Positions 1-64,000 of a DNA stretch of 64,000 nucleotides are shown here, in pieces. The stretch spans positions 395,870,001 through 395,934,000 of the forward strand of contig OZ024740.1 in assembly GCA_964016885.1 (NCBI GenBank), written 5' to 3'. The position numbers and the translations under genes are program-made. Source of the stretch: Eledone cirrhosa. Taxonomy: Eukaryota. Position 1 is the stretch's first letter; every line of letters begins with the position of its first letter. The notes beneath the pieces were generated by a model. The model ran no database searches. It had not been told where the DNA came from and saw only the letters and a list, made by a program, of their open reading frames with translations.

Positions 1-750
1 ATAGTTTTGGTGACAAATACAGTGAAGGAGGCAGAGGATTTGATGCGGGAGGTTGAGACTGTGTCGATGAGTGTGGGGCTGAGAATGAATGAGACTAAAA
101 CAAAATATCTGGTAGAGAATGTTGAGAAGCCAGAGGGGATCACTAATGTAGGCGGGAAGCCGCTGGAATTGGTTGAGGACTTCCTGTATTTGGGAGCAAA
201 GATTGGGAATACGGAAGATGATGTGGTTGAGAGGAAGAGCAAGGCCTGGGCGGCGTGCCACAGCTTGAGATCGGTGTGGAAGTCGGACCTTCATAGAGAC
301 CTGAAAATCCGCCTCTTCATTGCTGTAGTGGAGTCTGTGCTGCTGTATGGGTCTGAGACTTGGACACTGACCAAGAAACTCACTCAGATGGTGGATGGGT
401 GCTACACGAGAATGCTGAGGATGGCTCTGAACATTAATCAGTATACACTGAGGATGAAAAACTCAGAGCTGTATGGGAGCATCCCAAAAGTCAGCTCAAA
501 AGTGACACAGATGAGACTGAGGTTAGCTCGACATGCTCACCGACATCCAGAGTTGACATTGCACTCAGTACTCCTTTGGGAGCCCCTACATGGACACACT
601 AGAAGAGGAAGACCAAGGTTAACGTATGTTGATGCCCTAAGGACAGACACTGGTCTGTTGGAGATGCAGGACATGGCAGCAATAATGAGGGACAGAGACC
701 GCTGGAGAGAACTCGTCCATGGATCTCGGGAATTTTACCCGCCTTAGATA
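1..750 (+). mobile_element. RTE-like non-LTR retrotransposon, 3' part of ORF (RT end and C-terminus)
   Basis: GLRMNETKTKY, DFLYLG, LLYGSETWTLT, RRGRPRLTY, DRDRWRE motifs; no PHD insertion. Confidence 0.9.
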
Positions 751-814
751 TTTTCCTAAAAGGACATTATTTTATTCTGAAAATAAAGTTCAATTGTTTA
801 AATTATTAAAAATG

Positions 815-1275
815 ACTTCATCATCATCGTCGTCATCATCTCCATTTAACGTCCATTTTTCCATGCTAGCATGGGTTAGACGAGTTATCCTGTTGTGAGC
901 AATGCCAGGTTAACCGACCATGTCTTGTTCGTACAGAACTGAATTTAGCTTGGTTTCTTCAGCTGGATGACCTTCCTAGCGCCAAACTTATTTTACAGTG
1001 GGTACTTTACAGTGTGGACTGATTGCTTTTTGCCGTGATACCTACATGACAACTTTACAGTGTGGACTGGGTGCTTTTTGCCGTGATACCTACACCACAA
1101 CTTTACAGTGTGAGCTGGGTACTCTTTGCCGTGATACCTACACAACAACTTTACAGTGTGGACTGGGTGCTTTTTTGCCATGTTGCTGTCACAACCACTT
1201 TACAGTGTGGGCTGAAGGCTTCACTGAATGTATGCTTCCACCAGTCCTAATGGGAGATGTATGGGAGTGGGTGGG
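815..1275 (-). mobile_element. RTE-type 3' UTR/SINE-like element with 4-5 tandem ~50-bp modules and (GAT)n tail
   Basis: Tandem actttacagtgtggactgggtgctttttgccgtgatacctacac units at 990-1215; tail shared with the LINE ending at 5418. Confidence 0.75.
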
Positions 1276-1431
1276 ATGGTGCATACTATTTATATGCATT
1301 TTGTATAAACTTTATTTTCATTTAGATAGTAAAATAAATTTATTTATATAATTTCTGGCAATGGAAAGTCCATTGACAAAACATCCAACCACAATTCAAT
1401 GATGTAAACAGAATCTGAAAACTTCAATTAC

Positions 1432-1515
1432 CATGAGGATCATCATCTGGTGTAAATACTTCTTTCATGGCCTTTTTGTTATGACACAAGGAGATAAAAT
1501 CTTCAAGGTAATCAT
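1432..1515 (-). CDS. RAB3GAP1: RAB3GAP1 exon 12
   Basis: DYLEDFISLCHNKKAMKEVFTPDDDPH; in phase, flanked by AG/GT. Confidence 0.82.
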
Positions 1516-4500
1516 CTAATCACAAAGTAAAGAAAAGAAATTAAATTACACATAATAATTACACATTGATAATTAAATTCTGGGCAACAGTACCATTCTG
1601 TCTATCAACAGATTTTTCTTTCTAGAATTGTTGAACTTTTAAAGAAATCTTTTGAAAAATTTAATTCACACATTTGTAACAGATATTCATCTAAAGAGAA
1701 AAGAAAGAAATTAACTTACGTAGCAGACACTGGGGGTCCTCAGTCATTGTGATACGCACTGACCACTGAGGGGCTTGGAGGGGGTCAAGGTCACTACAAA
1801 AAATATATCACAGAATGCAACAAAATATTTAAACTTTCATGTTTGGTGAATAATATATAAAGTTATACAGGGTGTTCAGGCTAAATTTGACAGGTTATTT
1901 TAAAGGGAAAAAAGTGAATATCTCAGTCAAAAATAAATTTATTCAAAAAATAGAAAATGGCATAAAGACTAAAATTATCAAAAGAGAAAATTCACTCAAA
2001 GAAGCTACCCTCAGCATCCACCATGTGCTCGATCTGGCTCCGGAATCTGACACATGTGGCCTAGGGAGAACCTCAAATGCCTCCTTAATCCTGTCGATCA
2101 GCTGGGTCTTTGTATTACATACAGTGCAGTTTGTGTCTTTCTCAACTGCGCCTCACACATAATAATCTATAGGATTGAAATCAGGGGAGTTAGGGAGCCA
2201 AACGTTAGGGCTGGTGAAGTCGTAAAAATTCTCTGACAACCACTTCTGAGTCATCCCAGAAGTGTGGCAGGGAGCTGAATCTTGCTGCCACACATATGGT
2301 CTTCCAGAAGCCACCCTCTCCAACCACGGTAATCAGCAGCTCCACATAGCCAGCCGAATTGAACCCAAGACCCTGTTCAAAGATGTGAGGTGGCATGACA
2401 TTATCCTCACTGGCGACTCATCCAAAAACCATTACAGTTTGGGGAAACGTGGTCTTCATGACACGAGGAATGTCATATGGATTATAGGCAAGCCATCTGT
2501 TGTTCTAGGTGTGCACTTAGTCCAGACAAAAGTTCTTTTCATCAGAGAAGAACCAAATTATATATAAATATATGTCATGTTCTGTGTGTGTGTGTCTTCG
2601 TTTCCAGGTCTAACAACTTATATATATATAACAAATTCCCTCACAAGACATCAGTCAGCCCAGGGCTATATTAGGAGATACTTGCCCATGGTGCCACACA
2701 GTGGGAACAAACTTGAAAACACATGGTTCCAAATCAAATTTCTTAACCTGACAGCCATGGTTAATGGGTGGGATGTTGGATGGAGACACAGACAGACAGG
2801 CAAACAAACAGGTCAGCCAACCGACAGACAGAGAGAAGACCAACTGAACGTCTGACAGGCAGGCAAGCAAACAGACAGTCAGATAGATACTCAGAATGAG
2901 ACCACTAAGAGGTTAAATGATATTTAGTAATGGACACAACATAGCCTAAATGACAGGATACAGATCACCCACATTCAAGTTGACAGTCATGCACCCTAAT
3001 GACCCTAATGACCCAAACAGTAGCAACTTTTGAAATCAAATTTAGACCCATGCCAGCATGGAAAAATGGACATTAAATGGTAATGATGATGATTTTGTAA
3101 AAAATAAATTTAAAATCAAATTCATCTCCTGATTAACTCTTATTAGTGATTGAGAAAAATACTTAAATAGGATATTTTAACTATTTTAACTTACGTATAA
3201 ACTTGATTTTCAACAATAATATTCTCTGAAAGACATGGCCAAGTACAAGAGAGATGCAGCTCACTGAAAATTAAAACAAGAAAATGTTAAATGGTTGACA
3301 TTTTATGAGAGGCAATTCAAAGATATTTATTATCTACTTAAACGTAATGGATGTTACACCCTGTAAGATAGATTACTAAATGAGGAGAATGCATGGGAAG
3401 AAGAGACCCTACCCCACGTAGACCCTATAGAGGGACCAGCAGTACAAGTCAGCGGCAGCGTAGTAAGTAAGGCAATCAGAGATATGAAGATAGGGAAGGC
3501 AACCGGTCCATCGGGTATAGCTGCCGAGATGCTGAAGGCATCTGGGTCTGTAGGTCACACTATAACCACACGTATCGTTAACCAGGTAATACTAGAGGGG
3601 GCCATACCAAAAGATTGGTGCAGTAGCATCATTGTCAACTGCTACAAAGGTAAAGGCGATGCACTAGATAGAGGAAACTATAGAGGTATAAAGTTGATGG
3701 ACCAGGTCATGAAAGTAACAGAAAGAGTTATAGCACAGCTGATTAGGGACCGGGTGAATATAGACGAGATGCAATTTGGGTTTGTACCAGGGAAAGGCAC
3801 CACTGATGCCCTCTTCCTTGTGAGGCAATTACAGGAAAAGTACCTAGCTAAAAGTAAGCCACTCTACTTGGCATTTGTCGACCTTGAGAAAGCCTTTGAC
3901 AGAGTTCCACGTGCAGTAATCTGGTGGGCTCTTAGAAAACTAGGAGTAGATGAATGGCTTGTGAAAGCGGTACAAGCCATGTATAGGGGAGCAGTCAGCA
4001 AAGTTAGGATTGGCAATGAGTATAGCGAGGAATTTAGCGTACAGGTTGGGGTCCACCAGGGCTCTGTTCTTAGCCCTCTCCTGTTCATCATAGTCCTGCA
4101 GGCAATAACGGAGGAGTTTAAGACCGGATGCCCATGGGAACTCCTGTATGCTGATGACCTCGCACTCATAGCTGAATCTATGGTAGAACTAGAGAATAAA
4201 TTCCAAACCTGGAAGCAGGGACTAGAGAGAAAGGGCCTCAAAGTCAACATGACAAAGACTAAGGTCCTTGTAAGTAGACGAGAAAACAGAACCCAGATCC
4301 CCTCAGGGAAATGGCCTTGCTCAGTATGTAGGAAAGGTGTAGGTAGGAACTCCATTCTCTGCCCCAAATGCAAACAATGGGTACACAAGAGATGTAGCGG
4401 GATCTCAGGAAGCTTAATTAAGAATGTAGGATTCACATGCAGCAGCTGTGCTGAAACAGCAAGCAAACAGCCACAGGAAACAAGTACCACCAATCTCTGG

Positions 4501-7387
4501 GAGGGCCCTGTAGAAACAGTAGACAGCTTCTGCTACCTAGGTGACCGAATTAGCAACGGAGGTGGGTGCTCAGAAAGTACAATAACTAGGGTAAGAACGG
4601 GATGGAAGAAGTTTAGGGAACTACTACCACTGCTAGCTGCAAAAGGCTTCTCCCTCAGAATGAAAGGCAGACTGTATGATGCGTGTATCCGAACAGCAAT
4701 GTTACATGGTAGTGAGACCTGGGCGCTGAAGGTGGAAGACTTACGTAGATTAGAGAGAAACGAAGCCTGCATGCTCCGATGGATGTGTAACAGTAATATA
4801 CGTGAACGACAAAGCATAAAGGAATTGAGAGAGAGACTGAGCATAAGAGGAATCAAATGCTGCGTGCAGGAGAGGCGGTTACGCTGGTATGGACATGTGA
4901 TGCGTATGAAGGATGACAGCTGCATAAAAAGGTGCAGAGCACTAGAAGTTGATGGAAACCGCGGAGTGGGGAGACCCAAGATGACTTGGGATGAGGTGAT
5001 AAAAGCCGACCTTACCCAACTACACCTCTCAAAGTCAATGACACACGACCGTGACTTCTGGCGTCACGCAGTAATACAGGGTACCCGACCTCCCATGGGT
5101 ACATGCTGAAGCATATAAACAATATGCCCCCCCCCCCCCCCCCCCACCGCAAGGTGGCCGTGGAGGTGCCACGGCAAAAAAGCACCCAGCCCACACTGTA
5201 AAGTGGACGTGTAGGCGCCACGAAAAAGCACCCAGCACTCACTGTAAATGAGGTTGGTGTTAGGAAGGGCATCCAGCTGTAGAAATCAAGCCAGATCAGT
5301 TCCTGTATGAGCAAGGCATGGTCAGCCGACCAGACACTGCCCACAACAGGACAACCCGTCTAACCCATGCTAGCGTGGAAGAACGGACGTAAAACGGTGA
5401 TGATGATGATGATGATGACCCTCATCTCAAACTGCATCCTTAAACTAATAAAGTGACATCTGCACAGGATTTCAACCAGCTAAATCTCCCTCAAATCACA
5501 ACCCACCATCTAAAAAATAGATGGGATAATCATGACTAAAATACCTTTTATCATAAGTCTGCTAAATCAAAATCAGTATGAGGCAAAACCACAACTCCAT
5601 CCCCACAGAACCAGTTAATATAGAATCCACTATGTAGTTAATGTAATATCCAAATCCAGCTTAATGTAATATCCAAATCCCCTTTAACCCTTTAGCATTC
5701 ATATTACTCTATATATACTATTATATTTTCATGGTAAAGGCTTTACCTCGCATAATTATCTCACATAATATCGAATCTATGAGATTTTGAAAGTATTTAT
5801 TTTGAGAACAATACTTTAACATCAGTTTGAGCGATCAGTTACAGCCAGTTTCAACAGAAAGAGGTAGAGAATTCTGGCCGGTTTGAACATTACTCTATAT
5901 ATACTATTGTATTTTTGTGGTAAAGGCTTTATCTTACATATTTATTTCACATAATATTGAATTTACGAGATTTCAATGTTATTTATTTTGAGAACAATAC
6001 CTTAATGTCAGTATGAGCAGCCAGTTACAGTCAGTTTGAACAGAAAGAGGTGAGTGAATTCTGGCCGAATAAGGCCAGTTTAAATATCACCATACTATCT
6101 AAAAAGAGATCTTCTCAACTGAGAAGTTCTAAAATTATGAAAACCATCACCCAAAACTAAAACAGAATAACCATACATAGAATGCTGACATAAAAACACA
6201 GTTTAATCTAATAACTTCAACTCTTGCAGAATTGCTGTGGCTTTATCATCATCCTCATTTCATGTCTGTTTTTCCATACTTGCATGGATGAGATGGGTCT
6301 TCTGCAACAGTGTCGTGCTACTTGCTGCAGTCTTTTGTCATCTTCTTGGCAAGCTTTAGCATACTCAGATCAGTTTTCATCACTTCTTTCCATGCTTTCC
6401 TCTTCTGCAGGTTCCTTCAACTTAATCCTTTAGCATTTACATTACTCTATATTTACTATTATATTTTCATGGTAAAGGCCTAACCTCCTACAATTATCTC
6501 ACATAATATTGAATCTATGAGATATTGAGATTATTTATTTTGAGAACAATACCTTAACATCAGTATGAACAACCAGTTATGGTCGGTTTGAACAGAGGGA
6601 GGTGAGAGAATTCTGGCCGGATATGGCCAGTTTAAATGCTAAGGGGTTAAACTGCTTAGCATTTCTTTAACCAAAGCACGTCTCTAAGATTGTCAAGAAG
6701 GCCGAGGGTGTCTTGGCATCACTCAACAAGACCTTTGTTAGCCGCTCTCCAGCCATCTATTTAAAGCTGTATACAGCTATGGTACGACCACACTTGGAAT
6801 TCGCATCATCAGTCTAGAACTTCTATCTTGCTCAGAACATTGACCTCCTGGAAACTGTTCAGAGACATGCAACCAAGCGCATACCCTCCATCAGACACCT
6901 ACCATACTCTGAACGCCTTGCTTCCCTGGGCATTGATTCATTGAAGCTCCGACGTCTGGCAATGGACTTGGTAAACACCCACAAAGTTATTAACCATCTC
7001 GCCAACAACAACCCTGAGCACCTTTTTGATCTCCATGTGTCTAACACATGTGGACATGCCTACAAAGTCAGAAAACAGCACAACTCCCATGACTTTCGGA
7101 AACATTTTTTCATGCTTAGAGTTGCTGAAGCATGGAACAAACTGCATGTGTCAGTTGTTAGCTGCCGAGACACTGCATCCTTTAAAACCCTCATGCTTCT
7201 CGAAATTTGCCAAAACTACACCTGATGTCCCCCTTCCATACACATACACACATGTATATCATGACTAATGCACTGTTCATTTTCCTGACGTTTGTACATT
7301 ACCCTATGTACTATACATACACTTTTGATGAGTTGTAGTGCACCTGAGCACTGTACACAATATTTTCATTATTATTATTATTGTTGT

Positions 7388-7419
<32 letters not shown>

Positions 7420-10400
7420 TTGTTGCTGCTGCTATTAGTATTATTGTTACTAACAAACATTCAAAAATTTATATGTTAATTGTTAAAAAAAAAAATACAA
7501 CATACTTGACTGGATCTTCACAAGCACCAAATGGTAGCATTCCAAAGCCTGTACATCCTACATCTTCATCTCCCATGATGGAAAAATCTAATTTAAATAA
7601 ATAAAGACAACCAAATAATATTACACTATCTTGTATCATAAAATAGGACATATATTTTATAAAACATTACTGATTTTTTACTTCTTAATCACACAAAAAA
7701 AACACTGCTTTATACGTATATCATTATAGTTTGTATTGTTATATAATTCATATTTACATTTATGGTCTCTTTGGAGTTAAGGTTACATGGATGGCATCCC
7801 CTGGTGTAAGATTTAGCTTTGGTTAGGATGCTCCATTGTAGCATGAGAGATATATTTTTTTCATGCAAGTGCTACTACATGTAGCTGAAAAGTATCATTG
7901 CATCTTTCTAGGCTGGGTTATGAAAGCTATGTTGAAATTGGTAGAATTTAGTTTCGAATTCACAAGCTGTAAATTTGGTTTCATTGTCGCTTTCCTCTTA
8001 TATAACCCACCCACCCCTCCACACACCAGTCAATCAACATATGACTCCACCCCCAATGAGCAGGACTTGGCTGAAATTAACAAAAACCATTTGATTAATT
8101 TCTCATTTTGCTATCAAAATAGTTAAAGCTTAACCATGAAATATTCTATCCTATAAAAATGATACATATAGGACAGTTTTGAGGACTTTGTAAATAGAAT
8201 TGGAATTGATGCAAGTCATGCAGAAGACAGCACTTCTTGGTACAGAAAGGATTTTAAAGAAAGATTTGTGTATATTTGCGTATATAAGTGCCTACAGTCA
8301 GTAGGGACCTCGTAACCAAATATACACCCTAACCCACTACTCCTACTCGATTCTCCCACTCCCACCAACACCACCATTTCTCTGTAAAGTTATGTTGGTA
8401 CCACAACAACCAGTCCAAACTAATGAGGTTGTGTAGGTGTCACAACAAAAAAGCACCCAGTCGACGCTGTAATGTGGCCACGTAGGTAACACAGTAAAAA
8501 GCTCCCAGTCCACACTGTAAATGTGGTTGGTGTTAGGAAGGGCATCCAGCTGTAGAAAACCTGCCAGATATGAAGGCACATGGCTTAGTGGTTAGAGCAT
8601 TGGCCTTGCAATCGAAAGGTTGTGAGTTCAATTCTCAGACCGGGTGATGTGTTGTTTCCTTGAGCAAGACACTTTATTTCACATTGCTCCAGTTTACTCA
8701 GCTGTAGAAATGAGATGATAGGGACTGGGGTCCCTATCATTCCACTGCAAAGTGGTCGTGGAGGTGCCACGGCAAAAAAGCACCCAGCATTCACTGTAAA
8801 TGAGGTTGGTGTTAGGAAGGGCAAATCAAGCCAGAATCAGTTCCTGTCCCACCCTTGCAAGCAGGGAAAAGCGGACGTAAAATGATGATGATGATGATAA
8901 TGAGAGTCCTATACGAGCGAGACACCGTCACCCAACGAATCATGCCTCAAGTAGGACAATTCCTGTCTAACCCATGCTAACGTGGAAGATAGACATTAAA
9001 CGATGATGATGATGAAGGTACAGCAGAGGATGCAGTAAGGGACCTTTGTTGTTGACTGCTCCCTAACTGAAATATCCACATTGTTTAACATCTAAATACC
9101 AGAGATTTACAAAAATGAACCATATTTATATAAAATACTCACCTGGAGGAGTCTGAGGCCACAAAGAATGTGTCCATTCCTCAAGAATGTAAGTAAAACG
9201 AACTGACACGGCAACAGTAGGCAGTGGGTTAATAGCATGACCCTGGGTTAAAGGATTAAAGTAAATAAAAATTAAGAAACTATAACCAATCTCATCAAAA
9301 TACATAAATACACAACAGTGTGTTATCTATATTATGTTAAAGGTAAGTGAAGTGAGGAGCTGTGATTTTAAATTTATAAGGAAACTAAGAACAATGTCTT
9401 TAGTAACTAGAAATTATAATTAGATTATATAATTACTAAGGTAAGTTATTAGTGTCAACCTACAAGTGAAGAGTCAAATATTTGCATTCTGTTACCAGCA
9501 TGGCATTGTGTTGAAAGTCAAGGCATTTCACTTTCACTGATTGAGTCCATGTAGCCAGCCGTCACTGAAATAGTTTTTAATCCCAAATCAACTTTGATTG
9601 AGTTGACTTATGATCAACTAGTCATGACCATCTTGTATTTTTTTTACAACAATAACCAACAAACAATATGAAAGCTGCTGAGATCCATAGTAAAGTTTGA
9701 TACTGATATTTTCTTTAACCTCATTCTATGTTGCCTATATTCATCTTTTATATAACACTTTTGTAATCTATCCAGCTGAATATCAAATTACAATAAAGAA
9801 AAAAGAAGCAACAAAAAAAAACACTGAAAAGTTGTCTAATTTTCACACATCTTGCTTGAGTACAGGAGATATGAAAAACTAAAAATCTAAAATGACAATA
9901 TCATTGCTTTTTTTTAAAATCTCTTCTTGAAAACAGCCAGTTATCTGAAGCTATTTTACAAAAACTCTGATAGATGAAGAATAACTTACTAATTCAGATT
10001 TAAACACATCCAACAAGCCTGCTAAATGATTATACTGTATTGGTAACTTCTTCAAATGAGCCATATCAAATGAGATAGTTGCATTGGGCAACACACTTGT
10101 ACCTAGATACAGCCGACGCCATTTCTGCTGAATCTGTACAAACATGGGCACAGAGCTGAAATAGGATAAAAAAAAATATCATAAAAACTCTAAACAAGTG
10201 ACTGCGATTAGATATTGATACAATAAAGAGAAAAATTCTCAAATATATTTTTTTCTTTTACAACTATACCATCAAATTTTCAAAATTATTCACTTTTATA
10301 TAATTTGTGTGTGCATATATATACTTACACACACATGCATATATATTTATATACATAAATATGCATACACACACATATATACATACATATATTTATAAAT

Positions 10401-13400
10401 ATATTGGCAACAAGTGAAAAAAAACCTCCATGGTCATACACAGTTTCAACCCCTTTTTAAAAGCATCCAAAACTATAATGGTCCCCAGAAGACAGCCAAT
10501 GAGCAGGAATTGTCCATGTATACATGCGTGTGTGTATAATCATCAATGAGAGGATTGCAGTACAGCATTTTTATAAATGTTCACCACACCATACTCATAC
10601 ACATAAACAATTTATATCTATATATGCATGTGTGAGTGTATATATATCATCATCATCATTGCTGTTTAACGTTTATCTTCCATGTTAGCATGGGTCAGAC
10701 GGGAATTGTCCCACTTGAGGCAAGATTGATCGAGTGACCGTGTCTCACTCGTATAGGACTATATCTGGCAGGTTTTCTACGGCTGGATGCCCTTCCTAAC
10801 ACCAACCACATTTACAGTGTGGACTGGGAGCCTTTTTACCGTGTCTCCTACACGACCACTTTACAGCGTGGACTGGGTGCTTTTTTGTTGTGACACCTAC
10901 ACAACCTCTTTAGTTTGGACTGAATGTTCTGTGGTACCAACATAACTTTACAGAGAAAGGGTGGTGTTGGTGGGAGGATGGAGTAGGGGTAGTGAGTTGG
11001 GGTGTATATTTGGCTAAGAGGTGCCTATTAACTGTAGGTTTTATATATATAAATAGTTTATGTGTGTATATATATATATAATTGTTTCTACTTTTGGCAC
11101 AAGGCCAGCAATTGTCCCACTGCATTACTGGTACTTTATTTAATCGACCCCATAGGGATGAAAGACTGTATGCAAACATGAAAAATGTAATGTTAAAACA
11201 ATGATGATGATAATATGGATGAAGATATTAACAGAATATGGATGAAGATATTAATAGAATATGGATGAAGATATTAACAGAATATGGATGAAGATATTAA
11301 CAGAATATGGATGAAGATATTAACAGAATATGGATGAAGATATTAACAGCAACAATGATGATTATGACAACAATGACATCTACCTTTTCAAATTAAAACA
11401 AGATTCTAAATATCATGTCCTATCATAATTGGCACAGTTACATTTTGACTTACCAACCAGTGTTTCCTAGAGCAATGGTTACAGAACTGAGTAATAACTT
11501 GGCACGACTTTCAATATCAATTATATCGGCAGTAGACTTTGGTGAAAGAACAATGAAACTGCGAAGACCATACCTGAAAGAAATATCAGCAGACTAAAAA
11601 ACCATTACAAAACAAAACAAACAACTGAATGGAGATATTAAGTAAATTAACTGTTCAGTTTAAAAAATAACTGACATTTCGATATAACATTAAGAAAAAT
11701 AGGGTCAACAAGGGATCCACTTCATAGTCATTCAACTTGCTAGAAATAGCAGCTAAATTTCCCCCAAATGTCTTACGAAAACGACATTCAGAATAGTGTA
11801 ATCCAAGGTAGATAATGCCTAGAAAAAAAAAGATGTGATGGTCACAGCTGGAATGCCTTTAACCATTTTTCGTACACGTCCCATAGAAACAAAAATAATA
11901 CTCCAAATAATAGTTTCCAGTAACATGTTAATACATGCCTATGTTAGTAGTTTGGTACATTTTTAGATTCACAGCCATATAACTTTTAACCACACTTGTG
12001 CTACTATTGCATCTTTCATTACCATATTTCTAATGAGATATACTGCCAATATGTTTAAAAATAAGCAAGAATCTGGAAACATTTTAATTATTTTTGTTGT
12101 TTTTTGTGTGTGTGTGTGTGTTTTTTTTTCATTTTTTAGCTGGAATTTCTAACATAATTCTAAAAGGATCTTACATAAAATTGTGATGGAAGGATTGAAA
12201 TATAAATACTTTTAAACAAGAGGTTTTGTATCATAGATACCAGAGGCAGTTTCAGGTGGACTGGTTTCAAAAGGATTATAACAAAGATTTAAGTGTCATC
12301 TTATCTCATTCCTTTCCTTATAAATTCATGGATCCAGAGTCTATGTAAGAAATTAGTCAGTTAAATATACATATACACCTCCAATCAACAAAACAAATCA
12401 TTTTTTTTATGAAATCACTATACTATAAATCAAGGCTCTCATATTGATGCTTCAACATTCACATACACTAGAATAACACATCCACCAGAGCATGCTCACC
12501 TAATTTTTGTTCCAATCTTCATAGGTCCTCTGCTTACATGTAGCATTGTCATTTGCACACAAGCATCTTACAATCAGCCTTTTATTCTGAGGGATAAACC
12601 AATTGTGCCCTGAACTTTTTCAAACCACTTCTCATTCTGACTGATGTACTTTCAAAACACCCACTTCTACTACTAATTGGGTCACCCATGTAACAGAAGC
12701 AGTTGGCTACTTCTAAGGAGCCATCTGAGCATTTGATAGAGCATGTTTTATATGAGCTCTTGCTGCTTACTGTTCCTGTGCATCTGCCACATACAAAGCC
12801 TGCATTCTTTGCTAACCTTTCCAAGATCCTGCTACATCCCATGTATCCATAGCTTACATTTTGTACATAGAATGGAACTTCTATGTACTCCTTCCCTATA
12901 TACTGAGAAAAACTATTTCCCTGATGGAAAATTTTTAAAAAAGATAATCAAGAATTTTCTAACTGTTCCATTGTTTTGGGGTTATTTTTGGTATTTTTTT
13001 AAATAAACGGTATATGTATATGTATGTAGGTATGTAAACATTAAACAGAAAACAATACAACATCAAGACTGATGAGAATGAAATAGGAAGGTATCCTCAA
13101 ACCAGAGACCTGGCCCAAATGCTTCCAAAAGTGTGGATTCTGCTAAAGACACCCCTCCCTGGGGTCAAGTGGAGGTGTTAAACTGGGCAGCCAACTAAGT
13201 CTACCACCCAAGTAGACAATGATAAGATTTGAACTCAGAATGCAACGAGCTGGAACAACTACCACAAGTCATCCTATCTGGTGTTCTGATGACTCTGCCA
13301 ATTCACCACTATAGACTAGTGGTAAAGAGTCTTAACATTTTCGTCGTTAGTAATTCATCAGAAAATAGAATGAGAAATAAAAGAAGAAATAGAAAGATAG

Positions 13401-16400
13401 AGAAGAGTGAAAAGAGAAGGAAATGGAAAACATTTTGGAGGGAGAAAAAGCATGTGTGAGTTCAATCAGCCATTTTGGGTAAATATACATCATCATCATC
13501 ATTGTATGATGATGATGTATATATATATAGTGGAAGTCATTTATTATAATCAGGAATTGGATATTGTTGTTAAATGGTTATTGTTATGAAAATTAGTGCG
13601 TCCAAAACAAACCTGTTTAGAGTTTTGTTATAACCTCTGCTTAATGATATGGTCTGGTTATATTTCTCTAAAAAGCTTTGTCCCACTGTCATTGAAAAAG
13701 GGGAAAATGGATAAACTAAAAAAGTGATTCAAGATTGATGTGAATGATATAAAACAGTGCATTGAATTATGCTTACGAACCATCTGCAAAGACAATGAGC
13801 ACGTGATGGGAAGTCATTGTCCATTGACATCATGTCTTCAAATACAGTAGGAGTGGCATCTGTTAAAAGAAGGTTATATGGTATTTTAGATTTATTTATT
13901 CATATTAGCCATCAAAAATAAACTTTCAAGAATATGTTTAGATTATTTGAAATATTCAGGTTATTTTATTACATGAGACATAATATTTTATCAAAAAAGA
14001 AGCCTCTATACTGTGTACGTACTGAAGTAAAGTAATAACTGCCACATTTATATCAGTGTTTTTCCATTAGGTCACATAAATGAAGCTGAGAGGACAAAGC
14101 TTTCACTTCTGTGCAAAGAAGTTTGTATCACTAAATTTTGTTAATGGTTCATTCAAAAGAGGAAGTGAATAATCTTTGCAGGACTATTGAGACTGGTGGA
14201 GGCAAAAGGGCAGAATAAACCATGGGTTGCTGCTAACCACTACTTTGATCCCTATGAGTAGCCCACCTCCTTTTTGTTTCTATATTTAAATTTTTAGTCA
14301 GGGACAGAATGACAGTGTCCATATCACTTTTTAGCACTTCTAAGACTAGTAAGAGTTAGGGGAAAAGTAGCCAGAGAATGAAGACCTAGCTCAAATGCTT
14401 GCGACATAATGGACTCACTTATAGGCACCCAAAGGCCAGGTGGTGGAGTTAAACTGGGTGATGGATTTAATCTACCATCTTTGCTACAAGTAAACCTGCC
14501 AAAAAATAGAGCAGCCTGCTGAGATCAGGTTCCTGGTGTATTTCGTGACAGGTTTTCACTAGACAACCACTTCCATCAGTACCCTGTAGCAAACTGACAC
14601 AACACATCAGAAAGTGCAGAAGGAAGCAGCACATGGATATGCCAAGTTACATATTCTTAAACTGGAGAGTGACCTGGTTTGAATATTTTTAACAGAGTGG
14701 ATACTACTAAAGGCATCCAAAATTTACCTTCGTTTTTTGTGGTGTCATCTTGCTCTTCTTGTTCACGAGCTTTTTCAGCAAGGGTTGCCTCTGCCGATTT
14801 TAAATAGTGGTATGTCAAATCAAACTTGACATCTGAAAACTGAAGTTCATCTGTTCGCTCTTCCCATGTCTCTGATGTGAATTCCCCCTATCAAAACAAA
14901 ATTCCATCTATGAATTGTAAAGAATGGAAGCGTATATGTAGGTAGACCAACATGCTCACACACACATACACCATTGTCATTTATACCTTTTTATCCATGG
15001 TAGCATGGACTGGGTGAAACTTTTTGAGGTAGATTTTCTATGACTGGATGACCTTCCAGCTACCAACCCATCCTTTATATCTAATATACCACTCATCTTT
15101 CTCAAGCCGCTACACAGTGTATTGTTTATGCAGAACATAAACAAATATCACTGCTTGCATTAAATGTTGAAGACGAGTGGTAAACTCACACACATACGTA
15201 TATATATATATATATATCATCATCATCATTATTTTACGTCCGCTTTTCCCTGCTTGCAAGGGTGGGACGGGTCTTATTCAGCACAGCATCTCTCCACTCG
15301 TCACGGTCCTTCGTCATCTCCACCATGAGCTTCTATGATCTGAGGTCTGTTCTCACCACCTCCGCCCATGTTTTTCGTGGTCTACCTCTACCACGTCTTC
15401 CATCAACTGGCATTTCCTGGCACTTCTTCACCCATCGGTCATCCTCCATGCGCATCACATGTCCATACCACCTCGGTCTCCTCTCTCGTACACTATTCTA
15501 TCCCTCTCAGACACATTTTCTCTCTCAACACATTTATGATGGGTCGTTCACGCACATTTACACTGCACATCCAATGGAGCATGCTTGCCTCATTTCTCTC
15601 CAGCCATCGCATATCCTTTGCAGTTGCTGCCCATGTCTCACTTTCATGCAACATCGCGCTCCTCACACAAGCATCATATAACCGGCCTTTCGTACGCAGG
15701 GAGAAACCCTTCTTCGTCAGCAGAGGAAGCAGCTCGCTAAACTTCTTCCAACCCGTCCTTATTCTAGATACTATCTAGATACTATGGCCTCAGAACACCC
15801 TCCTCCCATGCTAATCTGTTATGGCTTGGAGGACTATAATGAACAAGAGCGGGCTGAGGACCGAACCTTGATGTACTCCTACTTGTATCTGGAATTCCTC
15901 ACTAAACTCCATTCCTACCCTGACTTTACTGAGAGTACTTCTGTACAAAGTTTGCACTGTCCTCACAAGCCATTCCTCAACACCTAGCTTCCTTAGGGAC
16001 CACCAGATGACAGATCGGGGTACCCTATCAAAGGCCTTCTCTAGGTCAACAAAGGCTAAGTATAGTGGCTTATTTTTCTCTAAGAACCTCTCTTGTAATT
16101 GTCTCACCAAGAAGAGGGTGTCTGTTGTACTTTTCCCAGGCACAAAACCAAACTGCATCTCATCTAGTTTGACCCTTTCTCTAATTAGTTGTGCTAATAT
16201 CCTTTCTGCCACTTTCATAACCTGATCCATCAGTTTTATACCCCTATAATTGCTCCTCTCCAGAGCATCCCCTTTACCTTTGTAGCAATTTATGAGAATA
16301 CTGCTGCACCAGTCTTTGGGTATGACATGACCATATATAGCCTGATTGATGATGCGTGCAACCAGTTTAGTGCCTACGCCCCCTGATGCCTTCAGCATCT

Positions 16401-19400
16401 CAGCAACTATTCCCGATGGTCCAGCAGCCTTACCATTTTTCATTTCCTTAATCGCCTCTTGGACCCTATATTCGTCAATCTCAATAGCTGGTCCCTCTGT
16501 CAGATCTACTAAGGGTAATTTCTCTCTCTCCCATTCGTTCTCCACATTCATCAGTTTCTCATAATGACATTTCCAGGCCTCCTTTTTCTGATCATTCGTG
16601 ACACTAAGTACACCGGCATCATCCCGGACACATTTATCTCCAACAACATCCTGATTTGCATTGACACATTGCCTTGCAATGTGGAACACCGCACGCCTCT
16701 GATCTTCCGTCGCAGAACATTGGCAAACCTCCTACTCTCCGCCTCCCTGCGTGCTAAGTACACCTGACGTCTAGCTTCTCTCTTAGTGGCTGTATATTCT
16801 TCCCTACTCCCACCCTTTTTCCAATCCTTCCATGCTAGTATTTTGTCTCTAATGGCCTTATCTACTGTGCTGTTCCACCACCAGGTCACTGTCTGGTTGG
16901 AGCTCTGCTCCAGCCACAAGTTTCATCGGTAGCCTGCAGCAAGTTGTCACGTAAGAAATTCCAGTTATTATATATGTCATACGTCTCTAAATCGTCTTCT
17001 TTTTCGTCATATACATCTTGAAGGGCTTTCCTAAATTTGTATTTTAGTGAAAGGTCTTTTAGCTTCCAGACCTTTCTTCTCCACACCTTCCTGTATGTCT
17101 CATTCCATCTCTTGCTTACTGAGATATCACTAACGACTAACCTATGCTGTGGGGTACATTTTTCCCCAGGGTATGCCTTGGTATTAGACACTATCTGCCT
17201 GTCTCGCTGCCTAACTAGTAAGAAGTGAATCTGGCTTATGTGCTCACCAGATTTGTAGGTTATTAGGTGATTGGCAGGTTTCTGGAAGTTTGTGTTGCAA
17301 ATAGTCAATGTACCTGCATCACAAAATTCAAGAAGTCTCACTCCTTCATTTCTTGGGCCGTAACCGTGCCCACCATGTACCCCAATGTAACCATCCTGGA
17401 GCTGTCCAACATGACCATTGAAGTCTCCTGCTAACATAACGATGTCTCCGTCCTCTGTCATTGCGGTTGTTTGTAAAAGTTGCTCGTAAAAGCAGTCTTT
17501 CTCATCTTTGCCTAGGCCTGCTTGGGGAGAATAGGCCAAGATGATTGTCAGTAGTCTCCTGCCTACAACTAATCTAAGCTTAATTATTCAATTACTAACT
17601 CGAACTACCTCTATTGTCTTATTGATCCATTTCTCAGCCAGGAAAGTGCCTACTCCCCCTAACCCATCATCCTTACCTACCCAGAATAGCTTATAGCTAA
17701 GACGTTTGCCTACGACTAGTCTCGCAGAGGCACCTCTCCATCTCACCTCTTGCACGCAGCACACATCCACATGCCTTCTCTCCAGTATCTCCGCTATTTA
17801 AGCAGATCTACCTCTGAGAGTGCCAACATTAAGTGTTGCAACTCTGAGATGCGACGTCTTCATATTTTGTTGTTGTTCCTATTTGTTGCTGTGCTGATAA
17901 GCGTTTTGGCATTGATACACTGGTTGGATGCCCTTCCTAACACCAGCGCCACTTTACACCATGGACTGGGTGCTTTTATTTGTGCCACCATGTGATGTCT
18001 TACTAGACTCAAGGGCCCTCTCTACCCCTCTATTTTACAGCATGGTCATAAAAAAAAACAAAAAAAAACACTTATTGACACGACGCACACACACACACTC
18101 ACACACCAACACTCATGCATACAAACCACAAACACACACACGTCACTCACATACCAACACTCATTCATGCATACAAACACACACACCACTCACAAACACA
18201 CACACACATATATATATATATATATTACTGGCAGTACTGATACAAATACAAAATCAAAATCCTGTCAACTGTTGACTTTTCCCAGTCCAGTTCAGTTTTT
18301 ATATAATAATAATAATAATTGTTTGCTTTACGCTGGTAATGGTGGTGGTGAATGGTGTCAGTATGGTGATGGTGGTGGTGGTGGATGGTCAGTGATGGTG
18401 GTGGTAGTTGTTGTTGCTGTAGTTGCTGTTGCTGTTGTTGTTGTTGTTGCTGCTGCTGCTGCTGCTGCCGTTGTTGTTGTTCTTCATTTCACTGATGTTG
18501 CAGACAATGGTGTTGATGCTGTTATTGTAGTCGCATATATATAAATACATACATACATACACATTCAACACAGACAATGGTGTTGTTGCTGTTGTTGTCG
18601 TTGTTGCTGTTGTTGTTGTTCTTCATTTCACTGCTGCTGATGTTGCAGACAATGGTGTTGATGCTGTTATTGTAGTCGCATATATATAAATACATACATA
18701 CATACACATTCAACACAGACAATGGTGTTGTTGCTGTTGTTGTCGTTGTTGCTGTTGTTGTTGTTCTTCATTTCACTGCTGCTGTTGCTGCAGACAATGG
18801 TGTTGATGCTGTTATTGTAGTCGCATATATATAAATACATACATACACATTCAACACAGACAATGGTGTTGTTGCTGTTGTTGTCGTTGTTGTTGTTGTT
18901 GTTCTTCATTTCACTGCTGCTGTTGCTGCAGACAATGGTGTTGATGCTGTTATTGTAGTCGCATATATATAAATACATACATACACATTCAACACAGACA
19001 ATGGTGTTGTTGCTGTTGTTGTCGTTGTTGCTGTTGTTGTTGTTCTTCATTTCACTGCTGCTGTTGCTGCAGACAATGGTGTTGATGCTGTTATTGTAGT
19101 CGCATATATATAAATACATACATACACATTCAACACAGACAATGGTGTTGTTGCTGTTGTTGTCGTTGTTGTTGTTGTTCTTCTTCATTTCACTGCTGCT
19201 GTTGCTGCAGACAATGGTGTTGATGCTGTTATTGTAGTCGCATATATATAAATACATACATACACATTCAACACACACAATGGTGTTGTTGCTGTTGTTG
19301 TCGTTGTTGCTGTTGTTGTTGTTCTTCATTTCACTGCTGCTGTTGCTGCAGACAATGGTGTTGATGCTGTTATTGTAGTTGCATATATATAAATACATAC

Positions 19401-22400
19401 ATACACATTCAACACAGACAATGGTGTTGTTGCTGTTGTTGTCGTTGTTGTTGTTGTTGTTCTTCATTTCACTGCTGCTGTTGCTGCAGACAATGGTGTT
19501 GATGCTGTTATTGTAGTCGCATATATATAAATACATACATACACATTCAACACAGACAATGGTGTTGTTGCTGTTGTTGTCGTTGTTGTTGTTGTTGTTC
19601 TTCATTTCACTGCTGCTGTTGCTGCAGACAATGGTGTTGATGCTGTTATTGTAGTTGCATATATATAAATACATACATACACATTCAACACAGACAATGG
19701 TGTTGTTGCTGTTGTTGTCGTTGTTGTTGTTGTTGTTCTTCATTTCACTGCTGCTGTTGCTGCAGACAATGGTGTTGATGCTGTTATTGTAGTCGCATAT
19801 ATATAAATACATACATACACATTCAACACAGACAATGGTGTTGTTGCTGTTGTTGTCGTTGTTGTTGTTGTTGTTCTTCATTTCACTGCTGCTGTTGCTG
19901 CAGACAATGGTGTTGATGCTGTTATTGTAGTCGCATATATATAAATACATACATACACATTCAACACAGACAATGGTGTTGTTGCTGTTGTTGTCGTTGT
20001 TGTTGTTGTTGTTCTTCATTTCACTGCTGCTGTTGCTGCAGACAATGGTGTTGATGCTGTTATTGTAGTTGCATATATATAAATACATACATACACATTC
20101 AACACAGACAATGGTGTTGTTGCTGTTGTTGTCGTTGTTGCTGTTGTTGTTGTTCTTCATTTCACTGCTGCTGTTGCTGCAGACAATGGTGTTGATGCTG
20201 TTATTGTAGTCGCATATATATAAATACATACATACATACACATTCAACACAGACAATGGTGTTGTTGCTGTTGTTGTTTTATATATATATATATCATCAT
20301 TTAATCTCCATTTTTCTGGCTCAGCAAGGATATATCATCATCCTCATCATCATTACCATTTAACTTCCATTTTTCCATGCTAGTATGGGTTAGACAAGTT
20401 GTCCCATTGTGAGATAAGTCAGATCAGGTGACCGTGTCTTGCTCATACAGAACTAGTTCTGGTTTGGTTTCTACGGTTGGATGCCCTTCCTAATATTGTG
20501 AACACTTTTTGTCATGTCACCAACATGACCACTTTATGTTACACTTTTTATCCTGACACCTACATGACCAGTTGAGTTTCTCTTCAGTTTATAATTACTT
20601 AAGTAACTAATCCATTCCTCACTTAGTTTATTAATTGGGTGGTTGTTTAATTGTCATATTTATTTTCAACTGTCAAAGCTCTTTTGTCACATATCCTGTG
20701 ACCTTCTCAATGACTATTCTGGCTCCTCTTTGTTCTGATATTGTTCTATTTACTCCATCTTGGCTTTTTGACGTGTGTATTTGGTCTGTGCACGTTTGTG
20801 TGTTTGACAGATAACAACATTTTCACATATTAAAAAACTTGAAAATTATCAATCTTAATGTGGTTTAACAAAAATGAACATGTGACATGTGCAACCTACA
20901 AGAAATTTCTCTACCTATGTCAACCACCTCAAAAACACTAGTCTGAGAAAGCCTGAAATGGTCACGAGGCACTGTCCTTTTTTAAAAGAACACAGACAAA
21001 CAATGACCTTTCAGTCAAGCCAATGAATGATCCTCTACATAGTCACTTAACCTGCTCAAAATAGCAGCCAAATCTCACTCAAATCCCACCCAACAGTTTT
21101 TTAAAAAGGCACATTAGAAAATGTAGCCCAAGATACACTCTTCATGGAGAAAAGATAGGTTGGTCATGACCAGAGTTCTTTTTATTATATATCTGTTCTA
21201 TTAGAGTGCATATATATAATTTTTTTTTTAAAGAAACAAGCCACAGTAAAAACAAACAAAAAATAAAGAATAAACATTCTCATTTTACCTTTGCAACAGG
21301 AGGCAATGCTGGTAAATTAACTAATCTCCATTCATGTAAAATTTCTTCAAGTCGTGCTATAAACCTAAATGAGACCAAAATTTATAGTTAGTAAACTTAT
21401 AAAAGGAGAACATGAAATCCCGTACCCTCACTGAGAAGTTAGTTCATTCCATTTGTTTCGATGTATCAAGCTATGAAATATTTATAAGTTTAAATCATTG
21501 ACAGAGTAGTTGACTATAATAACACTTGCTTTAAAAAAACTATTCTACTTCCAACATCAGAATTTTGGGGTGTTGGAATGTGGAAAGGGCATAAGTGACT
21601 GAAAAATACATCTTCAAAACTGTTTGTTTATACAAAACACTAGAATATAATAAAACAAAAATATTTCTGAAATATACAGTTTCTCTAATTACTTGAGGTA
21701 AAATATCATCTTATAATATATATAACCAGACATCCACAGTTAAACATCTTAGTCAAAGACACAATGTAATGTCAATGGTGATATAAAAGCTTTACAAATT
21801 TTGACCAGCACCCTAACAACTCGATCAGTTGACTCTTTCCAAAACATACAAAATGTTTGAATTTTCAGAGTTATGTATTGCAAGTAAATATGGGAACAAG
21901 AAAATTAACATGAGATAAAAAAAAATAAATAGAAAAAAGCCTTGGAAAAGTTATCATATTTAAAGTTGTATATAACTATGGTGCATCATCTTATTTAAAG
22001 CTGTATATAGCTATGGTGCGTCCACACTTAGAATTTGAATCACAAGTCTGGAACCCCTATCTTGTTCAGAATATTGACCTCCTGGAAACTGTTCAGAGAT
22101 GTGCAACCAAGCAAATACCTTCCATAAGGCATCTACCATACTCTGAAAGCTTTGCTTCCCTGGGCATAAATACATTAAAGCTCCAACATCAGGCAACTGA
22201 CTTGGTAAACACCCACACAATTATTAACCATCTTGCCAACAACAACCCTGAGTACTTTTTTGAATTCCATGTGCCTAACACCCATGGGCATACCTACAAA
22301 GTCAGAAAACAGCACAGCTCCCATGACTTTCGTAAACACTTTTTCACGCTCAGTTGTTAACAGCTGGGACACCACATCCTTTAAAACCTGCATGCTTCCC

Positions 22401-25400
22401 GAAATCCGCCAACACTACTCCTAATATTCCTCCTCCATACACACGCATGTATCTGTGTGTATATCATGACTCATACACTGTTAACTTTCCTGGCATTTGT
22501 ACATTATTCTATGTAGCATACATGCACCTTTGATAAGTTGTAGTGCACCTGAGCACTGTACACAATAATTTTCATTATTATTATTATCTTATTATATATT
22601 ACAATTCTACCTATTAGAGAATGAAACTGTTAGAAGTTAGATATCATCATCAACTTTTTAGAGTCTATTTTGACACGATAGCCTCAGCTGGATGAGTTTG
22701 CAAAATGGTAAATTGTTATAGTTATCAATATGTAAGACCAAATTTCCTGAAATCTCACATTTCTTCCATGTCTTCTCTGAATATTATCAATTCCAACAAA
22801 TGCTGTTTGGTCAAGATGAACAATTTCAACAAATTCAAATTGAACAAATTTATGAAAATTACAAATACCAAATAATATAATTTAAAATGAGAGATTATTT
22901 TGTAAATTTTGTTAGGTCTAAGGTTATAAAAATTTAATAATTTTGAAATAGCAGAAAACTCAAATATAATCAGTTCTAATAAATACAGTTTAACCATTCT
23001 GCAGTATCCCAACCAAATATTAAGAAATTCCAAAATATTTGAAAATTATGAATATTTAGAAATTCTAACAATTTAAAATGATCTCATATTTTAACCAAAA
23101 TTAAACAGGTTATATAAATTAGAAATTCTAAAGAAATTCTGAAAAATGTTAATATATTTTAATAATTCAAGAAATTTTAATATATAGCAGTGGTAGTAGT
23201 TCCCTAAACTTCTTCCATCCCGTTCTTACCCTAGTTATTGTACTTTCTGAGCACCCACCTCCGTTGCTAATTCGGTCACCTAGGTAGCAGAAGCTGTCTA
23301 CTGTTTCTACCAATCTCTGGGAGGGCCCTGTAGAAACAGTAGACAGCTCCTGCTACCTAGGTGACCGAATTAGCAACGGAGGTGGGTGCTCAGAAAGTAC
23401 AATAACTAGGGTAAGAACGGGATGGAAGAAGTTTAGGGAACTACTACCACTGCTAGCTGCAAAAGGCTTCTCCCTCAGAATGAAAGGCAGACTGTATGAT
23501 GCGTGTATCCGAACAGCGATGTTGCATGGTAGTGAGACCTGGGCGCTGAAGGTGGAAGACTTACGTAGATTAGAGAGAAACGAAGCCTGCATGCTCCGAT
23601 GGATGTGTAACAGTAATATACGTGAACAACAAAGCATAAAGGAATTGAGAGAGAGACTGAGCATAAGAGGAATCAAATGCTGCGTGCAGGAGAGGCGGTT
23701 GCGCTGGTATGGACATGTGATGTGTATGAAGGATGACAGCTGCATAAAAAGGTGCAGAGCACTAGAAGTTGATGGAAACCGCGGAGTGGGGAGACCCAAG
23801 ATGACTTGGGATGAGGTGATAAAAGCCGACCTTACCCAATTACACACGACCGTGACTTCTGGCGTCACGCAGTAATACAGGTTACCCGACCTCCCATGGG
23901 TACATGCTGAAGCATATAAACAATATGCCCCCACTCCCCCCACCACAAGGTGGTCGTGGAGGTGCCACGGCAAAAAAGCACCCAGCCCACACTGTAAAGT
24001 GGACGTGTAGGCGCCACGAAAAAGCACCCAGCACTCACTGTAAATGAGGTTGGTGTTAGGAAGGGCATCCAGCTGTAGAAATCAAGCCAGATCAGTTCCT
24101 GTATGAGCAAGGCATGGTCAGCCGACCAGACACTGCCCACAACAGGACAACCCGTCTAACCCATGCTAGCGTGGAAGAACGGACGTAAAACGGTGATGAT
24201 GATGATGATGATGAAGTGATGAAAATTTGAAAATTGACAGGAAGCAAAATGTTCACATTAAACAATTTGAAAATTATCAATCCTAATGTGGTTTAACTAA
24301 AATGAATATGTGATATGTGCCAAACCTAGGCAACAAGGGATTTTATTCTGTTAGTCTATGACTAATTGTATATGGAACAAAATAAAGCATACTTTTATAT
24401 ATTAAATGACCATATTTAATTAGTGTTGTATGAAAATTACATGAATTACTTTAAGGATAATAAATTTAATGTGAATAAAGCAGATAACCAAAGTTTCAAT
24501 GAACAAATGATAAATAAAAGTTTCTAATTAAAAATATATTATTTGAAACAAAAGAAAATGAGAATAATTCATCTAAAGAATTCATCAAAATTCATATATT
24601 CTATAGAAATATTATTTGATAACCAATTGGCTTAGGGAAATGGTACAACACCATGTCTAATTGGTAGAAGTACATCAACATTTTGTAATTAATTAGAAGA
24701 CCTTTGTTGGAAATATATTATATAAGTTATTCTCTAGGTAATTTTCCTTTGAATTTGAGATATTTCTGTGTGATATCCTTTCTAAATTATAAGAAAAGAT
24801 ATTTATTCATAAAATACAAGTAGTATAGTTTAACTCATTAGCATTTACATTACTCTATATTTACTATTCATAGTAAACATTTTATTTCACATAATATCAA
24901 ATCTACGAAATTTTGATGTTATTTATTTTGAGAACAATATCTTAACATCAGTATGAGTAGCTGGTTATGGCCGATTTGAACTGAAAGCGGTGAGAGAATT
25001 CTGACCAGATATGGCCAGTTTAAATGGGTTTAAGTTGTTTTTCAGCAATATGAATTAAGAGCACATCTCTTTTAGAATGAACAACTGAAATTTTTTTTTC
25101 TAAACATGAAATCTAATTCAAACATAATTTCTATTTTAAATTTCCATGAATAATTTAACCACTTTGATGTCAATCTGTCCAAAACTACCTCTGGTTTTAT
25201 GAAACATCAACAACATTTTAAAGGGTTCTTGTAAACCTTTTGTTATGTTATATTAACTTTTTTAATAATAAATAATCAATAATTTTAGTGAATTCCTCCA
25301 AATACTTTATTAACTATTTAATATAGAGAACATTTCACTAGAAATATGGTCACAATAGAATTTATATCTAGTTTTTCTTAACTTTTGCTTATAACATGTA

Positions 25401-26309
25401 AAAAATAAAGGTGAATACAAACCTTTCCCAGTCTGAGGCAGTTGTAAAATCTGTGATTTCAAAGACATCAGCATCCTAAAAGGAAATTAGTAAAACAGTA
25501 AATGACGATAGTGAATCAAATGAAAGAGAAAAACAACATACCATTTAATTTTATTATTCTAAAATCTCATGGCATATTTGAATAAGGTTTTCAACAAGCT
25601 TCTTAAGATAAAAAAAAAAACAGAAGAAATAATTTTAATCATAATTATAAAACTACAATATTTTAAAACCACAGTACCAGTTTTAAAATGATTTTAGGAA
25701 CATTAGTGATATCCTAAGAACCACATTTTATACATAAAATGTGGTTCTCATATACTTAACTATAACCTTAAAAGAAGGGTTGTTATAAATTTGATGGATA
25801 AGAGATAATTCAGGTTAGCAGTTAGGTGACCATATGTTGCCGATGCAGAACTTTATTTTGGCTTGGTTTCTATAGCTTGATGCCCTTCCTAATGCCAACC
25901 ATGTTATAGTGTGGACTTTTCTATCGTATCACCAGCATGACCACCTTACTGGGTGGACTGGATGCTTTTTCATCATGTCACTAGCACAACCATTTTAGAG
26001 AGTGGACTGGGTGATTTATATATATATATATATATATATATCCTGATGGCTTCCAAAAATAACGGTCGTATTTTGAAAAGGTACGTCAATGTTTATTTAT
26101 AAAACTGTTATATATTGTATTTTGTCTGATGAAAGCATACCATAATTTAACTTGGTATTCTTGAAATATGTATAATGAAATAAATATGGTTTTATAAATA
26201 TAGTTTCCATTTGTTAATATCGTATATCTACTCCAAATACTTGTCGAGTGCTTTATATCAGTTATAAAAATATTTACTTGTTGTATCCCAACAATTTAAA
26301 TAGAACTTT

Positions 26310-26353
<44 letters not shown>

Positions 26354-29300
26354 GATGTATATATTTATATATATATATATATGTGGATGCGACCAGATTT
26401 CAACACAGCAACAACTACAACTACAACAACAGCGACACCAACAACTGGAACAGCAACAACACCATTGTCTGTGTTGAATGTGTGTGTATGTATGTATTTA
26501 TATATATGCGACTACAATAACAGCATCAACACCATTGTCTGCAGCATCAGTGAAATGAAGAACAACAACGGCAGCGGCAGCAGCAACAACAACAACAACA
26601 ACAGCAACTACAATAACAACTACAGCAACAACAACTGCCACCACCATCACTGACCATCCACCACCACCACCATCACTGACCATCCACCACCACCACCACA
26701 CTGACACCACCACCACACTGACACCATCCACCACCATTCACCACCACCACCGCCATTACCAGTGTAAAGCAAACAATTATTATTATTATTATTATTATTA
26801 TATACAAGCTGAACTGGACTGGGAAATGTCAACAGTTGACATGATATTGATTTTGTATTTGTATCAGTACTGCCAGTAATATATTATATATATATATGTG
26901 TGTGTGTTTGTATGCATGAATGAGTGTTGGTATGTGAGTGGCGTGTGTGTGTGTGGTTTGTATGCATGAGTGTTGGTGTGTGAGTGTTGGTGTGAGTGTC
27001 GTGTCAATAAGTTTTTTTTTTTGTTTTTGTTTTTTGGGGTTTTTTTAATGACCATGCTGTAAAATAGAGGGGTAGAGAGGGCCCTTGAGTCTAGTAAGAC
27101 ATCCTCTCTAGTGCTGGTGGCACAAATAAAAGCACCCAGTCCATGCTGTAAAGTGGCGCTGGTGTTAGGAAGGGCATCCAACCAGTGTATCAATGCCAAA
27201 ACGCTTATCAGCACAGCAACAAATAGGAACAACAACAAAATATGAAGATGTCGCATCTCAGAGTTGCAACACTTAATGTTGGCACTCTCAGAGGTAGATC
27301 TGCTGAAATAGCGGAGATACTGGAGAGAAGGCATGTGGATGTGTGCTGCGTGCAAGAGGTGAGATGGAGAGGTGCCGCTGTGAGACTAGTCGTAGGCAAA
27401 CGTCTTAGCTATAAGCTATTCTGGGTAGGTAAGGATGATGGGTTAGGGGAGTAGGCATTTTCCTGGCTGAGAAATGGATCAATAAGACAATAGAGGTAGT
27501 TCGAGTTAGTAATCGAATAATTAAGCTTAGATTAGTTGTAGGCAGGAGACTACTGACAATCATCTCGGCCTATGCAAAGATGAGAAAGACTGCTTTTACG
27601 AGCAACTTTTACAAATAATCGCAATGACAGAGGACGGAGACATCGTTATGCTAGCAGGAGACTTCAATGGTCATGTTGGACAGCTCCAGGATGGTTACAT
27701 TGGGGTACATGGTGGGCACGGTTATGGCTCAAGAAATGAAGAAGGAGTAAGACTTCTTGAATTTTGTGATGCAAGTACATTGACTATTTGCAACGCAAAC
27801 TTCCAGAAACCTGCCAATCACCTAATAACCTACAAATCTGGTGAGCACATAAGCCAGATTGACTTCTTACTAGTTAGGCAGCGGGACAGGCAGATAGTGT
27901 CTAATACCAAGGCATACCCTGGGGAAAAATGTACCCCACAGCATAGGTTAGTCGTTAGTGATATCTCAGTAAGCAAGAGATGGAATGAGACATACAGGAA
28001 GGTGTGGAGAAAAAAGGTCTGGAAGCTAGAAGACCTTTCACTAAAATACAAATTTAGGAAACCCCTTCAAGATGTATATGACGAAAAAGAAGTCGATTTA
28101 AGACGTATGACATAGATAATAACTGGAATTTCTTACGTGACAACTTGCTGCAGGCTACTGATGAAACTTGTGGCTGGAGCAGAGCTCCAACCAGACAGAG
28201 AGTGACCTGGTGGTGGAACAGCACAGTAGATAAGGCCATTAGAGACAAAAGACTAGTATGGAAGGCTTGGAAAAAGGGTGGGAGTAGGGAAGAATATACA
28301 GCCACTAAGAGAGAAGCTAGACGTCAGGTGTACTTAGCACGCAGGGAGGCGGAGAGTAGGAGGTTTGCCAATGTTCTGCGACGGGAAGATCAGAGGCGTG
28401 CGGTGTTCCACATTGCAAGGCAGTGTGTCAATGCAAATCAGGATGTTGTTGGAGATAAATGTGTCCGGGATGATGCCGGTGTACTTAGTGTCACGAATGA
28501 TCAGAAAAAGGAGGCCTGGAAATGTCATTATGAGAAACTGATGAATGTGGAGAACGAATGGGAGAGAGAGAAATTACCCTTAGTAGATCCGACAGAGGGA
28601 CCAGCTATTGAGATTGACGAATATAGGGTCCAAGAGGCGATTAGGGAAATGAAAAATGGTAAGGCTGCCGGACCATCGGGAATAGTTGCTGAGATGCTGA
28701 AGGCATCAGAGGACGTAGGCACTAAACTGGTTGCACGCATCATCAATCAGGCTATATATGGTGGTGTCATACCCAAAGACAGGTGCAGCAGTATTCTCAT
28801 AAATTGCTACAAAGGTAAAGGGGATGCTCTGGAGAGGAGCAATTATAGGGGTATAAAACTGATGGATCAGGTTATGAAAGTGGCAGAAAGGATATTAGCA
28901 CAACTAATTAGAGAAAGGGTCAAACTAGATGAGATGCAGTTTGGTTTTGTGCCTGGGAAGAGTACAACAGATGCCCTCTTCTTAGTGAGACAATTGCAAG
29001 AGAGGTTCTTAGAGAAAAATAAGCCACTATACTTAGCCTTTGTTGACCTAGAGAAGGCCTTTGATAGGGTACCCCGATCTGTCATCTGGCGGTCCCTAAG
29101 GAAGGTAGGTGTTGAGGAATGGCTTGTGAGGACAGTGCAAACTTTGTACAGAAGTACTCTCAGTAAAGTCAGGGTAGGAATGGAGTTTAGTGAGGAATTC
29201 CAGATACAAGTAGGAGTACATCAAGGTTCGGTCCTCAGCCCGCTCTTGTTCATTATAGTCCTCCAAGCCATAACAGAGGAGTTTAAGACTGGCTGTCCAT

Positions 29301-32205
29301 GAGAACTTCTCTATGCTGACGATCTGGTTCTTATAGCAGAATCAGTAGAGGAGCTAGACAATAAATTCTGGCTATGGAAACAGCAGTTGAAAGCAAGAGG
29401 ACTGAGAGTGAACCTAGCTAAGACAAAAGTGTTGATGAGTAGAAAAGAGGACAAAACTCTGATTTCATCAGGGAAATGGCCATGTTCGATATGCAGAAAA
29501 GGAACTGGCATAAATTCTATAAAATGCACACAATGCAGATCCTGGGTACACAAGAGATGTAGTGGGATAACAGGCAAACTAACAGGTAGGGAGAAATACA
29601 CATGCAGTAGATGTACAGGGAAATTAGACAGTAGAAGTCGCATTGATAGACACATTTTGCAAATGCAGGCGGATGCTATAGAAGTGGTGGATAGCTTCCG
29701 ATACCTAGGAGATCAGATTAGCATGGGGAGGGGGTGTTCCGAGGCCATAGTATCTAGAATATGGACGGGTTGGAAGAAGTTTAGGGAGTTGCTTCCTCTG
29801 CTGACGAAGAAGGTTTTCTCCCTGCGTACGAAAGGCCGGTTATATGATGCCTGTGTGAGGAGCGCGATGCTGCATGGTAGTGAGACATGGGCAGCAACTG
29901 CAGAGGATATGCAACGGCTGGAGAGAAATGAGGCAAGCATGCTCCGTTGGAAGTGCAATGTCAATGTGCGTGAACGACCCAGCATGAATGTGTTGAGAGA
30001 GAAACTGTGTCTGAGAGGGATAGAATGTAGTGTGCGAGAGAGGAGACTGAGATGGTATGGACATGTGATGTGCATGGAGGATGACCGATGGGTGAAGAAG
30101 TGCCAGGAAATGCCAGTTGAAGAAAGACGTGGTAGAGGTAGACCACGAAAAACATGGGCGGAGGTGGTGAGAACAGACCTCAGATCGCTGAAGCTCATGG
30201 TGGAGATGACAAAGGACAATGACAAGTGGAGAGATGCTGTGCTGAATAAGACCCGTCCCACCCTTGCAAGCAGGGAAAAGCGGATGTATGATGATGATGA
30301 TGATGATTATATATATATATATATATACATAATAGAAGGACAAAAGAAAACAAAGAAAATAATGAGATAGTGGACCCCAAGCTGTGGTGTCTGTCCTAAA
30401 TAGGAAGTTAATCATAGCTATGATAAAGTTAAAACAATGTTGTCTTTGATCAAGACGAAGCAAGAGTGTAATTGAATACATTTAAAAATGAGAAAACTCA
30501 TAGCTAGAACAGCCTTTCAAACAGCTAAATGCTGTCAAAGACAGAGACCAGCAGCTCGTGGTCATTTCTTTTCTTTGTTTTCTTTCGTCCTTCTATTTGT
30601 GGTGTTTGTTTTATCACACACAACACATACCAGCAGAAAGATTTATTTTTCTGTTGCACAATCCATCTTTTTAAAATGGTACTCTCAATTAAATCGTGCA
30701 AAATCATTTTACTGGTTTGAGAGCTGATGAGGGTGAAGATGTGTGTGTGTGTGTGCGTGTAAACTTGTCTTGTACATCGCTTTTATTTCCTTCTTCCAGT
30801 CACATCTGTGTGCCAGTGCATTTCTCTTTGTCATCCACGTCTTTCAATCTTTTCTATATTTCATCTGTCTGTCACCCACCTTGTGGATTGTCTTTCTACT
30901 GGCCACTGGTCTTTGTCCTCTGAGGCATTTTTGCCCATCACTGTCTTTGACAGCATGTGGCTGTTTTTATATGTATTCAATCAAATACACTCTCGCTTCT
31001 GTACATATTTTGTTATACACAGATCCATTATTCTAACATCAGCACAAGATCAACAATTTGGGGGTGAAAGGTAAGTCGATTTTATGAACTCCAGTACTTT
31101 AACTTCATCAACCCCAGAAGGATGAATGTCAAAGTTGACCTAGATGGAATTTGAACTCAGAACATAGGAAACCGTAACTAAATACCACATAGCATTTTGT
31201 TGGACGCCTGCCGATAATGCCATTACAACGCCCTATACAGAGTAATAATGGGATCGTTTACATGTTTAAAGAGGGGGAATGGGTTAGAAGACACAAATAA
31301 CTAAGATATTTCGTAAAAACCTGTTTTTTTTCATATATTTATACACCAACAATTGTCAATATTATGGCATCATTTTTTACGTATGTGCATAACATTATCG
31401 TGCTTAGAATCGATCCACTTTCTGCCTTTATAACATTGATTTCTTTTAATAAGTCCCCAAAAAACTGTCGCAGAATGATTTAATAAAGCCCATAATTGTT
31501 TCTACTTTAGGCACAAGGCCAGCAATTACCCAGTGCATTACTGGTACTTTATTTTATCGACCCCGTAAGGATAAAATAAAGCCCATAATTAATAACTAGA
31601 AATTATTTCGGCGTTGAACAAAATGCCTTGGAATGTTCAGTTATGGTTCTTTGCGTTCTGAGTTCAAATCTCACCGAGGTCAACTTTGCCTTTCACCCTT
31701 TGGTGTCGATAAAATCAAGTATAAGAATTGGGGTTGATTTATATTCCTATCCTGCATCCTAGATATACAAGGAATTATAATAGAAAACCACACAGCAAAA
31801 AAGATATTTACAATTTAGACAAGTTTGACGCTCTACTTTACAGCCAGCTGCTAGTAAACAAACAAAAGATCCATTGATTTAAAGAAACACAACAATAGTA
31901 CGATATATCAGTTAATAAATATACTTCTGTCAGTATACCATAAAGTATAAAGGTGAAAACATAAATTATAACATTTAACTCTTTAAGCAAAACAAAACTT
32001 CAACCATGATTTTTATACAAAGTTTCAAACAAAGAATAAATGAACTGAAAACTGACAAGTAATTTGTCAGGTATAATTATCTTATCAAGGACATATACTA
32101 TTGGAAGATTACGATGCTTCGAACAAAAATAATTGCTAACAAATATGAAAATGAAGAAATACATTTGTTTTATATCAACAGACAACTTACATCGTCAGCA
32201 GCCAT
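1432..32205 (-). CDS. RAB3GAP1: Rab3 GTPase-activating protein catalytic subunit, exons 1-12 (3'-partial; continues beyond window start)
   Basis: Manually spliced GT-AG exons with consistent phases: 32205-32191, 25475-25423, 21364-21289, 14887-14728, 13859-13781, 11573-11454, 10155-9990, 9242-9143, 7587-7506, 3263-3195, 1793-1720, 1515-1432 (1078 nt). Translation MAADDDADVFEITDFTTASDWERFIARLEEILHEW...NDFPSRAHCLCRWYGLRSF...LPFGACEDP...DLDPLQAPQWSVR matches the RAB3GAP1 N-terminus (human VFEITDFTTASEWERF, from memory). Confidence 0.95.
1720..1793 (-). CDS. RAB3GAP1: RAB3GAP1 exon 11
   Basis: DLDPLQAPQWSVRITMTEDPQCLL. Confidence 0.94.
1865..2560 (-). mobile_element. Decayed Tc1/mariner (maT-like) DNA transposon
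   Basis: TACAGGGTG terminus; frameshifted transposase pieces PPHIFEQGL.FNS.GYVELL, VWQQDSAPCHT, W.PNSPD.NP.DY. Confidence 0.8.
3195..3263 (-). CDS. RAB3GAP1: RAB3GAP1 exon 10
   Basis: ELHLSCTWPCLSENIIVENQVY. Confidence 0.93.
3379..5418 (+). mobile_element. RTE-clade LINE (family B), 5'-truncated; intact RT ORF with PHD insertion, structured 3' UTR and (GAT)n tail
   Basis: ORF 3484..5109: NYRGIKL, QFGF, FVDLEKAFD, GVHQGSVLSP, YADD, C4HC3 cluster, LHGSETW, RRLRWYGHV. Confidence 0.95.
5684..6085. mobile_element. piggyBac-type MITE, two tandem units
   Basis: TTAA-CCCTTTAGCATT start; ~200-bp unit duplicated; homologous to 6422-6650 and 24830-25033. Confidence 0.65.
6422..6650. mobile_element. 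piggyBac-type MITE
   Basis: TTAA TCCTTTAGCATTTA ... TAAATGCTAAGGGG TTAA terminal inverted repeats with TTAA flanks. Confidence 0.75.
6675..7380 (+). mobile_element. CR1-like LINE 3' fragment
   Basis: Homologous to 42520-43178 (VRPHLEF, LETVQR.ATKRIP); (ATT)n tail running into a (GTT/GCT)n microsatellite. Confidence 0.9.
7506..7587 (-). CDS. RAB3GAP1: RAB3GAP1 exon 9
   Basis: DFSIMGDEDVGCTGFGMLPFGACEDPV. Confidence 0.94.
8150..9015 (+). mobile_element. Old RTE LINE 3' end (family C) with module-bearing 3' UTR, interrupted by a SINE
   Basis: Decayed C-terminus (RIGIDASHAEDSTSW); the UTR matches an uninterrupted copy at 10645-11035 on the minus strand. Confidence 0.65.
8575..8903 (+). mobile_element. 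tRNA-derived SINE with RTE-derived 3' tail
   Basis: A box TGGCTTAGTGG, B box GAGTTCAATTC, central TCCTTGAGCAAGACACTT motif, tail matching the family-A LINE end, then (GAT)n. Confidence 0.9.
9143..9242 (-). CDS. RAB3GAP1: RAB3GAP1 exon 8
   Basis: GHAINPLPTVAVSVRFTYILEEWTHSLWPQTPP. Confidence 0.93.
9990..10155 (-). CDS. RAB3GAP1: RAB3GAP1 exon 7
   Basis: SVPMFVQIQQKWRRLYLG...QYNHLAGLLDVFKSEL (inside ORF-track 9951..10151). Confidence 0.94.
10645..11035 (-). mobile_element. RTE 3'-UTR-derived element (family C)
   Basis: Matches 8290-8570 joined to 8904-9015. Confidence 0.7.
11213..11349. repeat. Minisatellite, 23-bp unit x6
   Basis: (ATATGGATGAAGATATTAACAGA)n, nearly perfect. Confidence 0.95.
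11454..11573 (-). CDS. RAB3GAP1: RAB3GAP1 exon 6
   Basis: YGLRSFIVLSPKSTADIIDIESRAKLLLSSVTIALGNTGC. Confidence 0.94.
12500..12930 (-). mobile_element. Decayed PHD-containing RTE fragment
   Basis: FVCGRCTG...LEVANCFCYMGDPISS..GC, aligning with the PHD end and RT7 region of families A and B. Confidence 0.75.
13781..13859 (-). CDS. RAB3GAP1: RAB3GAP1 exon 5
   Basis: ATPTVFEDMMSMDNDFPSRAHCLCRW. Confidence 0.93.
14728..14887 (-). CDS. RAB3GAP1: RAB3GAP1 exon 4
   Basis: GEFTSETWEERTDELQFSDVKFDLTYHYLK...KNE. Confidence 0.92.
15216..20277 (-). mobile_element. RTE-clade LINE (family A) copy 1: APE endonuclease plus RT, with an internal ~440-bp deletion and a 5' tandem monomer array
   Basis: VATLNVGTL, VQEVRW, GDFNGHVG, FVDLEKAFD, GVHQGSVLSP; the deletion at ~15818 removes YADD and the PHD finger; (TA)n on both sides. 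Confidence 0.93.
18480..20277 (-). repeat. Tandem array of ~13 monomers of 138-145 bp at the 5' end of LINE family A
   Basis: Anchor GCATATATATAAATACATAC recurs 13 times; only ~1.5 units at 26400-26600 in copy 2. Confidence 0.95.
21289..21364 (-). CDS. RAB3GAP1: RAB3GAP1 exon 3
   Basis: FIARLEEILHEWRLVNLPALPPVAK. Confidence 0.93.
21990..22590 (+). mobile_element. CR1-like LINE 3' fragment
   Basis: [26 protein letters not shown]; (ATT)n tail. Confidence 0.9.
23185..24214 (+). mobile_element. RTE family B 3' copy with 5' fold-back inverted duplication
   Basis: 23311-24214 is nearly identical to 4491-5418; 23185-23310 is the reverse complement of 23330-23455. Confidence 0.93.
24830..25033. 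mobile_element. piggyBac-type MITE (decayed)
   Basis: Homologous to 6422-6650. Confidence 0.65.
25423..25475 (-). CDS. RAB3GAP1: RAB3GAP1 exon 2
   Basis: DADVFEITDFTTASDWE(R), flanked by AG/GT. Confidence 0.95.
26395..30308 (+). mobile_element. RTE-clade LINE (family A) copy 2, near full-length; ORF 27242-~30290 broken by frameshifts and a TGG>TGA stop at 29300
   Basis: APE domain (27242-28000), RT with YADD (~29312), PHD finger (29477-29613), C-terminal RGRGRPRKTW, (GAT)n tail, (TA)n flanks. Confidence 0.95.
32191..32205 (-). CDS. RAB3GAP1: RAB3GAP1 exon 1 (MAADD)
   Basis: ATGGCTGCTGACGAT followed by GTAAGT donor; phase 0 into the next exon. Confidence 0.85.
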
Positions 32206-32218
32206 AGCTGGCGTGTTA

Positions 32219-32226
32219 CCGGAAGT
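32219..32226. promoter_or_regulatory. ETS/GABP-type CCGGAAGT motif at the RAB3GAP1 5' end
   Basis: Exact CCGGAAGT 14 bp upstream of the start codon; typical of housekeeping and bidirectional promoters. Confidence 0.55.
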
Positions 32227-32337
32227 AGATGTAAGGGATGTAACTCTATTAAACTATACATTTTATTGAAGACTTCTTGAAAGTTAAATAGAATTCTTTG
32301 TCAAACAGAATTATTGTCCTTGTCACAGCTGATTATA

Positions 32338-32430
32338 GCTTCTATCCCATAAACTGCAACGTTTCAATAGTTAAGTCGCTTCTATCCCATAAACTGCAAC
32401 GTTTCAATAGTTAAGTCGCTTCAATCCCAT
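32338..32430. repeat. 40-bp tandem duplication (2.3 copies) upstream of RAB3GAP1
   Basis: GCTTCTATCCCATAAACTGCAACGTTTCAATAGTTAAGTC repeated exactly. Confidence 0.9.
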
Positions 32431-33019
32431 CAGTTTAATCCACTTAGCTATTGGCTTAAATACAATTCCATATACTTCCTCATTCTCTCTCTCCACATTA
32501 CTCAGCTTATGTACTCCGTCCAATTTTCTCTCAGTGAAAATAGAAGCAAACTTTTTTTTATTATTTCCCCAAGCATGTTAATTTTATTTATTTTTTATTT
32601 ATAATATATTTTTATAGATTTATCATTATTTTGTTTATTTTCTATTGATTATAAATGAATTATCTCTTTTTAAAATGCTTACAAATTATGAATGCCATCA
32701 TTTATTATATTATAAATATAAAATATAAAAACATGACAAAAATACTAGAATCAAAACAAAAGAAAATATCAATTCAACGCTAAGTGTGTCAATCCTTCAC
32801 ACAGCAGAAAGGATACGATACCCGAGTCTCCTTTCGAATACTTTCAGATTAGAAAGAAGATTATGAAGAAAGTAACTGCAAGTCTGGTTTTATGGATTCA
32901 AAAAATATCATACTGTCAATGGAAGAAATTATGAATGCTCGTCCTGAAGCAGCAATTCTCGTCTCTGTCTCTTCTCTGGTTTCATTCTTCCATCCATGCT
33001 TGCTCCCCTCTAGTGAGTA

Positions 33020-33600
33020 ACATCATCTATTTTTGAATAATGACTAGCTCTAACAGTAGCCCTACTTCGATAGCAAGAGCTGCATTTGTTAGTTTTTAAT
33101 GCAGAGCAGGATAGATTGAAGCAGAGCCTGGGACAACTTATGTTCAAGAGACACTTTCAAATCTCTCTTTGATCAATCTGATCAATTCTCAAAGTGCCGC
33201 TTACTTTCTGCGAGTGCCAAATTCAGGGGAATTGGGTTGATGCTTTACTCATAGCCAACATCAGTGGCCTATTCAATCTGGATGAACTCTACATATCCAT
33301 TGCACTCAGAGTCGGAGCCAATGTGGGAAATTTAAATGTCATTGTAGCAGACCACTGGACTCCACAAATCTTTATGGTTTGTCTGGCTGTGTGAATGCTG
33401 GTCACTTCACTCGCAATACCATGTTGAGCCTATTTAAAACTCTGGCTCTGATTTGAGTCAATATACCGTCAGTTGGAGCCAAATGAATTGTCCAGTGTTG
33501 GTGGGAAAGGACCAGATGGTCTTACCATTTTCCTCTGGGTATGCGGTAGATGTTTCATTTGGGACACCAGAGTTAGCAGCTCTTTTGCTTCTTCCCACAT
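33020..33600 (+). mobile_element. CRE-like (restriction-endonuclease-type) non-LTR remnant, C-terminal region
   Basis: GNWVDAL..., IALRVGA, decayed CCHC knuckle, LEP.....GKRPDGLTIF.W..G....WD. Confidence 0.75.
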
Positions 33601-34534
33601 CCGATAAAACCTCTTGCGGTATTTGTTCCGTGTTAAAATCCCATCACAGTCAATTTTGCCTTTCGTCCTTTCGGGGTCGATAAAATAAAGTACCAGTACA
33701 GTCTTGTTGGAATTCTATATTAACAAAATACCATACAGTATTTATTCCGACTCTTTACGTTGAGTTCACCATCGACGATACTGGTATGAAGTTGTATTAG
33801 TCCTTGCCATTCATTAAGATAACATCGGTGGCGTCGATACTGAACTGGATTAACCATTAAGCAAAATGTGTACATGCTTAGGACGACAAGGGAAGAGAGC
33901 AGCACAGAGATTTTCCATTGTCGGATTTACTATGGAGCAAATGGTGTAGCTGAACCAAAGTCCACAAAATATAGTTTGACAATGTTTTGATACTTAAATT
34001 TATATATATACAAATTTAAGGTATCAAAACATATCGAATATGCTTGACTTTTGTGTTTCTCAGTAAAAAAGCTCAATGGACGTTTGTCCAGAGCTATAAT
34101 AATCCAAAAGTAAAAGATATATGTATATATATATAGAGAGAGAGAGAGAGAAAGAACCATATATCCATAAGAATACACAAAATATTGCATATATATAAAG
34201 CACATTTTTTTTTTAAATGTACTCAAGATGGAAACAATAAAATTCCTAATAGCGCTATTTCATGCATTGTAAACCCATCGCTTAAAATCAATCTATGTAA
34301 TAGATCATCAATCACAAACTATCAATTTTGGTTAAGTTACAGGAGATGTATGACAATCAGCAGAGGATATTGTCAATTGTATAATTTGAAATAAAAAATA
34401 CAGTTGCAATATGGTATATAATACAATATACCTGTTTATATCCAGAAGGAAACTCAACGAACTAACACCAAGCTAAAACCAACATGATGTAGTCACGTTC
34501 AACCAGAGACAAGAGATATAAACAAAACTGGACG

Positions 34535-35230
34535 TTTATTCCTTTGATGGCCACTTCATCCTATCTGCCTCAGGGGTCCAACAGGGTGACCCGCTTGAAC
34601 CTGCTCTTTTCACACTGGGTATTGATGACATCACCAAGTTAGGAGCTGACCTGGATTTGAATGTCTGGTATCTGGATGATGCTTGTTCTGGAGAAGGGGT
34701 CCTCCAGATAAGGTCCTTGCAACTGTGAAGACAATGATTGAGGAATTTGGTCTTAGGGGCCTTCACGTCAACAGTTCCAAATGTGAGCTCTGGCCCCTCA
34801 ATCACCCAACTTTACATCAGCAAACCTGTTTACAGAGACCTTCTCTATCACGGTTCCTCCCTATTCAGTGTGGTGCCCTCTTGGAACAGCAATTACTGAC
34901 CAAGCCTTTGAGTTCATCTTTCAATCTAAGTTGGCTAGCCTCAAGGCTACTGAACCTCACCAAGTTTTTTTTATACTTAGGAATTACTTGTTGATTCCTA
35001 ATTTGTATTTGCTGAGATTTAGTGTCTCTTACAGATTTTTGTAATCTCTCCAACGCTTTGACAACTTAATCTTCAGTAACCTTGACGGCTTGGTCAATGT
35101 GCCTGTGAGGGTGCCTGGTTGTTTCAGTGCCTTAGCCTCACCATCACCCACAGTAATGCTGTGGGCATGTAGGCTTGCCTCAAAAATTTCCATTGACCCT
35201 TGTGGTGTGTCCCCAATTGACACACTTAGT
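34535..35230 (+). mobile_element. CRE-like non-LTR remnant, RT region
   Basis: ILSASGVQQGDPLEPALF, LNVWYLDD, GLHVNSSKCELW. Confidence 0.8.
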
Positions 35231-35619
35231 GGTGCATTGATGTTTTTTTCTCTCGTTTTGATCATATATTTTTGTGCATTATATTTATAATTAATTGTAT
35301 TTATTATATTTTCATTCTCTAAGAAGTATTCATTAAGTATTCTCCATATTATTTGTGTCTATATTTTCATTCTGTAAGCTTTATATTATTATATTTATTA
35401 AATGCATATTATATTTTTTTTTAAAAACTATACACATATATATATATACTGCTTTTAATAAAGGACATTTGTTTATTAGAATTCAGGGGCAAAGAGTAAG
35501 ACCGCCAAGCCTCTTCCCATCAACTCTAGACAATCCAGCTAACCCAAAAGTAGAGAAGATATTTACTTGAGCCAGGGTCCACTTGATAATTATGTTTAGC
35601 TTAGTATTGTGAAGCAACG

Positions 35620-35990
35620 TGCATTCAGACAGCAAGATAATTCATGACCTGTGGTATCGAGGAGCCTGATACAGCAACATTTAAATCCCCCACTAACACT
35701 GCCTCCAACTCGGAGTGCAATGTATACGCAGAGTTCATCCAAAGTGAGCAGTCCACCAATGTTGGCCTTGAGCAGGGCATCAACCCAGTCCCCAAAATGT
35801 TAATCTCGCAGAAAGTAAGGGGCACCTTGAGAATTGATAAGATTGATCAGAGGGAGTTGAAAGTGTCTCTCAAAACATAAATTGTCCCTCTCTGCTTCAG
35901 TCATTCCTCCTCTGTATCAGGAACTGACAAGCCCAGCTCCCTCCACTGTAGTAAGGCTCCATCTACCTCACAGTTGGAAAGGAGAGAATG
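35620..35990 (-). mobile_element. CRE-like remnant, inverted relative to 33020-33400
   Basis: Translation MPLTFCE...G..L.AL parallels ORF 33194..33394. Confidence 0.65.
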
Positions 35991-36039
35991 TTACCCACCA
36001 GATGGAGAAAAGAAAGCTGTGAAATAATAGAGACAAATA

Positions 36040-37140
36040 TCTATGTAAACCTAGGCCCCCAATTATAACGTAATCGACTTTAAAAAGCCTTTGACTGTGT
36101 TTGGTATGAGAGTTTGTGAAAGGTGATGAAGGATTTCAACTTAAACATCATCCTCATTCAAGTAACTGTATGACAACTCAAACTGTGCAATTCTCCTATA
36201 TAACAACACTGGAGAATTCTTCAGGACAACAGTGGAAGTTCAACAGAGATAGCTCCTTTCTCCAGTGCTTTTCAACGTCATCCTGGAAAACATCATGCAA
36301 GAAATGCTCCAAGTTTCCATTGGAGGATGGCCCATTTCCAACCTGCACTTAGCTGATGACATTGACCTGTTAGGAAGCAGTGAATCAGCTCACTACCAGA
36401 CTGGAAAAAGTATCAGGAGCATATGGAATCGAGATCAGCTCAGAAAAGAGCAAGATTCTGGTTAACAGTAATAATCAGAATACAGCAACAAAAATCATGC
36501 TGAACGGAGGAAGACTTGAAGAAGTGAACACCTTCAAGTACCTAGGATCCACTCTGACCAAAGATGGTGGCAGATCTCAAAAGGAGATACTGACAAAAGG
36601 TCACTTCTGCCATGATAAAGCTGAATGTCATATGGAAAAGCAACTCCATCAGTTTTCCAATGAGGCTCAAACTGTACATGTCCTTAGTGATTTCGATCCT
36701 TTTGTATGGGTGTGAGAGTTGGACTCTCACAGCTGACATGGAATGAAGAATCCAGTAATTTAAGCACAAGTGGTTCAGAAGGGTGTTACACATCCCATAC
36801 ACGGAGCACAAAACAAACAGCTTTGTTAGGCAGCAAATTAGATATGCTGGCAGACTGGAACCACTCCTTGCGATGGTGAAGAGATGAAAGCTTGCCCGGT
36901 ATGGTTATATAACCCACCACAACTCCTTGTCCCAAACCATCCTTTAGGGCACAGTCGAGGGAGAGTGAAGAAGAGGCAGACAAAAAAAATCCTGGTCCGA
37001 CAACCTGAAAGACTAGACTGATCACAACACCGCGGCCCTTCTACGCAAGACTGAGAATAAAGACCAATGACGACAACTAACTGAAAAAACGTGTAGAGTG
37101 GCACCCCAACAACTGGCTGCACCAGTTGCTTGAACATGAT
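36040..37140 (+). mobile_element. Decayed RTE/BovB-like LINE
   Basis: IDFKK.FD.V, LSPVLFNVILE, NLHLADDIDL, FKYLGSTLTKDG, YGCESWTLT, with many stops. Confidence 0.85.
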
Positions 37141-37464
37141 GATGAGGCCCTCAAAATGTTTGGGCAACACAGCCTAGTCACGGGACTCTGGATAGTCTAA
37201 CATAAACCAAGCATTTGAGTTTACAAATGATTAAGTCATCTATACGAAGAGTTTACTAGAACCTGTATAGAGGGCTGACTCGGAGCATATGCAATAACTT
37301 AGAAATCGATAGGTAATTCCTAAGTATAAAAAGGCGTTGATATGGCTCAATTGCCTCAAATTACTAAGTAATTGCTCGAAATAATTTTTTTTTTTTAATA
37401 TTTTTTTTTCATTTTCGTGTCATAAGTTATATTCCAATTAAATAGATTTTTCATTTAAAATAAT

Positions 37465-37670
37465 AATGGTTTCTGATTTAGGCACAAGGCCAACAATTTG
37501 AAGGAAAGTCGATTAAATCGACCTCAATGCATTACTGGTACTTTATTTGATCGACCCTGTAAGGATGAAAGGCAAATTTAACCTCAGCGTCATTTGAACT
37601 CAGAACGTAAAGGGGCGTAACCCTATGCCGTGAAGCATGGTGTCCAACGCTCTACCGATTCTGCCAACAA
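37465..37670 (-). mobile_element. Second tRNA-derived SINE family (other copies near 31050-31230, 31600-31740, 43770-43905, 45380-45860, 48610-48715, 55835-56050, 62620-62770)
   Basis: GGCAGAATCGGTAGAGCG A box, TTCTGAGTTCAAAT B box, TTTGCCTTTCATCCTT...GTCGAT..AAATAAAGTACCAGT core. Confidence 0.8.
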
Positions 37671-37973
37671 TTCTGTAGAGTTTATATATGGGAAGCACCA
37701 TAATCGTTTAAGTGATTAGAGCCTGAAAATGGCTTTGTCTGTCCCTGCGTAGAAAAGAGAGATTTGCTGTGTAGGCAACTGCTGGTCATCCATAAAAAAA
37801 AACTTCCATAGACCTGCGTCATAGAGAGGTGTGTTCCAGATGCAGATACATAGTCAACCCTGACCAGCTGAGGACTTAGAATATATACAGGACATAATTT
37901 TCTATGGCACCGTAAAAGCGATGAGATCAGAGCCTGTTTTGTTTCAGGGTATCGTATAATGTAAACAAATATA

Positions 37974-38040
37974 ATGAAAACACACATTGTTATATTCCTC
38001 ACTTTATTCCATGTTTGGCTTCTTTATATAATTTGCCATG
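37974..38040 (+). CDS. GNPTG: GNPTG coding exon 1 (signal peptide)
   Basis: [22 protein letters not shown](G) with a GTATGT donor in the phase exon 2 requires. Confidence 0.75.
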
Positions 38041-39230
38041 GTATGTGTATATTAATCATGCAAATCAGTTCATTTTTTTATGTAATACAATACTCGATGA
38101 TATTTTATGTAGTACATCATTCGTTTATATTACAGTCGGAAATTCAAAAGAGAAAACAATATAAACACGAACATCATTACATTTTCTTAAAAAACAAACA
38201 ATAATGCTACAAATATGTACATTTAATGTTTTTAAGTATAAAAGTACATTTAACAAAGATGGTATGGTTTAATCCAATAGAGTAATGACTCTACCAAATA
38301 GTTCTTGTATTTCCTGTTGGTCTCTACGATATTTAATCTAATCAAACAATACATATTTTATGCTTACAAAACATTAAATATACAAATTTGAAGCTCTGTT
38401 TTTAACGCTATACGTGTTTGTGTTGTATTTTGGTTTCGAAGAGGCTATGTAGTCGGTGAGTGTCAGATACCATGAGTTGCGGCCCGAATTAAGACAATTT
38501 GAAATCTTTTTCCACCATAAATTGTTATAAAACAAGTTAAAATCATTTAGTCGTCCATTCGTAACTTACGTTACGCTTTAGTTACATTTACACACATCTA
38601 CACGTAAATATATAAACAAATACAGACAACAGAAGGAAGGGGCTGGTGAAACGTTATAGCGATGTGTGTTGCGTTCCTTTAAGGTTTGCCGGCTACGTAG
38701 CCTATTCGTTTTATTTTGACTTTACAACCGTATGATACAGGATCTTCGATTATTAATGTTTTACTTTATTTCCTCTATATGTATACCTCACTGTTATTGC
38801 TATTAAAGCACATGTCGCTGATCAGTAGACCTATGATCAAAGGCATTCCAGCCATGACCATCCTGTCATTTTGTATATCTGAGACTACATTGTCCAAAGT
38901 TTTCTTCTAAACCGGTAGATCGTGATATAAGAGAGATTTAACCTCTATTTTTAGCAGGTCGAGCTGTCCTACAGAGGCTCCTTCGTTGTCTGGTGTATAC
39001 TTCCTTGTTTATATATATATGTGTGTATATATAAACTGATACGTGCATATATGTATGTGTACCTGTATGCATATGTATGTATATATATGTGTATATATAT
39101 ATATATATATATGTGCATGCTACTGTACGTCTGTATACATATATGTATGTACGTGTACATGCATACTTACATTTAAGTAAGTGCCATACTAAGAGTGAGA
39201 AATGAAATTTCGTTTTCATTTTGTTTCAAT

Positions 39231-39269
<39 letters not shown>

Positions 39270-39271
39270 TA

Positions 39272-39329
<58 letters not shown>

Positions 39330-42300
39330 AGGCTATATGTGGGGAGGAGAATAAGTATGCAAATTGAACATTGATGAGGTGAGAATATTAAAACTAGGGA
39401 CAGTAAATAGAGGGATAAAATGGTAGTTGCAGGCCAGTGATCGCTACACGTTGTTTCATCCTGTGCATATGGGAAGGCAGATCTTTTGCAGTACAGCACA
39501 ACACTAGAGAATATATATACATACACACAGTGTAATTACAAACCTAATTACCTAATTGTTATCCATTGCCTCACCAGAAAGCTCTTTAGTTAGGAAATTA
39601 TCTTGTGTTTCAATTGTAATTTCTACTTGCTTTCTTTTCTAAAAGAAATAATTTGAAGTAAATACCTATTTTAACAAATCTACAAAAGCTAATTCTATAT
39701 ACTTACAGTCATTAGCTACAAAAGAACCACGTTAATTAAACGAGAATTGAAATTCGTTTTTGAAAGCAACGTTATTTGTTCTAATAGAACAATGGCCATG
39801 TTAGATCTGAAAAAAAGGAAATGACATTATTAACGAGTGGCAACAATTATTGTAGTAATAAGGAAATACAATAACATGAATGTTCCAGAACAATAGTGCT
39901 AATACAACAGTTACTGGATAAGAGGTTTTGTTTTTTAGCTCCATGTCAGCTCTTAGTGGACAGACTTATTATCAAAGACGCTCCAGCCATGACCACTACA
40001 TCTTTTTTCTCAGGCAGATTGTAGATAAAACTATAATAGCTAATGTGTCCTTTTATTTTTTAAACTAACAGGCTGTGATTAGAGGGTGATTTGGTCACTA
40101 TTTCTTGTATGTCAAGTGTCTTATGTAGGGGTCATTAGCTGGTCATGCTAGGAGTAGAATAGTTCAGTTTTTAGGTGTAATTGGAAGAACACCAAATTAG
40201 ATACTTTAGGAAATGCCATTTCACTTGAAAGTGCAATAAGGGTCAGTTACCCCTCCTACTCTTTCTCATTTTTATCAATGAATGACCATTCTATTAGCAT
40301 TAACTTTACTTCTTATGACTAGTCAGATGTGGTTCTGAGCCATCAGCTCAAAACTTCAGTTATAATCTACTACAGACATTTTGATAGTGTTTGAGGAGTA
40401 CACTTATTTCTAGATATCTCTGTTTAGCTAGATATCTGAAATATACACCAAATCATATGTCAGTGCTATCCATGATAGCACTGACATATGATTTGGTGCA
40501 TATTTCACTAAACATCACTTTATAAAAGTTCTTCAGAGCCTAGAAGAGGTTTACATTCATACCTATACAGAAGTACAACTCTCTTTTATAAGCAATATCT
40601 ACCAGTTACCTCCCTCTTCTATCTAGAAGCACATCTACCTTATCCTTCAATGTAGATCTGAGCTTGGTGTTAATGACATCTAGCAAGGGTGGGGTACCTT
40701 TTTTCATGAAGAATTTAATTTTTAAAGGACCTTCATCATAACATGTGCTATATACAAGAACTTTGTTTTCTCCACAATCTCAGGAAATCTCGTATTATTT
40801 TAATTTTCAAAACTATGTAATATCTTATCTACCAGGCCTTTAAACTTCATCCATAGTTAATCTTTACTGATTATGGATAGTTAAGGTGATGCCAGTGAAA
40901 GGAAGCTGCAGTAGAAGGATACCACGAAAAACTTGAACAGATGGTTAGAGTTGATCTCAAAACGCTGAACCTCACAAAAGAAATTATGAAGGAACACTGC
41001 GAGTGGAGGCAGGCTGTAATGAAGATGGCTCATCAAACATATGCAAGCATGGAAAAGCAGGCATAAAATTCTTATAGTGATGAAGTTGAAGTTAAAGATC
41101 ACTTGTTCTGCTTCAGCTATGTTTACTTACTTTTGGCTAAGATATATCCACCATAGATATAAAGATAACCATATCTTAAAACCAGCTAGGCATAGAATTT
41201 CTGCTAGGCACAACCTATCATCTTTAAAGTGAGATAGTGTATATAGCTGACAATTTACTTTTTTTTTTCTTTTTACAGGCAGAAACACCTTTGATGTAAA
41301 ACTTGTGGAAGAACCTTCAGGTTTATGGTGAGTAAGAAGATATTGATTTGCACAAACCAACTTATTTTACTTTTGAACAGTTTATACTCACTAATTGCTG
41401 ACCTAGACCATCACTAGTTTTTCCTTGGATCCTATTGTTTACTTTGTATTTAACTCTTTCACTCTGATTGCAAGATATATAATGAAAAGAAGAACATTGA
41501 AGACCAGAGTGTACCATCACCACCACCTATGACACCGGACTCTATTACAACCATGGAATTTACACCTGCAATGCTGCGACGTCACCTAAAAAATAAACGC
41601 AACCATGCCTCTCCTGGTCTTGATGGTGTTACGTACCTGCTTCTTAAACGTGGTGGGTACTTCCTTCTACACCAGTTATCACGCTTCTTCCAATTCTGTC
41701 TGAACAACAGTGCTACTCCAGAACAGTGGAAAACTGCCAGTGTAATTCCTCTGTTCAAAAAGGGTGACCGCACATCACCTGTGAACTATCGTCCAGTCAG
41801 TCTTACTAGTTGCATCGCCAAACTGATGGAATCCTGTGTCAGAGAAACACTTTGGAACTTCTGGAGCTCTCACAGTCTTATCCGGCCCTCGCAATTTGGA
41901 TTTATCCCCAACTCCAGCTGCTGTGATCAACTTATAGAGTTTCTTGAGGACATCACCCGGATCACTGATGGCGGCTCATGGGTGGATGTTGTTTACCTTG
42001 ACTTTGCGAAGGCCTTCAATTCTGTGCCGCACAAAAGGCTTATGGCAAAACTCTCTGCAATGGGTGTGAAGGATGATCTTTTTAACTGGTTGAAGTCCTT
42101 CATTCTCAGTCGAAGAGAGGTAGTCACGGTTCTGGGACAGCATTCCTCACCATATGAGATGTCATCTGGTGTACCTCAGGGATCTGTTCTTGGCCCCCTT
42201 TTGTTTGTGGCATATATTAATGACATAGATGCCAACTTAAGGAATGCCACAGTACTAAAGTACGCAGACGACATCAAGCTGTACCTTGAGATAAAAAGGA

Positions 42301-45300
42301 CAGATCCTGAACACTATAGATCTTGCTTGCAGTCTGACCTGGACACAATGCAACAGTGGATCTCAGACTGGCAACTCAAGCTAGCTGTGGACAAGTGCAC
42401 CACCATGCATTTTGGGAGTAAAAATCCAGCGTCCACATACTCCCTCCACAGCACTAATATCAAGAAGTCTTCCTGTGAACGTGACCTGGGCATTACGGTC
42501 AGCAGCGATTTGCGTTGGACGAGGCACGTCTCTAAAATTGTCAAGAGGGCCGAGGGTGTCTTAGCATCACTCAGCAAGACCTTTGTCAGCCGCTCTCCAG
42601 ATATCTATTTAAGGCTGTATACAGCTATGGTGCGACCACACTTAGAATTTGCATCACCAGTCTGGAACCCCTATCTTGCTCAGGACATTGACCGCCTGGA
42701 AACTGTTCAGAGACGTGCAACCAAGCGAATACCCTCCATCAGGCATCTACCATACTCTGAGCGCCTTGCTTCCCTGGGCATGGATTCATTGAAGCTCCGA
42801 CGCCTGGCAACTGACTTGGTAAACACCCACAAAATTGTTAACCATGTTGCCAACAACAACCCTGAGTGCCTTTTCGATTTCCATGTGTCTAACACACGTG
42901 GACATGCCCACAAAGTAAGAAAACAGCACAGTTCCCATGACTTTCGGAAACATTTTTTCACGCTCAGAGTTGCTGAAGCATGGAACAAACTACCTGCATC
43001 AGTTGTTAGCTGTCGAGACACTGCATCCTTTAAGGCCTCCATGCTTCCCGAGATCCGCCAACACTACAGCTAACACATACAAACATGTACTTCCCTGACA
43101 TTTGTGTATTATTCTATGTACTATATTGACAAGTTGTAGTGCACCTGAGCACTTTACACAATAATTTCATTATTATTAAACTAAAAGTGTTAAATATGTG
43201 TTAGGTCTTACACTTTATTATCTGTTGTTTTGCATCAAAAAGATTCCTACAAGAGTTCAAATTCTCCCAATCATTTTCCATTTTATCTCTAACCAAGCTA
43301 CTTTACTTTATTTGATTCTGCCCACCAAACTAAAAATATATAGGTAACATTCCTATTTCCTGTTTACCTTAATAAGTCATTAAAATATCCAAATTATTTA
43401 ATCAACATAAAGGCTCCCATGTTGACACAAAGACCAATGAACCAAAACAAGAAGAGATGGAACAGAGAGAGAGTTAGTGGTGGAAAAGTAAGAATGGCTT
43501 AGGAACAATAAATCTGGAGAGTGAGAGAGAAAATAACTATGTGACAGAGGAAGAAACAAAGCTTGGTAAAAGAAAATCACTCACTGAGAACACCTGGAGT
43601 GTTGGTATTCCAATGGAATATCATTTTCCTTTCTTTGTGTCTATGAGTATCACAAGATTCATTGTTTAAAGTGACACAGTTTAGTATTATACAAGCTCTC
43701 AAGTCCTCGAATTTACTGAGGTAGTGAAAAGAGACTGTATGATATTTATGCTTTTTTCTAAGCAGAAAATTGGCAGAGTCATTAGTGCATTAAATTAAAG
43801 GCCTTGCAATAATTGTTCCATCTCTCTGTTCCCTGAGTTCAAATCCTGCTGAGGTTAACTTTCCCTTTCACCCCTTCAGAGATCAATAAGTAAAGTACCA
43901 GTCCAGAGCAGTACATTAGGAGGTTGTTAAAGCATTGAATGGGAGGGATTGAATATTGTATGCAACAAAAAAGAATGTGCTGATACAGACACGTAATGTC
44001 TATGGATGATGATCCTTAGGTAAAGAATTGCCAGCAGTTATGAGTGGAAGGAAGATGTGGTAGAAGTAAGCCAAGGAAGTTCTGGACAGAAGAAGTGAAA
44101 GCTGATCTCAGGAAGCTGAACTTCACAAAGGAAAGAGACAAGTAGAACAATGCTGTATTGAATAGGATTTACCTAGCCTCTTCAAGCATGGAAAGGCAGA
44201 CGAAAAAAATTATGATGATCGTACATACAAATGCATATACAACAGGCTTCCAAACAAATTTCACTCACAAGGTATTGGTCAATCCAAGGTGCTGTGCAAA
44301 GGGATTGAAGCCAAATTCACATGGTTGCTAAATAGACTTCTTAACCATACGGCCATACTGTTCTCTAATTTAGCTAAATTCATGTTATGAAACATTTTTC
44401 AGGAAAAATATAAATTTTAATTAGCAAGAGCCTTACATTTAATCTACAATACCTGCACAGTTTTCAACAGTAAACAGAATTCTTTGATTTCATTTTGCTA
44501 TTTATATTTTCTATATCTTATTTTGAATCATTGGAAATTTCCTTTGATAAAGATCATTATAAAAGATTTATTTTGTTATATTTTATTTTATTTATTACTT
44601 AAATCATTTATTTTATTATTCCATCTACAGGAATCATAATGATGAAGACAAACCTCTGGTCATGCAAATAAATCCAGCCAACTTCAGTGGACCTCCTCAT
44701 TTTAAGTCTCTTGTTGGCCAATGTTTCAATAAATCAGATAATACGTAAGTTGATCTTTTTATATCCATTTTTTTTATTTTTTGCCCTATGCAAGCATGAG
44801 TAGGGTGGAATGTTTTTCTTTATTTAGTGTTCAATTTTTTATATACCTGTACAATTCTTCCTAGTAATTCTAACCACTCAGTTGTAAAGTAGGTGTAAAT
44901 TGTGTTTGAAACTGAAACACAGTTATGAGCTTTACCAGTTTTGCAGCTTTTATCAGAATGAGTGCTCTTGTTGCATTGAAAGTGGGGAAGGAAAGCATAG
45001 TGGCCACTTGAAATGAAGCAGAACCTGTGAGTTCTTGTTTAAATTCAGCTTTCATTGAGCAGGCCTATCATCAAAGACATTCCAACCCTAACCATTCTGA
45101 TTTTATATATTTATGACTGCTCTATCCGTAGGGTGTGATTTGAGGGAAATTTGAATGCTATTTCTAGCAAGTTTAGATTCACATGTAGGCTCCCTTGTTG
45201 GATTGGGTATACATCTGTAGATCACTTAAGACTATACTATAGTACTTGCATGTGATTCAAAATATAATAATTTAACTTTACAGCCATTGAAGTTTGTAAA

Positions 45301-48300
45301 TGCATGATGCAATTTTGATGCCAAGAATAAATGTAAATGCTCTGTAATCTTTTATTTTCATGCTGTTTGTTGACTAATTGGCAGAGTCATTAGAACGTCA
45401 GATAGAATCATCATCATGATCATCATTTTTACGTCCGCTTTTCCCTGCTTGCAAGGATGGGACGGGACTGATTCTGGCTTGATTTCTACAGCTGGATGCC
45501 CTTCCTAACACCAACCTCATTTACAGTGAGTGCTGGGTGCTTTTTTGCCATGGCACCTCCACGACCACTTAGCAGTGGAATGATAGGGACCCCAGTCCCT
45601 ATCATCTCATTTCTACAGCTGAGTAAACTGGATCAATGTGAAATAAAGTGTCTTGCTCAAGGAAACAACACATCACCAGGTCTGAGAATTGAACTCACAA
45701 CCTTTCGATTGCAAGGCCAATGCTCTAACCACTAAGCCATGTGCCTCCAGAATGCTTTATGGTATTCTTTCTGGCTCTCTGCTCTCTCAGTTCAAATCCT
45801 GCCAAGGTCAACTTTGCCTTTCATCCTTTCAAAGTCGATAAAAGAAGTACTGGGGTAGATTCTTCCTCTATACCTCTTTCCCATTTCCACTCTCTCACTT
45901 TCTATCTTTCTCTGGAAGAAATCTGCTGTACTCAGGCCTGGAAAGGGATGGGCTCCACCAGGCTAAAAATGCCCAAGAAACGCTGGATGTCAATACGGTG
46001 CCCCTACAACTCTGTCGGGTGTTACGGGACCATAAATATGTTGTCTTATTAACTAGTCAAACCCCAAGTACATCCTGCTCCAATATATTATCTGATGTTA
46101 GAAAACATAAAAGTACAAAAGGTAAGAGAAGTCAAACAGCACAATTGGATATCACAGATTTGACCTACCAAATGCTTACATCAACTCTTCAGAACCTTTT
46201 TTTATTTCAGTTTTTTTTTTATTTCTTTATTTATAAATATTTTCTTTTTGTTTGTTTTTAGTGTTTAAAATTTTTTTAATGAATATTATTATAGATACCA
46301 GTATAAATTCTGTCCATTCTTCAATGTAACGCAACATGAACTGTCTTTGAGATGGAATCCTTACAATGGTATACTTGGGTAAGCTGTTATCCACATCCAA
46401 TCAATAATCATGCTCAAATTTACAATTACCACTCTGCACTTAATATCAATACTTTGTCACCTCATTACCACCAATCACTTAGTAAACTTGATGGATTTTC
46501 CATCAGTTTTTGACGATAAACATTTAGTTATCCAAAAAATTGAATGTTTTTCTTTTTCTTTACCCACATATTCCTGAGAAGGTTGTGCAGTCAGAGTCCT
46601 CAGACACACCTTCCAGGGGGTCCTATCAGAAGCAATCATGTCCAAATAACCTGGCTGGATTCCTGAGCAAGACCAACTAAGCTTTTGGATGTTACCCAAC
46701 CATCTTTCTCATGGGTAACCTGCCAGTTGGCTTTTCTTATAAAATCTGTCCAGTAATTTTATCCATAGACTCTCTGACCATCTGTCCTTCTTGAGCCTCT
46801 TTGAGGTCCTGGTATATGCAGCCTTTGTGTGTCCATTCAACTAAATGTTCTACTCATTAAATTTGTATGTGTCTGAGTATTCCATAGACTTATTTAACGT
46901 TACTATGATTCTCAGGCAGAATCAGCATAACACTATGCGATAAGACTGGGCCTTTCAATTACAAATACATTCCATTTGAGTCTTGTTTATCCAATTTCAC
47001 TCACAAGGCTTGAATTGACATGACGCTATGGTGAAGGACACTTGCTCAAGATGCCACACATTGAGATTGAGTCCAGAACCTCTTGATTGCAAAGTAAAAT
47101 TCTTAGCCATTCAGCTATGCCTGCATCAATTAAACCTATATAAGGTGTTTATGATAAATTACATTGAATGAATATTATATGGTGGTCATGCTTACTACAT
47201 CTGTATGCATATGTGAATAGAGATCAGCTATAAGATCTCATTTCTTAATAAGCACCTGTCCTCAGAACACGAAACATTACAGGATATGTATCAATAATCC
47301 ACACATTTTGTGTATTAAAAGGAGCTGCCATATATGTTAGAAAATTGTGAAATACTATTGATTCTTATTTATGTCTCTGTTAACCATTAATAATTAGTTT
47401 GTAATGAATCAAGACAATCAAAGATTAAAGCTAAACCATCAAAAAAGAATCAAGAAATACAAGCAAAATAAGCCATAAAATAGTGGTGGTCAGAGACACG
47501 GAGGTACATCTGCATTGGGTTTCTTACCCAATATGTCCCTCTTAAGTCCTCATATCCCTCACTCTTACTGCCTAACCCTTATACTAACTACACCATACGG
47601 CCCATGTAATCCAAAGATGGCTTTGAATATACCATTCTCTCTTCCCCACCAGGACACTTACCCACCCATGCTCCTATTTTCTCCACAATACTACCCACTT
47701 AACAAGAAATGTCTTATTCCTACCCATATTCAACATCCATCACCACCACCACCACCATTAAATCAATGCTTGTTCGGTAATCTATTTCTTATATTCACGT
47801 ATCACTTGTATTGTATTTTCAGTGTGTGGCAGAATTGGGAAATTGTTAACAATACATTTACAGCTATGTTATTGAAGGAAGGAGATAAATGTGGTACTGT
47901 CTCACGTGTGACACGGGTAAATATAATACTATGAAAATTTGAAATTCTCTCTCTCTCTCATATAGTTTTTTTCTCTTTAAATGAGACAACAACGATCATT
48001 AATTTGTTTCTTTGTTGGTAGCAGGAGAAGGTGATGCATAGTGTTCAAGATTATTCTAGCTACATTAACAGGAATTCTTATATTTCATACAGGTTATCTT
48101 TGAATGTGCTCCAAAACATCTCCTGAAAAATGTCTCAGAACCTCGAACATGTGAATACCTGTTTATATTCCAAACACCTTTTGTATGTCATCCTAATGCA
48201 ATGTTGGTTTACCCAACACTAGATGCTAATTTAAGAGATGCTTGGGATGAGCTAGAGGGACAATATGTTCGTGAGGAAATCACTAAAAAGGTGAATACAG

Positions 48301-51300
48301 TTTATATTGGTTTTGTTGCTATCTGTTTCTCTTTCAATTGATGTAGTAGATTTTTTTTTGCTTAGTCAGGAAGGGAAAGGCAGCACCCATGACTGTTTTT
48401 TTACAGGGCCTCTGAAATTGGTTGGAGTAATGGAGGAAATCATCTTTGGACAAGAAGCCTGGATCAAATACTTGAAACAGAGTGAACTTCACTAGAGACA
48501 CCCCAGGAACAGGTGGGGATGTTAAAATAAGTGATGGATTAAATCTGCCACTCGAGAACTCAGGACAAATACCACAAGGTATCTTGTTCATAAATCCATT
48601 GCCATGAACTTATACAAAGTTGACTTTGGTGAGATTTGAACTCAGTGTGCAATGAGCTGGAAGAAATACAGCAAAATATTTTGTTAAATGCTTTAACAAC
48701 TCTGTCAATTCACTACCTTTTTTTAAAGTTAGGAGGAGGAGTTGCGATATTAGTGACATTGGGTATTTGAGGATAACTTTCTCTTACATGTAATGAGGTT
48801 AATATAATTGACAGTTTCCTCCCCAACCCAAAATAAATATTTGTGAGTATGAGCTTATCTTTGAAAGATGAACATTTCTGTATTGCAGGGATACAACAAA
48901 GAACTGGTGAAGATATTTCAGAAAGCTGGTTTCATTCAAAGTAATACAAAGCAAGCATCTAATGATGCAGCAAGTAGCAGTAGCAGTAACAATACTGGAA
49001 ATGGTTTATTCACTTCACTTGAGCAATGTTCAGCAGTAGGTTACTTATTCTACTATGTTTATTAGTGAGTGCAGTATAACTGAATGGTTAAAAAGTTTGC
49101 TTCCCAATCATTAGATCTCGGGTTCAATCCCATTGTCTGGCATATAGGTCAAATGTCATTTACCATAGCCTTGAGTTGCCCCATGCTTTGTGAGTGAAAT
49201 TTTGTAGATGGAAACTGTTTGAAAGTCTGTCGGATGCGCTGTACCTGTAATTCAAAGAACCAGCCTTGTCACACTGTGTCATGCTGATCCTCCCTGAGAA
49301 TTACATTAGGGTTACACATGTCTGTGGAATGCTCAGTCACTTACACATTAATTTTGTGAGCAGGCTGTTCCATTGATCGAACAACTGGAACACTCATCAT
49401 CAAAACCAACAGAGGTCCATTCCTAACTATATTTATTCTCAGGTCAACTCTCATCCTGCAGGCCTATAATCAAAAGTGCTGCAGACATGACCATCTCCTT
49501 TTTTTTTATCAGACACGGTGTAATCTAAGATTACATTGCCCAATATGCCTTTTCCTTTCAAAATGATTGCGATTTTGCTGCTATTTCTTGTATATCAAAT
49601 AACCTTTGTAATACTTTCTCTATTCTGTCTTCTGGGACCATGAGAAATCATGGGGTTCTGTACTTCAGAGAAGTGGCGAGGATGAACTGTGACAACCTTT
49701 CATTGATTGGTTTGTGCTGTTACTGTTGGCCACTACATACAAACTCTATACACTATACCAATAGTTTTGCACAATCGAATCAGAATAATAACTTTTCTCA
49801 TTTTCAGTGTAGAAGCTTTCTCTGCACAGATTTGCTTCCTTGACTACAACAGATTTTTGCAACTTAGATTCTCTTTTCTCACAACTTCATTTTTGTGCGT
49901 GAATATGCTTGATACTCAATGTGTATACCAATTTTTACAATATGTGCACTGTAAACCTGCATGTCATACGAAATGTCTAAATGGGTTGATGTCAAAAGAG
50001 ACCAACTGTAAAACCCTATTATTTTTGTGGTAGTAGTAGTTCTGCTGTTGCTACTACTACTACAAACCAGTGTGTTAGGTTATTTTATATAGAGTTATAA
50101 TGATATTTAATTGTGGACATCTGAATATATTTATTTATTTGTAGGCATTTCACTTACTTCAAGCAGAAATTGATGGTTTACGCACTTTATTGATGCTGAA
50201 AGAAGTGAAGAGCAGTAAGTCTTAATTTCAATATCAGTGAATATATGGAAGTGTGTATGTATTGTGTATGCCAGTTGCTACAAATATTTTATCATCATCA
50301 GCATCAAACGTCCATTTTTCCTGCTAACAATAGTTAGAGAGATCTTCATAGACCGAGTCAGTACTTAAGCGAGGCTACTGACCCCTCCGATGGGTAGAGG
50401 GCCTGTGTCTTGCTTATATACAATCCTACACTCTACCAAGTACATTTTATCATAACACTAGCATTAAGGAGGCTGTTATGTTTTTGATATAACCGAAAGA
50501 TCTTCCCAACCCTTTGCTGGCAAGCTTTCTATAGCTTGATGCCATTCCTATCATCTACTACCTTAAAACATGTAATGGGTGTGTTTATCATGTAACTCAC
50601 CAACACTAGCAAGATTATCATGTCTATGACACAACTGAAAGGTCCTCCCAACCCTTTGTATGGCTTGATGCCCTTCCCATTACCAACCACTTTACAGTTT
50701 GTACTGGGTGCATTTCATCATCATCATCGTTATCATTTAACATCTATCTTCCACACTAGCATGGGTTAGACGGGAGTTGTCCCACTTGAGACAAGATTGG
50801 TCGGGTGACCGTATCTCACTCGTATCATATAGATCACCAACACTAATGAGGTTACTGTGCCATTAACACAACTGAAAGGTCCTCTCTTCCCTTTTTGGTA
50901 TGATATCTACAGCAGTGTGCCTTTCCTGTCATCAACCACCTTACAAGGTGCACTAGGTGCATTTTCATGGCACCAACACTTGAAAGCTTGTCAGTTATTA
51001 TCGACACTATTTATAAAAAGTGAACGATGATATTGTTTATGTCCCCCATATACAAGACATTCTACAATGTAGCAGCTCGGTGACCATTTAGAAGTCCAAT
51101 TAAATGATAATAAATAATAATAATAATGAAATTATTGTGTAAAGTGCTCAGGTGCACTACAACTCGTCAATATAGTACATAGAATAATACACAAATGCCA
51201 GGGAAGTACATGTTTGTATGTGTTAGCTGTAGTGTTGGCGGATCTCGGGAAGCATGGAGGCCTTAAAGGATGCAGTGTCTCGACAGCTAACAACTGATGC

Positions 51301-54300
51301 AGGTAGTTTGTTCCATGCTTCAGCAACTCTGAGCGTGAAAAAATGTTTCCGAAAGTCATGGGAACTGTGCTGTTTTCTTACTTTGTGGGCATGTCCACGT
51401 GTGTTAGACACATGGAAATCGAAAAGGCACTCAGGGTTGTTGTTGGCAACATGGTTAACAATTTTGTGGGTGTTTACCAAGTCAGTTGCTAGGCGTCGGA
51501 GCTTCAATGAATCCATGCCCAGGGAAGCAAGGCGCTCAGAGTATGGTAGATGCCTGATGGAGGGTATTCGCTTGGTTGCACGTCTCTGAACAGTTTCCAG
51601 GTGGTCAATGTCCTGAGCAAGATAGGGGTTCCAGACTGGTGATGCAAATTCTAAGTGTGGTCGCACCATAGCTGTATACAGCCTTAAATAGATATCTGGA
51701 GAGCGGCTGACAAAGGTCTTGCTGAGTGATGCTAAGACACCCTCGGCCCTCTTGACAATTTTAGAGACGTGCCTCGTCCAACGCAAATCGCTGCTGACCG
51801 TAATGCCCAGGTCACGTTCACAGGAAGACTTCTTGATATTAGTGCTGTGGAGGGAGTATGTGGACGCTGGATTTTTACTCCCAAAATGCATGGTGGTGCA
51901 CTTGTCCACAGCTAGCTTGAGTTGCCAGTCTGAGATCCACTGTTGCATTGTGTCCAGGTCAGACTGCAAGCAAGATCTATAGTGTTCAGGATCTGTCCTT
52001 TTTATCTGAAGGTACAGCTTGATGTCGTCTGCGTACTTTAGTACTGTGGCATTCCTTAAGTTGGCATCTATGTCATTAATATATACCACAAACAAAAGGG
52101 GGCCAAGAACAGATCCCTGAGGTACACCAGATGACATCTCATATGGTGAGGAATGTTGTCCCAGACCAGAACCGTGACTACCTCTCTTCGACTGAGAATG
52201 AAGGACTTCAACCAGTTAAAAAGATCATCCTTCACACCCATTGCAGAGAGTTTTGCCATAAGCCTTTTGTGCGGCACAGAATTGAAGGCCTTCGCAAAGT
52301 CAAGGTAAACAACATCCACCCATGAGCCGCCATCAGTGATCCGGGTGATGTCCTCAAGAAACTCTATAAGTTGATCACAGCAGCTGGAGTTGGGGATAAA
52401 TCCAAATTGCGAGGGCCGGATAAGACTGTGAGAGCTCCAGAAGTTCCAAAGTGTTTCTCTGACACAGGATTCCATCAGTTTGGCGATGCAACTAGTAAGA
52501 CTGACTGGACGATAGTTCACAGGTGATGTGCGGTCACCCTTTTTGAACAGAGGAATTACACTGGCAGTTTTCCACTGTTCTGGAGTAGCACTGCTGTTCA
52601 GACAGAATTGGAAGAAGCGTGATAACTGGTGTAGAAGGAAGTACCCACCACGTTTAAGAAGCAGGTACGTAACACCATCAAGACCAGGAGAGGCATGGTT
52701 GCGTTTATTTTTTAGGTGACGTCGCAGCATTGCAGGTGTAAATTCCATGGTTGTAATAGAGTCCGGTGTCATAGGTGGTGGAGATGGTACACTCTGGTCT
52801 TCAATGGTGAAAATGCCTGCATAGCATTCAGCAATGAGCTCTGCGCATTCCTTGGGGTCGTCAGTAACCAGGCTTGTGTGGGGATTGCGAAGAGGACCAA
52901 CTGGAGAGTGAGGCCTCTGCTTTGAGTGAACATACTTCCAGAACACCTTACTGTCAGGGCTGGTTGCTATGCGCTGCTCAAATTGAAGCACTGCCTTTTT
53001 TGTCACCTGTTTGAGGTGGTTGGACGATCTATTTCGCCTCTTCCTATTAATGTCTGATTTGTGAAGTTTGTACTCACGTTCAGCATTGCGCCGTTCTTTT
53101 CTGGCAAGACGGACTGCTGCAGTCTCCCAAATTGCGCTTTTAGGATGTTTTTTCCGCTTACGTGGCACCGATGCTGCACATGCTGTCCATATTGAGCTCA
53201 GGATGTTCTGGAGTACAGTGTTGACATCTCCAGAGTCATAGAACTCAAGCCAGTTTGGCCGTTGCAACTCGGTGCAGTAACAGTTCCAGTCTGCTTTATT
53301 CCAGTCAAAGTGAGCAGTTTGGAGATGGTTGTGGTTCTTGTTACTGCCCATGAGGGATAGACTGGCAATGATCATAGCATGATCAGAGTCACCTACAGGT
53401 TCCTCAACAGTAACACTAATGACCGTTTCAGGAGTAGTGGTGAAGAGTAGGTCCAAAGTGTTGTCACCTCTCGTTGGGGAGGTGACCACCTGGGACCAAC
53501 TCGAGTCCAGCACCAGCTCAAGGAAGTCATTTGCACTTGGCGGCCAACGAAAGGTCTCCCAGTCAATCTCAGGGTGATTGAAGTCACCTGCAATGAAAAC
53601 ATAAGTGGCTGTCTTCCTGGCAGCAGCTCTGAGGATATCACAAAGTTGAGTGTCCTGATGGTAATTTGGGGGACAGTAAACGACTCCAAGTAGCAGTGTT
53701 GACATGGTCATACGTATATCGCAGAAAAAAACTTCCTGCTGTGATTGGTTCAAATCAGCACAAGGAATTGCCGACAGATTTGACCGAACGTAGACCATTA
53801 CACCACCACCACGACGATTAATACGGTCTTTACGAAACAGGTTGTAGCCAGTCATGCTGAAAACCCCATCACAGAGTAAGGGATGTGCCCAAGTTTCCGT
53901 GACTGTAATGAAGTCCGGGTTGATACTTTTGACGTAGGAGTCAAAAAGATGAATCTTATTGCATAGACTACGTGCATTCAAGGACAACAGTTTGTACTTT
54001 GATTCCAGTCTATGATTATGTGCAGGGGATGGCAGGTTGTTCTGATTTAGTTTCCCAGAGTTTTTTCAGTTTCTTTATTGTCAGTTGTTGTGGGTACACT
54101 GTTTTCAGACCAGCTGGTGTCTCTTTTCCATGATTCGCCAGCCTTAACAAACTTCCATATCTGCCCATCATCTCGTAGGCTGAAGCTTTCATGTTCTGCC
54201 GAGCTGCGGTTTAGGGAAGCTGCAGCACGCAACTTTGGGCGGACATCAGGTGGAAGACCAGGACGTGTTCGGAAAGCAATCCGACTTTCACGCCTAGCTT

Positions 54301-57300
54301 TATCAGAGGCTACAAGGTATGAACGTGCCTCAGCCGAGTTTGAAAACGACAGTCTAATTAACCTGGGTTTCGGGCCTGGTCGGCCAAGGCGTAGAGCACC
54401 CTTTGCGGGAGCACAGCCCAGGTCTTTGGATGAACTGGCAGCAAATGCCTGAAGATCAACTATGTCTTCCGGCACACCAATGGCAATCACTTCGTGGTTT
54501 GCAGATTCAGTGGCATTCTCAATGCGTCTAGGTTCAACATGAGGTACGCGGAGATTTTTTAACAAGGCACTCCGGTAAGATCCCTCATTGTGGGGTTCTA
54601 CACGAACGCTTGATTTTATTTCCGCTATTTCTTGACTTAAAGCGGAAATCATTTGCCGTATTTCCTCAAACTCCGTATTGACGGTCGGTTTTTGTTGTTG
54701 TTCTTCTCCTTCAACAGGCATGGTAGAAGACACAGTCGTCGGTTGTTGTTGTTGAAAAGTAACGGGTGAGGAAGACATGGGTTGCTGTTGTTGATGAAGT
54801 CCTTCAACGAGGGTAGTAGCAGAAGCTACGGTCGTTGGTTTTTGCTGTTGTTCAGCGACAATGGTAGAGGAAGACACGATCCTCGGTTTTTGTTGTTGTT
54901 GTTCAGGAACAATGGTAGAAGACACGATCTTCGGTCTTTGTTGTTGTTCCGCAGCAATGGGAGAAGCAGGCATACAGTCCAGGCACTGAAAGGACCAGTT
55001 TGTTAGCTGGATGATGATGATACTTTAAAAAAAAATGCTATGGGTTGGCATCAAAAAGGACATCTAACTGTAGAAAACCTGCTACAATAGTCTTATCCCC
55101 ACTCATGCAAGAATGGAAAAAAGCAGGCATAAAAATGATGATGATTATGATGAACACCTTAGAGAAGTCAAGCTCCCAGACTAAACAATTATAAAAATTT
55201 CATTTTTTCTTAAATTCAGATGACAACACGGCAAACACTCATCATTCTTCAAAATCAAAAGATGTAAGTAAACCAATTTTAATTCTTATTAGAGTATTAA
55301 TTATAAATATACTGTGTGTCTAAACACTGCATTACAATTGTCCCATCTTTGGTGGTAATACAGCTCGGTGAAACCAGTAAAATTACCAAGGCTCCAGTTT
55401 GAGAGTTCAGGAGCTGTGGGGAACATGTTATCACTCCCAGGTCTGCTCTGGCCCAGAGCAGTAGTACCTGTTAGGGCCACATTTATGGGTTAAATAATTA
55501 CCTTATTCGAGTGGCTCCAGTAAGGTATTATCAGCCATTGAAAAGAAAAGAACCATGGGACATTAAATGTTAAAAATAATAACAAAGATGTTGGAATATT
55601 ACCTTGTAGTTGTTTAATAGTTCTTAATATTTTGGGGTGGAATCTCTTCATCAAAAGAAGAGTTGAGGAAACTAATTTGGAACAGGATATCTTGTGCTGC
55701 CATTTTTCAATGCTGGAAATGATGAATAGATTACATGGTATGGGTTCTATATGTATTGCTGTAGCCTTCTAATAAAACACTATTTTTCACATTTTATACA
55801 ATGCTACAATCAAACTACAACATCCTCTTAGTGAATTAGCAGAATCGGTAGAGCGTCGGACAACATACTTAGCGGCATAGAGCTACGGCCCTTTACGTTC
55901 TGAGTTTAAATCCCACTGCGGTTAGCTTTGCCTTTTGTCCTTACGGGGGTCGATAAAATAAAGTACCAGTAATGCATTGGGGTTGATTTAATCAGCTTTC
56001 CCCTCTCCCCAAACTGTTGGTCTTGTACCTAAATCAGAAACCATTATTTGAGTGGTTTAATTTAATTTCTTTATCACCTGAGAATATATGTAATTTTCCG
56101 TCATGTGTCTCCATAACAGTTCTATTGTCCCTCGGTCACTCTTAGTTACATTTTTAACTATATGCTGGTGATAATTCTTTTCTACCTATTGAGTTCAATA
56201 CTTGCATAGGTGAGATGTTTTCTTTTGTCCGTTTCCTTTTTTGATATTGTTGGAACATAATTATTACAACTGGATGCTCATCTTATTAACAACCATTCAG
56301 CAGTGAAGTAAGAAAGTGGTACAAGCTAAGCAGACTGTGAAAGCCAGGGTACAGTCTCTGCTACTATATGTACAATTACACTCAAAATAGCAGACATATT
56401 AGAACACTAATACAACACCATCCTTAAAAAATACCCTCTATCCCACTCTGTTGAAACAAACATAAAAAAATAGCATCACCATCGTCACTGCTGTTTCAAG
56501 ATGCACATTACAAATGTTAATTGCAGGACCACATCTTTGGACTGAGTTGAGTCCTGCTTCGGCTGTGACCACCACATCATAACAATCTATGAAAATGGAG
56601 AGAGTGCATGTCCAGACTGTCTCACTGCACTCTATATTGATATTGGAGTGCAATAGGTCCTCAGCTAGGTAGGGTTATGTTATATTTAAAACAATATATC
56701 TCTGACAGCTGGTTATTTGACCAACTACTTGCATGCCATAGGTCAGCTCAACAGAGCTGACCTGGATCTATACAACACAATGTCCAGTGTGTTAATATCA
56801 TACCTACCAGGCCTCTCAACTACAAACTAGTTTTGATTTGTGTTTGTATTCAATGACAATATATTGAATTGATTGCTACTTAACTTCATTAATTAGTGCT
56901 CCTAATTGTATTTTGAAGTGTTTTGTTTCTCATGAATGCTTTTCATTAGGTAAAATACTACTTTGTATTAGTGTGTGTGTGTGGAGGGACACAGTAAATT
57001 ACTTTATAAACTTCATAAGGATAAAAGCTCACTTTATGCCAATGGCTAGGGCTAATAACTGGTCCATCCCTTCCAACATGCAATTAACCAAAGCTGGCAG
57101 TGACATGCTGTTTCATGCAGCAGAGGATAAAAAATAGCTGAATGGATGTTGAAAGGGACAAAAGATAAAGTCAAGTGGTAGAATTTCAACTTGGAACTGA
57201 ACAAAAAAAAAATCAAACTTTTCTTTTTCATTAAATATTGATTTATTAAGTATGTGTATCTCAAACAGGTAAAACATAACTGAATGTCATCATAAGACAA

Positions 57301-58286
57301 CTAAATGATATCATAAAGCAACTAAAAGAGTTAGTGTCAAGAAGGGCATCCAGCTATAAAATGTTGCCTGGAAAAGTCCTGCCTAAACCACAATGGAAAA
57401 GCAGATATAAAAACAATGATTAGGTCATTACTTTAGCAAGCAATCATAAATATTTATGGAAAGGGACTAACACTATCGCTAATACAAGCGGTCGAAATGG
57501 GATTCCTCTGAAGGGTCTTTGGAGTAATGTTACTCAATAAAGTGTGTAACTCAGAGATCAGAGAATCACTCCAGGTAGAGCCGCTACTTCTCCAAATTGA
57601 GAGATCACAGCTCAGATACTATGGGCATGTGGTTAGAATCCTCGCTGGACAGATTTTACGGGAAAAACAAACTGGCAACCCGAGCAAGATGGTTGGATAA
57701 CATCCACGAGCTTGGCTGGTCATGCTTGGGGATCCAGCCAGATCATTCGAAAATGGTTGCTTCTGACAGGACCCGCTAGGAGTGTTGTAGAAAATGTTGC
57801 TAATATTATATTTATCATTCCACATTCTGAGTTGATAATCTCTGGAAAATACTTAGCCTTTCATCATACTGGTGGCCAATAAAATAAGTATTAAATATAT
57901 AATAGTCAATTCAATCCACCACATTTCAAGTTAGTGCCATTATGTCAATATATAAAATTATTTAACACTTCCATAACCATATTTCTTATAAAATACATTG
58001 CATGTGTTTCTATTAATGTAGTTTTAATATTAACCTTTTTAATGATGCTTGGAAATAGAAGTGTCATAAATAAAATGGTGATGGAAGGATTTAATTTAGA
58101 TATGAACACTTTTAAACAAGAGGCTTTATCATAGAATTTGACCCCAACTATTGTTTTTATCACCAATACTTAGATATACTTTAATAAATAAAACTGTATT
58201 CTTTTCTGTTTTAATTACAGCTTGGTGCCTGGACACATTACAAGTTTCCATTATTTAAGCAGAAGAGATCAAAACAATACTTTTGA
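37974..58286 (+). CDS. GNPTG: N-acetylglucosamine-1-phosphotransferase subunit gamma (MRH-domain protein), 10 exons, ~310 aa
   Basis: Exons 37974-38040, 41279-41327, 44631-44744, 46295-46378, 47823-47916, 48093-48290, 48889-49035, 50145-50214, 55220-55263, 58221-58286 (933 nt, phases consistent). Hydrophobic signal peptide, then [88 protein letters not shown], all GNPTG signatures. Confidence 0.92.
39000..39330. repeat. (TA)n/(CA)n compound microsatellite
   Basis: Long dinucleotide runs visible in the sequence. Confidence 0.9.
40437..40507. repeat. Near-perfect inverted repeat (34-bp arms, 3-nt loop)
   Basis: TGAAATATACACCAAATCATATGTCAGTGCTATC-CAT-GATAGCACTGACATATGATTTGGTGCATATTTCA. Confidence 0.95.
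41279..41327 (+). CDS. GNPTG: GNPTG exon 2
   Basis: [15 protein letters not shown](W); strong polypyrimidine acceptor and GTGAGT donor. Confidence 0.88.
41495..43178 (+). mobile_element. CR1-like LINE, 5'-truncated, intact RT ORF 41529-43073
   Basis: [53 protein letters not shown]; (ATT)n tail. Confidence 0.95.
44631..44744 (+). CDS. GNPTG: GNPTG exon 3
   Basis: [37 protein letters not shown]. Confidence 0.92.
45408..45746 (-). mobile_element. tRNA/RTE-tail SINE nested in another SINE
   Basis: Reverse complement of 8575-8903; splits a second-family SINE; AGAAT flanks both sides. Confidence 0.88.
46295..46378 (+). CDS. GNPTG: GNPTG exon 4
   Basis: [28 protein letters not shown]. Confidence 0.95.
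47823..47916 (+). CDS. GNPTG: GNPTG exon 5
   Basis: [31 protein letters not shown]. Confidence 0.95.
48093..48290 (+). CDS. GNPTG: GNPTG exon 6
   Basis: [43 protein letters not shown]...EEITKK. Confidence 0.95.
48889..49035 (+). CDS. GNPTG: GNPTG exon 7
   Basis: [16 protein letters not shown]...FTSLEQCSA. Confidence 0.9.
49070..49420 (+). mobile_element. Third tRNA-derived SINE family (related copies near 2630-2760, 44245-44360, 46995-47125)
   Basis: A-box-like TGGTTAAAAAGTTTGCTTCCCAA, GGGTTCAATCCC B box, TTGTGAGTGAAATTT core. Confidence 0.65.
50145..50214 (+). CDS. GNPTG: GNPTG exon 8
   Basis: [23 protein letters not shown] (coiled-coil-like). Confidence 0.88.
51112..55008 (-). mobile_element. 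CR1-like LINE, near full-length: ORF1 (ends 54047, 5'-truncated within a PHD-like WSFQCLDC) and ORF2 (APE plus RT, ends 51223, broken by a 5-bp duplication at 52161-52170)
   Basis: LNARSL, VTETW, GGGV, GDFNHP, LDL, SDH endonuclease motifs; RT nearly identical to 41495-43178. Confidence 0.95.
55220..55263 (+). CDS. GNPTG: GNPTG exon 9 (putative)
   Basis: TTCAG acceptor, GTAAGT donor, in phase: [14 protein letters not shown]. Confidence 0.65.
55835..56050 (+). mobile_element. tRNA-derived SINE (second family)
   Basis: A and B boxes and core as in 37465-37670. Confidence 0.8.
58221..58286 (+). CDS. GNPTG: GNPTG terminal coding exon (putative)
   Basis: TTACAG acceptor, [21 protein letters not shown]; AATAAA at 58484-58489. 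Confidence 0.6.
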   Translation, partial: LGAWTHYKFPLFKQKRSKQYF

Positions 58287-59211
58287 CTGTAAAATCATTT
58301 TCCTTCATTTTGAGAAGTATGTGATGCTGGCTCAACATTATTCATTTCTACTGAAAGACTGGAAAAAACAAATTTCAGTCAGAATTCTTTGAAAGAAATG
58401 TTAAATATTGCCAACCCTAATCTTTGGAATTCATGAATGGACAACATATTTATTGGATGTTTATTAAATTTTCTATATTTAACAATAAATATCATTTAAG
58501 TATATAAACTTAAGGTAAAAAATTGACAATGAGTTTGTTCGCTTATTTAAAAGAGAATCTCTCTTGCTCTATTGTCTATATATCATTGTTTAACATCCAT
58601 TTTCCATGCTAGCATGGGTAGTCCCTTTGTGAGAAATCAGGCCAGGTCAAAGGACGTTGATTCGCACACACACAACTGATTTTGGCTTTGATATATATAT
58701 ATACACACAATTTTTCTTCATATACAAACAAGTAGTTGATACACATGTATGGATAATCTTTATCTATGACATGCTATATGGAAGTGAAACAGGACGCTTT
58801 CATCCAAACAACAAAAGCACCTTGATGACACCTACACTCGCCTACTTCAGCACATTCAAAACATAAGCTGGTGACATCTGCCTTTGAGAGAGATATATGC
58901 CAGCCTCCCACGCATATCTGTAAGAGGAGAGTAAGATTTGCTTGCCACCTACAAGGCTGTGTCCACATTCGTGCTTTGGAAACCACAGTCACTAATAACA
59001 GGGGCGCAAGCTCTCCTATCCCGATATCGTCTCCAGAGATTCTGGTATTGAAATCCAAGACTTGGCACCAGCAATGAACAACAGACTCACGTGGAGATCA
59101 ATTGAGTCCATTTTAGCTGATGATGCATGACAACTTTGTGTATTCTAATATTCTAGTTATTAAATCTGCAAATATATCACCATACTTTTCATGATTTTAA
59201 AAGAATACGAT

Positions 59212-59392
59212 GGCACATGGCTTAGTGGTTAGAGCATTGGCCTTGCAATCGAAAGGTTGTGAGTTCAATTCTCAGACCGGGTGATGTGTTGTTTCCTTGA
59301 GCAAGGCACTTTATTTCACATTGCTCCAGTTTACTGAGATGATAGGGACTGGGGTCCCTATCATTCCACTGCAAAGTGGTCGTGGAGGTGCC

Positions 59393-59432
<40 letters not shown>

Positions 59433-59562
59433 CACCCATACTCACTGTAAATGAGGTTGGTTAGGAAGGGCATCCAGCTGTAGAAATCAAGCCAAAAATC
59501 AGTTCCCGTCCCGCCCTTGCAAACAGGGAAAAAGTGGACGTAAAATGAAACGATGATGGTGA
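59212..59562 (+). mobile_element. tRNA/RTE-tail SINE with expanded internal poly(A)
   Basis: Same family as 8575-8903; the internal A6 is expanded to >30 A. Confidence 0.88.
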
Positions 59563-62500
59563 TATATTTGCAGTTTAAAATTGTGGCTTTTAGTTTTTAT
59601 TTCAACTTATGCCAGTGAATTTAAATCGAGTCAATTAGAAAAACCTCTGCACTTGATCTGCCAGAAACAGCAGACAAGTCTACATCAAATCACACATCCT
59701 ACTACCTCAAAATCCAAAGGATACATATATAGTTTTATCATTGAAATGTTCTTAAGTCCAATTAAATGAATTTTTCAATAAATGTATTTCACAGTACAAT
59801 ATAAGGGAGCATCTTATATGTGAAGAGTTATGGTGAAAGACATTTCATCAGTCCTCTACCTCAACTAGAAGCCATCTTAAATAGTTCTGATCACATGTAA
59901 GCATACAAAAGGCATTAGCATAACAATATCACAGACTGGGTAGATAATGTGCAGGATGTTCTATTTGTTAGAAATAGATTCTGGGAATATTATTTAATAT
60001 CAATATCACAAGCTAAAAGACTACAGTAATCAACAAACACTACAATCATGTTTAACCTGGGCTAAATAAACAACAGGAATTAAATTCTCATTATGATACA
60101 TGTGAGACATTTTGTTAGATTTCCTTTTCATATTGGAAGATATTAGATTTGATCATACATCATCTCATTCAGGCTGCACCTTATGTTTATGTTTTATCTA
60201 ACTTCCGCCTCCTATCATTGGTCATTTACATTAGTTGACCATAGTAGTGCAGTCACATCTCCAACAATGCCTGGTGTCCAATCAGTTAACCAATTCTTAG
60301 ATATTAATATTACCATTACAACAAACCACACTCTACCACAAAGAATAAATATAGAAGATTTCTTTTAAAAGCAAAATTTGGATGCAAAAGAGGATAGCTG
60401 GCACTCTGGTGTAACCAGCACTGTGACTACTCAGGATATGAGATACAAATCTTTTTTTCTTTGTTTTAAATTAGTTTTTATTACATATAATATACTTTTA
60501 ACCTTTAAAAAATAGATAGCAAATATTAAATAATAGAATTTAAATTTTATTAAAAAGACAAACAGAAGATCAGAGATCATTTGTTTTATTATGAAACCAT
60601 ACATTTGATAGAAGCTTTTATAAATAAAGCTGATTTACTGTAATATAAGACATTATAGACTGAATTTGTTTATATTATCTGCAGTCTATATCTTTTTCTC
60701 TCTGAAAACCTATGCCATAAAGTGTGTTTAAATAAATGTCCAATGACTTGGTTTGTATCGGCTGCTTTGAGAATTGCTGTTTTAAACCTGGCATGGTATT
60801 GTCAAGATCACCATAGTTTAGCTAGCCAATAGTGAGACATCTTTGGATAGCTACTGAACTATGATATCATACCATATCATTACATGATTAGCAAGTTAAT
60901 TCCTATTTAAACTACAAAAGTATTCATTACAGTCAATACAAATTTGGAAAAAGTGACACACACATTTGAAATGAGGATATAAGTAAAAAATATTGGACAC
61001 TATTATATAAACTTTATTTATTGAATAATAATTAAAAAAATGTATTTGTAATTTAGAAAAAAAAACAAAAAGCATAAGGGAATCTTAATATCACAAGCCC
61101 TACAAAAGAGCTGATCCATATTCACACAGACGCAAACTTGAATGAAAATTATGTAATGTTCACTGGAGATGATTTGTCATGAATAGCTTATAAAGGTTTA
61201 CTAAGGTGTTTATATAAGTTTACTAGTAGTGAGATTTGTAGAAATAAACAATGCTTGATACAGAGTGCTGTATGTTTGAGCAAGAGCACTGATTGGATGT
61301 AGGTTATGTGTATGCAACAATTTCAGGAATGTTAATATGACACTGAACCACAAATTCAGGAATCCCTTGAACTCATTTCTGCAGTAGGTGTTTCATTGTC
61401 TATATACTGGACACTTTATTTTACATGCCCTAGTTCATCTTAGCTACACGAGTCATGAGAAAGAAACCAAAGCTATATTGGTGTACTAGCTATGACAGGG
61501 GTAAAGATGTCTTTTATTTATCTGTTTAATGAATACAGCCACAAGGATTAACTATCAGCCCACTAAAACCATCAAGATTTATGTAGAAAACATTCGCTAA
61601 TATCTGCAAATGTTTATGAATGCATGTATATATTGGTTATTTGTACAAAGTTTTCTATATTTTATGTTTTACATTTTCATCTGGATAATTCTGTTATAAT
61701 CCTTTGTTGTCTATCTATTTTATTGAGTATTGTTATAGTAATTTGCTTTTAATCATTAATTTTAATATTCATTATTGCTTCCACCTAGGCATTATTTCAC
61801 TTTGCTCTGCAAGTTTTGAGAATTATTTGCCCTATTAGGGACTTGTTATTGTTAATTTCTATCCCCTTTTGTAGCAGAACCTATTACAACCCCAAGGGAG
61901 CTGGCTGCCAAGCTAGTTCCATTGTTTCTTGTTCCTTTGTTTATATATTTCTATAAAAAATATATATATTTGAAAAATTCTAAATACCAAATATATTAGT
62001 GAATTTGACAGCCAGAATGTGGGATGAGAGGAAGAACATGTAATGAAGAGAAGAGAGAATTTACCACTTTCATTGAAGACAATTTTGCACCCCCTCTCAG
62101 TCACCAATACTATTATCAACACCACCACTATTCCCACAGGTATAATTAAGAAAAGGTACTATTTGAAGCAACATCATCATCATGATGAGTGCCAAGAGCA
62201 AAAGACAACCAGCTCAACTACAATTCTGTCAATTTTTGCAGCACCAAGCATGACTGCCAACACTGCTTCCACTACAGTAGTTAGTAACAATAAGACAGAC
62301 TACAACACTTAAGAATGGTTCTTTAAATTGTGTAGAAAGACCCACAGAACAGTGAGAGCTACAAAAAGAATGACAGAAACCAAATCATATCTAAATAGAG
62401 TTTTGTTAGATCAGTGGACAGAGATAGTGTAGGATATCCACAGTTTCAATTAGTCCATTATTATTTCATATTCTGAAGAAAAAATAGCTAAAACTTCTAT

Positions 62501-62576
62501 ATTTAAAATTTGATTTATTCATTAGTGAGTTGTAGGTGCCAGTAAAATTAATAATTTTTACATAGTGTTAAAGTCT

Positions 62577-62620
62577 ATGTGTTGTTCCTTCCTTCAATGT
62601 TGAGGGAAGGAACAACACAT
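62577..62620. repeat. Near-perfect palindrome (21-bp arms)
   Basis: ATGTGTTGTTCCTTCCTTCAA-TG-TTGAGGGAAGGAACAACACAT. Confidence 0.9.
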
Positions 62621-64000
62621 TCAATCGATTTCACTACTTAACTATTTATTTTGTTGCCTCTAGAAGGATGAAAGGCAAAACTGACTTCAGCAGGATTTGA
62701 ACTTAGACCATAAAGAGCTGGAAATACTTCAAAATGTCTAGCATTCTAAAAGTTCTGCTAATCCATTGTGGCTTATTACATTATATGAGGTATGCATAGT
62801 TGATTGAATTTAAAAGCCTAGTAGATATTTTATGATCTTGGATGAATGAATGTCAAAATAAACTAGTGGGATTTGGGGTTTAAAATGGGAGGAAAAGAAG
62901 GAGTGGGGCTTGACAAGGCATTTTGTCTGGTATTCTACAGTTTTGCCATTAATAAAAGAAATCCAATAATTGCATTGTTTATGAACTAAATTTAAGTCTT
63001 GATGAATATCTGCGTGTTGCATCTTAAAATCTATATTATTATTATTGCATTCAAATGTAATATTTCAGGTATTTAACCTCAACTAATTCTTTTTTATCAG
63101 TAAAAAAAAAAAAGCATGAATAATAGGATATTTTCCCATTACCATAATCATCTTTTGTTTCTTGAAATGAACACATGAAAAGATATGGCTCACTTTCAAA
63201 TTTCAGTAATAAACAGATTACTGACAAAAAAATAAAAGAACTTATCAAAATAATTATTGCAATCAAAAATATAATTATTATCATCAAAATAATTCATTAT
63301 TAATGCCACTAATTTATTTGCACTACACAACCACACCAAATTTTTCTAAATTTTAAATTCACAGCCAAGCAATATTTCATCACATCGGGAATCAGAATGA
63401 GGTATACAATACAGTGATTACTGAAACAAAAAAAAAGTTTATAAAGAAATGAGATGAATGGAGGAAGGAAAGAGCATCAGCAGTAGAAAATGAATTTGTT
63501 TGTAAAAACTAGAACATATTCAGAAGGAACACCTCAGTGTAGCAAAATAAGCACTATGATAAGTATTAGCAGTCATCATATTTTGATTTAACCAATTATT
63601 CACACCACTTATGTTAAACAATACTGCCACTGCACACACACTCACATACATACAAAACTTTCTACATACCATCTTACTTAAAATATTTGCTATCTGAAGA
63701 TTGCATAAACTAACTTCATTTAAATGAGCCTCTCCTATAATAAACCTTCCCAGTTACAAATTCAATGTTTTCTCTTTCATTTCTTTTAAAAATCATTTGC
63801 TTTATTCCATATAAAACACATATACACACACTTTAAAATATAAGTTTAAAGTGATTTTTTTTTTGCACTTCAGGCTGACCCTTAATATCTATCTTATTTT
63901 CAAATTTGAACTGACTGATAATAAGTCACAAATTCAAAACAAGTCATACACTGTATGACAAAAGCTTCTGAGCATTATATTAAACAAAGCCAGATACTGG

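Follow-up and report, generated by a model that had tools for sequence, protein, structure and literature searches.

PK-B, a predicted pseudoknot of about 40 nt that lies a short distance before the start codon of RTE-clade retrotransposons, is a real and probably undescribed RNA motif of these elements, and we consider it a candidate translation element that would position the ribosome at the start site (probability about 0.45). In the window, by which we mean the whole stretch of 64,000 nucleotides of Eledone cirrhosa DNA analysed here, PK-B ends a module that an earlier note had described as an H-type pseudoknot, here called PK-A, followed by a hairpin and a second stem and shared by several retroelements. 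The module is laid out as a 48-nt unit (PK-A plus hairpin), which is repeated, and a single terminal element. All sequences claimed for PK-A are present, at 5157-5186, 8428-8457, 8755-8784, 10905-10876 (minus strand) and 27111-27136, and two further complete copies lie in the window at 23953-23982 and 45563-45536 (minus strand). An H-type descriptor without sequence constraint gave nine matches in the window, seven of which belong to the PK-A family, and the module anchors gave 25 matches against 2.5 expected from shuffled sequence, and 14 against 0.01 expected. The contexts had also been named correctly: an RTE LINE 3' UTR, an RTE LINE 5' UTR and a SINE with a tRNA head. The window contains several LINE fragments, and its LINEs show Pfam RVT_1 and weak Exo_endo_phos_2 matches, a single ORF and GAT tails, which is the anatomy of the RTE clade; we take the clade name from this anatomy and from general knowledge of these elements rather than from a tree with named RTE references. 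Rfam gave no match in the whole window at gathering score, and in E-value mode positions 1-31000 yielded hairpin and tRNA-like matches only and no ribozyme. The features of the window are as follows.

812..1214 (-): older tail in which 4.4 units of 48 nt stand in tandem before a diverged PK-B and an RTE 3' end
3367..5109 (+): 5'-truncated ORF (reverse transcriptase and PHD finger) of family A, an RTE-clade LINE and very young family
5156..5186 (+): family A 3' UTR, PK-A of unit 1
5191..5206 (+): hairpin ending unit 1, with a 4-bp stem and an 8-nt loop
5208..5252 (+): unit 2, a weakened PK-A (stem 1 of 4 bp, C-A mismatch in stem 2) plus hairpin
5255..5293 (+): family A PK-B, comparative fold
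5255-5258/5276-5279, 5261-5275 and 5263-5265/5272-5274 (+): outer stem, single pair and inner stem of this PK-B
5266-5271 (+): its 6-nt loop, with a predicted pairing of the loop GGC to 5290-5292 that spans an A-rich loop
5307..5309 (+): ATG 15 nt past the PK-B crossing stem, opening a frame of only 19 codons
5354..5418 (+): second RTE 3' end captured with the module, a relic ORF end plus GAT tail, 48/57 identical to the family B 3' end
8425..8570 (+): tail of family C, made up of two units and PK-B
8572..8899 (+): SINE with tRNA-like head, body, PK-A (8755-8784), hairpin, deletion-broken PK-B and a tail 52/56 identical to the family B 3' end
10646..10908 (-): tail of family C with two units, stem 2 of one being GGAG/CTCC, followed by PK-B and an RTE 3' end
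17900..17990 (-): another copy of the family B 5' UTR, lacking part of PK-A through deletion
23950..24214 (+): another copy of the family A 3' UTR
27074..27109 (+): family B 5' UTR stretch directly before PK-A, aligned with RTE loci bearing Ceph-type words
27111..27136 (+): PK-A at its native site in the family B 5' UTR
27156..27198 (+): PK-B of the same 5' UTR, its outer stem lengthened to 8 bp
27242..30310 (+): family B RTE ORF, broken in the window copy; an A/C-rich spacer precedes its start codon, which lies 45 nt past PK-B
45407..45749 (-): SINE copy in which both PK-A and PK-B are complete
59205..59564 (+): SINE copy, the A run of its PK-A expanded

Comparative modelling indicates that the terminal element is a second predicted pseudoknot and not the hairpin formed by the second stem of the earlier note. 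For this comparison we used a distant set of 80 RTE loci from metagenome contigs, found by a scan with an endonuclease alignment, 22 of which lacked enough upstream DNA, leaving 58 informative loci; the labels animal-type and plant-type were assigned from named protein relatives, a contig title and a plant MIR-like match. PK-B was recognised in 48 of the 58 (32 animal-type and 16 plant-type, homologous column by column), while seven contained no clear PK-B, and in 32 loci its core lies 415-610 nt upstream of the endonuclease match. In its nested part, a 2-nt bulge separates the outer stem from a single pair, which is followed by a bulged A and then by a 3-bp stem closing a 6-nt loop. Across 33 sequences 90.9% of the alignment cells are paired (92% for the nested part) with 29 double changes, which none of 500 shuffles equalled, and RNAalifold, unaided, returned the same stems except for the single pair. 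We infer the crossing stem from the GGC of the loop, which finds its complement in an invariant GC plus pyrimidine located 9-13 nt past the stem in 31 of 31 loci. The second stem of the earlier note, tested as a conserved fold on 33 sequences, did no better than chance, with 69.4% of cells paired against 68.7% after shuffling and 136 of 500 shuffles scoring as high, and the proposed pairing of its loop with a downstream CCT is not general, being absent in families A and B and in the SINE. Among nested folds, that second stem has the lowest energy in the window 3' UTR copies, and in the window 3' UTR and SINE copies the comparative nested fold is predicted at +0.5 kcal/mol versus -9.3 kcal/mol for the hairpin, with the crossing stem uncounted; in family B the comparative PK-B fold is also the lowest-energy nested fold of the region. 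The element may switch between PK-B and the hairpin.

Phylogeny was taken into account in our own approximation of R-scape, in which column changes were placed at random on the branches of a tree built from the endonuclease (median identity 44%). Among 45 elements the proposed PK-B pairs rank 1, 2, 3 and 5 of 741, and two stem pairs are significant: E is below 0.003 for the single pair, with six joint changes, and 0.037, 0.16 and 0.35 for the others. Since the crossing stem is invariant (C-G in 45/45, G-C in 45/45 and G with C or U in 42/45), the tree-aware test says nothing about it. A flanking pair differs between plant-type and animal-type elements and is unpaired in 9/45, and the loop is invariant within a lineage and different between lineages. 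One locus with a doubtful core (L203) was dropped throughout, L187 was omitted at first and restored for the tree and the tree-aware test, and the latter leaves out L176, which lacks 5' bases, as well as L221, L229, L232 and L237. Seventeen further loci carry a twister-like tail followed by the PK-B columns in other letters, the crossing stem being unclear in one of them (L221). A loose PK-B descriptor proved unreliable: of 17 plant-type loci it resolved 9, including a wrong parse in L223, and its matches elsewhere were unconvincing; a single exact pattern had no match in viral contigs, and the 40 metagenome loci submitted to Rfam gave no match at gathering score.

In the 27 of 31 animal-type loci with an intact frame, the in-frame start codon follows the crossing stem of PK-B at a median distance of 13 nt, and at 8-17 nt in 23; in 22 of the 27 no other ATG comes between the two, while the N-terminal extension up to the endonuclease match varies from 126 to 194 codons. 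The intervening spacer is A/C-rich with 7% G. In plant-type elements, ATGs in frame stand 5 and 11 nt past the stem end. Spacing outliers are found at 20, 20, 22 and 90 nt, and the distance is 45 nt in family B, where an out-of-frame ATG overlaps the crossing stem, and about 65 nt in Perere-3. ATGs occur upstream in 22 of 26 loci, about the random rate in the 200 nt examined, which may include host DNA, and PK-A itself contains an ATG in 8 of the 9 loci with a descriptor match. Start codons stand in an AUGA context in 17 of 26 cases, compared with 131 of 360 internal Met codons; stop-restart translation was considered and rejected, as only 2 of the 17 AUGA loci have an upstream ORF that ends at the start.

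In some lineages PK-B sits directly behind a twister-type ribozyme. Matches to Twister-P1 abut the start of PK-B in L214, L218 and L181 (E 2e-12, 3e-11 and 1e-4, all below gathering score), so that the match ends at PK-B in three of the six loci scanned, and 19 other animal-type loci gave no ribozyme match in Rfam E-value mode. The twister matches lie upstream of the module, which itself matches none of the twister, HDV-like and hammerhead models.

Sequence comparison also places the origin of PK-B in RTE 5' UTRs and gives its sharing among retroelements a direction. The module reads as a fusion of an RTE 5' UTR piece with an RTE 3' end that was joined to other 5' parts, namely the tRNA head of the SINE and the ORFs of families A and C. 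This follows from three observations: the module is native in 5' UTRs, its tails are family-B-like, and the family A leader is devoid of it. In families A and C the module stands 3' of the ORF and is followed by the second RTE 3' end with its relic ORF end. Family C had been considered as the tail of a LINE from another clade, which is wrong; it is an older RTE relative of family A. The 5' parts of family A were examined via stretches neighbouring its copies, and in all four copies that reach the start codon no module precedes it, two of them running more than 1 kb into a tandemly repeated leader. An ATG 15-16 nt after PK-B is found in 13 of 13 family A copies and is likely a relic of the start region of the donor element, and the youth of the family is illustrated by 40 of 40 scored genomic copies that are 100% identical over 5150-5400 (251 nt). 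In the SINE, the tRNA-like head matches Rfam just below gathering score, and a deletion in the copy at 8755 has removed the 3' strand of the stem from its terminal element. Thus the idea of a selected RNA structure exchanged among retroelements stands in so far as the structure is backed by covariation among distant RTE 5' UTRs, whereas the copies in this genome give no covariation and the transfer runs from RTE 5' UTRs to other elements. Among 141 terminal elements, 85 have a same-strand GAT tail downstream, 6 an endonuclease start, 3 solely an antisense upstream tail and 47 none of these; they cluster into groups of 24, 19, 13, 9 and 4 besides small groups and singletons.

Further upstream in the same 5' UTRs, PK-A and the stem that precedes it are modules that need not be present. 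A sequence-free descriptor found PK-A in 9 of the 27 distant loci with enough upstream DNA, compared with 0.43 in shuffles. The distant relatives favour a register different from that of the earlier note, with a stem 1 of 5-7 bp, a 1-nt loop, a stem 2 of 4 bp and an A-rich loop, in which a junction base is able to join either stem. In 13 sequences this register has 92.2% of cells paired and 15 double changes, with 0 of 500 shuffles as high, while the originally proposed one has 89.8% paired and a lower covariation score; the alignment leans towards structure because it was cut around descriptor matches. Double changes affect four of five stem 1 pairs and three of four stem 2 pairs, those of stem 2 coming from two sequences, and stem 1 varies between A-U, G-C, C-G and U-A at non-CpG positions. 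A long stem precedes PK-A in family B and in five distant loci. We aligned the family B stem and PK-A with loci carrying OegopSINE-like or Ceph-type words, the latter taken from the supplement of PMC5786205, with the published consensus compared by eye only, and obtained a mean column identity of 62% and helices in common (87.9% paired, 37 double changes). As the long upstream stem aligns and covarying helices are shared, these alignments make it likely that PK-A forms the tip of a variant Ceph/RTE domain, a domain already known. PK-B lies outside that conserved domain, and a helix at the position of the unit-1 hairpin, directly 5' of PK-B, is common among the distant RTE elements.

Within this genome PK-A behaves differently. 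The C-G to T-A changes that had been cited as compensatory are no more compensatory than chance predicts and behave as CpG decay: among 159 sampled units (non-duplicate, eight duplicates having been left out), those with double CpG decay number 9 with pairing restored and 12 without. Nor did the units show covariation, with no PK-A stem pair among the 15 best mutual-information pairs (n = 159). Exact genome-wide counts, inflated by satellites, are 3,071 for TG/CA, 5,739 for CA/TG, 2,973 for TG/TG and 20,513 for CA/CA, that is 8,810 pairing-restoring states versus 23,486 in the other two. CA/CA, which breaks two pairs, is the commonest double variant and sits in 48-nt arrays; as multi-kb arrays inflate the counts, the unit is amplified as DNA whatever its pairing, and the tandem copies look like DNA-level amplification. 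The earlier figure of one to five tandem copies is right in that tandem copies exist and too low in that 48-nt arrays span several kb elsewhere in the 3.0-Gb genome. A profile of the unit gave 224 matches in 1.46 Mb of sampled genome and none in the reversed sequence. Stem 2 is damaged across whole subfamilies (G-A in 22/158, A-C in 36/159), and the units of families A and C are 77-78% identical, like the spacers.

PK-B has been conserved in the same 3' UTRs. Between families A and C (19 copies, five of 24 family C copies without ORF remains being omitted) its stems are 95-97% identical, compared with 73% for its own loop, 75-81% for the flanks and 57% for third codon positions. Changes that distinguish PK-B subfamilies keep the pairs, including in the SINE, where 19 of 19 copies have no ATG within 30 nt of PK-B. 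Gene conversion among the many copies is an alternative explanation for this conservation.

Under the reading that we favour, PK-B would hold the small ribosomal subunit such that the start codon about 13 nt downstream is read without scanning from the cap, which would permit cap-independent initiation on RNA freed by self-cleavage or read through from host promoters. Ribosome positioning is preferred as the best fit to four features, namely the spacing, the low G content of the spacer, the ATGs upstream and the location behind a ribozyme. The piece made of a 5' UTR end and an RTE 3' end was joined to a tRNA head in the SINE and placed behind the RTE ORF in families A and C, and there PK-A decays and expands as a DNA repeat while PK-B is kept, since ribosome binding is likely, in our proposal, to be independent of position: PK-B could act as a 3' enhancer for the LINE and, in the SINE, as a tether to the ribosomes producing RTE protein. 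Parallels exist in Alu tethering, in the 3' enhancers of plant viruses and in group II intron operators, and such a tether would explain the repeated capture of RTE 5' UTR pieces by SINE bodies. The complete scheme, in which one 40-nt ribosome-binding pseudoknot of animal and plant RTEs would initiate on ribozyme-cut uncapped RNA, work in the 3' UTR and tether SINEs, is taken as a whole rather doubtful.

Several observations speak against positioning. PK-B is retained where nothing is translated (3' UTR, SINE), family A, the youngest, carries no module before its start codon, the spacing has outliers, and in the window 3' UTR and SINE copies the predicted energy is weaker than that of the hairpin. 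It is quite possible that PK-B is instead the site at which the RTE protein binds its own RNA, for RNP assembly or as a 5'-junction signal, and is functional anywhere in the RNA; its place at the start codon would then reflect a switch from translation to copying upon binding there. Such a site would account for the 95-97% identity of the stems in 3' UTRs with lower flanks, for a SINE subfamily that has no start codon and keeps all PK-B stem pairs, for family A having PK-B behind its ORF and none in front, and for a loop that is constant within and different between lineages. It is also in line with the recurrence of RTE 5' UTR pieces in SINE bodies (PMC5786205) and with the binding of the R2 protein to the 5' pseudoknot of R2 RNA (PMC6765202). 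However, a protein site needs neither the 8-17 nt spacing nor a G-poor spacer, and PK-B lies away from the element's 5' end, where junctions form. Protein binding thus explains retention more simply than positioning does, but not the spacing, and both could hold. Of the roles offered in the earlier note, these two, translation element and reverse-transcriptase binding signal, would concern chiefly the terminal element rather than PK-A.

Two other explanations appear weaker. The module could, outside family B, be without RNA function here, hitchhiking with the captured tail and being homogenised by template switching or gene conversion, with satellite-like units and more than 100,000 copies. 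In its favour, genomic units do not covary, the CA/CA variant prevails in the arrays, a 22-nt core of the terminal element has 113,169 exact genome-wide matches, and the hairpin has the better energy in the window 3' UTR and SINE copies. For PK-A this explanation is very likely true. As an account of the module as a whole it is improbable, given that PK-B exceeds both immediate flanks in identity between families A and C and that its subfamily changes keep pairs, and it is silent on conservation in coding RTE elements. More improbable still is that the structures shield an uncapped 5' region from exonucleases, with tandem copies adding protection; compact H-type folds with A-rich loops and the position behind a ribozyme cut in some lineages would suit this role, but it leaves the start-codon spacing and the 3' UTR retention unexplained, the pairs are mostly broken in tandem units, and no Rfam family matches.

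Returning to start-site positioning, the HCV IRES has its pseudoknot near 11-12 nt from the start codon. Type IV (HCV-like) IRESs, the pseudoknot of which positions the nearby start codon on the 40S subunit, resemble PK-B in this short set distance (PMC7354566), whereas PK-B is much smaller, lacks domains II, IIId and IIIe, and shows no IIId GGG loop, IIIe tetraloop or IIIf core in its alignments. No ribosome-contact motif of known IRES classes was identified in PK-B, and no Rfam IRES family matches it in the window or in the 40 metagenome loci. In type 6 (intergenic) IRESs the pseudoknot abuts the first codon and AUG is not needed (10.1101/2024.04.17.590008), while PK-B is followed by a spacer and then AUG. 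The victorivirus stop-restart pseudoknot and caliciviral TURBS are likewise short structures upstream of a start, with an AUGA context (PMC5972666), but the RTE loci are without a conserved upstream ORF that ends at the start.

Among non-LTR elements, HDV-like ribozymes are described in R2, L1Tc and RTE (PMC6765202), and a reporter insert with the Perere-3 twister variant is translated after ribozyme cleavage (PMC8501958). RTE-clade RNA is thus cut at its 5' end and still translated, and PK-B abuts the ribozyme in the three loci named above; the relevant passages of these papers credit the ribozyme fold, whereas PK-B is a separate element between ribozyme and start that occurs also where no ribozyme was detected. 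The R2 5' RNA pseudoknot is likewise near the 5' end of a non-LTR RNA and may have a role in integration, but R2 belongs to another clade with another endonuclease type, and its description in PMC6765202 mentions no fixed link to a start codon. The tail of the module matches the bipartite model of RTE-derived SINEs, in which an RTE 5' UTR piece is joined to an RTE 3' end (Kojima 2018, PMC5786205). That model is presented there as sequence similarity, while PK-A and PK-B are here given folds, and unlike in the SINEs of Kojima, the bipartite piece has here also become the 3' UTR of an autonomous RTE.

We found no account of the PK-B fold in full-text literature or Rfam, most subscription papers lying outside this search, and the supplement text of PMC5786205 showed none of the PK-B words; repeat libraries probably contain the sequence as such already. 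The accounts in PMC8501958, PMC6765202 and PMC5786205 leave open how uncapped ribozyme-processed RNAs are translated and why SINEs retain RTE 5' UTR fragments, and PK-B is one small defined structure in which both questions can be tested by point changes and compensatory rescue. Families A and C, in which PK-B was moved to the 3' UTR and yet conserved, constitute a natural experiment on the role of position. RTE elements are under development as gene-writing tools with cognate UTRs on their templates (PMC13708176), which makes a defined cis element relevant to that field as well. PK-B is apparently also present, unremarked, in the published Perere-3 reporter insert (supplementary table 4 of PMC8501958): compared by eye, the insert has a PK-B-like architecture in other letters behind the twister, in which the inner stem is longer, the crossing stem has 5 bp and the A-rich loop is the same.

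RTE families A and B each encode a PHD finger C-terminal to the reverse transcriptase (window 3367-5109 and 29303-30370), an arrangement also found in most protein relatives. In family A, the young RTE LINE, the leader is new and constitutes a 5' UTR switch. In two sequence stretches carrying this family (L275:1887-2900; L278, reverse strand, upstream of the ORF), it is assembled from tandem units about 400 nt long, with several short ORFs as well as stop-start words immediately preceding the start codon. The 5' junction of one family A copy bears an inverted duplication of 126 nt (window 23185-23380), which forms a long perfect hairpin and scores against plant miRNA models. At window 18439-20334, a 140-nt unit is repeated in about 13 tandem copies; this unit is part of the far 5' region of family B, which carries the module in its 5' UTR, and is common to window 18439-20334 and 26419-26603.

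The 48-nt LINE-tail unit has also given rise to tandem satellites in a searched genomic sequence, G000:C1, with lengths from several kb up to over 10 kb:

about 5,003,180-5,005,990, satellite of the 48-nt unit
about 31,523,120-31,533,800, satellite of the 48-nt unit

In the commonest variant of the satellite unit in these arrays, two stem pairs are broken. Tails of family C, the older relative of family A, likewise form tandem arrays, here of a 112-nt unit that includes the predicted terminal pseudoknot PK-B (sampled genome blocks L141-L150, at about 18.9-19.3 kb of the block).

Among other RTE loci, a metagenome locus (L187:280-400) has a variant of PK-B in which the inner stem shows a double change and the long loop contains an inserted tetraloop hairpin; the crossing stem is retained. 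L189 has, at two sites separate from the ORF, short elements with a PK-B-like core that are not followed by an RTE ORF, which suggests an independent SINE-like capture of this core in another host. The stem-plus-pseudoknot domain, comprising a long upstream stem and the pseudoknot PK-A, is itself tandem in RTE 5' UTRs, in two and three copies (L185:60-209 and L031:6340-6600).

A further LINE type, which has an upstream ORF, is represented in the window by two copies that are 99% identical (41454-43178 and 51118-55024 (-)) and by a decayed one at 6676-7382. A 190-200-nt repeat that has no relation to the module is present in several copies, in part tandem, at 5683-6638 and 24829-25026.
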